DNA of 64,000 nucleotides from an uncultured Candidatus Obscuribacterales bacterium. GTDB lineage: Bacteria > Cyanobacteriota > Vampirovibrionia > Obscuribacterales > Obscuribacteraceae. Position 1 is the first letter of the stretch. Each line of letters begins with the position of its first letter. A program made the translations under genes and the position numbers. A model generated the notes under the pieces. That model was not told the origin of the DNA. It saw nothing but the letters and a program-made list of their open reading frames with translations, and did not search any database. The stretch spans positions 2,003 to 66,002 of the forward strand of contig CAZBOX010000002.1 in the NCBI GenBank assembly GCA_964493595.1, given 5' to 3'. Of the stretch, positions 1 through 64,000 are shown one piece after another.

Positions 1-96
1 GCCTGTTCCTCAGTCGCTCTGGACTGACGAAGAGATGGGGCTGTAACCCGCTTCGTTCTCGGGTAAAACCGGGCGGTCGCTGATGGACCGGAGTAG

Positions 97-143
97 CGCA
101 TGGGCGCCCCTTAGCAAAGGGTGCTCATGCGTTTACTCTTTTT
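97..143 (+). terminator. Putative rho-independent terminator of an off-window upstream + strand gene or RNA
   Basis: Imperfect GC-rich hairpin CGCATGGGCGCCCC / GGGTGCTCATGCG (97-131, two mismatches) followed by TTTACTCTTTTT. Confidence 0.4.
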
Positions 144-374
144 GTCCGCATGGTATTATAGGGCGTAGTAGAATAATGTTTTCTATCCGCCATTTTCTGA
201 CCCATAGATAAGGCCTCGGCCGAATGAGTGGTGCAAAAATACCGACTGTTTTTGCCCCGGGCACCCTCCGGAGTGATTACAATTTGGTTACTATGGACCA
301 AGATCGTATCTGGAGCATTCGAGTGTAGTGTCGTGGATGTCGCTCGGCTTATCTAATTCAGCGCGAGTAACTGG

Positions 375-2006
375 ATGGCTGAAAAGGGAGTACTGTCGGA
401 TCTAAGAAATCAGTTTGCCAATCTGAAGCTTTCGACCAAGCTGTCGTTGAGTTTCGGGATGGTCTTTCTGGCTTTCATCGCGGTCATCATCACAGCGTCA
501 CTGACATTGTCAGAACTGTCTCTTTATCAGCAAGAGTCCTTCATTAGAGATTTACCGACCACCGAAGGCATGGCCACTTTGAGTGTCAATATGAGGCGAA
601 TGAAGACTGCAGTGCAGATGTTCATTCTTCTGGAAGACCCGACCGGCAAGGATAAAGCCATAGCTGAAATCGAGCAGGTGACGAGGGAAAACGCCGAAAT
701 CATCAGTCAGCTGAAGGAAATTTTTCAAAGCGACCGGGAAATGAGCGACCTTCTTACCTCTATCGATCGCCGCCTGGATAATTTCAACAAACGAATCAAA
801 TGCGTCTTTATCCCAGCCGGCTGCCAGACAAAAGATTTGTCCGAGAAAACATCGGCATTGCGTGACGAGCGCGAAAACGTCAATCAGATGGAAGCGCTCG
901 CCAATGAGCTCAAAGAACTGACTACTAAATATGCAGCCGGACAAGCTGCCCGAGCCAAGCAACAAGCTCAGCATTCTATTGGTGTTCTCTGGACGGTTTG
1001 TCTCGTCGGGGTTACGACTTCGCTTGCTCTTGTAGTTTTGCTCTCCCGAATGACCATCATGCCCCTGGCTCACTTGACCGAGGCGGCGCGGCAGCTTGAA
1101 GAATCAAGCAATGCCGTGACGGTTAAGGATGAGGGACGCACCGATGAGGTGGGAGCATTGACTCGCACTTTCAATAACATGGTCAGAGCAATAAAAGAGC
1201 GCGAAGAGGAACGTGATAAAGCGCTCGGGCGGCTGGAAGTCTCGAATGCAGAACTGAAACAATTTGCTTATGTAGCCGCACACGATTTGAAAGAACCGCT
1301 GCGTACGATGTCGAACTATTTGTCGCTGCTTGGAGAGAGGCTCGAGGGCAAGCTGGATGAGAAAGGTGAGCGTTTCTGGAAGACTGTTTTAAATAGTTCG
1401 CATCGCATGGATGCCCTGATTTCCGATTTGCTTACCTATGCCAAGCTGGGCAGCAAAGCACTGGCGCCGCAACAAGTGGACATGAACGAAGTGGTCCGCA
1501 AGGTGATCGGTGATTTGCAAGTGGTGGTCTCTGAGTCAGGTGCTCGAGTGGAGCGTCACAATCTGCCTCTCGTCTTTGCCGATGGCACGCAAATGGGTCA
1601 ATTGTTGCAGAACCTCGTAGCCAACGGCATCAAGTTCAGAGGCGGCAATGAGCCCAAACTGGACATTGGTGCCAATCGTATCTCCGGCGGCTGGATGTTC
1701 TACGTAAGGGACAACGGCATCGGTTTCGATATGCAGTTTCAGGAGCGCATATTTCTTATCTTCCAACGTTTGCACGGTCGCGATGAGTACGCCGGAACCG
1801 GTTTGGGCCTTGCTGTTTGCAAACGAATCGTGGAGCGTCACGGCGGAAAAATCTGGGCTGAGTCGAAACCAGGTGAAGGCTCTACCTTCTACTTCACTTT
1901 GCCTGACGATCTGCAAAATAATTCAATAGATACGAATGGACGAGCACCATCCAATGATGGGGATAGTCCGGTAGGACCCTCGGATGCGACAGTCGAATCT
2001 GGTTAA
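375..2006 (+). CDS. Sensor histidine kinase (TM sensor region, HAMP-like linker, HisKA, HATPase_c)
   Basis: 543-aa ORF. Two hydrophobic segments flank a helical region. H-box FAYVAAHDLKEPLRTM. ATPase boxes NLVANGIKF, RDNGIGF and GTGLGLAVCKRIVERHGG. Confidence 0.9.
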   Translation: MAEKGVLSDLRNQFANLKLSTKLSLSFGMVFLAFIAVIITASLTLSELSLYQQESFIRDLPTTEGMATLSVNMRRMKTAVQMFILLEDPTGKDKAIAEIEQVTRENAEIISQLKEIFQSDREMSDLLTSIDRRLDNFNKRIKCVFIPAGCQTKDLSEKTSALRDERENVNQMEALANELKELTTKYAAGQAARAKQQAQHSIGVLWTVCLVGVTTSLALVVLLSRMTIMPLAHLTEAARQLEESSNAVTVKDEGRTDEVGALTRTFNNMVRAIKEREEERDKALGRLEVSNAELKQFAYVAAHDLKEPLRTMSNYLSLLGERLEGKLDEKGERFWKTVLNSSHRMDALISDLLTYAKLGSKALAPQQVDMNEVVRKVIGDLQVVVSESGARVERHNLPLVFADGTQMGQLLQNLVANGIKFRGGNEPKLDIGANRISGGWMFYVRDNGIGFDMQFQERIFLIFQRLHGRDEYAGTGLGLAVCKRIVERHGGKIWAESKPGEGSTFYFTLPDDLQNNSIDTNGRAPSNDGDSPVGPSDATVESG

Positions 2007-2079
2007 AGGAGCCGGCAGAAAGCTCTGATACCACTTTTAGGGGACTGACTGGAAGTCGTTTATGTGACAAGCTAGAGCT

Positions 2080-2553
2080 GTGGTCTGCCTCGTGAATCTC
2101 TCCCATTTCGTGAATGGAATTAAGCCAGCAAAAGTTGTCGTTGCCGACGATGATCAATCGGCGGTTGATTTGCTGCGCGAGGCTTTCGAGCGCTCTGCCT
2201 TCAGCTGCCAGCTCGAGGCTGTTTTCAGCGGGCAGCAACTGCTCGATTATTTGCGCAAAGAAGAAGGCAGAGAAGACGAGCGCCCGTCTCTTATTTTGTT
2301 GGATTTGAACATGCCGGGAAAAGACGGCCGCCAGACTCTGCGCGAAATCAAAGCAGATCCCGAACTGAAAAACATACCGATTATCATTATGACGTCGTCC
2401 GAATTGGAAGAAGACATAGAGAAGAGTTACCAGTCCGGAGTGAACGCTTACTTGAAGAAACCCAATCTCTTTGCAGATCTGGTTAAAATGGCCGGTGCTA
2501 TCAAAGATTTCTGGTTCGGTTGCGCGACTTTGCCGCAACACCCATATATCTGA
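2080..2553 (+). CDS. Single-domain response regulator (CheY-like receiver)
   Basis: REC landmarks VVVADDD, ILLDLNMPGKDG, IIIMTSS and AYLKKP, with no output domain. Lies directly downstream of the kinase. An in-frame GTG at 2110 is an alternative start. Confidence 0.85.
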   Translation: MVCLVNLSHFVNGIKPAKVVVADDDQSAVDLLREAFERSAFSCQLEAVFSGQQLLDYLRKEEGREDERPSLILLDLNMPGKDGRQTLREIKADPELKNIPIIIMTSSELEEDIEKSYQSGVNAYLKKPNLFADLVKMAGAIKDFWFGCATLPQHPYI

Positions 2554-2580
2554 AGGCCCTCGGCTCTCAAAGGACGTATC

Positions 2581-3060
2581 ATGTGTGACCGGCTTCGATT
2601 CTTGTCTTCACGTACGGCTGCCGCTGTTTTCTCATTGTTGATGGGTTTCATCATCTCATTGACTTCACTGCCGGTTGCCGTCGCCGACGAGGAGTCCGAC
2701 GACAGGGTTCTGGTTGTTTTTGTATTCGACAAGTCTTGCCGAATTTCTTGTGATGCAGTCAGACCGATTTTTAAACAGCTAAAAACTGATTACGGCGACA
2801 GAGTCAAATTCGTTGAATTGGACGTTTCCAAAGATGTGCTCAGCGAGTCCCAAAAAACTGCCAGGACTCTCAATATAAAGCGCTTTCTCGATGATACTGA
2901 AGACTGGTATCCGGCAGTCGGTGTTTTCACTGGCAGTCGCAAAAAAATAAAAGAAATTCTCGGCGCAAAACCGAAACAGCAATATGTGGAGGCGATCGAC
3001 AAAGCGCTTGCTGCACAGCAAAAAGAGGGCACAACAGAGAAAGTGAAAAGGAAAAACTAG
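2581..3060 (+). CDS. Secreted or membrane-anchored thioredoxin-fold-like protein (tentative)
   Basis: N-terminal hydrophobic segment, then VVFVFDKSCRISCDAVRPIFKQL...VKFVELDV, which resembles a thioredoxin fold. The cysteines are CxxxC rather than CxxC. Confidence 0.45.
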   Translation: MCDRLRFLSSRTAAAVFSLLMGFIISLTSLPVAVADEESDDRVLVVFVFDKSCRISCDAVRPIFKQLKTDYGDRVKFVELDVSKDVLSESQKTARTLNIKRFLDDTEDWYPAVGVFTGSRKKIKEILGAKPKQQYVEAIDKALAAQQKEGTTEKVKRKN

Positions 3061-3085
3061 TAAGACCGAGAATCGAGCTTTCTTT

Positions 3086-3709
3086 ATGCGTCCTCAAATT
3101 GTGTCCGCTATTCTGCTCGTGTTTGCCGCCTCCACAACTGCTTATTGTCAGTCTTCCGACTCACAAGTGGACTTGAGCGCTCTGGAGCACCGGGGGCGCG
3201 AATATTCCAACAAAAGACAATGGGCGCGAGCGCAAAGCGTCTACAGGACGATTCTCGAAAAACGACGACAAACATTGCCGGCTCTGGATCCTCGTTTGAT
3301 CGGTCCTCTAAATGATGTGATTCGAGTTACATGCGTGGATGGCAAATGCGCAGATACCGTGCCTCTTTTAAATGATCTTTTGGCGATACGCCTCAAGCAT
3401 TCAGGTCCCTGGCATGCCGACGTTGCCACTACATATGCCCTGATTGCCGAAGCTAATGAAAAAATGCATCGTTATCCTGAAGCGGTGAAGAATTTCAATC
3501 AAGCTGCAAAAGTTAGAGATCGCATATACGGCAAATCTGCGAGCATCTCGGTGCAGACCAGAATGAATGTGATTAGAATCGCCTTGAAGAATGGGGATAA
3601 GGCTACAGCAAAGGCGACTCTTGCGGAATGCCGTGCGCTTATTCGCTCAGGTGGAAAGCCGCAGCCCGAATTAGACAGGGTGCTTTCTTACTACGCAAGC
3701 AAAATCTAG
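3086..3709 (+). CDS. Secreted helical-repeat (TPR-like) protein
   Basis: Signal-peptide-like N-terminus MRPQIVSAILLVFAASTTAYC, followed by helical repeat-like sequence. Product call is weak. Confidence 0.5.
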   Translation: MRPQIVSAILLVFAASTTAYCQSSDSQVDLSALEHRGREYSNKRQWARAQSVYRTILEKRRQTLPALDPRLIGPLNDVIRVTCVDGKCADTVPLLNDLLAIRLKHSGPWHADVATTYALIAEANEKMHRYPEAVKNFNQAAKVRDRIYGKSASISVQTRMNVIRIALKNGDKATAKATLAECRALIRSGGKPQPELDRVLSYYASKI

Positions 3710-3896
3710 GGTGGCTCTTTTTTAGTGTTTTTCTCTCAAAACCACTTTTGTTTCCAACTTTGTCACTTTTAGTCCGTAAAACCTATGTATAGCCATCGCG
3801 GTGGCTTCTTATTCCCCGTCTTCTCCTGCACGCAAAAGTATTACTGGTTTGGCGAATTTTTCTTCCCGAAAAGCCAGCTGAAGGCACGGAGGTTTC

Positions 3897-5372
3897 ATGA
3901 GAACCAGCCATGTGCACAATTTACCTGTCGTACTGTCACGACAATCAAGGGTTTCGCTGCCTCAACAGGTGGGTGATGAGCTGAAGCGGCTCATTCTCGA
4001 GGGCTATTTCAATCCCGGCGCTGTTCTGCCCTCCTCTAGAACCTTGTGCGAAATACTGCAGGTCGGTCGCTCCACGATCATTGAAGCATTCGAGCAGCTC
4101 AAATCGGAAGGTTATCTGGTGGCGGCGGCTGGCTCAGCAACGCGCGTGAGCGACAATATTCCCCTGGCGGTGCCCGAGGCGCCTCTTCCGGAAGCGCATC
4201 AGCTGCGGCTCAGCTCGCTTTCCGATTATGCCAATAGAGTGCAGAAAAGCAATTTTCTTTACGACCGCAAGGAGGAGCCGGAAATAGCTTTTTATAGCTG
4301 GCGCATTGCTCGAGACGCCACGCCTCTGCGCGAGTTCAAACAGTTGATGTCTCGCTTCTCGCAAGCCAGCGAGCAGGAAATGCTTTTTGATTATCAAGAC
4401 GATCCTCTAGGCTACAGACCTCTTCGCGAGGTGCTATCCCGATACCTGGAAAAAACCAAAGGGATCAAAGCCGATCCGCAGCAGATCTTGATTGTTACAG
4501 GTCTTCCTCAGGCTCTCAATCTCATTTCGCGTATTCACTTGGAGCGCGGCGATCTGGCCGTGGTGGAAGAACCTTGCTATCCGCCTACGCGCAAATACTT
4601 CGAGAGCGAGGGAGCATCTACAGTTTCGCTTAAAGTAGATAGCCAGGGGTTGATGGTCGATCAGCTTCTCAGGGCGCCGTCGCTAAGAGTACGTCTCGTT
4701 TACCTGACTCCTACCCACCAGTATCCGATGGGCAGCCGATTGTCCCTGACACGACGCTTGAATTTGCTTTCCTGGGCTGGAACCAGCGGTGCCTTCATTG
4801 TCGAAGATGAGCATGACAGCGAATTTTCTTACGGTACTAATCCGATGCCCGCTCTGAAAGCGCTGGATAAGCTGGACTCGGTAATTTATATCGGCAATTT
4901 CGCCAAAGTCATGTTTCCCTCTCTTTCTGTCGCTTATATGGTTCTGCCTCGCGATCTGACCGGAGTCTATGCCAAAGTTCGCCAGTATGGAAGTGATGCC
5001 GTTTCTCTGCCCATACAGTGCGCACTCGCCGATTTCATACAGCGCGGACTGCTGCGCAAGCACGTAAAGCGCATGCATGGAATTTACGAGAGCCGTCGCG
5101 ATGCTATGATTTCCAGCTTGAAAGAACACTTCGGCGAGCGCGTCGAAATTGCCGGTGAACATGCCGGTTTGCATTTATATGTCAGGTTTAAGACCGAGCT
5201 GAGCGACGCCGAAATTGTAGAGCGTGCCTGGCAAAGAGGTGTGGGCATCACGCCCATAGCTTCATTCTATGCCGGTCTTGCCCCTCAAGGAGAATTTATT
5301 TTCGGCTTCGGCGACACGGCAACCTCCGTTATTCGCGAAGGCATTTACAGACTCTCGCAAGTGATTTCGTAG
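3897..5372 (+). CDS. MocR/PdxR-type transcriptional regulator (GntR wHTH fused to a PLP aminotransferase-like domain)
   Basis: N-terminal GntR HTH LPSSRTLCEILQVGRSTIIEAFEQLKSEGYL plus a ~360-aa aminotransferase-like C-terminal part. GGAGG lies upstream of the ATG. Confidence 0.85.
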   Translation: MRTSHVHNLPVVLSRQSRVSLPQQVGDELKRLILEGYFNPGAVLPSSRTLCEILQVGRSTIIEAFEQLKSEGYLVAAAGSATRVSDNIPLAVPEAPLPEAHQLRLSSLSDYANRVQKSNFLYDRKEEPEIAFYSWRIARDATPLREFKQLMSRFSQASEQEMLFDYQDDPLGYRPLREVLSRYLEKTKGIKADPQQILIVTGLPQALNLISRIHLERGDLAVVEEPCYPPTRKYFESEGASTVSLKVDSQGLMVDQLLRAPSLRVRLVYLTPTHQYPMGSRLSLTRRLNLLSWAGTSGAFIVEDEHDSEFSYGTNPMPALKALDKLDSVIYIGNFAKVMFPSLSVAYMVLPRDLTGVYAKVRQYGSDAVSLPIQCALADFIQRGLLRKHVKRMHGIYESRRDAMISSLKEHFGERVEIAGEHAGLHLYVRFKTELSDAEIVERAWQRGVGITPIASFYAGLAPQGEFIFGFGDTATSVIREGIYRLSQVIS

Positions 5373-5385
5373 CATGCTAGGCTGA

Positions 5386-5715
5386 ATGTATTCCTTGACG
5401 GTCCTATTCATGCTACCCAGATTTTCGGCGCTTGCCCTATCGACATTGTCTCTTTTGACTTGCGTGGCGCTGCAAGCACACGCGCAAGACCAGCCGAAAG
5501 AGAGCGACAAGTGCGAAATCAAAGAATTGAAAACAACGCTTGCGGTTGATGTTCTGACCTCGCGCTCGAAAGTGTTCAGAACAAAGCAGAAGATCAAACG
5601 AGTGGCGGTCAGTGATCCTTCTGTAGCAGAGATTGTGCTCATGTCTGAAAATCAGATTGTGGTGATCGGGAAAAATCCTGGTGCCATCAATGTGACGGTC
5701 TGGTGCGAAAAGTAG
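5386..5715 (+). CDS. Small secreted protein with a pilus-assembly/secretin N-terminal-like domain
   Basis: Signal peptide, then KRVAVSDPSVAEIVLMSENQIVVIGKNPGAINVTVW, reminiscent of the CpaC/T2SS pilus N-terminal domain. Confidence 0.5.
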   Translation: MYSLTVLFMLPRFSALALSTLSLLTCVALQAHAQDQPKESDKCEIKELKTTLAVDVLTSRSKVFRTKQKIKRVAVSDPSVAEIVLMSENQIVVIGKNPGAINVTVWCEK

Positions 5716-5761
5716 GCGGGTCTCAACTGTTTACTAAAGGATGTAGTAAAGCAATAAAAAA

Positions 5762-5814
5762 AGGAAAACGCTTCGGCTGAATGTCACTTGACCCAGTCGA
5801 AGCGTCTCCTTTTT
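5762..5814. terminator. Bidirectional stem-loop between convergent genes
   Basis: GGAAAACGCTTCGGCTG ... CAGTCGAAGCGTCTCC imperfect hairpin. It is preceded by an A-run (5754-5761) and followed by a T-run (5809-5814). Confidence 0.5.
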
Positions 5815-5819
5815 CATGC

Positions 5820-6485
5820 TCAGGCTTTGGACGGCTTGTCGTACTTGAGCGAGACGGGGTCGAAAATGACCACGTCTTGCGCCGCCAGTGTCTTGCCGGG
5901 AGCCCAGCTGTTGAACGCGTCCTTGGTCACGCCCCAGTTGCCGTGATGGAAACCGGTGACGTCATAAGGACGCGACAAGATGTAGGCTTTGCAGGTCATG
6001 GCGATCTGTCGAGCCTGCCTGTAGAGTTCTGTTAGATCATCGCGGGTTGCGACCATTCCTTGCGGAACCGGATCGCTGCCGCGTTCGATTCTGTGGATGC
6101 GGTAGCCCGACCAGAAGTCGAGCTTCTCCATCTGCAAGAGCGAAACGTCTCCATCGACAACGAGCAAAAGATGATCCGGAATTTTCACACCGAACGTCTT
6201 TTGAAGACGAATCAACGCCGTGGCCTGATCAATCAGCATGCCCGGGTCGTCCAGCTTGAATACGAGTTTTTCGTCCAAGCTAAACCACACACGCACACGA
6301 GTGACGTCATCACGGTGATGATACTTCTTCGGCTCGTCATAAACGAGGCGCCAGCCATTTTGCATGAAAACGGAGGCGGAAATGCCGGGGCGTTCTTCCT
6401 GCTTGAGCAGGCCGAATGTCAGGTCATCCTGCCTGCGCGCCGCAATGAGAGAAGCTTTGTTCTCCCCTAAATTGACTTCAGACAT
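5820..6485 (-). CDS. Hypothetical protein at the distal end of the GC-rich Ter block
   Basis: 221-aa frame from ATG 6485 (MSEVNLGENK...) with a GAGG-type RBS. GC-rich codon usage matches its neighbours. I recognise no motif. The maximal ORF extends to 6530. Confidence 0.6.
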   Translation of the reverse strand: MSEVNLGENKASLIAARRQDDLTFGLLKQEERPGISASVFMQNGWRLVYDEPKKYHHRDDVTRVRVWFSLDEKLVFKLDDPGMLIDQATALIRLQKTFGVKIPDHLLLVVDGDVSLLQMEKLDFWSGYRIHRIERGSDPVPQGMVATRDDLTELYRQARQIAMTCKAYILSRPYDVTGFHHGNWGVTKDAFNSWAPGKTLAAQDVVIFDPVSLKYDKPSKA

Positions 6486-6560
6486 ATAACCTCTATTTGG
6501 TTTCGATGAGGGTGGAAGGAGGCACCGCACGTGGTGCCTCCTTCCCGGAAGGACCGACCC

Positions 6561-7067
6561 TTACTTCGGGTCGATCATCGATACTGCGGCGTCGGTGAGC
6601 TGACCGTCGTCACCGTCCGCCTGAGGCACCGACCGCACGTTGGCCCGTTTGGCCGTGGCGAAGTGAGCCTCGGCGCGAACGATCATCGCTTCGGCCTGCT
6701 CGGTCATCTCGTCGATGACCACCGGCAGGTAGCTGACCGCCGCTTCCTGATTGATGCCGAACTGCTTCATCACCGTCTGGGCGATGGCTTGCGCGGCACC
6801 GGCCAGGCTGGCGATCACCTTTTCGAGTTCGCTGCGCTTGGTCGGCAGGGGCATGGAAAGCGTCTGGACATTGAAGCCCATCGACTGGCACGCCGTGCTG
6901 AGAATGGCCCCGGCCTGTTTGGCGAGCGCCAGACCCACCAGCGCTTCGCCGGCGACGACTTTGTTTTCGCTCTGCACCAGCACCATGCCTTCCTTGAAGG
7001 GTTCCAGCCGGTCGGCCAGTCCCTTCAGGCGAAGGAAGCGCTCGTCGAGCTTCGGTTTGAGTGACAT
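6561..7067 (-). CDS. Hypothetical helical protein
   Basis: 168-aa ORF, Ala/Leu/Glu-rich and predicted helical. No recognisable motif. It does not resemble TerB by eye. Confidence 0.55.
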   Translation of the reverse strand: MSLKPKLDERFLRLKGLADRLEPFKEGMVLVQSENKVVAGEALVGLALAKQAGAILSTACQSMGFNVQTLSMPLPTKRSELEKVIASLAGAAQAIAQTVMKQFGINQEAAVSYLPVVIDEMTEQAEAMIVRAEAHFATAKRANVRSVPQADGDDGQLTDAAVSMIDPK

Positions 7068-7190
7068 AGTTTTACTCCCAATTTCTGAAGCGCGCCTGAG
7101 CGCGCTCCCTTATATCGAGTCGCACATTAAGCGCCCCGAGCGCCGGGAATACCGGCTGTGGATTTGGAGCAGAGCCTGGTGGCCCTGCGG

Positions 7191-7505
7191 TCAGCGGAAG
7201 AGAACGGCGTGCCCGCCCCGCTTCAGCGAGACGATGCCGACCACCGCAAAGATGATGGCGATAGCGGCCGAGACAAGCAGCCGGATCTCGTCGGCAGGCA
7301 CCAGCCCGGTGAAGGGACCGATCATGCAGATGAAGGAAGCGCAGCCGATGAAGTAGGCGGCCGGCGGAGCGTAGATGTGCATGCGCGGGACGCTGCGCAC
7401 CGACTGCGGGATGGAGATCATCGTCGCCCAGATGCCGGCAGTGGCCATGGCCAGCGTCGGAATGGCGATGAGGAGGAGGGCGAAGGGGAGATCGAAGAGC
7501 GACAT
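7191..7505 (-). CDS. Small integral membrane protein (about 3 TM)
   Basis: 104-aa ORF with hydrophobic segments LPFALLLIAIPTLAMATAGIW, AAYFIGCASFICMIGPF and LLVSAAIAIIFAVVGIV. Confidence 0.55.
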   Translation of the reverse strand: MSLFDLPFALLLIAIPTLAMATAGIWATMISIPQSVRSVPRMHIYAPPAAYFIGCASFICMIGPFTGLVPADEIRLLVSAAIAIIFAVVGIVSLKRGGHAVLFR

Positions 7506-7594
7506 GGTCAGCTCCTTATGGTTGGGGCGTACTTGTTAGCCCCGGGTTGCGGGACGGAGCGCGGTTGCGCTCCACGCAGAAGTGAAGCCAGGCA

Positions 7595-8638
7595 TCAAGC
7601 CTGGCTCACAATCGTCCTGGTCTTGCGGTTGAAACGGATGCCCGTTTTCGGCTCGGGGATGTCTTCAGGAGTCGCCGTCCCTGCGGCCAGGCGAATCGCC
7701 CAGTAGGGAAGCAGAACTCCTGTGAAGATGCCCCAGTGGATGCCGCCGGCCATGCGAGCATTGATTTCCAGCAAGAAACGCGTGCCGTCGTCACCTTCCA
7801 GAAACTGCACGTTGTACAGTCCGGAAAGCCCAAGTAGCTCAGTCAAAGCTTTCGACTGCTCTACCAAGTCCGGGCAGTCCTCGAGGAGTTCCTCGATTCC
7901 GCCGGGAAACTTCACGCGGGTTACGGCTTTGACGAGCACGCCGTCTTCTGCCAGGCAGTCGACGCTGTACTCGGGACCGTTCAGATACGGCATCACCATC
8001 ATCTCGGGCAGCGGCGAGCCTTCCGCCACCAGGTAGGCGCGAGCATCAGGCATGGTGAGCGGCTTGAAGTCGCCGTTGTGCGCATGCGGATACTGGTCGC
8101 CCAGGTCGGAGACGATGCGGAACCCGTGCCCGCCCAGTCCTTTGACCGGCTTGAAGCAGAGGGTCTGGAAGCGCTCGCGGTAAGCCTTGAGAGCTTCCAT
8201 TACTTGCTCGATGTCGGCGGCAAGCGTGTAAGGCGGGATCTCGATACCCAGTCCGCCGGCCTCGCGCACCACGTCGTAGAGCTCTGACTTGCTCTTGAGC
8301 AGGCTGATGGTGGCGGCATCGCCGGCGACCAGCACCTTGCACCCGAGGGCGGCGAAGCGATCTTGAGCAGCGGAGAGCGCGATCGTGTAGCTGTGCGGAA
8401 TCAGCACATCCACTTTCTCGCGCGCCGCGAATGCCAGAGCCCATTCGACGTAGGCTGCGGCATTGCCGGTCGGCTCGACCTGGAAGAAGTCGGCTACCTC
8501 AGCGACGGGCGCTTCGGCATTGGCGTGCGTACAGATGATGCGCATCTCTTCGCCGTCTGCCAGGGATTGTCGAATTCCCTTGATCAGATGGACCGTCTGC
8601 GACAGTCCGCGATTGAACCAGACAGTGATCTTTTTCAT
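7595..8638 (-). CDS. ATP-grasp enzyme (Ter-associated biosynthetic operon)
   Basis: Start MKKITVWFNRG at 8638 with an AAGGA RBS. ATP-grasp-type C-terminal core YNVQFLEGDDGTRFLLEINARMAGG. The maximal ORF extends to 8698. Confidence 0.85.
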   Translation of the reverse strand: MKKITVWFNRGLSQTVHLIKGIRQSLADGEEMRIICTHANAEAPVAEVADFFQVEPTGNAAAYVEWALAFAAREKVDVLIPHSYTIALSAAQDRFAALGCKVLVAGDAATISLLKSKSELYDVVREAGGLGIEIPPYTLAADIEQVMEALKAYRERFQTLCFKPVKGLGGHGFRIVSDLGDQYPHAHNGDFKPLTMPDARAYLVAEGSPLPEMMVMPYLNGPEYSVDCLAEDGVLVKAVTRVKFPGGIEELLEDCPDLVEQSKALTELLGLSGLYNVQFLEGDDGTRFLLEINARMAGGIHWGIFTGVLLPYWAIRLAAGTATPEDIPEPKTGIRFNRKTRTIVSQA

Positions 8639-8849
8639 TGTTTGTCCTTTACCTAATTGCAGAGCGCCGGTGATGCGCTCCTGAGTTATGCAAGACAACG
8701 AGCGTCATCAAATTGGGCTCGCTCAGCGACCACGCTATAGGCGTCACACAGTCGCTTACTTTTTTGCTGGCGGGCGGTTGCCGAACGCAGTTCCTTTTGC
8801 ATTCGCCCAAAAACAACCGTCCCGCCGTCCTGTATAGACCGCTGTCTGA

Positions 8850-9848
8850 TCAGGCTTCGCGCACGCCGTAGAGGTCGGCGCGCTCGATGATCGCCCGCGC
8901 CCACTTCGTGTGGGTGGTGGGCTCGCACATGCGGCCGTTCATCTTGAAGACGGCGGCGGCGTCCGGCATGAGGATGCGGCGGGCTTCCTCGAGATCGCAG
9001 GCGTCGACGCGGAAGCCCGCTTCGATGAGCCGGATCTGATCCGGATGGATGGCGGTCTTGCCGAAAAGCCCCTGCAGCAGGTCGAGCTCGACTTCCTGCG
9101 CCAGCACCTCCGGGTTGTTGATGCATTCGCAGACGGGCGCGGTCAGACCGAATCCGAAGGGAATGAATTCGCCGGAGAGGCGCTTGATCACCTCGCCGAC
9201 CGGGGTGTCGTAGATGGTGCGGCGCGGGTCGCGGCGGACGCCGACGCAGTGCAGCAGGTCGTTGCCGCCGATGCGCAGCGCCAGGATGCGGTCCTTGGCG
9301 ATGTCGTCGTTCTGGAGGAGGTCACGCAGCTTGCCCATCTCCTTGGCGTTGAAGACTTCCTTCGTCTCCAGGGTGGGCATCAGCTTGAAGGGATCCTTCT
9401 CGGTGAGCATGGCCAGGTAACGGGGCATCGAGGCGGCCGTGATCTTCGGAAGGACGAAGCCGTCGACGTGCTGGATGCCGCGCATGCGCACGCACTTGCC
9501 GAGCACCTCGGGGTTGCGCACGCGGATGAAGCGCATCGGCTTTTCCGGACCGTCTTCGAAGAGCTTGAGCGCCTTGCCGAGGTTGTTGATCGCGAACTGC
9601 AGCTCGTCGACGCGGACGGCGTCCTCGAGGCAGAAGATGACGGAGCGCAGGAAGGGGTACTTCTGCCCGTTGGCGATGGCGACGATGTTTTCGACCGGCT
9701 GGGTGCAGGGCACGTACATGCTGGCGCCCAGGTGGATCTGCGAGCGGTTCTGATTCATTTGTGCGTTTCCTTTGATGTGGAGCGCATCGGCGTGCGCCCC
9801 GAAGTTAAGTTGAGAGAGGTAGGCGGCGAGTCTTTGTGATTCGCTCAT
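8850..9848 (-). CDS. HpcH/HpaI aldolase / citrate lyase beta-like enzyme
   Basis: Family-like segments GASMYVPCTQP, IFCLEDAV and LALRIGGNDL. An alternative start at 9758 (MNQNRS) has a better AAGGAA RBS. Confidence 0.8.
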   Translation of the reverse strand: MSESQRLAAYLSQLNFGAHADALHIKGNAQMNQNRSQIHLGASMYVPCTQPVENIVAIANGQKYPFLRSVIFCLEDAVRVDELQFAINNLGKALKLFEDGPEKPMRFIRVRNPEVLGKCVRMRGIQHVDGFVLPKITAASMPRYLAMLTEKDPFKLMPTLETKEVFNAKEMGKLRDLLQNDDIAKDRILALRIGGNDLLHCVGVRRDPRRTIYDTPVGEVIKRLSGEFIPFGFGLTAPVCECINNPEVLAQEVELDLLQGLFGKTAIHPDQIRLIEAGFRVDACDLEEARRILMPDAAAVFKMNGRMCEPTTHTKWARAIIERADLYGVREA

Positions 9849-9858
9849 GGCGCCGTTC

Positions 9859-18063: not shown

Positions 18064-18648
18064 TTACTCGACGGCGATGCCGTAGTTGCCGCAGAGCGCC
18101 GCCAGGCCGCCGTCGTAGCCCTGACCGACCGCGTTCATCTTCCACTCGCCGTTGTGGTTGTAGACCTCGGCGAAGATCATGGCGGTGTTGGTCGAGGCGT
18201 CCTCGGACAGGTCGAAGCGCGCCAGCTCGGTGCCGTCGGCTTCGTTGATGATGCGCACGAAGGCGTTGGTGATCTGGCCGAAGGACTGGCCGCGCTCGGC
18301 CGCTTCGTGGATGGTGACCGCGACCGCGATCTTCTTGATGTCGGCCGGGACCTTGGTCAGGTCGATGTCGATCACCTCGTCGTCGCCGTCGCCCTGGCCC
18401 GTGGTGTTGTCACCCTGGTGCACGACGGAGCCGCAGGCCGACTTCTTGTTGCCGTAGAAGACGAAGTCGCCCTCGCTGCGGGTCTTGCCGGCGTCGGTGA
18501 GCAGGAACGCCGAGGCGTCGGCGTCGAACGGCTTGCCGTCGGTGACGCGCGCGTCCCAGCCGAGGCCGACCTTGATGTTCTTCAGACCGGCGGCGCCGGC
18601 GGACTTCGTGAGGGAGACCTTCTCGCCCTTCTTCAGTGAAATAGCCAT
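18064..18648 (-). CDS. terD: TerD (calcium-binding TerD-domain stress protein)
   Basis: [44 protein letters not shown] and [25 protein letters not shown]. Confidence 0.95.
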
Positions 18649-18707
18649 GGTGTTTTCTCCTTGAGCCCATCTAGGGCCGATTGAGTTGAATTGCGTCGAG
18701 ACGCAGG

Positions 18708-18731
18708 GGCGAGCCCGGGATTGGGCTCGCC
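18708..18731 (-). other. Intercistronic 9-bp stem-loop
   Basis: GGCGAGCCC gggatt GGGCTCGCC. Confidence 0.45.
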
Positions 18732-18785
18732 TCCTGCTGATGGAGAACGTGGGTCAGAAGACCCGAGACTGGCGGACGCCGGCGC

Positions 18786-19370
18786 TTAGCCGACGGCGAT
18801 GCCGTAGTTGCCGCAGAGGGCCGCCAGACCGCCGTCGTAGCCCTGACCGACCGCGTTCATCTTCCACTCGCCGTTGTGGTTGTAGACCTCGGCGAAGATC
18901 ATGGCGGTGTTGGTCGAGGCGTCCTCGGACAGGTCGAAGCGCGCCAGCTCGGTGCCGTCGGCCTCGTTGATGATGCGCACGAAGGCGTTGGTGATCTGGC
19001 CGAAGGACTGCCGACGCTCCTCGGCTTCGTGGATGGTGACGGCGATGGCGATCTTCTTGATGTCGGCCGGAACCTTGGTCAGGTCGATCTTGATCGTCTC
19101 GTCGTCACCATCGCCCTGACCCGTGGTGTTGTCGCCCAGGGACTCGACGGCGCCGCAGGCCGACTTCTTGTTGCCGTAGAAGACGAAGTCGCCCTCGTTG
19201 CGGGTCTTGCCGGTATCGGTGAGCAGGAACGCGGAGGCGTCGGCGTCGAACGGCTTGCCGTCGGTGACGCGGGCGTCCCAGCCGAGGCCGACCTTGATGT
19301 TCTTCAGGCCAGCGGGACCGGCGGACTTGGTGAGGGAAACCTTCTCGCCTTTCTTCAGGGAAACGGGCAT
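18786..19370 (-). CDS. terD: TerD (second copy of the tandem pair)
   Basis: Start [15 protein letters not shown] at 19370. Same motif set as 18064..18648. The maximal ORF extends to 19460. Confidence 0.95.
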
Positions 19371-19483
19371 GGTGTCTTTCTCCTTTGGTGCCTCGGCGAT
19401 TGCGCCTGAGGCGGGTTTGGTGCGTTGAATGACGAGCCGAGCCGCAAGCACTCGCTGCAACTCGACAGGTGATATACGAGATG

Positions 19484-19519
19484 GAGGGAAGCCGAACTCT
19501 CGCAGAGCCGGCTTCCCTC
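19484..19519 (-). other. Intercistronic 11-bp perfect stem-loop
   Basis: GAGGGAAGCCG (19484-19494) pairs with CGGCTTCCCTC (19509-19519). Confidence 0.5.
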
Positions 19520-19550
19520 TCAGGCAGACGCGGACTGGCAGCCGGGCTGC

Positions 19551-20276
19551 TTAGTCGTCGAGGGCCTTCTCGAGGATCTGCTTGGTGGTCAGACCGACGC
19601 ACTCGTCGACGGTCAGGCAGTTGACGCAGTCGAAGGCGGCGCCCTTCTTCTCGAGACCGTTGTTGAGGTTCTCGAGGAAGCGGGTGGCGTTGGCGTCCTT
19701 GCCGGTCTGGATGAACGAGAAGCCGATCCTGTCGCGACCGTAGCCGGCGGCCTTCAGGCGCTTGGTGGCATCGATGATCACCTTCTCCAGGGCGGCCTGA
19801 CCGCTGCTGGCAGACGGCTGACCGTCGGTGATGACGACGAAGATGCGCGGCTTGACGTTCGGGTTGGCCGGAACGGCCGGGATGTCCGGCGTGCCCTTGC
19901 TGAAGAAGCCGCCCTTGGTGCCCTTGACGCCGGGCTTGCCGAGCAGCTGGTCGAGGTAGTCGTCGACGCGCGCGCCGATGGCCAGAGCGTGGTCGGTGCC
20001 GTTGCCGTTGGCGCGGGCGGCCGCCAGGACCTTCTGCGCCTTGGCGTCGGTGGTGTTCTCGTTCAGGTCGTGCAGCGAAGTGTCGAAGCACCAGACGGTG
20101 ATGCCGTCCGCGTCGACTTCGCCGGCTTCCTTGATGAGCAGGCTGATCGTCTTCTTGCTGTCGTCCAGACGCGAGAGACCGGTCGGCGTGTCGCGCTCGC
20201 CCATGGAGGCGGAGGTGTCGAGGCCGGCTTCGATGTCGTACTTGGAAAGGTCGCGCTTCTTGAGGCTGAGAGCCAT
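19551..20276 (-). CDS. terY: TerY-like von Willebrand factor A (vWA) protein
   Basis: 241 aa. MIDAS-like LDTSASMG. Embedded among terD genes. AGGAG RBS. Confidence 0.85.
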   Translation of the reverse strand: MALSLKKRDLSKYDIEAGLDTSASMGERDTPTGLSRLDDSKKTISLLIKEAGEVDADGITVWCFDTSLHDLNENTTDAKAQKVLAAARANGNGTDHALAIGARVDDYLDQLLGKPGVKGTKGGFFSKGTPDIPAVPANPNVKPRIFVVITDGQPSASSGQAALEKVIIDATKRLKAAGYGRDRIGFSFIQTGKDANATRFLENLNNGLEKKGAAFDCVNCLTVDECVGLTTKQILEKALDD

Positions 20277-20444
20277 ATTGCAATCTCCTGTTTTTCGCTT
20301 GTAGCGATGGGTTAGAGCCGAGGCGTTCTGGATGATCCAGATGACGCCCCGGCCGAACGAACCGGCCGCGAGGAATTCGCTGCCGGCTATGGATGATCGA
20401 TGTTCAGGCGCGCTTTGCGCACCTCAACCGTTGGGAAGCGGCTG

Positions 20445-21044
20445 TTACTCGGCGTCGACGCCGTAGCGCCCGCACAGAGCGAGCAGACCGCCGTCATAGC
20501 CCTGACCGATGGCGTCGAAGCGCCACTCGCCGTCCTTGCGGTAGACGGCGCCGAAGTCGAGGGCGGTGTTGGTCGAGGCTTCCTCCGAGATGTCGAAGCG
20601 GCAGAGCTCGGTGTTGTCCTCGGCGTTGACGACGCGGATGAAGGCGTTGGTCACCTGGCCGAAGGACTGACCGCGTTCCTTCGCCTCGTGGATGGTCACG
20701 GCGAAGACGATGCGCTGGACGTCGGCGCCGACCTTGGTGAGGTCGATTTTCAGCGACTCATCGTCGCCGTCGCCCTGACCGGTCAGGTTGTCGCCGGTGT
20801 GCTCGATGGAGCCGTCCTTGGTCTTGAGCTTGCCCTCGAACTTCTCCATTCCGTAGAACACGAAGTCCTGGTTCTGGTTGCGCACCTTGCCGTTGGCGCC
20901 CAGCACGAAAGCGGAGGCGTCCAGGTCGAAGGCCTTGCCGGATGTCGCGCGCGTGTCCCAGCCGAGACCGACGACGATCTGCTTGAGGCTGGGAGCTTGC
21001 TTGGTGAGAGAGATCTTCTCGCCCTTTTTCAGGGAAATCGGCAT
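20445..21044 (-). CDS. TerD-family protein (first gene of the array)
   Basis: [43 protein letters not shown] and KDGEWRF. AAGGAG RBS. Confidence 0.9.
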   Translation of the reverse strand: MPISLKKGEKISLTKQAPSLKQIVVGLGWDTRATSGKAFDLDASAFVLGANGKVRNQNQDFVFYGMEKFEGKLKTKDGSIEHTGDNLTGQGDGDDESLKIDLTKVGADVQRIVFAVTIHEAKERGQSFGQVTNAFIRVVNAEDNTELCRFDISEEASTNTALDFGAVYRKDGEWRFDAIGQGYDGGLLALCGRYGVDAE

Positions 21045-21183
21045 GTGTGTTTCTCCTTGGCGCTTTTAGCGCATTTGGTTTGCAGCGTGGGACGAGTGGT
21101 CTGTTCGTCCACGCGACTGTTGCACCAGAAGCGATGAGCTGCCGGTGCGACTGGAGACAAGCGCGAATGAACTGCGTTTCCTG

Positions 21184-21214
21184 ACTCAAGTTGAGATAGC
21201 TGTCTCAGTTGAGT
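21184..21214. promoter_or_regulatory. Pair of short palindromes upstream of the terD array
   Basis: CTCAAgTTGAG (5-1-5) and CTCAgtTGAG (4-2-4) lie 19 bp apart, 140-170 bp upstream of the 21044 start. Confidence 0.3.
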
Positions 21215-22847
21215 AAGACTTGCGAGCATCGCGCCGATTGCGTAGAACGCGAAAACCCCAACCCCTGATTTCGGTCAACTGCTTCGGATTTGAGTCAACG
21301 GTCTCGCCTCATTCCTTGCGGAATGGGTTGGCGGCGAAAGCGATGAGTTCAATAGGCGAAGTGGCTGGTTATTTCCGAAATCAAAGAGGCAAAAGAGGTA
21401 CTTCCCGATTATGCAGAGCGGCGGACGGGAAAACCTCCTGGTCTGCTCCGCATATTGCGGTTCATATACATTTCCAGAGCTGAAATGTCAGACCTTTCTA
21501 TGGTGCCGCACCCCTCTTGACTTCCGCGGTTTCGCCGGCTTGATTTCTGGGGGATCTGTGGCTGCAAAATGCCAGCTGCTGTGGCTTGCCGGGTAGTCAA
21601 GATGAGCGTCCTTACATATTGATTGCTACTCATAATCGGACCTTTCTCTCTGCTACCTAGCGCTGGTCTCGGCACTAGCCTGCAGAGTGCCTGCACTGTT
21701 TGAGTTCTATCTAATTGTTGAAAGCCTGATCTTAAGCGCGTCTAAGCGATGTCAAGCGGGATGGCGCTGCTCGCTCAAACACACCACCTGTGGTGCACGA
21801 TATATGAGCGCCGGTTAAGTTTGCTGTGGGCAAAAAGTTGCGAAAAATTTCGGCATCGATCTCAACAAAACGTACCAGAAAATACACTTCGAGATAGGAG
21901 CCGAGCTAAGGCTAATAGCCCATTTCCAATCAGGGAAGAGTGGTTTGGAGCCACTTATTAACAGGCTTCTTCGCCCGTAAGTAGTACTGAAACAGATGAA
22001 GATCAGAAGGAGATAGTTATCTCAGCTTTCAAAAGATCAGATATAGATCTGATCGAGTTGTTTGTGAACCCAACGAGCTAGCTGGTCACCCGGCACTTTC
22101 GCCAGACTGCGCTAGTACTGATCTGTCGCTTTAATTTCCGACACAAAAGCGAACTGATGGTTTTTTGCATTCCCGCAATGGCTGTGCTGCACTCTGATTT
22201 CAGAATCGGAGCGAGGCTAGCGCAAGTTGATGCAAACCGCCTGTCGATGCGGATTGTAAGTCCGTGCTTAAACTTCCTCTTGGCAGCCCGGGCGTTCTTA
22301 ACTCTATGAAGAATGTTTGTTGCTCTCTAGCTACATCATTTCCTTGTAAATGCCGACGCGTCTGGTTTTTGCCAAAATCGGCAAGGCGGGGTGGGCGGCT
22401 GTCTGTCACCATATTTGGTGCATATCCGAAGCTGAGCAGGTTTCGGTTTTTGAAGAACGTAAAGTACTTGTGGCGCGATTGGCGCAGGGACCAGTTTTTC
22501 TTTCGAATTTCATGATCAACTTCCAACCTGCATTCAGTCCGGTCCGAAAGCCGACTGCTGTGTGCTCAATGCGGCATTGCGTCTGTGTCTGAAGAATATT
22601 TCGTTTGCCGAAGGCTCTGCGTTTTCGACAATGTAAGGTCCTTACCTCTTTTACCTCATTAGAAGACCCGCCTCTCCGCTACAGCGCGAAAACAATCGTC
22701 AGATCAGTCGCTTTTCACTCTTCGAAGAGAGTCGATGCAGATTTGCTCTGCATAAGAGGTACGGTCACCCATTTGCTTCACGGAAGTTATCGAGGACAGC
22801 GTGTCCTTTGAACTTCGTCATTACTTCACTCAAGGTGAAAGCAGATT

Positions 22848-24158
22848 ATGAAAACACAGACAAACGCCACCACCTCCACCGACCCATTCCGCTCCCTTGT
22901 CGAGTCGGAATTCTCCAAGCTGCTCAATCGCTTGAGCCGCCGCCTTCTCATCGTCGGGGATTTCGGCAAGGACCTGGACGATGAAGATACTGTCCTTTTC
23001 CTCACCGGTGAGCAGCGGCATCGTCGCCAGACGCAGCTGGAATTTTTCAGCACACCCGGCTCACGTAAGCAGGATTTGTTCGAGCTCAAGGCTGTGATCG
23101 CCAATCTGCCTCCGCCGGTCAAGCGCGCCCAGCTCGCCAAAGGAACGCTCAAGCTGCTCGGACAGCCCAATGTTCCGGTCGGCATCGGCACGGACTGCAG
23201 GAATAGCCCGGATGGTCATGACCATGAGTTCGCCAAAGTCACTTACATGGCCGACGAATCCGAGTTGGAGGACGGTCGCGAGCTCTTGGTCCGTACCTTG
23301 AAAGACGCCGAGGACGGGAGCATCACGCTGGTGCTCATCTCCGGCATGACCGACATCGCGGCCATTTTGCGCGAGCATTCCGACCTGGTCAAAGCCAAGG
23401 TGGAATCCGTTGCCATCATGGGCGGCGTCGAGGTCGAGAAAGGCACCAACAAAGTAGTCATCGACAAGGATGGCTTCATGGTGCCGGACTCCGCCGCCAA
23501 CAACAAGTTCGACATGGAGTCGGCGATCTACACGTATCGCCGCCTGCAGGAGCTGAACATTCCGCTCGTGATTCTCACTCGCGCTGCCGCTTACGCGTGC
23601 AAGGTGCCGCGTTCCTTCTATGACGAACTGGCAGCTACCGGTCACCCGGTCGGCATCAAGCTGCGTGACTCCCAGCAGGGCTCGATCGAGGCCCTCTGGC
23701 AGAAAGTGAACCTGCCGGTAGGCCATGAAGGCCGCGCCAAGATGCCGGAACGTCTCAACCGTGAATGGTTCTGCGACACTTTCTGCGCCGGCAAGGGCAA
23801 GGACCGCACCGGCGAGGACAGCATCTGGGACCTCATCCAGTCGTTCAACCTCTACGACCCGATGACTCTCATTGCCGCCGTTCCTGAACTTCGCGAGCGC
23901 TTCTACGACCCGACGGTCGTGAAGGTCGGCGAGACCGAGCACCTGATCATCGGCGTCTGCGATGCCGTCCCCGGTGTGAAGGACCCCGAGGCGCTGGCGG
24001 ACTATATGCTCAAGCGCTGCCTCCTGTCGCTCACGATGAGCTTGGACGAACTGCCGCGCGTGTACCGCGACGAAAAGCTGGTCGGACGCGAGGAGCAGCC
24101 TGCGTGCCCCCCTCCGAAGAGCGAAGCGACTGCTGCCGGCGACACCGATAAGTCGTAG
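22848..24158 (+). CDS. Nucleoside hydrolase-like (IUNH-fold) protein with N- and C-terminal extensions
   Basis: LLIVGDFGKDLDDEDT (compare the N-terminal Asp cluster DxDxxxDD), ISGMTDIAAIL, VAIMGG, PDSAANNKFD and YDPMTLIAAV match the order of IUNH family landmarks. Confidence 0.65.
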   Translation: MKTQTNATTSTDPFRSLVESEFSKLLNRLSRRLLIVGDFGKDLDDEDTVLFLTGEQRHRRQTQLEFFSTPGSRKQDLFELKAVIANLPPPVKRAQLAKGTLKLLGQPNVPVGIGTDCRNSPDGHDHEFAKVTYMADESELEDGRELLVRTLKDAEDGSITLVLISGMTDIAAILREHSDLVKAKVESVAIMGGVEVEKGTNKVVIDKDGFMVPDSAANNKFDMESAIYTYRRLQELNIPLVILTRAAAYACKVPRSFYDELAATGHPVGIKLRDSQQGSIEALWQKVNLPVGHEGRAKMPERLNREWFCDTFCAGKGKDRTGEDSIWDLIQSFNLYDPMTLIAAVPELRERFYDPTVVKVGETEHLIIGVCDAVPGVKDPEALADYMLKRCLLSLTMSLDELPRVYRDEKLVGREEQPACPPPKSEATAAGDTDKS

Positions 24159-24265
24159 AAATCGACTATTTGTGTCGCCTCTGGAGCCGGGTGCAAAAAG
24201 CACTCGGCTCTTTCGGGAGTCGAATAAACTCCCTTCGCATCTGAATTCATGAGAAGGAAAAGAAT

Positions 24266-24712
24266 ATGGGTGCACTGATGTTTTGCGTCTTCTACTGCCT
24301 GGGCATGTTCCTGCTCACGGCAGTGGTGGGCATCAACTACACAACGGCTGCCGGTGTCGTCGCCTGTTTTCTGGTGACGAGTGCAGCTTTAGGAGCCACG
24401 GACTTGGCTCTCTACCTGGTTCGCGGTCCTTTCAGCCGCTTCTTTCAAGCGCTGCTGCGTGCGCGCGAGCTGGGAGCGTTGCTCATGCTGCTGTTTCTCT
24501 TTGCAGTGATTGGCAGCATCACGGGTGGAGTCATCTGGGGCTGGGCTAGCCTCGCCCCTCAGGCGTTCGACTCGAATCCAATGGCCGTCGGTGAAGCGTT
24601 TCGGCTGGGTTTCTCAGCAGCTCTTCTCATCGGCTTTCTCGCTTTCATAGGATTCCCCAACCGGTTCTCCGAACTGGCCAAATTGGCAGAGCGCTACAGC
24701 CCCCGGCAGTAG
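24266..24712 (+). CDS. Integral membrane protein (about 4 TM)
   Basis: 148 aa with four hydrophobic helices. Same strand and composition as its neighbours. Confidence 0.6.
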   Translation: MGALMFCVFYCLGMFLLTAVVGINYTTAAGVVACFLVTSAALGATDLALYLVRGPFSRFFQALLRARELGALLMLLFLFAVIGSITGGVIWGWASLAPQAFDSNPMAVGEAFRLGFSAALLIGFLAFIGFPNRFSELAKLAERYSPRQ

Positions 24713-24872
24713 GCTTAGTCGATTCGGTATCAGACCCGGCTGGCAGCCCATTTTGCTCAGCCGTCTTTCAGTTTCCGTTGCATGCTGTCGCATGCGACCG
24801 ACAAGACTTCGTCGCCCACCGGCTGGTCGGGAGCGACACAACCCGCCTCTTACGAGGCACAAGGAGCACACA

Positions 24873-25595
24873 ATGCAAGTCAAGAACGCTTTCGGACTGG
24901 AAATCATCGTCGACGGACGCGCCCTTCCCCTCATTCAGCAGGGCGGTAAGACCTATGTCGCCGCTCCCTGGGACAAGGACTTCCAGCTGCGTCTCAACGT
25001 CCCTTACGACGGCGGCCGCTATCTGGCGGTCACCTCGGTGGACGGTCTGGACATCATGACCGGCAAGACTGCGTCCAAGGATGCAGGCGGCTATGTGGTC
25101 ACGCCGGCTTTCTCCGCCGCCGCCAACGACATTCCCGGTTTCCGCCTCAACAACAGCGAGGTGGCCGCGTTCCACTTCGGCGACCGCCGGGACAGCTACG
25201 CGGCTCAGCTCGACAAGCCGGCCAATGTCGGCGTGATCGCGGTCGTCTTCTACGAGGAAGATCGTCCGCGCCGGCACGTGCTCTCGATGAGCCCGCGCAG
25301 CGGCTGCCTGGGCGGCGGTCTGGAAGGCAACACCCGCGGCGGCACTTTCGGTCCCGCCACCAGGGGTAGTGTCGGTCACGACATGGGCACCGAGTTCGGC
25401 CAGCGCACCGAGCACAAGGTGACGACGACCCAGTTCCGGCGCGGCCGTGAAGTGGCGCGTTTCGTCATCGAGTACGCGTCGCGCGAAAGCCTTGTCCAGG
25501 CGGGCATCATTCGGTCCGCTCCTCTCGGCGAGGTCGACCCGTTTCCGGCCGACAACGAGCCCGGCTGCAAGCCTCCGAAGGGCTGGCGCGGTTAA
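24873..25595 (+). CDS. Hypothetical protein (beta-rich N-domain, Gly/Arg-rich middle)
   Basis: Start MQVKNAFGLEIIVDG at 24873, preceded by AAGGAG at 24861. The maximal ORF starts at 24753. No motif recognised. Confidence 0.65.
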   Translation: MQVKNAFGLEIIVDGRALPLIQQGGKTYVAAPWDKDFQLRLNVPYDGGRYLAVTSVDGLDIMTGKTASKDAGGYVVTPAFSAAANDIPGFRLNNSEVAAFHFGDRRDSYAAQLDKPANVGVIAVVFYEEDRPRRHVLSMSPRSGCLGGGLEGNTRGGTFGPATRGSVGHDMGTEFGQRTEHKVTTTQFRRGREVARFVIEYASRESLVQAGIIRSAPLGEVDPFPADNEPGCKPPKGWRG

Positions 25596-25652
25596 GGCGC
25601 ACAAGTCCTGCAGGGTTTGATTGCCCGTATTTGATCAAATCCTAGCTCTACG

Positions 25653-25686
25653 GGAAGTCGGTGTAACAGCCGACTTCCTTCTTTTT
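25653..25686 (+). terminator. Rho-independent terminator of the 22848-25595 operon
   Basis: GGAAGTCGG tgtaacag CCGACTTCC followed by TTCTTTTT. Confidence 0.7.
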
Positions 25687-25861
25687 AGTGTTTATACTAT
25701 AAGTAGTAATAGAGTACGTGCTGGTACGATTTCCTGCCTTGCGGTTTTGTCATCACAAAGACTTCACGCTCATTGCGCTATAAATTCTCTGACCAAGTTT
25801 TGCGACTTGACCCCCTCTCTTCGAACCCCTTTCCGTTTCCCTTCTCAGGAGAAACAGCATC

Positions 25862-26377
25862 GTGACTATCGTTTCTACAAGCCAGACAATTGCATTTACT
25901 AAAACCGAATATCCGCCCGTTTTCGATGGCTCACAGACCATAAGACCAAAACCAAGAAAAGTTTCCGTCAAAACGGTCGAGTATGAAATTCAAAATTTGG
26001 AATTCTCGCCGCCGCCTACCGGATCTCAAACTCTCAGAGATTTGCTGGAAGCCGGTGGTCATTGTGCCGATCAGGACACAATGCATGTAAATACGTTTGA
26101 GCGGCTCATGCATTCCACCCATCACAAATTGCTCGTGTTGGAGGAACCGGCAGTCCAAGCCAGCCCACAAATAAGTCTTCGCTGCCGCTCTTTTCTTTCT
26201 GTCGAACACGCCAGTTTGGTCCGTGCAGATTTTCAACGGTCTCTTCAAGCCGATCAAGCGCTCTTGTCTCTGCAGGGGCTGTTCGACTTTTGGAACAAAT
26301 TCGTCATCAAAATTGAAAATCGTTTGACTGTCGACCTTTTGCGCCGCAAGTCCAAGCTCAGCTATCAGTCGTGTTGA
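25862..26377 (+). CDS. Hypothetical protein (weak call, AT-richer spacer)
   Basis: 171-aa ORF with a GTG start, no obvious RBS and no motif. Confidence 0.3.
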   Translation: MTIVSTSQTIAFTKTEYPPVFDGSQTIRPKPRKVSVKTVEYEIQNLEFSPPPTGSQTLRDLLEAGGHCADQDTMHVNTFERLMHSTHHKLLVLEEPAVQASPQISLRCRSFLSVEHASLVRADFQRSLQADQALLSLQGLFDFWNKFVIKIENRLTVDLLRRKSKLSYQSC

Positions 26378-26554
26378 TGCTGCGGGCATAAGAACGCTGC
26401 TAATTCGGCTCCTCTGCGCGCACATCTGTTGTGAGTGCAGAGGCAGCTATGCAGGCAATCGTCACGGTCAAGTCACGTTGATTTAGTTATATAGAATGAG
26501 TGCTTCCTAACATTTTCAGTTTGATTTCTTTGCTTTTCTTTTCCGGAGAAAGAC

Positions 26555-27088
26555 ATGCTGCCTTCTGTAAATCAAATTCAGACAGTACCGGTCTGTGAGC
26601 CGGAGCAAGACCTCGACGAAACGGCTTTGTCCGCGCTGTTCGAGAAAGCGCGCCGGCAAGAATCTCCTTCTGCTGTTGAGCTTCAGTGCACAACCAATTG
26701 TTCTGACTGGCTAATCGAGCTGGCCGGCCACTCAGCCGCTCCCTCTGCTGACGAAGCTTTCCAGAGAACATACACCCTGGCTGACCTAGACTATGAGTTT
26801 TTCGGATTGGAGCCGGCAGTCGAGTTGCCGTCCTTTGAGCAGCTCCTGCAGACTGCTTCTTACAGAATATTGGAAGCCCGCCTTTCGGCGCAGTCAGCCA
26901 GAGCAGATCTGTCTGCAGAGAATAAACGCAGCCCCGGAGTTGGTTTTGAAAAATTGAGAAATTTGGACACAGCTCTATTGGAAGCGCGCGGCGCTGACGT
27001 CGTGCAGAATGTCTGGAATCGAATTGTTCAACGAAAAGATGCTGCATCCATGCTTGCTGCGATGCGGCGCCGTCTCCGGTTTCGCTGA
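26555..27088 (+). CDS. Hypothetical protein
   Basis: 177-aa ORF. ATG preceded by GGAGAAAGAC. No motif recognised. Confidence 0.4.
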   Translation: MLPSVNQIQTVPVCEPEQDLDETALSALFEKARRQESPSAVELQCTTNCSDWLIELAGHSAAPSADEAFQRTYTLADLDYEFFGLEPAVELPSFEQLLQTASYRILEARLSAQSARADLSAENKRSPGVGFEKLRNLDTALLEARGADVVQNVWNRIVQRKDAASMLAAMRRRLRFR

Positions 27089-27222
27089 ATATAGGTCTGA
27101 ACCTTTTCGGTCCGAAGATTTTTCCTTGTTTGTGTTTTTACTAGCGCATGTCGTAGTTTTTCTGCAAAAAGCAAGAAGGACGCGTCGAGTCATCAATGCG
27201 TCCCCTTGCGATGTCGTGATGA

Positions 27223-28008
27223 TTATTTCTTGCCTCGACCGTTGCGGTCTTTGGTTTTTGCTTTGGGCTTGGCGCTGGCTTTTGCCTTGCCGTTGGCTTC
27301 GCCAGGCAGTGCGACGGAGAGCAGCTGCCGGAGCTGTTCGAGGCGCGACTCCTCGGTGCCGTACGCCTCTTCGTAATCAGCCATCGAGAGGCGGATCACC
27401 TCATGAGCTTCCTTGCGTCCGTAGACGGCGGCGATGTCGACGACAGGTTTTTCGCCTCCCTTCATGGGCGGCCGCTTGTAGCTGAGGAAGTAATGCTCGA
27501 GTCTTTCGATGACGCCGGGCGGCACTTCGGAGATGTCCTGAATGCCACCATATGCGATGTCGTTCTCCAGGACGGCGATGATCTTGTCATCGGCTTCTCC
27601 GTGATCGATCATGCGCAGTCCGCCAATCGGACGAACGTTCACGAAGAGGTCGCCGTGAGCGAAGTCTTTCTCCGTCAGAACGCAGATATCGAGAGGGTCG
27701 CCGTCACCCTTGATCTTGCTGCGTTTGGTCTTCTTGCCGGCGAAATCGCCGATGCGCTGACCGCAGTAGGTCTGGGGGACAAAGCCGTAGAGAGTCGGGC
27801 ACATCGAGGAGAAGCGCTGCGGCCTGTCCACATGCAGATGCCCGGTTTTCTTATCCAGCTCGAGCTTGACGGCGCCGGTGGGAACGATTTCGATATACGA
27901 GAAAACCACATCGGGCGCGTTTTCACCAGGTGAAACACCGTGCCATGGATGGGTTTTGAAGAGAGTGGAGAGCAGTTTCTTGAACTCGCTCGTGACTTTT
28001 GTGCTCAT
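27223..28008 (-). CDS. ppa: Family I inorganic pyrophosphatase with a Lys-rich C-terminal extension
   Basis: HPWHGV, YIEIVPTGAVKLELDK, GDGDPLDICVL and GEADDKIIAVL. Confidence 0.9.
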   Translation of the reverse strand: MSTKVTSEFKKLLSTLFKTHPWHGVSPGENAPDVVFSYIEIVPTGAVKLELDKKTGHLHVDRPQRFSSMCPTLYGFVPQTYCGQRIGDFAGKKTKRSKIKGDGDPLDICVLTEKDFAHGDLFVNVRPIGGLRMIDHGEADDKIIAVLENDIAYGGIQDISEVPPGVIERLEHYFLSYKRPPMKGGEKPVVDIAAVYGRKEAHEVIRLSMADYEEAYGTEESRLEQLRQLLSVALPGEANGKAKASAKPKAKTKDRNGRGKK

Positions 28009-28125
28009 ATTGTCTCCAGACTTTCAGCTCAGAGGCTGTTGCTTATATCCCGGTAGATTCAGTTCGTGACAGTCTAACCGACCGGCACGGAAATTTGAGA
28101 ATTGCCATCAACGTGGCAGCAAGAA

Positions 28126-28153
28126 CAGTTCGGGCCCTGAGGAGCCCGAACTG
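28126..28153 (-). terminator. Possible terminator hairpin after citrate synthase
   Basis: CAGTTCGGGC cctgagga GCCCGAACTG, followed on the minus strand by TTCTTGCTG (a weak U-tract). Confidence 0.4.
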
Positions 28154-28211
28154 CTCATTGAAGTGAGTATTGAGGCTAGTGCTGCCCGCACGGGGCAAGA
28201 GCGCAAGCCGC

Positions 28212-29360
28212 TCAGAACGCGCTTTCGGACACTTCCGGTCCGGTGTACTGCGACAGCGGACGGAAGAGCTTGTTGTCGCGCAGCTGCTCGATGATATGTT
28301 CGCCCCAGCCGATGATACGGCTGGTGCAGAAGGTCGAGGAGTAGAGGGTGCGGGGAATGCCGCAGTGCTCCAGGGCGACAGCCGTCCAGAACTCCACGTT
28401 CACACGCAGAGCGCGGGCGGGCTTGCCAGTGGAGAGTGCCTTGGCTTCAGCCTTGGCTTTGAGAGCGGCGAGGATTTCCTCCTCCACTTTGAGAGCCAGG
28501 GCAATGCGCGGCCCGTTCTGCTTCTGCGCCACACCGCGCAAGCAGAGAGAACGCGGGTCGTCGGTGCGGTAGACGCGGTGACCGAAGCCCATGATGCGCC
28601 GCCCACTGGACAGCTCTGACTGGACCCAGGAAGCTGCGTTCTCGGGCGTGCCGATCGAATCGAGCATATCGAGAACAGGACCGGGCGCACCGCCGTGCAG
28701 AGGTCCGGAAAGAGTGCCGACGGCAGCCGTGATGGCCGCGCCGACGTCGGCGCCGGTAGACGCAGTGACGCGACCGGAGAACGTCGAGGCGTTCAGCCCG
28801 TGGTCGATGGTCAGGATGAGGTATGTCTCGACCGCGCGCAGGTCGGCTGCGGACGGGCGTTTGCCGGTGACGCCCCAGAGGTAGCGTTCGGCGTAGCCCT
28901 TGTTCTTTGTCTTGCGGACAGGAGCCTTGCCGGTGTGGAGGATTTCGACGATGGAGGGCGCCAGGGACTGCAACTGCAGCACTTCCTGTTCCACCTCGGC
29001 GACCTCACGGTTCAGCCAGGGCTTGAAGCCGCGATGGCAGGCGATGGCGGAGATGGCGGTGCGGAAAGCCGACAGAGGCTCCGTACCGCGGGCTCGCTTC
29101 ACCAGGTTGACCTCGGCGCGCGAAAGCTTACCGAGAGTCTCGACCTTGGTGCGAAAAGCCGTCAATTCTTCGGCGGTGGGCAGGCGTCCTTCGTGCAGAA
29201 GGAACCACACTTCCTCGACCGTTTTGGTCTCGGCAAGCTTGACGGCATTGTGCCCTGCGAAGATGAGACGCCCGGCCGAACCATCAACGTGGCTCAAGCG
29301 AGTTGCGCAGGCGATGACACCTTCCAGTCCAGCAGAAAAGGTAGTCGATGGGGTGTTCAT
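28212..29360 (-). CDS. Citrate synthase / 2-methylcitrate synthase family enzyme
   Basis: Start MNTPSTTFSAGLEGV at 29360 with an AAGGAG RBS. Signature GFGHRVYRTDDPR. The maximal ORF extends to 29603. Confidence 0.9.
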   Translation of the reverse strand: MNTPSTTFSAGLEGVIACATRLSHVDGSAGRLIFAGHNAVKLAETKTVEEVWFLLHEGRLPTAEELTAFRTKVETLGKLSRAEVNLVKRARGTEPLSAFRTAISAIACHRGFKPWLNREVAEVEQEVLQLQSLAPSIVEILHTGKAPVRKTKNKGYAERYLWGVTGKRPSAADLRAVETYLILTIDHGLNASTFSGRVTASTGADVGAAITAAVGTLSGPLHGGAPGPVLDMLDSIGTPENAASWVQSELSSGRRIMGFGHRVYRTDDPRSLCLRGVAQKQNGPRIALALKVEEEILAALKAKAEAKALSTGKPARALRVNVEFWTAVALEHCGIPRTLYSSTFCTSRIIGWGEHIIEQLRDNKLFRPLSQYTGPEVSESAF

Positions 29361-29991
29361 AATTTTGCTCCTTGGAGTTTCTCTTCGAGAAACAACTTGC
29401 AAGGTGAGCGCTGAAAAGAGCTCTCCAGGCAAGACCTGATAAATCGCTCGCACGGGTCGCTGCCGTACATTCCGCTCAAACCCAGGCTGCGTGAGCAGTC
29501 TTGTCAAGTTCGGGGAGAGGAAACTGGGTATGTTGCGGCGGGATATGAGCGGGCGATGGGCGGAAAAGAAACATCTTTGGCTAGCACAGTCGCTTTTGTG
29601 CATTCAAGTAAGCCTGTCTAAAACCGCTAACACTCAGCTTTTACTACGTTAATCAAAAAAGGAGGTTCTCAAGATAGAAGCTGCATGCTCTCTGTAAATA
29701 CACAATCTTGAGTTTCTCCTTGATGCCAAGGTGGCGGAACTGCGCGGTTGATTGTGCTGCTTTCGAAAGTTCGAGAGTCCCATTTCTTCACTTCCTTCCG
29801 GCCTCCTCTCAAACGTGTTGCGAAATTGCCCTGGTAAATATATGACGTTTACTATGCAAATTAGTAAAGACTGCAAAAATGGAAAACAGCGAAAATTGCC
29901 GCCAGGGCAAATTCGCTGTTTTCCTCACGGTCAGGTATGGCGCTCAAGCGGTGCGGCTGAGTACTCCTACCTGTCCATGATCAGCCGAGCG

Positions 29992-30666
29992 CTAGCTCGG
30001 TTGTGCGCACCGCAGGCCGGCGGTCAGTCGGGCATCGTTCGCCAGAGCAATCAGAGCCGCATGAGCGACAGCCGCTTCGCCAAGTACGCCAGCCTTCTTG
30101 AGTTGTCCGGCAATCTTCGAGATTCCCTTGAGCTTGAAGACGGCAGCCAGCTTGATGGCGGCGGCGTCCAGGGCGGGGTCTTTGCCGACGCGCTCTTGCA
30201 CCTCGGCGATGTAGCTCGGGCGCGCCTTGAGAGCGGCTGCCACGTCGAAGCTGTAACGCGACGGATAGAAAGGACCGGTCGACTTGGCCCCTTCGGCAGG
30301 CGCAAGCAGCCTGAGCGCCGGCGCCAGCTCGGCACTGCGGCTCAGGGCGCTGAGGATGTTGTCGCAGAGCGCGAAGTCGCGGTAGCTGCTGGCGTCGTGC
30401 CCGAGCAATTCCTTGACGGTCTTCAGGTCGGCCGTTTTGACGCGAACCAGGTGTCCGAAGGCGCGGATGGAGAGGCGGTCATTCGGGCGGGTTTCGGTGT
30501 ACCCGGCCTCGCTGAGGTTCTCCAGATAGGACTCGCCGTAGAATTCGAGCAGGTCGCCTTCGGAATCGTCGCCGTAGCTTTCTTTCATCTCCTGGGCGAT
30601 CGCTTCGATGGCGGCAAGAATCGGCAGCTTCTGTGCTGCAAGAGCGGTGTTTTGACGCTTGGTCAT
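29992..30666 (-). CDS. Hypothetical protein
   Basis: 224-aa GC-rich ORF. No motif recognised. Confidence 0.55.
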   Translation of the reverse strand: MTKRQNTALAAQKLPILAAIEAIAQEMKESYGDDSEGDLLEFYGESYLENLSEAGYTETRPNDRLSIRAFGHLVRVKTADLKTVKELLGHDASSYRDFALCDNILSALSRSAELAPALRLLAPAEGAKSTGPFYPSRYSFDVAAALKARPSYIAEVQERVGKDPALDAAAIKLAAVFKLKGISKIAGQLKKAGVLGEAAVAHAALIALANDARLTAGLRCAQPS

Positions 30667-31168
30667 GAATTTCCCTTGTTTCTTGTGGACAACTATCGCC
30701 CGGCGTCAGAGGCAATTGCACAATTGCTTGTACCGGGATGCGTAATGCTTCTCTGTGGGATATCGAACTGCTATGCGCTGATGCGTTCTGCTGCCCGGCT
30801 TTCTTCCTGCGAGTTGCCTCACGGGGTTCGATAGCGGAATTGAAGCGCAAAAGGCTGGAAGCAGCTAAATTCGTTGGAGAAGCGACGAGAAAGAATACGA
30901 GCAGCCTAACCAATCGGTCCGGGGGTCTTCCTCAGTTGTCACTAAATACCAACCAATCTTTAGTGGCAGGAGCCGCGGCTATGGTTGCGCACCTCGCGCG
31001 AGGTATTCGGAAAGCCAGTGTTTTCGTCCAATTGTCTGAAACTGACTTAAGTCGTACTTGATGCCGTCCGATACTAACGCCAGTAGTAGTAAGTTTTCAA
31101 AAACAAAGTCCTATAGATGCGCGGGATGGGAACGCAGTCCCCACCCCGCTGTCGTGTAAGGCGTCTAA

Positions 31169-31636
31169 TCAGACCGGCATCAGCAACAGCCAGGCTACCC
31201 AGAAGAGCGCCACGCTGATGAGAACAGGAACAGCCGACGCACCCGCCATGAGGCTGAGGAGAATGCCGATGGCTAGACCGGCACCGCTGGCAGTGAGCAG
31301 ATTCGTTTTGATCACGTAGTTCTGCCTGAGCTGCGGGCGAAACTCATAGGTCATTACCAGCCAAACGGATTCGAAAACTACCGCAGCGGCAACGACAGGC
31401 AAGAAGTAGACGCCCATGAACCAGCAGGCGATCAGTCCTGATGAAAGACCGACAAAGCCGGCTTCCACCAGGTGCGACTCCCGGCAGCGCATTTGCAGTT
31501 CTTCGGTGAACTGGCGATGGGCGCGATGGGAGACGAACTGTGACTGAGGAGGCACCTGGAAAAGATGCTTTCCCAGGTAGGAGAAGAACACCACCTCCGC
31601 GACGAAGGCGATGCCAATCCAAAGGACCATTTCCAT
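31169..31636 (-). CDS. Integral membrane protein
   Basis: 155 aa with 4-5 hydrophobic helices. Confidence 0.55.
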   Translation of the reverse strand: MEMVLWIGIAFVAEVVFFSYLGKHLFQVPPQSQFVSHRAHRQFTEELQMRCRESHLVEAGFVGLSSGLIACWFMGVYFLPVVAAAVVFESVWLVMTYEFRPQLRQNYVIKTNLLTASGAGLAIGILLSLMAGASAVPVLISVALFWVAWLLLMPV

Positions 31637-31798
31637 TTACGGAAATCCTCTCGTTTATGTTGTTGGCGCAGTCTTTTCAAAGAGATCTGCGCATGGGAGC
31701 CGCCGACAACAGGTCGGCGAGTGGCGAAGTTGTTGTTGGGAAAACGGCTACGCACTGCGAATCCGCGAGTGCGTAGCCGTCCTTGGATGGTTGGCGAG

Positions 31799-32206
31799 CT
31801 AGGCTCGCGTGCCAGCAGTGGCTTCGATCTGGTTGACCAGGAAGTTGCGCGCCGACGTGCGAATGCGCTCGAAATTGGACTTGGCGGTGCTGAGCGCCAG
31901 GTTGCGAGCGTGTTCGGGATGTTCGGCCGCATAGCGATGCACGACATCGCGCCCGAAAGTGCCGTAGGCGTTGCGCAGCGAGCGCACGTAGGCAGCCCAT
32001 TCATTGACCATGGTGGTGTTCATGAACTGGTCGGCCGCGATCGTGGCGTCGAGCGGCGCAACGGCGGCCTCGAAGTCGCCTTCCGCCGAATTCCCTGCCA
32101 CGGCGCCCTGGAACCAGTTGAACAGGTCCGAGGCATTGGCCAGGAGAAGAACGTGCGAATCGGCGAGATTGACCACCTTGGCGGTCTTTTGGGAAGTTGC
32201 GGTCAT
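31799..32206 (-). CDS. Hypothetical protein
   Basis: 135-aa ORF, helical by composition. No motif recognised. Confidence 0.5.
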   Translation of the reverse strand: MTATSQKTAKVVNLADSHVLLLANASDLFNWFQGAVAGNSAEGDFEAAVAPLDATIAADQFMNTTMVNEWAAYVRSLRNAYGTFGRDVVHRYAAEHPEHARNLALSTAKSNFERIRTSARNFLVNQIEATAGTRA

Positions 32207-32388
32207 TTATCCATCCTTCTTGAAGGTTCTTTGGTTGCTGGATTTGACCGGTTTGTCGCCGACAGTGTACGGGGACGCTGTCGACTGCAAAACGGTCATT
32301 TCGGAGGATGCACCTAATGTGCTGCGTTTGCTGAGATCAGGCTGGAGAGCTGCACCGCCTGTAGTGGCGCGACTCTCCTGGGTTTTGC

Positions 32389-33135
32389 TCAGTGCCTTTC
32401 GATAAGGCGCGCCAGAATTTCCGGCAGAGCGTTGTCGGCGCCTTTGGTGTGCACCTCTCTGAACGACCAGTGAAGGTTGCCGGCCGGCGTCACGTTCACC
32501 CAGATCGTTTTCACTCCTGAGTAGAAGCGCTTCTTTATGTCGACGATGCTCTTGGCTGGTTGAACCTCGAGCGTCGTTCCCACGACGATAAGTGCGCCGC
32601 ACTCTTTCATGAGCTTCTTCGCGGCTGCCACGTTGTCTTTGTTGACGATCTCGCCAAAGAGCACCACATCGGGCCGCAGATTGTGCCCGCACAAAGTGCA
32701 GACCGGCACTGCATTCTCATGCGGGTCGCTGTCGGCGAATGGAAGAAGCGTGCACTTGGGATTGGTGCAGCGCGTCCTCATGACGTTGCCGTGAAACTCG
32801 ATGACATCGGGGCTTCCGGCAAGTGTGTGCAGTCCGTCAACATTCTGAGTGACGATATTCAGCTGGTAATCGGCAGGCAGCTCGGCCTGGATTGCAGCCA
32901 GAGCGCGATGTGCTAAGGTCGGCTCAGCAGCTGCAATTTGCTTGCGCATGCCACCCCAGTGGTCCCAGCTGAAGCGTGGGTCCGTCTTCAGTGTCAACGC
33001 GTCGGCGGCCCTGACGATGGCTGCGTCGTTCCACAGTCCATCGGGCCCTCTGTAGGTTCTCAGTCCGGCTGAGGCGGAGATGCCCGCGCCGGAGAACACA
33101 ACGATTTTCTTTGCGTCCCGCATGGGAGTCTCCAT
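32389..33135 (-). CDS. cobB: NAD-dependent protein deacylase, Sir2/CobB family
   Basis: FSGAGISASAGLRTYRG, VTQNVDGLH, zinc ribbon CTNPKC...CTLCG, LRPDVVLFGE and VVGTTLEV. Confidence 0.9.
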   Translation of the reverse strand: METPMRDAKKIVVFSGAGISASAGLRTYRGPDGLWNDAAIVRAADALTLKTDPRFSWDHWGGMRKQIAAAEPTLAHRALAAIQAELPADYQLNIVTQNVDGLHTLAGSPDVIEFHGNVMRTRCTNPKCTLLPFADSDPHENAVPVCTLCGHNLRPDVVLFGEIVNKDNVAAAKKLMKECGALIVVGTTLEVQPAKSIVDIKKRFYSGVKTIWVNVTPAGNLHWSFREVHTKGADNALPEILARLIERH

Positions 33136-33200
33136 TGATCTTGCGCCTGTTTTGCGTCAGAGGACGCCGACCCCGAGAGCGGAGGTAGTGATGGCGCGTT

Positions 33201-33701
33201 TCAGGTGTCTGTCTTCGTCGTGACCGGTGCGCTCGCTGTGGCGGGCGGCTTGGTGGCGCGCACCGTGAGCGTGACACGTTTGGATGGGTCGATGGCGGTG
33301 CTGACTTCATGTCCCTTGCGAAGGGATGAGGCGACTACCGCATCGAGAACAGTGCGCTTATAGTGCGTCACATCGACCGAAATTGGCTCGTTACCGGCTT
33401 CGCCCAGTTGGGTCTGCACGGACTTGCCGAGATAGCTCGACTGCCGGTAGTGATCGATGAGATCGTCGAGCAGCTTGGCCAGTGTCTGTCCGAGCCAGGC
33501 GCCGAGAAAGACGGCGGCGGCGATGGACAGCTCCTTGAGCACGAACCAGGAGTAAGCACCCACGGCAAGCAGAGCCAGGAAGATGATGATGTAGATGACG
33601 GCTCGCTTGGAGCGACCCCAGTTCGTCCGGTCCAGGAGGAGCAGGACGAAGGTGACGGCCGTTGCTGCTCCCAGTGCGATCAGCATGGTGATTGGATCCA
33701 T
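33201..33701 (-). CDS. Membrane-anchored hypothetical protein (3 TM plus a soluble tail)
   Basis: 166-aa ORF with N-terminal hydrophobic helices. Confidence 0.55.
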   Translation of the reverse strand: MDPITMLIALGAATAVTFVLLLLDRTNWGRSKRAVIYIIIFLALLAVGAYSWFVLKELSIAAAVFLGAWLGQTLAKLLDDLIDHYRQSSYLGKSVQTQLGEAGNEPISVDVTHYKRTVLDAVVASSLRKGHEVSTAIDPSKRVTLTVRATKPPATASAPVTTKTDT

Positions 33702-34787
33702 GTGGTCCTCTCTCTTTGTGTTTCGCGGATAACGTCGACTGTTCTGCCCGCGCGATACAGCGCGACCTGCTTGCGACGTCGAGTATCAACCGCTGGCGGC
33801 GATACCAATCGTGTGTCTATCGACATTCCTGTCGATGGCGGCATTGTCCATTCAGGCAATCCCGGCATCGACAATAAGTCGCATGCTTTAGTTAGCGAGC
33901 GTTCACTTGCTCAGTGCGCTTACTTTCCCATGCTTATATCTACGGCTTTTCGGCCGCTTTCTTATAGAGGGAAGTCACCAGATGCGCGTGTTTGCTTGGT
34001 GTGAAGAAGAACTAGGGAAGTGAAGCGATACCTCCGAGATAACACAGAAAATTAGAGTCTAAATAGTAAAGTGACGCTTTACGACAGTACTTAACGTCGC
34101 TTAAAGCCTCTGCGCGCGTGGGATTTCCAGGTTTGCTACAGGCGCCTGTGCGCGTATATACAGCCAGTTTCGTTCTAGATTTCTATAGGCATAAGGCTTC
34201 ATCGGGCGCTTCAAAAACGTTTTGCTAGATGCGCTAGATTAGCCGATTCTTCAGAAAAATCCCTGACCCGCGCATTCCTAGCTCTGCTCATGGAGGTTTT
34301 TCAAAAGGCTCATCACTGGACTGAAAAAAGCATTTTTCGCAAATGCTTGCGCAGCCTCATGAGGGATATTTGGGGATCGATTTGCGCGGACTCTTCTGCA
34401 TGTTTTCGCAGCGGAACTACATCAGACAATCAAGTCCATTTCGAAAAGTCCGTACCGGCCTGCTCCTGAAGCTTTGAAAGCCTCATAAATAGCCCGCTGT
34501 AACTGGTTGTAAAGGGGCTCTGTAAAGCCCTGCTTTATATGTTTACTGAACGGCTTTTGCTACCAAAAAGTATCTTCTATTGCTCTTTCCACTCTTAGCC
34601 ATAACGACCTCAAAACCAAACCAATAGCTTCTTTTCAGGGCTTTAACACACGGCGCAAGCTGTGCGGGTCGGTTTGGAACGTTTTTGGTCGGGAGTGCTG
34701 AAGCGCGATGAGGTGGACGCTTTGCGGAAATGGTTTCGCAAGGCGGTTATGTCAATCGGACAACAATCTGAAATGGAGAAAAACACT

Positions 34788-35387
34788 ATGACGTTTTCCA
34801 TCGTAGTTCCTACCTCGAGCGTGATTGCCATCCTGCCGAACGACCCCTACCAGGTGTGCGTCATCGAGCAGAACGGCAAGCACAAGGGCAGGCTGACCTT
34901 GGTCGGCGGAAAGGTGATCATGCCCGAGCAGACGCACGAACAGTGCGCCCTCGAGGAATGGGACCAGGAAGCCGGCGGCAAGCAGGCCAAGCTCTTCGAC
35001 ACTTCGCTGTGGGCGATCAAGACCGACGCGCATTCGGACGTCCGTCCGTCCACGCTCGGCAAGCTCACCCATGACCTCTGCCCGGAGTCGCTGCGCAGCA
35101 CGCCGGTCACCGGTCACTACGGCTGCCCGGACTACATCTACCTGGCCAAGGTGGAGGGCGAGCCCTACCCGTTCGACGGCGAAGCCAAGTCGTGCAAGTT
35201 CATCGACGTGCGCGACATTCCGTGGACCGAGACCGAGGCTGAGAGCCGCTACGGCGCTCAGCACGACCTCATCCTCATGGTCTACCGGCTCTGGCTCTCC
35301 GGTCGCCCGGTGGACATCAGCGATTTCGCAGACTTCCGCGCCTTGCGCGCCAAGCTGCGCGAACTGCTGGCCGCCGTCAACGACTGA
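34788..35387 (+). CDS. Nudix-family hydrolase (divergent Nudix box)
   Basis: Start MTFSIVVPTSS at 34788 with a GGAGA RBS. GGKVIMPEQTHEQCALEEWDQEAGG approximates Gx5Ex7REUxEExGU, with L in place of R. The maximal ORF starts at 34662. Confidence 0.6.
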   Translation: MTFSIVVPTSSVIAILPNDPYQVCVIEQNGKHKGRLTLVGGKVIMPEQTHEQCALEEWDQEAGGKQAKLFDTSLWAIKTDAHSDVRPSTLGKLTHDLCPESLRSTPVTGHYGCPDYIYLAKVEGEPYPFDGEAKSCKFIDVRDIPWTETEAESRYGAQHDLILMVYRLWLSGRPVDISDFADFRALRAKLRELLAAVND

Positions 35388-35503
35388 CCGCCGGACATGC
35401 CACTGAGAATGGTGCCGCAATTGCAGCGGCACCACCCATAACCGCACGCAGTAATTGTCGAAAAGAGCTTGCTGCCTGCAATAAGATAAGAATCGGAGTT
35501 AGT

Positions 35504-36199
35504 ATGTCCAAACTTCTGGATACTGCTCACGCGGACAAGTTGGATGCCCACCTTGATCGCGTGATGCACAATGCGCAGCATCTTCAGCGCGTATTGAGCA
35601 CGTTGAAAGGCATCGGGCCTCAGGGCACTTTCCTGGGCTCTCGCAAACTCGGGCCGGAATCGCTCGAGTATCGTTGGTTGGCCGAAGCTTCCAGGCTCCT
35701 GGCGCTGACCGGCATCGCGTTGAAGACCGGTGGTGGACCCGGTCTCATGGAAGCCCCTCACAAGGGCTGCCTGGACGCCAATCGTCTCGACCGCGCCATC
35801 GCCGTCTGTGCCGATTTCTTGGCGACGGAGGAGGACATCAACCCCTACGTTGTCCAGGGCGGTCATGTGTTCAGGATGCCGGATTTCAATTCCCGGCATG
35901 ACGGGCTCTTCTTCGGCTCGATGTTCCATGGCGTCCTCTGGGGGCGGCTGGGCACGATTCACGAGCTGTACGACTTGCTCAATCGGCTCAAGCATGGGCT
36001 TCTCGCCGATGCTCCCGTCTACTTCCTGGAGCGCGATGGCTACTGGTCGCAGAAGAAGGACTTCCTGACGCAGTCCCTGGGTGAAGACCTGGGTCCGCGC
36101 ATCAGTCCCGAAGACTACGACACCACCAAGATCGTGAACATCACCGAGCGGACGCCCGAGCAGTTCGTGAGCATGCTGCTGCGCGATATCGGCTACTGA
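35504..36199 (+). CDS. LOG/TIGR00730-like (SLOG-fold) protein
   Basis: TGGGPGLMEA (GGGxGxM-type) and WGRLGTIHEL (degenerate PGGxGTxxE). Confidence 0.6.
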   Translation: MSKLLDTAHADKLDAHLDRVMHNAQHLQRVLSTLKGIGPQGTFLGSRKLGPESLEYRWLAEASRLLALTGIALKTGGGPGLMEAPHKGCLDANRLDRAIAVCADFLATEEDINPYVVQGGHVFRMPDFNSRHDGLFFGSMFHGVLWGRLGTIHELYDLLNRLKHGLLADAPVYFLERDGYWSQKKDFLTQSLGEDLGPRISPEDYDTTKIVNITERTPEQFVSMLLRDIGY

Positions 36200-36218
36200 C
36201 CAGGTGATTGCATGACCA

Positions 36219-36287
36219 GGCCCCTGCCTGCGGAGGACATCCGAAGAGAAATCTCTGCGGATGGTTGGGTTCGAATCCCATCAGGGG
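36219..36287 (+). pseudogene. Degenerate tRNA-like element (acceptor stem plus T-arm, no canonical anticodon arm)
   Basis: GCCCCTG (36219-36225) pairs with CAGGGGC at the 3' end. The T-arm-like TTGGGTTCGAATCCCAT has the canonical TTCGAAT loop. The D and anticodon regions do not fold canonically, and the element is only 69 nt long. Confidence 0.25.
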
Positions 36288-36852
36288 CGCTGCCGTGTCG
36301 AGACTTGAAAAATCGGGTTGGGCTGCTGCCCTTCTCCGATTTTTCTTTTATCGCTTTTATACTACCGCATATAAGACTTGTTCGATGCATAAGAAAGTTG
36401 ATACCGAATGTGGTGCTCCTGGTAGTCATGATGCGGCACGTTCGCGATGTTTGCTAGGTCTGCTAATTGCGTGTCTCGCGAGTGAGTACAAATTCAGTTA
36501 GGCAAAGCGCCTCTTTTCATCATCGTGAGTTCTCCTGTGGATGGCTAATTTTAGTGCTTTGCAATTCGGGGGCGCTTGTCATCAAGACCTTCATGTGCAT
36601 GGTCGCATAGATCTAAACTGCAAGCCCATTTCTTATTCCTTCATGCTTAAGACTAAATCCCGAGAAAAATCCCTGTTCATGAGTTCAAGATACAAAACAG
36701 CTTCCTAAAGCTGGCAATTTGACTCAGGTGTCTTTATCCGGGGGAATGCGCCTCGCCTGCTGCTTTTGCGGCTGGCGCTTTCGGCATATCTAAAAATCTC
36801 TCAATTGAACTTTCCGGCAATCAGGCACGGAAGAGACTTCTGGAGAATAATC

Positions 36853-38274
36853 ATGAAGAGAAAAACTAGATTGCCTTCCGGCGGAAAGCCGGTGGGCAAG
36901 GTGAGACCGCGTGTCAGTTCGCTGCGCGGCGAATCTCCTTTTGTCATCAAGCCACTGCTGCAATTCGCTCCTGAGGCGGAAAGCGACGGTTCGGTGGCTG
37001 TCGAGCTTGTCTGGGTAGCTCATGTCAAACGCAGCTTCTGGACAGTCGAATATCTAGCCGAAGGAGCACAGTCCTGGACGGCTTGCGATGTAGAGAAAGT
37101 GGACAGCGTTGCCGTCAAAGAGGACGAATTTATTCGGCTTCGGGCACTGCTCGCCGGGCTGCCTGTCGGTAGTGCTTTTGAATATCGCGTGCTCATCTCC
37201 GGCCAGCAGGTATTCGCCGCATCGGCGAAATTGCCTCCAGCCAAAGGCAATAAGCTCAAGATCGCTCTTTTCGGCGACTTTGCAGACGGTGATCCGGAAG
37301 CTTCAAAGGTTGCTCAAGGCGCCTACAATGCCAAGGCCGACATGATGGTCCTCCTTGGTGACATCGTTTACAACAACGGTCTTTACGGTGAGTATCGCCG
37401 GCATTTCGACCCTGTGTACAACGGTGAAGGTGAGCGCGGCGCGCCAATCGGTCGCTCGCTTGTCACAGCCGCCGTACCCGGCAACCACGATGTTCGTGTT
37501 CCGGATCGCTTCGACTTCATTCAGCATGCCTCCGCTGAGGACCTGTTCGCGTTTTTCCGCATCTTTCGCCATCCGAAGAACGGTCCCAAGCTGGACTCCG
37601 GCGATGTCAAAAAGATGGTCGAACGCGAGCGCGAAGGCAAGACCCTCCTGAAGCTGTTCGGTCCTGATTTCATCCGCCTGTCGAATTACTACTTCCGGCA
37701 AGGCGAGAGCTTCTGGATCATGCTCGACGCTAACGAGTACATGGACTGGCGCAATCCCGAGCTGCAGAAGTGGCTGAAGAAGTCGCTAGCTAAAGGCGCG
37801 GACTGCAAGTGGAAATTCGTCTGCTTCCATCAGCCTGGATTCAACAGCGATGCGAAGTATCGGACCGATACGCGCATGCGTGTTCTGTCGCCGATTTTCG
37901 AAGACTCGGGCGTCGACATCGTCTTTAGCGGGCACTGCCACTTCTACGAGCGAAGCTATCCTCTCAAGTACAAGTTGCAAGAAGGAAAGGCTGGTCGCAG
38001 GCTCAATCCGGAAGGACAGCTGGTGCTGGACAAGAACTTCGACGGTGTGCAAAACAAAAAGCCGCAAGGCGTCATCTATATCGTCTCGGGCGCCGGCGGT
38101 CTGCTTGTCAGTCACGACATGCGCCCGTCTTCGCGCCAGAAGATCGAGTCCAGCTTCAAGATTGGCGAGCGCCGCAATTCATTCACTGTCATGACCCTGG
38201 ACGGCAAGTCTCTTCAATTGCGCCAGATCGACACTGTGGGTGACGAGGTGGATAGCTTTACGATCGAGAAGTAG
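36853..38274 (+). CDS. Calcineurin-like metallophosphoesterase (purple acid phosphatase-like)
   Basis: GDFADG, GDIVYNNG, GNHD, FHQP and GHCHFYER. Start MKRKTRLPSG at 36853 with a GGAGA RBS. The maximal ORF starts at 36766. Confidence 0.85.
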   Translation: MKRKTRLPSGGKPVGKVRPRVSSLRGESPFVIKPLLQFAPEAESDGSVAVELVWVAHVKRSFWTVEYLAEGAQSWTACDVEKVDSVAVKEDEFIRLRALLAGLPVGSAFEYRVLISGQQVFAASAKLPPAKGNKLKIALFGDFADGDPEASKVAQGAYNAKADMMVLLGDIVYNNGLYGEYRRHFDPVYNGEGERGAPIGRSLVTAAVPGNHDVRVPDRFDFIQHASAEDLFAFFRIFRHPKNGPKLDSGDVKKMVEREREGKTLLKLFGPDFIRLSNYYFRQGESFWIMLDANEYMDWRNPELQKWLKKSLAKGADCKWKFVCFHQPGFNSDAKYRTDTRMRVLSPIFEDSGVDIVFSGHCHFYERSYPLKYKLQEGKAGRRLNPEGQLVLDKNFDGVQNKKPQGVIYIVSGAGGLLVSHDMRPSSRQKIESSFKIGERRNSFTVMTLDGKSLQLRQIDTVGDEVDSFTIEK

Positions 38275-38283
38275 TCGGCTTTC

Positions 38284-38323
38284 ATGCGTGTTGCAGAAGC
38301 AAAACTGCAACACGCATTTTTTT
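38284..38323 (+). terminator. Strong rho-independent terminator
   Basis: ATGCGTGTTGCAG aagcaaaa CTGCAACACGCAT (13-bp perfect stem) followed by TTTTTTT. Confidence 0.8.
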
Positions 38324-38385
38324 GCAGCTATTTATTATACGACTTAGTATGATCGCACTCGGCAATAAAGTTTCCGGCTTATGGC

Positions 38386-40401
38386 TCATTCTTCGCTGCT
38401 TGTCTTGATTCTGGACAATTCTCTTTTTAGGTGATCGCTGTCATTTTTTGACCACTTCTTGAAACTGATATTGAAAGTCTTGAGTCTGGGCAGCTTTCTG
38501 ATTATTTCGCATGCCTTGTGGAGGGGAATGTCAGTGTCCGGCGCGGAAAATTCCTCGAGATTTTTCAGCGTGTACATCCAGCAGAGATCTGCATCTCCTA
38601 TCTTGGCTTTCTCGATCCAGAGCTTACGCAAATTCTTGAACGATCCAAGCAGATTCAAATCCTTTGGAGTTATGTCCTCTGCGCTCATTCTCAAATCTTG
38701 CAGTGCAGTAGATCCCTGTATTTTTCTGAGCGGGGCCATTTGATTGGACAGTCTGGCAATGTTTAGGTTCTCGAGTTGATTGAGTCGCTTCAGGTTTAAC
38801 AGACCCTCGCCAGTAATGCTGGTGGCGGCAACTTTAAGGGCTTCCAGTTTGGGCAGCTTGTTCAACGTTTCAATCAGCCTGTCATCCACGTCGCAGCCCG
38901 TAACATCAAGAAGTTTCAGGTTTTGTTGACGGTACAGATATTTGAATGTTGAATTGCCCACACCGAAATTGAACCTAAATCGCATGCCCGTGAATTCATT
39001 AGGATTGAATCGCAGCAGGAATTTCGGATTGGTGACAATCAATTTATCCTCGACATCGAAGCGCAATGGTTGTTCGATCGGGAAGGAGAGTACGCCTTTC
39101 GCCGGGTAGGCTCTCTGCGTGTCGAGAGTATAGATGTAGCCCATGCCTATTTTTTTTGCTGAGCGAAAGTCGAAAGTGCGGACGGAATGTCCGTCCTTGT
39201 CTACCGACATACTGCTTATCGGCCCGCCATTTGGTGTTTCAATTACGTCCCCAGGGAGCCGATCAGGCTCTTTCAATCCTCGTGCTTTATCAAAACCGGC
39301 TTGATAAGCAGCACCCAGTTTTTTGTTCATCTCTATGTATACTGCCGAGCCTGCGGCAAGTGCACCAATTGCTCCAGCAGCAACGATAAGGATCGCCTGT
39401 TTATATTTGTTTCGTTTGATAACTTCTGGTTTGGTTGGTTGCAATACCTGAGGGTGGTGTGAAATTCCCTGCTGAAGCAGGCTCAGGTCTCGCGCAACAG
39501 ATTTCATATCCTGATAGCGCCGCTCAGGATTTTTCTCGAGCATCAGCCGTAAAATGTTTTCAATCGACTCTGGAAATTCTTTTCCCAGAGTCGCCTCTTT
39601 CAATGAAGGCGCCTCGCTCGACTGATGCTGCATCATCGTCGTCAGGGCCGTATTGCCTATGAATGGCGGTACACCAGCCAAGCTTTCGAATAGCACGCAA
39701 CCGAGCGAGTAAATATCGCTTCTGTGGTCGACCGGTTTTCCCAGGCATTGCTCAGGGCTCATGTAGAGAGGACTGCCGAAGATCTCTCCCGTGCGCGTGA
39801 GAGCCTGAGTGGGCTGAATCTCCTCATCAGTTAATTTGGCAATGCCGAAATCAACAACTTTAACGCCCAATCCACTGCTGTCTGTTTGCGGTGGAACCAG
39901 CATTATATTGCTGGGCTTCAGGTCTCTGTGGATTACGCCCATGCCATGCGCATATGCCAGCGCAAAGCAAACTTGAATGAAAATTGTCAGCGCTTCTTCT
40001 ACGCTGAGAGCATTCTTGTCTTTGATTAGTTTGGCAAGAGTAGTGCCCTCGATGTAATCCATAACGAAAAATGGAATGTTGCCATCGATTAAACCGCAAT
40101 CGTGCACAGTGATCAGATTGGGATGGTCGAGCATGGCAGCGGTTTTTGCTTCCACCTGAAAGCGGCGCCAGGTGACTTCGGACACCTCCTGTGTGTTCAA
40201 TGTTTTCATTGCTAAGATTCGACCGAGCGCAATCTGCTCGACGCGGTAAACAACTCCCATGCCGCCGCGTCCTAATTCGTCGAGGACTTTGTACTTTTCT
40301 GCGACTACGTGCCCGGGGATAAGATCTGCGGCAGGACCATAGGTTAGTCCAAGAGTTCTATCCTCACTATCAAAACCAACAGCTTTGCCCGCCTCGTTCA
40401 T
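38386..40401 (-). CDS. Membrane Ser/Thr protein kinase with a C-terminal leucine-rich-repeat domain
   Basis: GRGGMGVVY, LAMK, HRDLKPSNIM, DFGIAK and SPEQ. TM segment AILIVAAGAIGALAAGSAVYI. C-terminal LxxLxxLxL repeats (LKLLDVTGC..., LPKLEALKV..., LNQLENLNI...). Confidence 0.9.
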   Translation of the reverse strand: MNEAGKAVGFDSEDRTLGLTYGPAADLIPGHVVAEKYKVLDELGRGGMGVVYRVEQIALGRILAMKTLNTQEVSEVTWRRFQVEAKTAAMLDHPNLITVHDCGLIDGNIPFFVMDYIEGTTLAKLIKDKNALSVEEALTIFIQVCFALAYAHGMGVIHRDLKPSNIMLVPPQTDSSGLGVKVVDFGIAKLTDEEIQPTQALTRTGEIFGSPLYMSPEQCLGKPVDHRSDIYSLGCVLFESLAGVPPFIGNTALTTMMQHQSSEAPSLKEATLGKEFPESIENILRLMLEKNPERRYQDMKSVARDLSLLQQGISHHPQVLQPTKPEVIKRNKYKQAILIVAAGAIGALAAGSAVYIEMNKKLGAAYQAGFDKARGLKEPDRLPGDVIETPNGGPISSMSVDKDGHSVRTFDFRSAKKIGMGYIYTLDTQRAYPAKGVLSFPIEQPLRFDVEDKLIVTNPKFLLRFNPNEFTGMRFRFNFGVGNSTFKYLYRQQNLKLLDVTGCDVDDRLIETLNKLPKLEALKVAATSITGEGLLNLKRLNQLENLNIARLSNQMAPLRKIQGSTALQDLRMSAEDITPKDLNLLGSFKNLRKLWIEKAKIGDADLCWMYTLKNLEEFSAPDTDIPLHKACEIIRKLPRLKTFNISFKKWSKNDSDHLKRELSRIKTSSEE

Positions 40402-40550
40402 GTAAGACTCCCGCGTTTCCCATAGAGCATATACCTCGGTATAGACGGAATTCGACAGAATTCGCTTATTAAATCGACGAAAAGCCCCAGAGCGCCTGAA
40501 AGATAAGTCGCTTTACAGTCTGCTCGGTCGCCAAGGAATGGCAAAAGCCG

Positions 40551-40589
40551 AGAGGCAGTGCAAGCGAATCAGAATCGCAGACTGCCTCT
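40551..40589 (-). terminator. Possible terminator of 40617..41060
   Basis: AGAGGCAGT ... ACTGCCTCT (9-bp stem), followed on the minus strand by CGGCTTTTGC. Confidence 0.4.
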
Positions 40590-40616
40590 TGCTATTACTT
40601 TTGTATGAGTAAGCGA

Positions 40617-41060
40617 CTACACAGCTACTTTTTCGGCAGTAGGCGTGAGGATGGACAATTGGTAGATCAGCGGCTCATCGTAATCGTCGGCATCTTCCTC
40701 GTCGTCAGTGTCTTCGTCCTCAGGGTCAGGCTGACAGGTTATTTGCGCGAACATACCGGGCTGAATTTTCGCAAATGCCTCCTTTACTGAAAGGTTCGGA
40801 AATTCGTCCGCGTACATCACCCCTGCGTACAATCGACCTTCATAGAGGACGCTCCATTGATCTTGATTCTCGTGGTCGACCAGCTCTCTTTGCAAATTGT
40901 TGGCAAAACCCACCTCGACTATTTCAAGGGCGGCATTCGGCTCGTTGTCTTCGTCACCCAAGTCTTCTGCCAGCACGACGTAAATGCCTGGAGTTTCTTC
41001 AACTTCTTCGGGACGTGAGAACGGCCCATCAAAGTAATAATTACCAATCACTACAGCCAT
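40617..41060 (-). CDS. Hypothetical protein with a highly acidic C-terminal region
   Basis: 147-aa ORF ending in PDPEDEDTDDEEDADDYDE. No confident motif. Confidence 0.5.
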   Translation of the reverse strand: MAVVIGNYYFDGPFSRPEEVEETPGIYVVLAEDLGDEDNEPNAALEIVEVGFANNLQRELVDHENQDQWSVLYEGRLYAGVMYADEFPNLSVKEAFAKIQPGMFAQITCQPDPEDEDTDDEEDADDYDEPLIYQLSILTPTAEKVAV

Positions 41061-41899
41061 TTTTTTCTCCTCTGTATGCGCTGAAATCTTCTATTCAGCT
41101 TGTTTTGTAGAAACGGTTCTTGGTCGTGATTGCATTTTGCTTGCGTCCATTCTTGTCTCTGCGCACTAAGGCGAGGTTAAGAACGGCAGAAAGGCGAAGT
41201 TAAAGTTTTTGTGCGAAGTCAAGTCCTGGCGGGCTTTTGTGATGCATTGAATATTGGATGAGTATGTCTTAGATTCTCGCTAAACGGTTTTTCTCATCTG
41301 TTGCTGGTGTCATATCTGGTATCACTCAGCGTCTTGTTACGAATTAGCAAAGTGTTCAAGTCATATGCCGTAATAATCCGATCCAACGCTAGGCGCGCCA
41401 GCATAGCGCGACCACTGCAGCTGGGCGCTGCGAAGCAAAGGCTCGATAGACGCGGTTCTTCGGGTTTCACAATGATCAGTTCGAAGATGGGTTCGCGCTA
41501 AGAGGATTATTAAAACGTGTTCATGGCGCTTCTTTATGGTCATGAACACTGTACTTACGTGCCTGAAAAAGGGTTGGCTGGAATTCTAATTTCTCTTTCT
41601 TCAAGTCTCTATATCCGCGCAAATCCAGTTCACTCAACACCAGATTCGTCTTCTTTCACTCGCCACAAGCGAATGGGAAAGACATGCGCGTATTCAAGGC
41701 TTTGAAGTGTCGACCTCGATGGCGTGACTTTGCTCTGGCCGCGTCGAGGACAAAACCCTAAACAATGGAGGTGCACCATGACAGGACTGTAGCGCAATAA
41801 CGCGCAACAGCGATGGCTCGACTTCTGTTCGCCTGCCGCCGCAATCTTCCGCAGTTGCATGGCAAGCAGATTTCCAGCTGTCCTTCAGGAGGTCTAATC

Positions 41900-42634
41900 A
41901 TGATCAATCGCAAGAACCGCACTCCCTTCCACAAGCGCTCCAGCAAGGCGCGGAAGCTCGCTTATATCCGGATGAAGAACAACATCCGCCGCGCTGCTCC
42001 CCTGCTCGGTGGGCTCTTCTACACCCACGATTACGTGCATGGCCAGAACGGCTGGGTCGACATCTACTTCCTCGGCAAGGCGAAGGGCGTTTTCTACAAC
42101 GTCACTCTCCAGACCGCTCGTTACGAGTACAAGGAAGAGGTCAGCCAGGCCGCCTGGGATGCCGCGGATGCGCTCGTTCCTCATCGCTTCAACCTCTTCG
42201 AGGATGCGAAGAAGGATCCCGTCACCGGCCACTGGATCTCCAACCCCAAGCCCGAGGGCACGCTCGACGCGTTCGGCGGCCTGACCCGCTGGGATTGGAT
42301 CCGTGGTGAGGAGGCTCGCATCGCCGATGCGCGCACCGTCAAGGTGCACGCGCGTGTGGAGCTCGACCGTGACTACGCTCACGGCATCGGTCTCCACGCC
42401 ACTATCGACGTGCCCTACCTCACCGTTGACGCCATCAACGCCTTCATCCGCGATTTCCTCGCCCGTGGCGAGAAGCCCTGGCGCGACGAGAACGCGCTCA
42501 GCTACAGCCACGAGGAGGTCGGCTACTGGGGACTCGAGAGCAACGCTCTCGTCGAGCCCTGGGATGTCGCGAAGGCTCTGGAGGAAGCGAAGACCGAAGA
42601 GACCGCTTCGGGGGAGGATGACGCCGGCGCCTGA
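41900..42634 (+). CDS. Hypothetical protein (isolated GC-rich gene)
   Basis: Start MINRKNRTPFHKR at 41900 with an AGGAGG RBS. Basic N-terminus and acidic C-terminus. The maximal ORF starts at 41813. Confidence 0.6.
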   Translation: MINRKNRTPFHKRSSKARKLAYIRMKNNIRRAAPLLGGLFYTHDYVHGQNGWVDIYFLGKAKGVFYNVTLQTARYEYKEEVSQAAWDAADALVPHRFNLFEDAKKDPVTGHWISNPKPEGTLDAFGGLTRWDWIRGEEARIADARTVKVHARVELDRDYAHGIGLHATIDVPYLTVDAINAFIRDFLARGEKPWRDENALSYSHEEVGYWGLESNALVEPWDVAKALEEAKTEETASGEDDAGA

Positions 42635-42808
42635 CCTGTTCAGGATCGCTAGCGTCTAAACGGTCACTGTGAAAACGTCGGGAGCGGTTCTGGTACTTGA
42701 TTGTGCTTGAATCGTCTCTCGGCGTTTTCCTTTTATCAATGCATGTATTATAAGAGGTAGTAAATATGTGCGCCCGATACCAACTATTTGAAGTAATAGT
42801 GATCATGT

Positions 42809-42847
42809 AAAAACAAAAGAGCGACAGTCTTGGTCGGACCGTCGCTC
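42809..42847 (-). terminator. Rho-independent terminator after pssA
   Basis: GAGCGAC ... GTCGCTC stem, followed on the minus strand by TTTTGTTTTT. Confidence 0.6.
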
Positions 42848-42871
42848 CTTGTTTCTCTCAAGGCTTGTGCA

Positions 42872-43477
42872 TCACTTCGTCCGCTTGAGCAGCCGGACGA
42901 AGTAATTGAGGTGCGGAAAACGGATGCGCGAGACCATAAGGACCGACGCAACCGCAGCGAAAGCCAGGATGGCATAGGCGACTACAGTGGATGCGAATGC
43001 TCCGTAGGTGAAGACGCCCAGGGCCACCACAGTCGCCGCTCCGGTGGAGGGCAAACCGCTGAACCATAGATGCGCGTCCTCGGAGTGATCGCCGGTCTCC
43101 ACGTTGAAGCGCGCCAGCCGATAGACCGCGCAGCCCACGTAAAGCACACCAGCGATCCAGAGCAGCGGTGTGAGAACGGCGCCGTTCAGGAATTGGAACA
43201 GCACCACGGCCGGTGCAATGCCGAAGCTTACCGCATCGCAGAGCGAGTCGAGATTGGCGCCCAGGTCGCTGGTGACGCCGATGGTGCGGGCGACCCGACC
43301 GTCGAAAGCGTCGAAGACCATAGCCAGAAAGATCAAGCCGGCACTGACCGCAAGCAGGTGCGGCTGAGTGCTGCTCAGGATGGCGCAGATAATCGCTGAG
43401 AAGCCGCAAATGGCGTTGCCCAGCGTGAACATGTTCGGAATACTGCGTTTGACCTTGGCTCGTTTTTGTCCAGGCAT
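42872..43477 (-). CDS. pssA: CDP-alcohol phosphatidyltransferase (phosphatidylserine synthase-like)
   Basis: Start MPGQKRAKVKRSIPNMFTLGN at 43477. Signature DAFDGRVARTIGVTSDLGANLDSLCD. The maximal ORF extends to 43837. Confidence 0.85.
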   Translation of the reverse strand: MPGQKRAKVKRSIPNMFTLGNAICGFSAIICAILSSTQPHLLAVSAGLIFLAMVFDAFDGRVARTIGVTSDLGANLDSLCDAVSFGIAPAVVLFQFLNGAVLTPLLWIAGVLYVGCAVYRLARFNVETGDHSEDAHLWFSGLPSTGAATVVALGVFTYGAFASTVVAYAILAFAAVASVLMVSRIRFPHLNYFVRLLKRTK

Positions 43478-43499
43478 ATTGCATTCTCCTTGTAGAACT

Positions 43500-43530
43500 G
43501 GCGAAGGCAGGTTTTGTGCCTGCCTTCGCC
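43500..43530 (-). other. Intercistronic 12-bp perfect stem-loop
   Basis: GGCGAAGGCAGG ttttgtg CCTGCCTTCGCC, between the polytopic membrane gene and pssA. Confidence 0.5.
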
Positions 43531-43557
43531 CTTCAGGTTCATCCTGTGCGGATGTCG

Positions 43558-46197
43558 TTATTTGTCGTCCGGCTGCCTTGTCGCCGTATCCTTCTCTTCG
43601 TTGAGCTTCTTCTCGAAGCGCGCGAAGATGAAGGCCGCGCCTATGGAGACGATGCCGGCCACGATGAAGATGATCACACGCACGTACTGCTCCGCGCCCC
43701 GGAGATCCCAGAGCACGAGTTTGCCGAGCATCAGCGCGAATACCGCATGCGCGCTGTAGCGGAACACCTTGTCGTTGAGCTTGACGCCGATCGTGAGGAG
43801 CACGATCGCTTCCAGTGACCAGGCGACGGCCAGCCACTGCCAGGCGAGCAGATTGTAGCAGGCGATGGTCGTAAGGACGGTGCCTACAATTGCCGCTCCC
43901 ATCTGCACCAATTCAGCCTCGCGGTTGCCGAGCACCACTGAATCCAGCAGACCTTGCGGCCTGACCGCGTTTGCCACAGTCAGGATGCGGTAAGCGAAAC
44001 TGAGTGCATAGATGCCTGCCACTACAGGCAGTGTGGTGCCCCAGGTCCAGGCATCGTAGCCGAGCGCTAGAGATGCTGCCGCACCAAGGAAGCCCAGCGC
44101 GCCGAGTTGGCGAATCACCGTGTCCTTCAGCCAGAATCCGGCTGCCACGACAACCGCACTTTCAGCAATCAGCCAGACCGCTGTTTGTGCCGAATTGCCG
44201 ACGTGGAGCCCAGTGAGGATCCACATAATGGCAGCACCCACTACGCTGTACGCGTGGTAGAAATTGATATTCAGCACTTGCCCTTCGCCGGCATTGGCGC
44301 TGCGCCACTTGTACAGCGCGCTGGCGGCAAAGAAGATAGCGACGTTGGCCGCTGCTCCCAGTGCGCCGACCACCTCCCAGTGGAGAATGAGCGCGACGCC
44401 GCCGGTCGCCAGCAAGACCGCCGCAATCAGCTCGCCGATGCGCTCTTTGAAGGCGTAGGCGTGTGCCATGAAGGCCGCCGCTGAAAGCGCCCACCAGTAA
44501 CTCTGGTTGGAATTTGCGGCAAGTTCGAGCGGCATCCACCAGGCGACAATCGCCGCTGCACCAAGATAGAAGTTGCGGCCGAACTGTTTTTCTATGGCGT
44601 GCTGCGCGGGCTCGAATGCCTTGACGCGATAAGCGATTTCGCTCACCACGAAAGCGAAGAGCGCAGTCAGACCGGTGACCAGCTGGAAGCCGACACCGAA
44701 GACATCGCCCGAGATTAGGCGGGCCGCCGAAAGCAGAGCGACTGCAAAGGCAAAGGCGCGCAGCTCGATCATGCGGAAACGCAGACCGGCAATGACGAGT
44801 ACCGGCACTTCCAGGAGCCAGACCACAGAAACTGCATTGGGGCTGAGCCAGAGCGGAACAGCGGCAGTAGCCGCAGCCAGGCAGATCAACGTGGTGAGCG
44901 TGGTTGTGAACTCCAGCTTCTTTGCGCGTGCCACGTACGCGAAGACTCCGTAAGCGGCTGCGACGAAGAAGAGGAAGAGGTATCGCCATGCGGAGAATTC
45001 AGTACCCATCGCCAGAAGGTTCAGGGTGATGAATGCGCCGGCGTTGAGAAGAGAAGCGGTGACGGTGAAGCGGCGAGTGGCATCCGACTCCTCCGGCTGG
45101 CGAACTAGGAAATGCACCAGGTTGTACGCCAGCCAGTGGGCGGACAGAAAGGCGCCCGAGAGCAGCAAGCCTTGAGCGCCGACTACGCTGCCGGTGATCT
45201 GCGGCTGGGTGAAGAGCACGAAGGTGGCATATGAGCCGACCACGCCTACCAGGTAAACCAGGAACCAGCGCATGCGCACGATGACCAGCGCCAGACCAAT
45301 CACCATGAGCGCCGATGCCCCTACCGTGAAGGCAGTGACTGCGCTCAGCGAGAGCGTCACAAAGGCCAGGAGTGCGGAAAGAAGCGCGACCGTTTCGGAG
45401 CGCCGGTAAAGAGAATGGAGCATGCAGCCTGCGGCCATTGCCAGAAGGAGGCAGGAATCGAGCGCCACGTTGTCGATGAGTTTCACCGAGGCGATGTTTT
45501 GCATCGCGTAAACGGTGAAGTAACCGACTGCATAACCGCCTGCCACCAGCGCCAAGCCGAAGGGCTTGAAATTCATGCGCCGGTAAGCGAATTCGCCTCC
45601 AGCTACAAGCGCGGCTGCGCCGGTGAACCAGGAGAGGATTTTGACCAGCGGACCGACATGCTCGTAAGCGAGCATCAGACCGTAGCCCAGACCGACCACA
45701 AGCAGGATGACCCCGGTCCAGAGGTACCAGTATCGCCCGATGGATTGTTCGAGGTCGGATTTGATTCTTGCAGTTTTGGTTCGTTCCTCCGCGGCGCCAC
45801 CGTGGGCAGTGTCGCTGAGCGGCTCTGTTGCGCGGCTCTTCTTTGTCGAGGAGCTGCTGTAAAGCAGATTTCTTGCCACTCCGAAAGCAATGGCTACGGC
45901 GACACCGACCAGGAAATAGCCGCTGAAAAACCAGACGATTGCTCCAATTACGAGTGGCAAAAAGAGCGAATCGTCCGATCCTGAGGCTGCCTGATTGGTT
46001 GGTTCTGGCTGTTTTGCGCCGGGCGCTGCCGGTTGTGCCTCGTTGCCGGTTGTTTGTGATTGAGCAGCTGTTTGAGCCGTTGCCGTGCGACCGGCTCTCA
46101 GGTCTTCAACCGCTAGCTCGAGAGCCCTGATACGCGTTTCATAGCTTTTCAGGGTTTCGGGAAAATCGTCAGGGACGCGAAAAGAAGGATCTTCCAC
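43558..46197 (-). CDS. Large polytopic membrane protein (DUF2339-like: N-terminal coiled coil plus more than 20 TM)
   Basis: 879 aa. GTG start with an AAGGAG RBS. N-terminal SYETRIRALELAVEDLRAG helix, then continuous hydrophobic helices. Confidence 0.8.
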   Translation of the reverse strand: MEDPSFRVPDDFPETLKSYETRIRALELAVEDLRAGRTATAQTAAQSQTTGNEAQPAAPGAKQPEPTNQAASGSDDSLFLPLVIGAIVWFFSGYFLVGVAVAIAFGVARNLLYSSSSTKKSRATEPLSDTAHGGAAEERTKTARIKSDLEQSIGRYWYLWTGVILLVVGLGYGLMLAYEHVGPLVKILSWFTGAAALVAGGEFAYRRMNFKPFGLALVAGGYAVGYFTVYAMQNIASVKLIDNVALDSCLLLAMAAGCMLHSLYRRSETVALLSALLAFVTLSLSAVTAFTVGASALMVIGLALVIVRMRWFLVYLVGVVGSYATFVLFTQPQITGSVVGAQGLLLSGAFLSAHWLAYNLVHFLVRQPEESDATRRFTVTASLLNAGAFITLNLLAMGTEFSAWRYLFLFFVAAAYGVFAYVARAKKLEFTTTLTTLICLAAATAAVPLWLSPNAVSVVWLLEVPVLVIAGLRFRMIELRAFAFAVALLSAARLISGDVFGVGFQLVTGLTALFAFVVSEIAYRVKAFEPAQHAIEKQFGRNFYLGAAAIVAWWMPLELAANSNQSYWWALSAAAFMAHAYAFKERIGELIAAVLLATGGVALILHWEVVGALGAAANVAIFFAASALYKWRSANAGEGQVLNINFYHAYSVVGAAIMWILTGLHVGNSAQTAVWLIAESAVVVAAGFWLKDTVIRQLGALGFLGAAASLALGYDAWTWGTTLPVVAGIYALSFAYRILTVANAVRPQGLLDSVVLGNREAELVQMGAAIVGTVLTTIACYNLLAWQWLAVAWSLEAIVLLTIGVKLNDKVFRYSAHAVFALMLGKLVLWDLRGAEQYVRVIIFIVAGIVSIGAAFIFARFEKKLNEEKDTATRQPDDK

Positions 46198-46701
46198 GAT
46201 CTGATCTCCTTCAGGGAACTTTGATTGCCGGCCGGAGTTGGACGGCGGTGAATTCTTCCAGACCGGCTCTAATTCGCCAGGAATTTATCCCGGCTGCCGA
46301 GGTCTCAGAGCGCTTTGCACATGCAGAAGAGCTTGGTGGTATTTCCTCTGGGAAGAAAAAACGAACGGGTGAAGTCGATTTGATTTTGTCCAACGATGCG
46401 GGCTGAATTCAGTGCGTGCGACAAGCATCTACGTTGAAAATGCTTAAGGGTTCGTCCTCAATGAAAATCTGCACAGCTATTGGAAATGTGCTGTAGAAGC
46501 TGGCCGGCTTGTTATCCGGATGGTCTGTGAGCGGCCAGTAGGCGAAGTCTGCCTGTTGCCTGTTGATGCAGGTTAGGGAAATCTCAGTAGAACCCCGCTG
46601 CCAGAGGTTTGCGCATCTCGCGCCAAACTGGTCGGTCAAGACTCGGCTCCGGTAAGATCTGCTTGGAAAAGCAACAACTATAGAATATAAGAAAAATAGC
46701 A

Positions 46702-46743
46702 TCTAAAAATAGCAAGCGGAGGAGCTATGGCGCTCCCCCGCTT
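46702..46743 (-). terminator. Rho-independent terminator ending the pknG-to-glnH operon
   Basis: AAGCGGAGGAGC tatggc GCTCCCCCGCTT (one mismatch), followed on the minus strand by GCTATTTTTAGATGCTATTTTT. Confidence 0.6.
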
Positions 46744-46795
46744 GCAAAGTCAGGACTCAGTCATGCAGAAAGGGAATTCCGCGCCGACCGTTTGC

Positions 46796-47686
46796 TCAGT
46801 CGACATATGTTCCACGGGGCGGCTCCTGCGCACCCATGGCACCGAACCAGCGGTCGTAGATGCGCCGCCAGGTGCCGTCCGACTTCATCTGCACCAGCAC
46901 GGCATTGACGAAGCGAACGAGGTCCGCCTGGTCACGCGAGATGCCGATGCCATAGGGCTCGGACGTGAAGGCCGTGCCGACGACGCGAGCGAACGGGTCC
47001 TGGCGAGCCAGTCCCGCCAGAATCACGTCATCCGTGCTGATGGCGTCCACCTGCCGCATCTGGAAGAGGACCAGGCAGTCGGTGAACTCGGTGGTCTCGA
47101 CCAGAATCGCCTGGGGATTGGCGGCGACGATATTCTTGGCGCTGGTAGAGCCGCGCGGCGCGCAGACGCGACGTCCGGAGAGATCGGCGATGGACCTGGC
47201 CGTCGAGTCTCGGTGCACGAGAATCTTCTGGCCGGCCATGTAGTAGACCTCACTGAAGTTGATGTCGTTCTTGCGCTGGGCGTTGATGGTGAAGGTCGAG
47301 ATGACCATGTCCACGCGCCCTTGCTGGATCAGCGGAATGCGGTCCGCCGACGCCACCGCGACGAACTGGATGCGGCGCTCGTCACCGAAGATCGCCCTGG
47401 CCATGGCCTTGGCGATGTCGATGTCGAAGCCCTCCAGCTCGTTGGTGAGCGGGTTGAGATAGCCGATGCCGTACTTGTCCTGCGAAACCCCGACGATCAG
47501 GCGCCCGCGCTCCTGAATACGGCGCATGGTGCTGCCGTCCGGCATGGCTCCTGGGCGCGGCAGGCTAACCATGGGGCGCAGGCTGGCGGTCACATCGGGC
47601 GTCGCGGACGCGCTGGGGGAAACGGCGAGGAAAGCGGTGAGCGCGATGGCGCCCAGTGCCTTGAGCATGGTGTTGAAAGCTCTCAT
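46796..47686 (-). CDS. glnH: Family 3 solute-binding protein, GlnH-like (amino-acid binding)
   Basis: Signal peptide MRAFNTMLKALGAIALTAFLAVSPSASA. SBP_bac_3-like GFDIDIAKAMA and ISTFTINAQR. GGAGA RBS. The symbol is inferred from synteny with pknG. Confidence 0.8.
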   Translation of the reverse strand: MRAFNTMLKALGAIALTAFLAVSPSASATPDVTASLRPMVSLPRPGAMPDGSTMRRIQERGRLIVGVSQDKYGIGYLNPLTNELEGFDIDIAKAMARAIFGDERRIQFVAVASADRIPLIQQGRVDMVISTFTINAQRKNDINFSEVYYMAGQKILVHRDSTARSIADLSGRRVCAPRGSTSAKNIVAANPQAILVETTEFTDCLVLFQMRQVDAISTDDVILAGLARQDPFARVVGTAFTSEPYGIGISRDQADLVRFVNAVLVQMKSDGTWRRIYDRWFGAMGAQEPPRGTYVD

Positions 47687-47702
47687 CTCTTCTCTCCTGC
47701 GG

Positions 47703-49070
47703 TTAGACGCGGTATTCATTGATGCGGGGCGTCAGACCGAAATAGGTCAGCGCCGCCACGAGCATTGCGATCAGCACGAACGCCCAATCCAGAAAACGCA
47801 GGTTGCCCTCGGCGCTCGCGATGGAGGCGTCGAAGTTGGCTTGCGCTCGGCCGAGGTTGACGCTCAGAACTTCGGTGAAGTTGTCGAACGCCTGCTGTGC
47901 TTCGGTGGTGCCGTTGCCGAGAGCGAGATTGACTGCCTCCTGGCGACGACCGCCCTTGTCGAAGCTGCGGATGCGAGCATCCTGCTCCAGGTAGGAACGC
48001 AGCGCCGTGAGCGCAGTGACCACCTGTTGGCGCTCCGGTGAACCGGCCGGCGTAGCCGCCAGTTCGTTGGCGAAGAGTCCCTGGAAGGCGACATTGCCAC
48101 GCGACGCTTGGAAAATCATCTCCTGCGTCAGATCGGAAGGAGCAAGACGAGCGACCTTGTCCTTCATGCTCGTCTCATAGCGGGCGCCGGCGCCAAGCGC
48201 GATCAGATAGAGGCTCTGGTCTGTCTTGGTGTCATAGGCGGTGCCGCGTGCCGTCAGCCAGTTATAGGCAGACGCGAAGGACTGCTCACGAGCGGAGGAG
48301 AGATGACCCCCTGCCCAGCCCATGCTCACAACGCTGTAACCGGTCACGGCGACAACGAGCGCCGATGCGGCCACGAGAGGTGCGTTGAAAGTGCGCCGCA
48401 TGCGCTTGCTCAGGAAGAGCTGCATGTAGCAGAGCACGAGAAGCAGCGCCGCGCCGCCGCCGCCGATCAGAGCGAAGCGCATCATCGTTCCGCTCTTGAA
48501 GGAGGCGTACTCGCTGTCCAGCTGGCGGACGTTGAGCTGGTCGATCGACTGCGTGAGCGGCAGCATGGTGTCGTGCAGCATGACCGACGCCATGCGCAGG
48601 TAGGCGGCGCCCACCGGGTAACCCATGCGGTTGTTGGTGCGTGCCGATTCCACCATGCCTGTGTAGACCGTCACGTGGTTCATCAACTGTTCGATAGCGG
48701 TCTGCTCTTCGCGACCGAAGCTGATGTTCATGGCCGCCGAGGTGAGTTGCTCGCCCAGTTCGCGACGAACCGTTTCGTACCTCTGGCGGGCCGCTGCACC
48801 GGAGTCGGCGCCACCGGCCAGGAATTCCTGCGTGGCGAGCGCATCCATCTCCAGCAACTTGACGCGCACGGTCTGCGCCGTGACGATGCTGGGAACCGCG
48901 TCACGGGCGATGGTGTTGAGCGACGAACGTGCCGCGGTGACGCCCAGATAGCCGCCGATGGCAAAGCCGACGGCAAGCAGGAAGACGAGTGCCATGCCGA
49001 GGCGCAGCTTGCCGGGTGTGGTCGAGGTCAGCCCTCGGACTCCGCTGGCGGTGTTGAGAGTGGTTGTCAT
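47703..49070 (-). CDS. glnX: GlnX-like four-TM protein with two extracytoplasmic helical domains
   Basis: 455 aa. TM segments near residues 25-47, about 215-235, about 245-265 and the C-terminus, separated by helical regions. Assignment rests on topology plus glnH/pknG synteny only. Confidence 0.6.
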   Translation of the reverse strand: MTTTLNTASGVRGLTSTTPGKLRLGMALVFLLAVGFAIGGYLGVTAARSSLNTIARDAVPSIVTAQTVRVKLLEMDALATQEFLAGGADSGAAARQRYETVRRELGEQLTSAAMNISFGREEQTAIEQLMNHVTVYTGMVESARTNNRMGYPVGAAYLRMASVMLHDTMLPLTQSIDQLNVRQLDSEYASFKSGTMMRFALIGGGGAALLLVLCYMQLFLSKRMRRTFNAPLVAASALVVAVTGYSVVSMGWAGGHLSSAREQSFASAYNWLTARGTAYDTKTDQSLYLIALGAGARYETSMKDKVARLAPSDLTQEMIFQASRGNVAFQGLFANELAATPAGSPERQQVVTALTALRSYLEQDARIRSFDKGGRRQEAVNLALGNGTTEAQQAFDNFTEVLSVNLGRAQANFDASIASAEGNLRFLDWAFVLIAMLVAALTYFGLTPRINEYRV

Positions 49071-49089
49071 TCTAGATCCCTTCTCGCGG

Positions 49090-49752
49090 TCAGAGATTGA
49101 TGGAGGAGATGATGACGACGGTGAATTCGCCGATGCGAATCTTGTCGCCCACGGCAAGCTCGCGCTCTTCGCCCGAGCTCAGCGCCTTCACGACGCCGTC
49201 GCGTTCGACTTCGGTGCCGTTGGCGGAATCGAGGTCGCGGACGGTGACCTTGTCGGCATGCCGGGTGATCATCATCTGGCGGCGTGAGATGCTCTCGTCG
49301 CCGTCGATGGTCAGGCTCAGCACAGCCTTGTTGTTGGGACGACCGATCAGCGACTCCTCATCGAAGAGTGAGTGCTTGCGCGGGCGCCCGCCGTTGACGA
49401 TCACTTCCACATCGATGCGCGCGTTGCCGGACGGCACCACAGGCGGTGCGGCGACCGCGGGTGCGGGCGTGGACTGCGGCACCACCGGGTCGGCAGGAGG
49501 CACTTCGCCGCCCGTCCGGTTGACGAAGTCGTAGCCGCAGACCCCGCAGAACTGAGCGGTGCCGTCGCGGTGTTCACTGCACTTGGGGCACTGCTCGGCG
49601 GACGCGGAGGCGCCGGCGGCCGGCTGCGCTTGTCCCGCAGGCAGAGCGGAGGCGGGTGTGGAGGCGCCGCCGGCAATCTGAGAACCACAGTCGGAGCAAT
49701 AGTCGGCATCGACCGACTCATGCCCTTGCGGGCACTTGTGCGTTGCAGTCAT
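49090..49752 (-). CDS. FHA-domain protein with two N-terminal zinc ribbons
   Basis: CPQGHESVDADYCSDCG and CPKCSEHRDGTAQFCGVCG, then a Pro/Ala linker. FHA core LIGRPNN...ISRRQMMI...VRDLDSANGTEV. Confidence 0.85.
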   Translation of the reverse strand: MTATHKCPQGHESVDADYCSDCGSQIAGGASTPASALPAGQAQPAAGASASAEQCPKCSEHRDGTAQFCGVCGYDFVNRTGGEVPPADPVVPQSTPAPAVAAPPVVPSGNARIDVEVIVNGGRPRKHSLFDEESLIGRPNNKAVLSLTIDGDESISRRQMMITRHADKVTVRDLDSANGTEVERDGVVKALSSGEERELAVGDKIRIGEFTVVIISSINL

Positions 49753-49796
49753 TGTAATGACCTTTCCAGTTGAATTGGGCTCGATTGATGCGGCTC

Positions 49797-51095
49797 TTAC
49801 TTGACGCGCTTGGTGCGGGTGCTGGCCGTGTCGAGGTTGACGACGTCACCCTTGTCGGCGCCCTTGATGATCTTCACGGTGCCCTTGTCGGGGTCGACCT
49901 TGATGATCTTGTCGATGCGCCGCGTCGCTTCTTCGTTGCCGGTGGCGACCGCCAGTTCGCGCGCCTTGCCCAGGGCTTTTGTGGCCTTGTCCTCGTCGCC
50001 CGCTTGCAGCGCGGCCACGCCTTCCTGGATGTTGCGCGCCAGGTCGGCCTGCCCGGTATAGTTGGCGACCTTGGGGTTGATCACCGTCGACTTCTTGTCG
50101 TCGCCGGTCCATTCGGCCGTGATCTGACCGCCCTCCATGAGCTTGGTCTCGACCTCGGTGCCGTTCTGGTTCTCGACCAGCGACAGGCGCGCCACCAGCT
50201 TGGCCGGACCGTCGACCTGACCGACCGCTTCGGGCGCCAGTTCCACGACCACCATGTAGTCCCGCACTTCCTCGCCCCAGGCGCCGGTGTCGATGCGAGC
50301 CAGGCGCGGGGTGGCGCCGGGCTGCACCTTGCCGGTGAGGTCGAGCAGCTGCGGAGTCATCTGCTTGATCGAGGAGACCTTGGCGCCGACAGGCGTCCAG
50401 ACCTGCAGCATGACGTTGCTGCGAGCCAGGCTCTGGGTGCGCTCGACCACCGCCTTGAAGTCGGCGATCAGCTCTTCCGGCTTCTGGAAGCCGTCCACCG
50501 AGCCGCCCAGATAGTTCTGGATGGTGCGCAGTTCTTCGGGCTTGTAGCCGGCGCCGACGCCGCGCCCTTCCACCTCGAACTGACCGACGCAGTTCTTCAG
50601 CTCACGCTCGAGGGTGGGCACGTCCTCGCCCTCGTTCTTGCCGTCCGTGAGGAAGGTGAGGATGTTGATGGCGCCGGGCACCTTGGCGAACTGAACCCGC
50701 GCGCCGCTGAGCCAGCGCGCGAAGTAGGTGCCGCCGCCGTTGTTCATCTCGGAGAGCAACTTGAGGGCGGCACGCTTGTTGACGGCGTTGGCGATGGTGA
50801 CCGGGACGACGAAGTCGGCGCTGTCACCGCCACGCACGACGAAGAAGTAGGTATTGCCGTCCTCCGGCAAGTTCTCGACGGCCTTGAGCACCGCCTGCTT
50901 GGCGAAACGCCACTTCTCGCCGTCCATGGAGCCGGAGGCGTCGATGACGAAGCCGAGCGTGCGCTTCTGCGCCACGACAGCTCCCGCCGCGCCCGGCGAA
51001 TTGGACTTGATCGAGACCACGGCCACGACCGAGTTGGCGCCGGCGGTCAGGTACTTGTTGTGGGAGATGCTGCCTTCGAAGCTGGACTGGGACAT
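49797..51095 (-). CDS. vWA-domain protein (TerY-like, kinase/phosphatase-associated)
   Basis: Start MSQSSFEGS at 51095. MIDAS motif FVIDASGSMDG. The maximal ORF extends to 51176. Confidence 0.85.
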   Translation of the reverse strand: MSQSSFEGSISHNKYLTAGANSVVAVVSIKSNSPGAAGAVVAQKRTLGFVIDASGSMDGEKWRFAKQAVLKAVENLPEDGNTYFFVVRGGDSADFVVPVTIANAVNKRAALKLLSEMNNGGGTYFARWLSGARVQFAKVPGAINILTFLTDGKNEGEDVPTLERELKNCVGQFEVEGRGVGAGYKPEELRTIQNYLGGSVDGFQKPEELIADFKAVVERTQSLARSNVMLQVWTPVGAKVSSIKQMTPQLLDLTGKVQPGATPRLARIDTGAWGEEVRDYMVVVELAPEAVGQVDGPAKLVARLSLVENQNGTEVETKLMEGGQITAEWTGDDKKSTVINPKVANYTGQADLARNIQEGVAALQAGDEDKATKALGKARELAVATGNEEATRRIDKIIKVDPDKGTVKIIKGADKGDVVNLDTASTRTKRVK

Positions 51096-51159
51096 GAGAT
51101 TTCCTTTCGAGAGTTCAGTGGTTGCACTGGAGAGTTGAAGGGATGAACATCTGGCGCTG

Positions 51160-52182
51160 TCACTGCAAGTAGGCAACGACGGCGGTGATGTTGTCGTGAC
51201 CGCCAGCCTCGCGGGCGAACGTGACCAGCTTGCGTGCTGCAGTCAGGGCGTCCGCCTGGGCCGTCTGGGCGATGAGAGATCTGAGGTGTTCCTCGTTCTT
51301 GAGGTAATTCCACAGACCATCCGAGCACACCACCAGCGTGCCTTTGCCGGTGATGTTGAGCGTGCGCATCTCGGGCGCTTCGACGCCCGGATCGGTGCCG
51401 TCATCGGCGGCACCGAGAGAGCGCGTGATGGCGTGAGAAAGCTTGTTCTTCTCCGCCTCCTCGCGAGACATTCCGCCGGCGATCGCCTCGTTGAGCCACG
51501 AGTGATCGTGGGTCAGCTGCTGGCAGCCGCTGTCCGAGAGCCAGTAGGCTCGGCTGTCGCCGATCCATCCCACCGTGACGCGTCTGCCCTGCACAAGCGC
51601 CGCCACAAAAGTGGATTGAGCCGGCAGAATCATGCGCCCTTCGCGGTCGACGTTGTTGACGTCGAAAGGCGTCTTGCAGATGGCTTCCTGACACGCGTCG
51701 GCAACCTCCTTGAAGAGGGCGTCGACATCGCTTCTGTCCGCTCCGCTGATGAGCATGTCGCGCGCCAGTTCGGCTGCGGCTTTCGAGCCCTTCATCGGAT
51801 TTTGCGAGTTGGACATGCCGTCGCAGACCACCAGAGCAAGGCAGCCGGGCTTCTCGCCGAGCGCCATGAAGTCCTGGTTTTCCTTGTACTTCATGCCGAT
51901 GTCGCTGACGCCCGCCACCTTGGCCGAGAGGGCCTGGTGGAAGTGGTCGCGCGGCGCCATCTTGCGCTTGGTGCCGCAATTGGTGCAGTGACCCTCCGCA
52001 TCGATGCAGCCCGGCCCTGCGTGACAGCCCGGACATTCGATCAGCGGGTCGACCGCCTTGGCGGCGCCACCGGATGCGGTATCGCCTGTGGAATGCTTGG
52101 CAGCATCCGTCAGCGGGGTTCCGCACCCTTCGCAGTAGGAGGCGTCGTCGTCGTTCGGTTCATTGCAAACAGAACATTGCAC
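51160..52182 (-). CDS. PP2C-family Ser/Thr phosphatase with two N-terminal zinc ribbons
   Basis: GTG start at 52182 (GGAGA RBS 8 nt upstream). CSVCNEPNDDDASYCEGCG and CPGCHAGPGCIDAEGHCTNCG. PP2C core GVSDIGMKYKENQDF, VVCDGMSNS and GGHDNITAVV. The longer ORF to 52521 overlaps the kinase. Confidence 0.85.
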   Translation of the reverse strand: MQCSVCNEPNDDDASYCEGCGTPLTDAAKHSTGDTASGGAAKAVDPLIECPGCHAGPGCIDAEGHCTNCGTKRKMAPRDHFHQALSAKVAGVSDIGMKYKENQDFMALGEKPGCLALVVCDGMSNSQNPMKGSKAAAELARDMLISGADRSDVDALFKEVADACQEAICKTPFDVNNVDREGRMILPAQSTFVAALVQGRRVTVGWIGDSRAYWLSDSGCQQLTHDHSWLNEAIAGGMSREEAEKNKLSHAITRSLGAADDGTDPGVEAPEMRTLNITGKGTLVVCSDGLWNYLKNEEHLRSLIAQTAQADALTAARKLVTFAREAGGHDNITAVVAYLQ

Positions 52183-52240
52183 GATATTGTTCTCCGTCAG
52201 TAGGTGTTCGTTCTTGGTTTCGGCTCTGAGCGCGAGCGCA

Positions 52241-54595
52241 TCAGAACGTCGTCCGCGGACGCACCTGATTGGCCAGATCGACAAGCCGGATGCGCTCCGC
52301 CTCGTCGTGCGAAAGACGCGCCAGGTCGCGGTAAGCCGCTTCCAGACGGGTGCGCACGTCCTTCTCCTGCACCTCCTCGTCGAGCAGCTTGAGGCTGCCC
52401 TTGCCCGAGACGATGAACGCCAGGGCTGCATTGAACAGATCCCTGGCCATGACGACCTTCTCGGCGCCGGTGAGCACCAGTGCCTCGATTGTCTGCGCGG
52501 CGCGGTTGAGCTGATCCGCACCGGACGCCTGGCCGTTGTTTTCGATCAGAACTCGAGCCAGAGTCTTCTGCGCATCGAAGTAGAGGCTGCTCGTCTGAGG
52601 CACCAGGGACAGTGCCGCAACCGCCTCGTCGATCTTGCCCGAGGCGGCAAGCAGGCGAGCCTGAGCGAAGACCGCGGTGGTGTAGCCGTGGTCGACGCGC
52701 GACACCGCCTGATAGAGGTGAATGGCGTCGGCGAAGTCCTTCTTCAGCTCGCTGGCGATGGCGATCGCCAGACGCGGCGCCAGTTCGCCCGGCACTTCGT
52801 CGAAGCAGGTCTCGAAGGCGCTCTGAGCGCTGTCGTACTGCCCCTGGGCCAGGAAGGACATGCCCCGGTACCAGATGACGCGCCAGTCGAAGCCGTCCTG
52901 CGCCTCGACGTCCTTGAGAGCCTTCTCCGCGTCGCCGTACTGACCCTGTTCGATCAGGTTCTTGGCCAGAGCCAGCAGCGCCTCGATCGAGTCGGGGTAC
53001 TGCTCGAGCGTGCGCCGGATGACGCCTTCCTGACGCTTCAGGTCGTTGCCGCCCATGCCGTTCAGGATGACCACCGCCGCCGGATCCTGCGTGTCCATGC
53101 GCAGGCGTGGCAGGCTGTAGATGTCTACGGTGCCCTGCTTGGCGGCGTCCCGTTCGACCATGATATCGGCGCTGAAGCGGTTGCTGGTGCCCGGGCAGGG
53201 ATTGCCCGAGTCGATCGCGACCGCGTCGCGCATGACGCCGAGCAGCTGCTCGTCCATCTCCTCGCAGTTCTGGAAACGCATGTTCGGATTCTGATGCGTC
53301 GCCTTGAGCAGGAAGCGATAGAACGAGTCGTACTTGGCGTAGACCGGCTCCTCGTCCGGGGTGCGCAGCTGGTGCTCGTGGCTGGTCTGGAAGCCGCGGA
53401 ACTCGGTGCACAGAACCGCCATGGTGCGCGCCAGGGTATAGATGTCGGACGCGGGCGACGGTCCCTTGGTGGCCAGCTCCGGTGCCGCATAGCCGACCGT
53501 GCTGTAGATGTCGCCGTCGGTGGCGTTGAAGCGAGTCACACCGCCCAGGTCGATGACCTTGATGTCGTCGACCTCCAGCATCACGTTGTCCGGCTTGAAG
53601 TCGTTGTAGATGAGACCGTTGCGGTGCATGTAGCTGAACGCCCCCAGCACGCAGTGCATGTAGGCGAGCACTTCGGCGACGGGCAGCGGTCCGCGCTCCT
53701 TGCGCAGGCTCTTGAGCGTGCGGCCGCCCACGTATTCCATCACCGTGTATGCAGCCGAGCCCCGCGCGTTGGCGTGCTGCACGCAGGTGTAGACGCCGAC
53801 GATGTTGGCGTGCTTCACTTCGGCGAGGAATTGCCGCTCGGCGACAGCCGCCTCCGCCAGTGCCTTGTCGTCCTGGTTGACCAGTCCCTTGAGCACGACG
53901 TAGCGCTGCAGGGTGACATCCTTGGCCAGGTAGATCCAGCCCATGCCACCGAATGCGATGCAGCCCAGCACTTCGTACTGGCCGGCGACGAGCTCGCCCT
54001 TTTCCAGTCCGGGGATGAAGTTGTATTTGGTCTGGCACTTCGGGCAGAAACCCTTCTCGCGCTTGTCGAGCACGTTTCCGCACGGGTCGCCCGACTTGAG
54101 GTAGCCGGCGCAGACGCGCTTGGGCGCCGGCACCTTGGCCTCGGGCATCAGGGACTTGAGCGGGTCGCTCTTGGGCACTTCCGGAACCGCGATCAGCCCC
54201 AGTCCGAGCTGTCGATGCGCCGCCGTCACGCGCGTGCCGCGCGTGACACGGCTGGTGGTGGTCGACGAAATGCCGGTCAGCTGGGTGCCCGATGTCTTCG
54301 CCGAGTCTCGGCGACTGGAGCTGCGGCTGCGGTGCGTATGACCGCTCATCAGCGTACTGTTGCTCGGCGAAGCAGCGGCGGCATTGCCGCAGGTGTTGCA
54401 GAAGCCGTCTTCGTAGAGCCCGGGGCAGTTGCTGTCACTGCACTTGGGACCGGCTGTCGCGCCGGCCGACTGGGTTGCGGGTCGGGCAGCGGCCTGGGTC
54501 GCAGGCGCAGCCTGGAAGGCGGTTCCGCAGGTGTCGCAGTAACCATCCTGGATCGTCCCTGCGCAAGAGGGAACGTTGCACTTGTGTCCGTTCAT
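52241..54595 (-). CDS. pknG: PknG-type Ser/Thr kinase (zinc ribbons, kinase domain, C-terminal TPR)
   Basis: My recollection of M. tuberculosis PknG runs collinear with this protein: VAGQYEVLGCIAFGGMGWIYLAKD, VVLKGLV, AERQFLAEV, VMEYVGGRTLK, LPVAEVLAY, GLIYNDFKPDNVML, VIDLGGV, WRVIWYRG, FDEVPGELAPRLAIA and the C-terminal LVDLANQVRPRTTF. Confidence 0.9.
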   Translation of the reverse strand: MNGHKCNVPSCAGTIQDGYCDTCGTAFQAAPATQAAARPATQSAGATAGPKCSDSNCPGLYEDGFCNTCGNAAAASPSNSTLMSGHTHRSRSSSRRDSAKTSGTQLTGISSTTTSRVTRGTRVTAAHRQLGLGLIAVPEVPKSDPLKSLMPEAKVPAPKRVCAGYLKSGDPCGNVLDKREKGFCPKCQTKYNFIPGLEKGELVAGQYEVLGCIAFGGMGWIYLAKDVTLQRYVVLKGLVNQDDKALAEAAVAERQFLAEVKHANIVGVYTCVQHANARGSAAYTVMEYVGGRTLKSLRKERGPLPVAEVLAYMHCVLGAFSYMHRNGLIYNDFKPDNVMLEVDDIKVIDLGGVTRFNATDGDIYSTVGYAAPELATKGPSPASDIYTLARTMAVLCTEFRGFQTSHEHQLRTPDEEPVYAKYDSFYRFLLKATHQNPNMRFQNCEEMDEQLLGVMRDAVAIDSGNPCPGTSNRFSADIMVERDAAKQGTVDIYSLPRLRMDTQDPAAVVILNGMGGNDLKRQEGVIRRTLEQYPDSIEALLALAKNLIEQGQYGDAEKALKDVEAQDGFDWRVIWYRGMSFLAQGQYDSAQSAFETCFDEVPGELAPRLAIAIASELKKDFADAIHLYQAVSRVDHGYTTAVFAQARLLAASGKIDEAVAALSLVPQTSSLYFDAQKTLARVLIENNGQASGADQLNRAAQTIEALVLTGAEKVVMARDLFNAALAFIVSGKGSLKLLDEEVQEKDVRTRLEAAYRDLARLSHDEAERIRLVDLANQVRPRTTF

Positions 54596-54653
54596 CTGAA
54601 TCCTTTCAGGAGACTTCAGGTTGTTTCACGATTGGTGAGGATGATGCCGTCAG

Positions 54654-55817
54654 TCAACCCAGGACCTTGTCCTGGTATTGCTTGACCAGCGCTCGCGCTT
54701 TCGCCATCGGCGTCGGACGCGCATACAAGAGCTGTGTGGTCTCGGCGAAAAGCTTCGACACTTCCGGGTCTTCGCCCAGCCCTTCGGCAACGGCTTTGAC
54801 CTTCAGCGCCTCCATCAGTCCGCGCATGTCACGACGCTCTTTCACCAGCGCTTCATTGGCCTGGTAGGCCGATTCAGCCGACGAGGTGCGATTGACCGTC
54901 TGCGCGTGCCAGTTGGAGAGTCCGACGGCGGCTGCCTGATACTTGCCTTCGGCGACCGTCGCCTTCAGGCGCTGCAGCCATGATTCGAGCTGCAAGATCA
55001 CCTTGCCGTCGAGCGGCATGGTGAGCTGGTCTTCGTGTTCGATGGTGAGCTTCTCACGACGCTCGGCGACAGCCTGCAACGATTTCTCGTGCGTGGTTTT
55101 CAGATGCGCCAGGGCTTGCTCGGCCTCCGACATCTGGCTGGCGACCTGTTGTTTGAGCGCCTTGAGCTGACCCAGTCGCGTGCGGCACGCCTCGATGACC
55201 GGGGAAACATTGGCTTCGAAGTCGTTGGCGGCAGCCAGCGGGTCGCTGAGCACGCTGCCGGCGACCGTGTTCAGAGAAGATTCTGCCTGAGCCAGTTCCG
55301 AAACCGGAATGCCCAGAGCTGCCGCCTCCTTCTTCAGCCCGTCCAATTCGCCCCTGAGCTTGGAGACGCGCTCATTGAGCGGTCCCCAGGTCGAGCGAAT
55401 CTTGAAGACCAGCGTGCGAGCGTCATCGAAAGCCTTCGTCATTGCCTCGAGAAGCCGCTCGGCTGTGACCGATTTCGAAACCTCCGCCGCTGAGAGCAGT
55501 CCGCGCTCCTCGAGGGGAACCGTGACAGGCGGCAGCTTCACTTCATCGAGAAGAGCGGTCACTTCAGCGAGCTTGGCTTCTCGCCCGATGCGCGGCAGAT
55601 TGGCGAGAATGTCCTTCGCCTGCGTCACCTGCCTGCTCATCATTTGAAGCATGCTGAAGAGCTCTTCGAAAGGCGGCAGAACCGCCTCGCACTGCTTTCT
55701 GGTCGTCCCCTCCAGTGATTGGAACGTGGGACTGCCGAGCAGTTTGTATGTGCTCAAGTCGGTCAGCTCCAGCATGTTGCGCGTGCAGGTAGCAATCTGA
55801 CCTTCGAGCGTTTTCAC
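54654..55817 (-). CDS. Coiled-coil protein, paralog of 15246..17165, first gene of the pknG operon
   Basis: Aligns by eye with the Ter-block protein: GTTRKQCEAVLPPFEELF vs GETDTKCHEAFTTVEKLW, NLPRIG vs NLPRWS, PLEERGLLSAA vs PAHERGLLGSA, GLSNWHAQ vs GLDSWNRE. GTG 55817 has a GAGG RBS and matches the paralog N-terminus. The maximal ORF runs to a TTG at 55958 that lacks an RBS. Confidence 0.7.
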   Translation of the reverse strand: MKTLEGQIATCTRNMLELTDLSTYKLLGSPTFQSLEGTTRKQCEAVLPPFEELFSMLQMMSRQVTQAKDILANLPRIGREAKLAEVTALLDEVKLPPVTVPLEERGLLSAAEVSKSVTAERLLEAMTKAFDDARTLVFKIRSTWGPLNERVSKLRGELDGLKKEAAALGIPVSELAQAESSLNTVAGSVLSDPLAAANDFEANVSPVIEACRTRLGQLKALKQQVASQMSEAEQALAHLKTTHEKSLQAVAERREKLTIEHEDQLTMPLDGKVILQLESWLQRLKATVAEGKYQAAAVGLSNWHAQTVNRTSSAESAYQANEALVKERRDMRGLMEALKVKAVAEGLGEDPEVSKLFAETTQLLYARPTPMAKARALVKQYQDKVLG

Positions 55818-55938
55818 TTTCGCCTCAGCTGCATCTGCGCTGAGTGTCTTGGTTGAGATTTGGGCCAATTCGACCTCCGTATCGTTGTTACGCAGGAGAT
55901 GCCTTGCGGCATTATTTGTCCACTTCTGCAACTCAGCT

Positions 55939-56059
55939 GTGACTGGTCCAGTTCGCAAAGAAGTGACCGGTCCAGTTTTGGCAAGAACTGCATGGAGAGA
56001 CTTCGCAACAATGCTCTAACATGACTGGTCCAGTTGACGAAAAAAGGAGCGGTCCAGTT
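55939..56059 (-). promoter_or_regulatory. Array of four palindrome-containing sites (ACTGG-T-CCAGT), candidate operators
   Basis: Copies 1 and 3 are perfect 5-1-5 palindromes (GACTGGTCCAGTT). Copies 2 and 4 (GACCGGTCCAGTT, GAGCGGTCCAGTT) keep one half-site. Confidence 0.4.

Positions 56060-64000: not shown

Follow-up and report, generated by a model that had tools for sequence, protein, structure and literature searches.

A GC-rich chromosomal Ter-type supercluster of the Obscuribacteraceae: a lineage-specific variant of a widespread stress-response system

Background

Ter clusters are very widespread and are used as markers of tellurite resistance, and their biochemistry has been inferred rather than shown. 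A canonical example, with which the locus described here was compared, lies on the Azospirillum ramasamyi plasmid NZ_CP029830.1, and the terZABCDEF/terWXY regions of R478-type plasmids are a further one. The architecture of this supercluster is known from the work of Anantharaman, Iyer and Aravind (2012). As far as the summary in PMC11994780 conveys that work, the published model comprises two- and five-gene biosynthetic modules with a pyrimidine-like ribonucleoside product; the same source reports TerB as a near-constant companion of the biosynthetic module. In Bacillus subtilis, the yceCDEFGH operon encodes three TerD proteins, the TerC protein MeeF, YceG and the TelA protein YceH. The YkoY (MeeY) TerC proteins of that organism metalate Mn-dependent exported enzymes (PMC10550928, PMC13598126).

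Gene content and organization of the locus

The window, that is, the whole stretch of 64,000 nucleotides that was analysed, comes from a member of the Obscuribacterales, a non-photosynthetic relative of the cyanobacteria; the class to which the Obscuribacteraceae belong, Vampirovibrionia, is also called Melainabacteria. Positions 5820-21044 hold a genuine 17-gene tellurite-type (Ter) stress-response cluster, which is a lineage-specific variant of a well-described system. An earlier note on this DNA had counted seventeen co-oriented minus-strand genes here, and all 17 ORFs are indeed present (Table 1). They encode four TerD proteins, a vWA protein, TerC, the five-enzyme Ter biosynthetic module, a 639-aa helical protein (CC639), three small membrane ORFs (TM102, TM104 and a 27-aa peptide) and two unknowns (U168 and U236). 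The profile searches called for in that note yielded matches above the Pfam gathering cut-off (25.3 bits for TerD) for all four TerD proteins (185-271 bits, E 1e-54 to 5e-81, seen again in a genome scan), TerC, PRTase_2 with TRSP, StiP with PELOTA, C-C_Bond_Lyase and ATPgrasp_Ter. The HAD protein has a weak HAD-IIB match only (NCBIfam E 2e-4); its gene occupies the HAD position of the canonical module and shares 40% identity with its positional counterpart in the Azospirillum cluster.

Three predicted transcription units are delimited by terminator-like hairpins (15200-15239 and 13733-13753). The first would comprise terD1, the vWA gene, terD2, terD3, terD4 and CC639, and probably ends at the former hairpin. 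The second would consist of terC and the 27-aa membrane peptide, and the third would run from TM102 through PRTase-TRSP, HAD, StiP-PELOTA, C-C lyase and ATP-grasp to TM104, U168 and U236. Start and stop codons overlap (ATGA) at 11693-11696 and 10935-10938 within the enzyme genes, the StiP-PELOTA start having been set by comparison with relatives, and the enzymes of the third unit are likely to be translationally coupled. On the observed domain identities, gene order, overlapping codons, conservation and synteny, we hold with good confidence that this is a chromosomal Ter-type stress-response supercluster of three transcription units, inherited within a subclade of the Obscuribacteraceae, and that its high GC content is long-standing.

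Table 1. Features of the Ter-type locus and its surroundings (positions in the window)
Feature	Position	Strand	Evidence or remark
Divergent GC-rich operon: nucleoside-hydrolase-like enzyme, 4-TM protein, unknown	22848..25595	+	IU_nuc_hydro at cut-off
Conserved non-coding region upstream of terD1, ~800 nt	21045..21843	-	Long invariant blocks in five-/six-way alignments
terD1, single-domain TerD, 199 aa	20445..21044	-	Pfam TerD E 1.9e-77; GC3 0.90
vWA-domain protein, TerY position, 241 aa	19551..20276	-	VWA_2 E 0.005 (below cut-off); MIDAS-type DxSxS...T...D
terD2, 194 aa	18786..19370	-	Pfam TerD E 1.5e-79
terD3, 194 aa	18064..18648	-	Pfam TerD E 5.5e-81
terD4, divergent TerD paralogue, 184 aa	17383..17937	-	Pfam TerD E 1.2e-54
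CC639, all-helical, 639 aa	15246..17165	-	Alignment; paralogue of 54654-55958
18-bp GC-rich hairpin directly 3' of CC639	15200..15239	-	
terC, 275 aa, YkoY/MeeY subfamily	14073..14900	-	Pfam TerC 1.4e-48, 165 bits
27-aa single-pass membrane micropeptide	13873..13956	-	Kept in six lineages
Conserved leader between terC and TM102	13571..13765	-	Alignments; double changes in hairpin pairs
TM102, small membrane protein, first gene of biosynthetic unit	13190..13498	-	Relatives 49-79%
PRTase_2 + TRSP phosphoribosyltransferase, 422 aa	11693..12961	-	Pfam 1.6e-63 and 6.1e-24
HAD-type phosphatase, 253 aa	10935..11696	-	Start overlaps PRTase stop (ATGA)
StiP (PRTase-like) + PELOTA_1 protein	9859..10938 (ORF 9859-11013)	-	Pfam 1.6e-95 and 2.1e-25; start overlaps HAD stop (ATGA)
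TIM-barrel C-C bond lyase (HpcH/HpaI-like)	8850..9848	-	Pfam C-C_Bond_Lyase 8.3e-90
Ter-type ATP-grasp ligase	7595..8638 (ORF 7595-8698)	-	Pfam ATPgrasp_Ter 1.5e-35
TM104, small membrane protein	7191..7505	-	Invariant motif RMHIYAPPAA, kept in relatives
U168, predicted four-helix protein	6561..7067	-	AF2 pLDDT 74.5; invariant acidic C-terminal tail SVPQADGDDGQ
U236, alpha/beta protein, true length 221 aa	5820..6485	-	AF2 pLDDT 64.6; invariant HHGNWG, LLQMEKL

Comparison with known Ter systems

The block and the Azospirillum plasmid cluster have in common tandem TerD paralogues, a vWA gene and TerC, and the same order of five enzymes (PRTase-TRSP, HAD, StiP-PELOTA, HpcH-like lyase, ATP-grasp), the TerD proteins and enzymes being 40-64% identical; terD3 shows 64% identity to the TerD of an Azospirillum plasmid. 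The five-gene small-molecule operon and its linkage to TerD, TerC and vWA genes, to which the earlier note had drawn attention, are thus not novel, being those of the published supercluster (PMC11994780). Unlike the canonical cluster, the block lacks a TerA-like two-domain protein, TerB, TelA and TerY-C/PP2C/kinase genes, carries CC639, TM102, TM104, U168, U236 and the micropeptide in addition, and is chromosomal without IS flanks. The claim that TerA, TerB and TelA are missing therefore holds for the block. All four TerD proteins in it are single-domain (184-199 aa), and no TerA-type long TerD-family protein (~400 aa) was found, whereas the canonical cluster has a 423-aa family member. Pfam finds no TerB domain in any block ORF, and the genome (86.7% complete) has no match to PF05816 (TelA). 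TerB genes do occur elsewhere in the genome, on C7 and C8. The absence from the block of a reportedly near-constant companion runs counter to our preferred reading. As candidates for the missing genes, U168 and U236 were rejected as TerB (unrelated by hhalign) and CC639 as TelA (probability 0.3% in hhalign against the TelA profile). Within the TerD array, terD2 and terD3 are 95% identical across 300 nt.

TerC belongs to the YkoY/MeeY type (220 bits against TIGR03716, cut-off 138.5), whereas that of the canonical and classical ter operons is of the Alx type, to which tblastn gave no match. It is of the same subfamily as B. subtilis YkoY, and no yybP-ykoY riboswitch was detected upstream of it. 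As in yceCDEFGH of B. subtilis, a TerD array is followed by a TerC-family membrane protein; unlike that operon, the block has no TelA and possesses the five-gene biosynthetic module. On the description of the vWA protein as TerY-like the evidence is divided: its MIDAS residues (D20/S22/S24, T94, D151) are invariant in the alignment, whereas its VWA_2 match lies below the cut-off and it does not match canonical TerY. Profile searches returned weak matches to BatB/BatA vWA structures and 9no5 (PDB), and tblastn found no match to the TerY vWA genes of the Azospirillum plasmid, of which it is not an orthologue. As neither the vWA protein nor TerC is orthologous to its counterpart in the classical operon, the physical coupling of the published model may differ here. 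The variant is thus set apart by its YkoY/MeeY-type TerC, the lack of TerB despite a five-gene module, CC639, lineage-restricted partners and two conserved leaders. A stable chromosomal version without TerB and TelA that retains all five enzymes of the module reveals which components can be dispensed with.

By analogy with the literature on these families, which is the source for the chemistry, the Ca2+/metal sensing and the triggering stress, the first unit would supply a cytoplasmic sensor and scaffold set of Ca2+-binding TerD β-sandwich proteins, a metal-dependent (MIDAS) vWA protein and a long helical scaffold. The second would be a membrane component for translocation of, or metalation with, Mn2+/Ca2+. 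Under the published model, the enzymes of the third unit would build a nucleoside-like metabolite from PRPP: the PRTase would join a base-like acceptor to ribose phosphate, the HAD enzyme would remove phosphate, and the lyase and ATP-grasp would supply and ligate a carboxylate side group. The lineage-specific membrane and soluble partners might then handle, export or perceive the product.

Lineage-restricted partners and the helical protein CC639

The earlier note had also spoken of novel partners. This is borne out for U168, U236, TM102, TM104 and the micropeptide, which are lineage-restricted, while the coiled-coil protein CC639 falls in a large unnamed family. U168 and U236 belong to families confined to this lineage and have no fold or sequence match, and TM102 has no family match in profile searches. 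The micropeptide (MQKISGAGFLLLLIIIFLLFSGSNRRR) occupies the same place after terC in six lineages. CC639 matches no Pfam family; in it, an N-terminal module of ~350 aa precedes four repeats of a ~45-aa motif (DKAL..F..KAEEA..G.L..AE....SYETRL.EL), with Pro/Ala linkers between them. Its family comprises 1294 representative clusters, mostly of ~400 aa, and these shorter relatives are usually the first gene of a PknG-type kinase cassette. Such a PknG-type kinase/PP2C/vWA-FHA cassette is present in the window (46796-55958) and has cyanobacterial homologues; its head gene shares the first ~390 residues of CC639, and in four other cyanobacterial genomes the ~400-aa form leads the same cassette of six genes. 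Compared with the head gene, CC639 has three extra C-terminal repeat modules and is placed after the TerD array with no kinase or phosphatase adjoining. By way of the helical module common to both, CC639 might form a physical link between the TerD/vWA sensor and the PknG-kinase/PP2C cassette, which lies 37 kb away. New candidate partners at the locus are a scaffold that also occurs with a Ser/Thr-kinase cassette, a micropeptide beside TerC and two conserved leaders.

Conserved non-coding leaders

Several elements stand out in the leader of terD1: a promoter-like sequence, TTGACA-N17-TAAGAT, at 21728-21755; a palindrome, GCACC-N6-GGTG, at 21782-21796; the invariant inverted repeat TCTTGACT/AGTCAAGA; local hairpins; and a possible short uORF (MS[I/S]NQYV..LILTTR). 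Its motif is unique in the window, and it has neither an Rfam match nor a conserved long ORF. The second leader, also without an Rfam match, includes the terminator-like hairpin at 13733-13753, an invariant box at 13674-13695 (TGTCAAGRAAGNCTCNNGANAG) and, at 13597-13661, a hairpin of 22 pairs whose loop varies in length; all true copies found sit between terC and TM102. In the alignment of the 22-pair hairpin 93.8% of cells are paired, and 6 pairs show double changes against 1.8 in shuffles (0/500). Both leaders may be riboregulators, with a metal or the nucleoside-like product of the cluster itself as the signal. That the cluster is a self-regulating signalling unit, through riboregulatory leaders and CC639-kinase coupling, is a speculative and rather doubtful extension of these observations.

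Base composition and inheritance

The earlier note described the block as more GC-rich than its surroundings, and windowed GC and GC3 statistics against the whole genome confirm that it is atypical: with 61.9% GC, compared with a genome value of 51.1%, it ranks among the top 0.2% of 15-kb windows, and its genes have GC3 values of 0.68-0.95 (92nd to 100th percentile). It is one of about 114 GC-rich segments that make up ~8% of the genome. At least five other Obscuribacterales lineages have the same cluster, flanks and high GC included, at 52-95% protein identity. An identical 16-gene order with flanks is seen in L001, L003, L005, L006 and L007/G144, a pilus-N gene lying on one side and the nucleoside-hydrolase-like operon on the other. 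This operon, which lies outside the coordinates of the earlier note, adjoins the cluster in three of these (L001, L005 and L007/G144) and is probably associated with it. Sequence identity declines in parallel in the cluster and its flanks across lineages. The GC of four-fold sites is 0.79-0.86 in every lineage compared, while their identity falls to 0.46-0.52, against 0.38-0.40 expected at saturation, so that these sites are largely turned over. As the high GC is seen in all relatives carrying the cluster, it is a long-standing property of the gene set rather than a mark left by recent import. A further speculation, likewise rather doubtful, is that some active process, biased gene conversion for example, keeps this and ~100 other accessory blocks GC-rich, so that they would form a genomic compartment of their own in the Obscuribacteraceae. 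The compositional findings urge caution in island prediction, as a 10-point GC excess and extreme GC3 can persist in vertically inherited genes.

Recent insertion of a genomic island whose donor had a high GC content (such as a plasmid of proteobacteria, actinobacteria or Deinococcus), with its mobility genes absent, would account for the GC content of the block and its GC3 of up to 0.95. Ter clusters are common on conjugative plasmids (>2,500 plasmid records), plasmids of Azospirillum, Pseudomonas and Deinococcus carry the nearest named relatives, and the distribution in the class is patchy (10 of 151 genomes). However, no plasmid DNA match is longer than 245 nt, protein identity to the plasmid versions is only 43-64%, and the synteny of cluster and both flanks persists in lineages where protein identity has dropped to 52-86%, with the GC still high in each despite the turnover at four-fold sites. 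The block edges bear no tRNA, the flanking genes contain no mobility domain and no convincing flanking direct repeat was found, in agreement with the earlier note, which had reported no integrase, transposase or intact tRNA there. Its implied foreign island with a donor lineage is contradicted by the conservation of cluster, flanks and high GC in other Obscuribacterales and by the abundance of such blocks in the genome. Recent import is thus largely refuted and we regard it as unlikely; the cluster is an old chromosomal resident, possibly acquired in the distant past by the family ancestor. Among genus-mates, G144 carries the full region; in G057 the flanking genes are missing along with the cluster, and hence no empty site can be read there. 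True PRTase_2 matches occur in 8 of the 31 family genomes, G057 not being among them, and this patchy distribution implies that the genes must have been lost in places or passed between members of the family.

An equally improbable alternative would make the cluster first and foremost an island of anti-phage defence, of the TerY-P or Ter type, the nucleoside-like product being an antiviral or alarm molecule. Ter operons are classically tied to phage and colicin resistance (PMC11994780), other GC-rich segments carry Fic, a PD-(D/E)XK nuclease and a phage GP30.3-like protein beside a TerD-domain gene, and the window also holds a Nudix/LOG pair and the kinase/PP2C/vWA cassette. Against this, the block has neither the kinase nor the phosphatase of the TerY-P triad, and stable synteny across long divergence is unusual for defence islands. 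When ten proteins were compared with PADLOC models, only two weak sub-threshold JetC matches (E 0.004) emerged, both to the CC paralogue; the vWA protein, CC639, U168, U236, TerD1, TerD4, TM102, TM104 and IUNH had no match in PADLOC-DB 2.0.

An assembly or binning artefact, in which the GC mosaic would reflect a chimeric contig of a metagenome-assembled genome in 406 contigs with an estimated contamination of 5.45%, is refuted and has next to no likelihood, as the same alternation of low-GC flanks and high-GC block recurs in independent JGI, ENA, Logan and NCBI assemblies, on contigs of up to 603 kb.

Gene content and relationship to known Ter systems

The segment between positions 5820 and 21044 of the window (G000:C2:2003-66002, from a genome of 6.2 Mb in 406 contigs) is occupied by 17 co-oriented ORFs on the minus strand, as the earlier note had described it. 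Its architecture is that of the published Ter supercluster, and the block is hence a variant of an already described system rather than a wholly new one. Four single-domain TerD proteins, TerC, and the PRTase_2+TRSP, StiP+PELOTA_1, C-C_Bond_Lyase and ATPgrasp_Ter proteins match Pfam profiles with scores exceeding the curated cut-offs, which bears out the TerD, TerC and small-molecule-operon assignments originally made by eye. The HAD gene is more weakly recognized (NCBIfam HAD-IIB, E 2e-4); it occupies the HAD slot, and its product shows 40% identity to the counterpart in the canonical cluster. The putative vWA protein, called TerY-like in the earlier note, displays a DxSxS...T...D pattern that is invariant in seven homologues, but its Pfam score lies under the cut-off and its profile matches vWA structures weakly. 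The three small membrane ORFs proposed earlier, namely TM102, TM104 and a 27-aa peptide directly 3' of terC, are all kept in relatives. Several start codons were adjusted by comparison with relatives (see table); those of both the HAD and StiP genes form an ATGA overlap with the preceding stop codon.

In the Ter supercluster model of Anantharaman et al., as far as it is summarized in PMC11994780, biosynthetic modules comprise two or five genes; a PRTase and a HAD enzyme occur in all of them, and those with five genes have a further PRTase together with ATP-grasp and TIM-barrel enzymes, a pyrimidine-derived ribonucleoside being the likely product. According to the same summary, TerB is almost always present where such a module occurs. 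As a canonical comparator we used the Azospirillum plasmid NZ_CP029830.1, which carries three TerD genes, a 423-aa TerA-like protein, TerB, TerC, two vWA genes, TerY-C, a PP2C phosphatase and a kinase, with IS elements on the flanks. The same biosynthetic enzymes occur in the same order in both clusters, and the TerD proteins and enzymes of the block share 40-64% identity with their plasmid counterparts. The TerC and vWA proteins of the block have no tblastn match in the plasmid cluster. The window TerC belongs to the YkoY/MeeY subfamily, which in B. subtilis metalates exported enzymes that depend on Mn (PMC10550928, PMC13598126). The G000 genome (86.7% complete) yielded no TelA, and TerB is encoded only outside the block. 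One such TerB (G000:C7:51378-51833; L066:4379-4834) is a stand-alone protein of 151 aa with 39% identity to TerB of the Azospirillum Ter plasmid; its gene lies among unknown genes far from the block and adjoins a ZIP zinc transporter. No PADLOC defense model was matched by the cluster proteins searched. In some relatives (L006:13715-15489, L014 and L016) the biosynthetic module includes an additional HAD gene, together with one or two ATP-grasp genes that are divergent (36-41% identity), which suggests lineage-to-lineage variation of the side-group chemistry.

Coordinates of revised start codons and other features in the window
Feature	Position	Strand	Basis
terD2	start 19370	-	comparison with relatives
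CC639	15246-17165	-	
terC	start 14900	-	comparison with relatives
HAD gene	start 11696	-	comparison with relatives
StiP gene	probable start 10938	-	comparison with relatives
ATP-grasp gene	start 8638	-	comparison with relatives
U236	start 6485	-	comparison with relatives
terC-TM102 leader	13571-13765		
22-pair hairpin of this leader	13597-13661		
Leader upstream of terD1	21045-21843		
GCACC-N6-GGTGC palindrome	6522-6537, 11413-11428, 17244-17259, 21782-21796, 22407-22421, 43201-43216, 49434-49449, 62808-62822		

Phyletic distribution and conserved gene neighborhoods

Some 20 close homologues of the helical protein CC639 were found, and the carriers in a scan of species-representative genomes are metagenome-assembled genomes of Candidatus Melainabacteria and Obscuribacterales. 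On the contigs encoding these homologues the Ter cluster has the same genes one for one, and its neighbors are likewise kept: one end adjoins a T2SS-T3SS_pil_N gene, the other an IU_nuc_hydro operon. In the genus-mate G144 a stretch of 30 kb or more is syntenic, with a nucleotide identity of 74-84%. True PRTase_2 matches are present in 10 of the 151 genomes of the class, eight of them among the 31 genomes of the same family (G000 included) and two in a different family (f7). In the G000 family, other genera possess differently built Ter clusters that do not contain CC639 or the soluble partners U168 and U236. A second genus-mate, G057, is devoid of both the cluster and its flanks, and an empty site is therefore not readable there. 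In G088, which belongs to the same family but has no Ter biosynthetic module, a homologue of the nucleoside-hydrolase-like gene (48% identity) and a GntR-aminotransferase gene (36% identity) are separated by 1 kb (G088:C5:372468-376010). In the window, genes of these two types lie on either side of the Ter block. The G088 pair could be what is left of an ancestral junction, or paralogues that lie together by coincidence.

Partner proteins

Searches with CC639 against PDB and Pfam returned coiled-coil noise and no Pfam family, and profile comparison rejected the possibility that it is a divergent TelA. An exhaustive profile search recovered 1294 representative clusters, most of them proteins of about 400 aa that lack Pfam annotation and match the first 390 or so positions. 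The two members of the family in G000 are both encoded within the window. The shorter form is the first gene of a kinase/phosphatase/vWA cassette in four other cyanobacterial genomes, and the same cassette is found at window positions 46796-55958. Because its relatives of about 400 aa head such cassettes, CC639 is a paralogue that the Ter cluster has recruited, longer by three C-terminal repeat modules. In canonical Ter clusters, as exemplified by Azospirillum NZ_CP029830.1, the PP2C and kinase genes directly follow the vWA genes; it is plausible that CC639 might connect the TerD/vWA unit to the kinase/phosphatase/vWA cassette in trans. Some family members (P0088 and P0152) carry an M48 peptidase or adenylate/guanylate-cyclase domain at their N terminus, which hints that the helical module could be the sensor or adaptor part of proteins with various outputs.

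The U168 and U236 families are confined to this lineage. Profile searches with either protein against PDB were empty, as were sequence searches, and no Foldseek match with E < 0.1 was obtained with the AlphaFold model of U168 (pLDDT 74.5) or that of U236 (pLDDT 64.6). Profile comparison also rejected both as a hidden TerB. U168 terminates in an invariant acidic tail, SVPQADGDDGQ, which we take to resemble acidic Ca2+-binding motifs, and which we offer as a lead only.

Conserved non-coding DNA

Two conserved non-coding stretches are parts of the system. The leader between terC and TM102, of which eight distinct versions were recovered, all in this position, contains a 22-nt box that does not vary between them and a hairpin of 22 pairs whose loop differs in length. 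Across the versions 93.8% of the cells in the hairpin are paired, and compensatory changes occur in six pairs, as against 1.8 in shuffled alignments (0/500) and at most two in slid controls. The approximately 800 nt upstream of terD1 are conserved about as well as coding DNA, and include a promoter-like TTGACA-N17-TAAGAT, an invariant inverted repeat, local hairpins and a possible 15-codon uORF. Rfam yielded no family at gathering thresholds on the window, nor at E <= 1 on both leaders and the terC upstream region, where the yybP-ykoY riboswitch in particular was not found. An ORF at 22200-22526 was rejected as a gene, since its DNA is conserved but its reading frame is not.

Base composition and the question of a genomic island

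The GC content of the block (61.9%, against 51.1% for the genome) and the GC3 of its genes (0.68-0.95, where the genomic mode is 0.50-0.60) confirm that it is GC-richer than its surroundings. Its atypical composition also holds genome-wide, with the block falling in the top 0.2% among 15-kb windows, but it is one of 114 segments with GC of at least 58% that make up about 8% of the genome and are spread over many contigs. The GC3 distribution is bimodal, with a second shoulder of about 7% of genes (GC3 of at least 0.70) that lie within these segments. Outside the block, six TerD-domain and two TerB matches have a local GC of 0.54-0.64, above the genome mean.

The reading of the block as a foreign island is not supported. 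Its edges have no tRNA and the flanking genes no mobility domain, in agreement with the earlier note, and no credible att-type direct repeats were detected at the edges, a 26-nt, 81% repeat pair (6054 and 21310) being judged a chance occurrence. Megablast searches of plasmids with the block, and of E. coli genomes with the flank, retrieved nothing useful. The orthologous blocks of five other lineages are equally GC-rich and likewise have low-GC flanks. Four-fold degenerate-site GC is 0.84 in the window block and 0.79-0.86 in relatives, with four-fold identity down to 0.52 (L003) and 0.46 (L015), not far above the saturation expectation of 0.38-0.40. A rough two-state calculation, in which synonymous sites were assumed to relax to the genomic value, predicts a four-fold GC of about 0.64-0.70 by now, even if they had started at 100% GC. 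Because the observed values exceed this prediction, the high GC of the block seems to be sustained and not a leftover from an earlier state. Codon bias of highly expressed genes was rejected as its source, given that the genes for EF-Tu, GroEL and L2 and the ribosomal-protein contig have a GC3 of 0.56-0.65, are G-poor and do not carry the signature of the GC-rich segments.

The highest GC3 values (0.92-0.95) are those of terD2 and terD3. These two genes are 95% identical in DNA sequence over 300 nt (18786-19085 and 18064-18363), with terD1 at 76%, and their likeness indicates recent, probably ongoing, gene conversion between the tandem paralogues, or their recent duplication. Another GC-rich segment, of 20 kb (G000:C18:11501-31500; L065), encodes a PD-(D/E)XK nuclease-like protein, two rhomboid proteases, a Fic/DOC protein, a phage GP30.3-like protein, a TerD-domain protein, besides numerous unknowns; the segment resembles a conflict or accessory island.

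The palindrome GCACC-N6-GGTGC is strongly enriched, with eight sites in the window (13 strand-wise GCACC-N6-GGTG matches, against 0.6 expected). Genome-wide there are 112 full copies, compared with 3-15 for each of the other spacings from 0 to 12. Sites lie in coding and non-coding DNA alike. The palindrome could be an iterated one of the kind exemplified by cyanobacterial HIP1, or a global regulator could bind there.

Follow-up and report, generated by a model that had tools for sequence, protein, structure and literature searches.

In mycobacteria and corynebacteria, the glnX-glnH-pknG operon acts on GarA/OdhI, and its kinase, PknG, recruits FHA substrates via phosphorylated N-terminal threonines (PMC6069109, PMC8546545). 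The residues through which GlnH contacts its ligand have been named (PMC6069109). In Sulfolobus, the vWA protein ArnB and its FHA partner ArnA form a nutrient-dependent pair, with phosphothreonine in the C-terminal bundle and a zinc-finger contact in the unphosphorylated state (PMC6509490, PMC12852372). The vWA, β-sandwich and four-helix-bundle build of ArnB/vWA2 is also that of the solved structure 4FX5, together with a MIDAS site (PMC6509490). A further combination of vWA, PP2C and kinase is the TerY-P triad, whose kinases end in a zinc ribbon or an OB fold (PMC11090510) and which sits on islands with restriction or DNA-processing modules (PMC4978471, PMC11090510).

We analysed a 64,000-nucleotide stretch of DNA from an uncultured Candidatus Obscuribacterales bacterium (hereafter the window), in which seven genes, all on the minus strand, occupy positions 46796-55868. 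Judged from sequence comparisons, they form a single conserved PknG-family cassette for Ser/Thr phospho-signalling. Read 5' to 3' on that strand, they encode a helical protein, a PknG-type kinase, a PP2C phosphatase, a vWA protein, an FHA protein, a GlnX-like protein and a GlnH-like solute-binding protein (SBP), the order given by the original prediction, and all seven ORFs were found in place. With four starts (those of the PP2C, GlnX, SBP and helical protein genes) refined from the DNA, the gaps measure 17-61 nt, in agreement with the 16-64 nt given there, the successive values being 58, 58, 61, 44, 19 and 17 nt from the helical protein gene to the SBP gene. The terminator predicted after glnH was likewise recovered: a hairpin at 46745-46712 (minus strand), with a 14-bp stem containing 10 G-C pairs and the tail TATTTTT, lies about 50 nt past the SBP stop codon. 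It is the sole minus-strand terminator-like site in the pattern scan of positions 46000-56600, none being found within the cluster. Since terminator-like sites as a whole are no more numerous in this region than in shuffled sequences, the argument rests on the strength and position of this one. In the 600 nt preceding the first gene there is a weak σ70-like match at 56310-56283 (minus strand, 9 of 12 positions), the single promoter-like match in the region and a count again not above shuffles, which we tentatively regard as a candidate promoter. The common strand, the short gaps and the single strong terminator at the end predict one transcription unit, the terminator and promoter calls being pattern matches and not transcription data.

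The block of helical protein, kinase, PP2C, vWA and FHA genes recurs in about 50 independent loci, which places the gene set far beyond chance; most of them have a GlnX gene next to the block, and many have an SBP gene there. Its hosts span at least five phyla, with Actinomycetota, Cyanobacteria, Acidobacteriota, Planctomycetota and Alphaproteobacteria all represented, and include Kribbella, Planobispora, Actinoplanes, Phycicoccus, Micropruina, Acidimicrobiia, Calothrix, Dulcicalothrix, Iningainema and Tumidithrix, as well as metagenome-assembled genomes of Terriglobia, Planctomycetia, Rhodospirillales and Xanthobacteraceae. The order in Actinomycetota is glnX-glnH-helical-pknG-PP2C-vWA-FHA. 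GlnX or the SBP was not detected nearby in Micropruina, locus L008 and other loci, so the sensor may be optional or encoded elsewhere. The original prediction saw here two architectures joined locally, a view replaced by that of a single conserved set. It had also envisaged that the arrangement might prove common and already characterised; common it is, and no account of it was found in the searchable literature, to which the cassette, as a multi-phylum unit, is apparently new.

The kinase gene (52241-54595, minus strand) encodes, from N to C terminus, two four-cysteine zinc ribbons, an S/T/R-rich linker, a rubredoxin-like module, a kinase domain and a PknG-type TPR (Pfam PknG_rubred 1.3e-13, Pkinase 3e-31 and PknG_TPR 1.7e-62). 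Using phmmer, residues 129-784 matched M. tuberculosis PknG (2PZI) at 422 bits, and the alignment shows intact catalytic motifs of the PknG type (VVLKGL, YNDFKPDN and IDLG). The N-terminal ribbons and the Thr-rich linker are kept across phyla. The PknG-type assignment of the original prediction is borne out by this end-to-end match. In a neighbour-joining tree, the window kinase belongs to a separate non-actinobacterial clade that leaves M. tuberculosis PknG outside in 100/100 bootstraps. The latter falls among the actinobacterial cassette kinases, with which it is monophyletic in 20/100 replicates (weak internal support), and strict orthology of the window kinase to actinobacterial PknG is not shown by these sequences. 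Because the cassette spans at least five phyla, actinobacterial loci included, the three-gene mycobacterial operon looks trimmed rather than independent; the operon of mycobacteria and corynebacteria would most simply be a reduced relative of the cassette acting on GarA/OdhI, a reading that rests on a neighbour-joining tree with weak internal support.

The adjacent PP2C gene (51160-52182, minus strand) starts at GTG 52182 behind a GGAG site, and not inside the kinase gene, giving a 340-amino-acid protein equal in length to its homologue in locus L001. An N-terminal double zinc ribbon precedes the phosphatase domain (Pfam DZR 1e-6, PP2C_2 4e-16, PP2C 3.7e-12), and the metal-binding motifs NQD, DGMS, SDGLW and DNIT are present in the translation. 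The match to the NCBIfam Stp1/IreP-type model (2e-37) stays under its cutoff.

At the other end of the cassette, the GlnX-type and GlnH-type calls of the original prediction were borne out. The sixth gene (47703-49070, minus strand; start ATG 49070) encodes a membrane protein with four hydrophobic segments that scores 316 bits against NF058618, the NCBIfam "GlnX family signal transduction membrane protein" (cutoff 250), and 106 bits against the equivalog NF041460, below its threshold of 780; it also matches Pfam 4HB_MCP_1 weakly. Its homologues elsewhere match Pfam PF28326 (Sensor_actino) and pass the NF058618 cutoff in every phylum tested. The seventh gene (46796-47686, minus strand; start ATG 47686) encodes a GlnH-like amino-acid-binding SBP of 296 amino acids (SBP_bac_3 2e-31), predicted to be secreted via a signal peptide without a lipobox cysteine. 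Its top match among solved structures is M. tuberculosis GlnH (6H1U/6H20/6H2T, E 1.6e-68). By alignment, four of the seven GlnH ligand contacts are identical (Arg147, Thr162, Arg169 and Asp250) and three are altered (Ser164 to Thr, Trp232 to Phe and Lys161 to Ser), one of the changes being conservative. In one relative, the SBP position is taken by an NMT1-type binding protein instead, which fits an exchangeable input module.

The centre of the cassette resembles the archaeal ArnB/ArnA switch, as far as sequence and architecture can tell. The vWA gene (49797-51098, minus strand) starts at ATG 51098, where the translated ORF has its first Met and where the homologue starts align, and encodes a tripartite protein of 433 amino acids (Pfam VWA and VWA_3_C). 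It matches 4FX5 (Caci_2163) over its full length (E 2.3e-73 as a single sequence, 9.6e-123 as a profile), from which, together with the literature, its β-sandwich and helical bundle are taken. ArnB (8S05_A) is its second-best solved structure (1.4e-12), with a profile match spanning the vWA domain only. The MIDAS residues (DxSGSM...T...D) and the Thr/Ser-rich C-terminal tail LDTASTRTKRVK are invariant (alignment A1); the ST.T motif, invariant among six aligned cassette vWA sequences, occurs in the last 45 residues of 55/150 family representatives. The neighbouring gene (49090-49752, minus strand) encodes a 220-amino-acid protein whose two zinc ribbons are connected by a Pro/Ala-rich linker to an FHA domain (Pfam DZR, Zn_Ribbon_1 and FHA 3e-10), a layout shared with ArnA, which joins a zinc finger to an FHA domain. 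In alignment A3, the two ribbons show no variation, nor do the pThr-binding residues (G-R, S and N-G). ArnA (8S05_C, 5A8I) gave the top single-sequence PDB matches, aligned over the full length, but the domain itself is no nearer to ArnA than to FhaA or GarA (profile values of 4e-12 for FhaA, 3e-9 for ArnA and 2e-8 for GarA/OdhI), so the likeness to ArnA rests on architecture and partner. In the related loci, an ArnB-like vWA gene invariably accompanies the FHA gene, and natural vWA-FHA fusions occur in the family (P0200 and P0288).

The first gene (54654-55868, minus strand) starts at TTG 55868 behind a GGAGG site and encodes an all-helical protein of 404 amino acids, a length that agrees with its 404-aa homologues. 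It had been called a coiled coil; an AlphaFold2 model (mean pLDDT 87) does contain long helical hairpins, and no known family could be put to the name, since neither Pfam, NCBIfam nor the PDB gave a sequence match and a Foldseek search of the model against the PDB gave no significant one. A homologue lies directly upstream of the kinase gene in essentially all related loci, actinobacterial ones included.

Taken together, these features suggest, with a probability of about 0.6, a sensor-gated phospho-switch acting on the ArnB/ArnA-like pair, with a PP2C reset and the helical protein as a partner. The secreted GlnH-like protein would capture a small ligand from outside the cell (probably an amino acid, which may be an acidic one) and report to GlnX, a putative four-helix-bundle membrane protein, which by analogy with Mycobacterium and Corynebacterium may activate the cytoplasmic kinase via its TPR domain. 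The kinase would then phosphorylate threonines in its own S/T-rich N-terminal linker, in the helical bundle and tail of the vWA protein, or in both. Binding of these phosphothreonines by the FHA domain could tighten an initially loose vWA-FHA complex, as described for Sulfolobus ArnB-ArnA. Its domain and constant co-occurrence suggest that the zinc-ribbon PP2C resets the switch and, more speculatively, all three ribbon-bearing proteins (kinase, phosphatase and FHA protein) may dock on the vWA protein as a hub through their zinc ribbons. The helical protein would be an obligate partner, as scaffold or effector.

An alternative is a GarA/OdhI-like pathway in which the FHA protein, as a direct substrate of the kinase and a metabolic regulator, binds and inhibits central-metabolism enzymes and the vWA and helical proteins are accessory. 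The homology of the sensor-kinase half to GlnH-GlnX-PknG, the retained S/T-rich linker of the window kinase and the FHA profile match to GarA/OdhI all speak for it. However, where GarA/OdhI have a short N-terminal phospho-acceptor segment, the window protein has its two zinc ribbons, and Pfam and alignment A3 agree with the original prediction that it is not GarA-like; it reaches 25 bits against the OdhI equivalog (cutoff 200). The invariable company of the ArnB-like vWA gene, fusions included, also argues against this pathway. Moreover, GarA acts on targets bound up with the OdhA/KGD architecture of actinobacteria, which is not known from the non-actinobacterial hosts. We consider this alternative unlikely.

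The original prediction suggested another reading, in which amino-acid sensing by PknG-GlnX-GlnH is joined to a TerY-P triad and could gate a TerY/vWA-based response, taken here as stress or defence of the Ter/tellurite type linked to the Ter cluster of the window. A vWA, PP2C and kinase triad does exist in the cassette, and the full Ter cluster that had been recognized in the window is there (about 7.6-21.0 kb, minus strand, as the cassette), with four TerD, TerC, PRTase_2/TRSP, StiP/PELOTA and a C-C lyase; some 26 kb and unrelated genes separate the two. The vWA protein is nevertheless of the ArnB/4FX5 type, unlike the stand-alone vWA of TerY, and without similarity to the DxSxS protein of the Ter cluster, and the kinase ends in a PknG TPR where TerY-P kinases have a zinc ribbon or OB fold. 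Restriction and DNA-processing modules are absent at the window cassette, and TerD, TerC, PRTase and StiP are absent within ±10 kb at all of the 89 related loci (0/89). PADLOC returned no TerY-P-type match, the presence of TerY-P models in its library being unconfirmed. A coupling of this kind therefore seems quite improbable, the links between cassette and Ter genes being indirect and the tellurite/TerY-P tie weak. Two observations leave some weight to a loose connection with Ter-type stress genes. One is a paralogue of the helical protein (639 amino acids; 15246-17165, minus strand), encoded outside the operon between TerD and TerC, which shares with it 27% identity over 319 aa (BLASTP, E 1e-20) and the motif VP.(E)ERGLL, matches the profile of the helical family at 1e-52 and its members from other phyla at 1e-11 to 7e-32, and is a fixed cluster member in relatives (L090 and L091 have the same TerD-(625/642 aa)-TerC-PRTase-StiP-lyase-ATP-grasp layout). 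The other is TelA (PF05816), whose gene immediately precedes that of the vWA protein in three alphaproteobacterial cassettes; the helical protein itself is unrelated to TelA (hhalign probability 0.4%).

A phage-defence or conflict system built on a kinase/phosphatase/vWA module, either TerY-P-like or of the vWA-centred type of multicellular bacteria, would accord with generic PADLOC matches (e.g. PD-T4-6, mad6), with a cassette GC3 of 0.72-0.88 against about 0.54-0.57 in flanking genes and with the frequency of the cassette in filamentous cyanobacteria and actinomycetes, which are enriched for vWA-based conflict systems (PMC7159879), but is very hard to credit, as those matches are confined to the kinase domain, stronger for unrelated neighbouring kinases and lacking for the vWA, FHA, GlnX, SBP and helical proteins, nuclease, NTPase, effector and mobile-element genes are absent from the cassette and none recurs in its flanks, the cassette takes its input from a solute-binding sensor in the periplasm, and the kinase phylogeny largely mirrors the phyla, unlike that of rapidly exchanged defence islands.

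Seven open reading frames lie head to tail on the minus strand from 46796 to about 55900, as the original prediction had proposed. In order of transcription, with families from Pfam and NCBIfam and starts set by junction reading and homologue comparison, they encode a 404-aa helical protein (gene 1, 54654-55868, TTG start at 55868), a PknG-family kinase (52241-54595, ATG 54595), a 340-aa PP2C phosphatase (51160-52182, GTG 52182), a 433-aa vWA protein (49797-51098, ATG 51098), a zinc-ribbon FHA protein (49090-49752, ATG 49752), a GlnX-family membrane protein (47703-49070, ATG 49070) and a GlnH-like solute-binding protein, SBP (46796-47686, ATG 47686). The intergenic gaps measure 58, 58, 61, 44, 19 and 17 nt. 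The terminator predicted after the SBP gene was recovered as a 14-bp G+C-rich hairpin followed by a T run (46745-46712), the sole minus-strand terminator-like site in 46000-56600, and one promoter-like match in the same region falls within the 600-nt gap upstream of gene 1. Since both signals are pattern matches whose counts in the region do not rise above those of shuffled sequences, co-transcription is predicted only as likely.

The linked genes are conserved as a group, their catalytic sites are intact, and each half of the group is homologous to a system already studied. We put the probability that the seven genes form one co-functional cassette at about 0.9. As judged from sequence, the sensor-kinase half belongs to the PknG/GlnX/GlnH family and the vWA/FHA half matches the architecture that defines ArnB/ArnA.

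Related loci were collected from the contigs of kinase homologues and from a scan of species-representative genomes with the vWA alignment, and further ones by tblastn with the seven window proteins and a gene-1 profile search. The block gene 1-kinase-PP2C-vWA-FHA is essentially invariant in about 50 loci. The exact seven-gene order of the window recurs in close metagenomic relatives (L001-L003), and Planobispora has the same order with the FHA gene undetected by tblastn. Heterocystous and other cyanobacteria (Calothrix, Dulcicalothrix, Iningainema, Richelia) carry the block and GlnX with no SBP; in Tumidithrix, GlnX was undetected by tblastn. A Terriglobia metagenome-assembled genome has the block with GlnX undetected, and one from Planctomycetia has GlnX and the block without a detectable FHA gene. 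Three alphaproteobacterial loci are permuted, reading (TelA)-vWA-FHA-GlnX-gene 1-kinase-PP2C. Many Actinomycetota, including about ten Kribbella species, Actinoplanes, Phycicoccus, Marmoricola, Pseudonocardiales and Acidimicrobiia, show the order GlnX-SBP-gene 1-kinase-PP2C-vWA-FHA, which adds four genes to the classical glnX-glnH-pknG order. Among the matches listed, the nearest species-representative genomes stand at 42% (vWA) to about 46% (kinase) identity. A variant cassette at L088 (10001-16771) has a kinase with PknG_TPR and without the rubredoxin module, a fifth gene (278 aa) without a Pfam FHA match, and no GlnX gene nearby.

The first system for comparison is GlnH-GlnX-PknG-GarA/OdhI of Mycobacterium and Corynebacterium (PMC6069109, PMC9769921, PMC8546545), with which the cassette shares a homologous rubredoxin-kinase-TPR kinase, a GlnX-family transducer of four transmembrane segments and a four-helix bundle, and a GlnH-like binding protein, all three in one putative operon with an FHA protein as candidate phospho-reader. 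Unlike glnX-glnH-pknG, the window cassette places the kinase first and the sensor last, and it adds four conserved genes, for the helical protein, the PP2C, the ArnB-like vWA protein and the zinc-ribbon FHA protein.

The kinase had been called PknG-type, and its build bears this out: Pfam finds the rubredoxin-like module (PknG_rubred, 1.3e-13), a Hanks kinase domain (Pkinase, 3e-31) and the C-terminal PknG-type TPR region (PknG_TPR, 1.7e-62). Its alignment with M. tuberculosis PknG (2PZI) starts at the rubredoxin module and runs through the final residue of the TPR region, at 422 bits and about 40% identity. The PknG-type catalytic motifs are kept, and the first cysteine pair in the alignment reads C-x8-C instead of CxxC. 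Ahead of the rubredoxin module, the N-terminus holds two 4-Cys ribbons (C..C.G.I.DGYC..CG) and an S/T/R-rich linker, which are common to the cassette kinases of all phyla. M. tuberculosis PknG is not known to have such N-terminal ribbons, which would set the cassette kinase apart from it.

Orthology to actinobacterial PknG did not survive the phylogeny. In a neighbour-joining tree with 100 bootstraps and one canonical PknG, that of M. tuberculosis, the non-actinobacterial cassette kinases are monophyletic (100/100), as is the window kinase's own five-member group (100/100). M. tuberculosis PknG always falls outside the non-actinobacterial clade, among the actinobacterial cassette kinases (44-47% identity), and pairs with Planobispora in 53/100 bootstraps; the deeper actinobacterial branching is unsettled in this tree. 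We class the window kinase, by its sequence, as a member of the PknG family and not as a strict orthologue.

The membrane protein was correctly placed as GlnX-like: it scores 316 bits against the GlnX family model NF058618 (cutoff 250), and 106 bits against the strict equivalog NF041460, below its cutoff of 780. The cassette GlnX proteins of Actinomycetota, Cyanobacteria and Alphaproteobacteria likewise pass the former and miss the latter, and as those of Actinomycetota reach only 142-152 bits against the cutoff of 780, the equivalog model has no discriminating power here.

The top solved match of the SBP (Pfam SBP_bac_3) is M. tuberculosis GlnH (E = 1.6e-68). When the ligand contacts of GlnH (PMC6069109) were mapped onto the alignment, Arg147, Thr162, Arg169 and Asp250 proved to be kept, with Ser164 replaced by Thr, Lys161 by Ser and the side-chain contact Trp232 by Phe, the last of which would be expected to change specificity. 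On the strength of the GlnH match and these contacts, the SBP is predicted to be an amino-acid-type binding protein that retains the carboxylate-binding Arg. It differs from GlnH also in having a plain signal peptide without a lipobox cysteine. In one related locus whose kinase is 57% identical (L004), an NMT1-family binding protein (16913-17980) stands in place of the SBP_bac_3 gene downstream of GlnX and is followed by further binding-protein and ABC genes, a swap which suggests that the ligand-sensing module is exchangeable.

The phosphatase carries a double zinc ribbon and keeps its metal-binding motifs. The vWA protein (Pfam VWA and VWA_3_C) is homologous over its full length to Caci_2163 of Catenulispora acidiphila, PDB 4FX5 (E = 2.3e-73 with a single sequence, 9.6e-123 with a profile), and the second-best solved structure is ArnB of Sulfolobus (8S05_A, 1.4e-12), matched over the vWA domain only. 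The 4FX5 structure has the ArnB/vWA2 build of vWA domain, beta-sandwich and four-helix bundle, with an intact MIDAS site (Hoffmann et al., PMC6509490). Given the full-length homology and this fold comparison, the cassette protein is predicted to be tripartite, of the ArnB type, with an intact MIDAS. Six aligned cassette sequences show no variation at the MIDAS residues or in a tail of the form LD..ST(R/K)T.R. At E <= 1e-30 the family comprises 231 clusters, in a set of 1.84 billion representatives at 50% identity; 141 of 150 family representatives have DxSxS, and 55/150 have ST.T within the last 45 residues.

The FHA protein has two zinc ribbons, both invariant, a linker rich in Pro and Ala, and an FHA domain that keeps the G-R, S and N-G phosphothreonine-binding residues. 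As a lead, the same layout of double zinc ribbon, Pro-rich linker and FHA domain occurs in FraH of Anabaena, and no FraH is known from such a cassette. The original prediction held the protein not to be GarA-like, and we agree: besides the two ribbons and the Pro-rich linker, it scores 25 bits against an OdhI equivalog cutoff of 200, and its layout is not the short N-terminal phospho-acceptor segment plus FHA domain of a GarA/OdhI-type substrate. GarA may have a homologue in another part of the genome. The best hits of a single-sequence PDB search, aligned over the whole length, are entries for ArnA (8S05_C, 5A8I). In the profile search the FHA domain is about equally close to FhaA (4e-12), ArnA (3e-9) and GarA/OdhI (2e-8), so that the likeness to ArnA is architectural. 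The FHA gene adjoins the vWA gene in most related loci, and natural vWA-FHA fusions account for 2 of the 231 vWA-family clusters, represented by P0200 (650 aa) and P0288 (567 aa). Other representatives of the vWA family bear N-terminal extensions of 200-480 residues without a Pfam match, which may be fusions or over-long gene calls.

The second system for comparison is ArnA-ArnB, the module that represses motility in Sulfolobus acidocaldarius, where ArnC/ArnD are the kinases and PP2A is the phosphatase (PMC6509490, PMC12852372, PMC5007285). In both, neighbouring genes encode a zinc-finger FHA protein and a tripartite vWA protein with intact MIDAS (by prediction in the cassette), partnered by a Hanks-type kinase and a phosphatase in what would be a nutrient-linked switch. 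The solved structures that match the cassette FHA and vWA proteins best include those of ArnA and ArnB, and 4FX5, which was compared with ArnB in PMC6509490, is itself a member of the cassette vWA family. However, sequence similarity is remote, with the ArnB match limited to the vWA domain; the cassette kinase and phosphatase lie in the same putative operon, and the phosphatase is a PP2C, not a PP2A; the FHA protein has two ribbons, whereas ArnA has one RanBP2-type finger; the cassette adds a membrane sensor (GlnX and SBP) and a helical partner; and no archaellum or other obvious target lies near it.

Taken together, these likenesses point to a mechanism in which the SBP/GlnX pair would gate the kinase through its TPR domain, as has been proposed for the gating of PknG by GlnH/GlnX in mycobacteria and corynebacteria (PMC6069109, PMC9769921, PMC8546545). 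The kinase would place phosphates on threonines of its N-terminal linker, of the vWA protein's C-terminal bundle and tail, or of both; the one piece of evidence here on vWA phosphorylation and phospho-dependent FHA binding is the conserved Thr/Ser tail. The FHA protein would then read the phospho-marks and tighten its complex with the vWA protein in the ArnA-ArnB style (PMC6509490, PMC12852372), and the PP2C would remove them. More speculatively, the zinc ribbons of the kinase, the phosphatase and the FHA reader might dock on the vWA protein as a hub; in 8S05, the beta-sandwich and C-terminal domain of ArnB are bound by the zinc finger of ArnA (PMC12852372). Gene 1 might, equally speculatively, act as a scaffold or effector. 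For this specific vWA/FHA switch mechanism we would offer even odds.

A broader joint reading is tentative, and we consider it rather doubtful. It holds that the cassette represents the ancestral, complete form of PknG signalling, common to several bacterial phyla; that its core is a vWA-FHA phospho-switch homologous to archaeal ArnB/ArnA; that a single docking site on the vWA protein is contested by the zinc ribbons of the kinase, the phosphatase and the FHA reader; that the gene-1 family couples the switch to envelope or ion-stress machinery; and that the mycobacterial GlnX-GlnH-PknG-GarA pathway is a stripped-down offshoot.

Gene 1 has no family match in Pfam or NCBIfam, and a sequence search of the PDB found nothing. 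Its structural model is all-helical and confident (pLDDT 87), with helices of 49-64 residues, and Foldseek against the PDB returned generic long-helix matches only (best E 0.16, TM about 0.2). A relationship to TelA was considered and rejected (hhalign of alignments A2 and A4, probability 0.4%). The relative of gene 1 in the window lies in the Ter cluster, whose presence the original prediction had noted and which is complete on the minus strand at 7595-21044 (about 7.6-21 kb), 26 kb from the cassette with unrelated genes between. Its order is TerD, a 241-aa protein, three TerD, a 639-aa helical protein, TerC, a small membrane ORF, PRTase_2/TRSP, StiP/PELOTA, a C-C bond lyase and probably an ATP-grasp gene, and this order is kept in two relatives (L090 and L091) at 53-83% identity.

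The 639-aa helical protein (15246-17165, minus strand), between TerD and TerC, is a paralogue of gene 1 (27% identity over 319 aa, E = 1e-20; profile E = 1e-52). It has no Pfam family, has 20 close homologues in a word-indexed search and is a fixed member of the Ter cluster in relatives; its matches to cyanobacterial gene-1 proteins (up to 7e-32) are stronger than that to the window's gene 1. If this paralogy reflects function, the gene-1 family would be a new component for Ter stress systems. The 241-aa protein (19551-20276, minus strand) contains DTSAS, a MIDAS-like motif of the DxSxS form. This protein matches nothing in Pfam or PADLOC, shows no similarity to the cassette vWA protein, and may be a divergent TerY-type vWA protein. 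The L091 relative, a 305-kb contig (NODE_66_length_305154, ERZ795105), is syntenic with the window over about 7.6-28 kb, from the Ter cluster to an inorganic pyrophosphatase, and has a 242-aa gene at the matching position; the cassette may be absent from the corresponding place there.

The original prediction had also labelled the vWA, PP2C and kinase genes as a TerY-P triad, which we assessed with the definition of PMC11090510 and PMC4978471. The likeness is that a vWA protein, a PP2C and a Ser/Thr kinase occur together, with zinc ribbons on signalling proteins. The vWA protein, however, is not TerY-like, being a 433-aa predicted tripartite homologue of 4FX5 and unlike the DxSxS protein of the window's own Ter cluster. 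The PP2C is present, but the kinase carries its zinc ribbons at the N-terminus and ends in the PknG TPR region, whereas TerY-P kinases end in a zinc ribbon or OB fold (PMC11090510). The cassette also differs from TerY-P in having no restriction, DNA-processing or secretion module, in its added FHA, GlnX, SBP and helical genes, and in being conserved along phyla, not island-borne. No TerD, TerC, PRTase or StiP gene was found within 10 kb on either side of the cassette in 89 loci, nor any nuclease, helicase or DNA-processing neighbour in the related loci. PADLOC gave generic kinase-domain and PP2C matches only for the seven proteins; the TerY-P coverage of its library is unconfirmed, and since the Ter-cluster DxSxS protein has no PADLOC match either, the search is no test in either direction. 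The TerY-P label is thus not supported. Two facts leave room for a looser link between cassette and Ter systems: gene 1 has its paralogue in the Ter cluster, and in three alphaproteobacterial cassettes the gene directly upstream of vWA encodes TelA (PF05816; L089, 5151-6329; L052, 2743-4314; L048, 3-803).

An operon with the same four domain types (vWA, kinase, FHA and PP2C), DRA0331-DRA0334 of Deinococcus radiodurans, has been proposed as a self-contained push-pull phospho-switch (bioRxiv 10.64898/2026.01.23.701218). Its kinase, unlike that of the cassette, is a transmembrane STPK that lacks both the PknG TPR and the rubredoxin domain, its PP2C carries its own FHA domain, and no GlnX/SBP sensor is described. 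Compared by domain make-up, the two appear analogous in domain logic and built of different proteins. A further lead is the threonine-phosphorylation pathway PpkA-PppA-Fha1 of the Pseudomonas aeruginosa H1-T6SS, likewise analogous and built of different proteins, where periplasmic sensor proteins gate a Hanks kinase bearing a vWA domain, together with a PP2C and an FHA reader; in contrast, the cassette has no T6SS genes and its vWA protein would be separate and cytoplasmic.

A full-text literature search, with subscription journals outside its coverage, found no description of the cassette. The accessible part of Lisa et al. reports PknG homologues in Calothrix and Ktedonobacter, their neighbours undiscussed there, and Bhattacharyya et al. 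treat the three-gene operon only. PknG is a virulence factor and drug target of M. tuberculosis and a control point in industrial Corynebacterium; how GlnX activates it, which substrates it has besides GarA and which phosphatase is its partner are open questions. In culturable carriers such as Kribbella, Planobispora and Calothrix, the cassette supplies the PknG family with candidate partners: a PP2C of its own, a vWA protein resembling ArnB, an FHA reader with zinc ribbons and a novel helical protein. It would also represent a bacterial counterpart of the ArnA/ArnB switch of archaea, for which the downstream mechanism is still described as enigmatic (PMC12852372), and gives genomic context to the orphan structural-genomics entry 4FX5.

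Around the cassette, an 879-aa DUF2339 membrane protein (43558-46197, minus strand) is encoded downstream of the terminator and preceded by a 97-aa ORF without a family match; neither has conserved adjacency to the cassette in the related loci. No tRNA genes, tmRNA genes or Rfam families were found in the window. Two more Hanks-type Ser/Thr kinases are encoded on the minus strand (56468-59098 and 38386-40401); the former has a TPR region at its C-terminus, and its gene immediately precedes the cassette on that strand. Kinase genes also adjoin the cassette in two related loci (L003 and L007), and the extra kinases are not conserved partners. Cassette genes have a GC content of 0.59-0.64 and a GC3 of 0.72-0.88, and the Ter cluster (8000-21000) has a GC3 of 0.84-0.95, against lower GC3 values in nearby genes (0.54 for 56468-59098, 0.53 for 38386-40401 and 0.57 for 46409-46702); the high GC3 of cassette and Ter cluster could reflect acquisition from elsewhere or codon bias.
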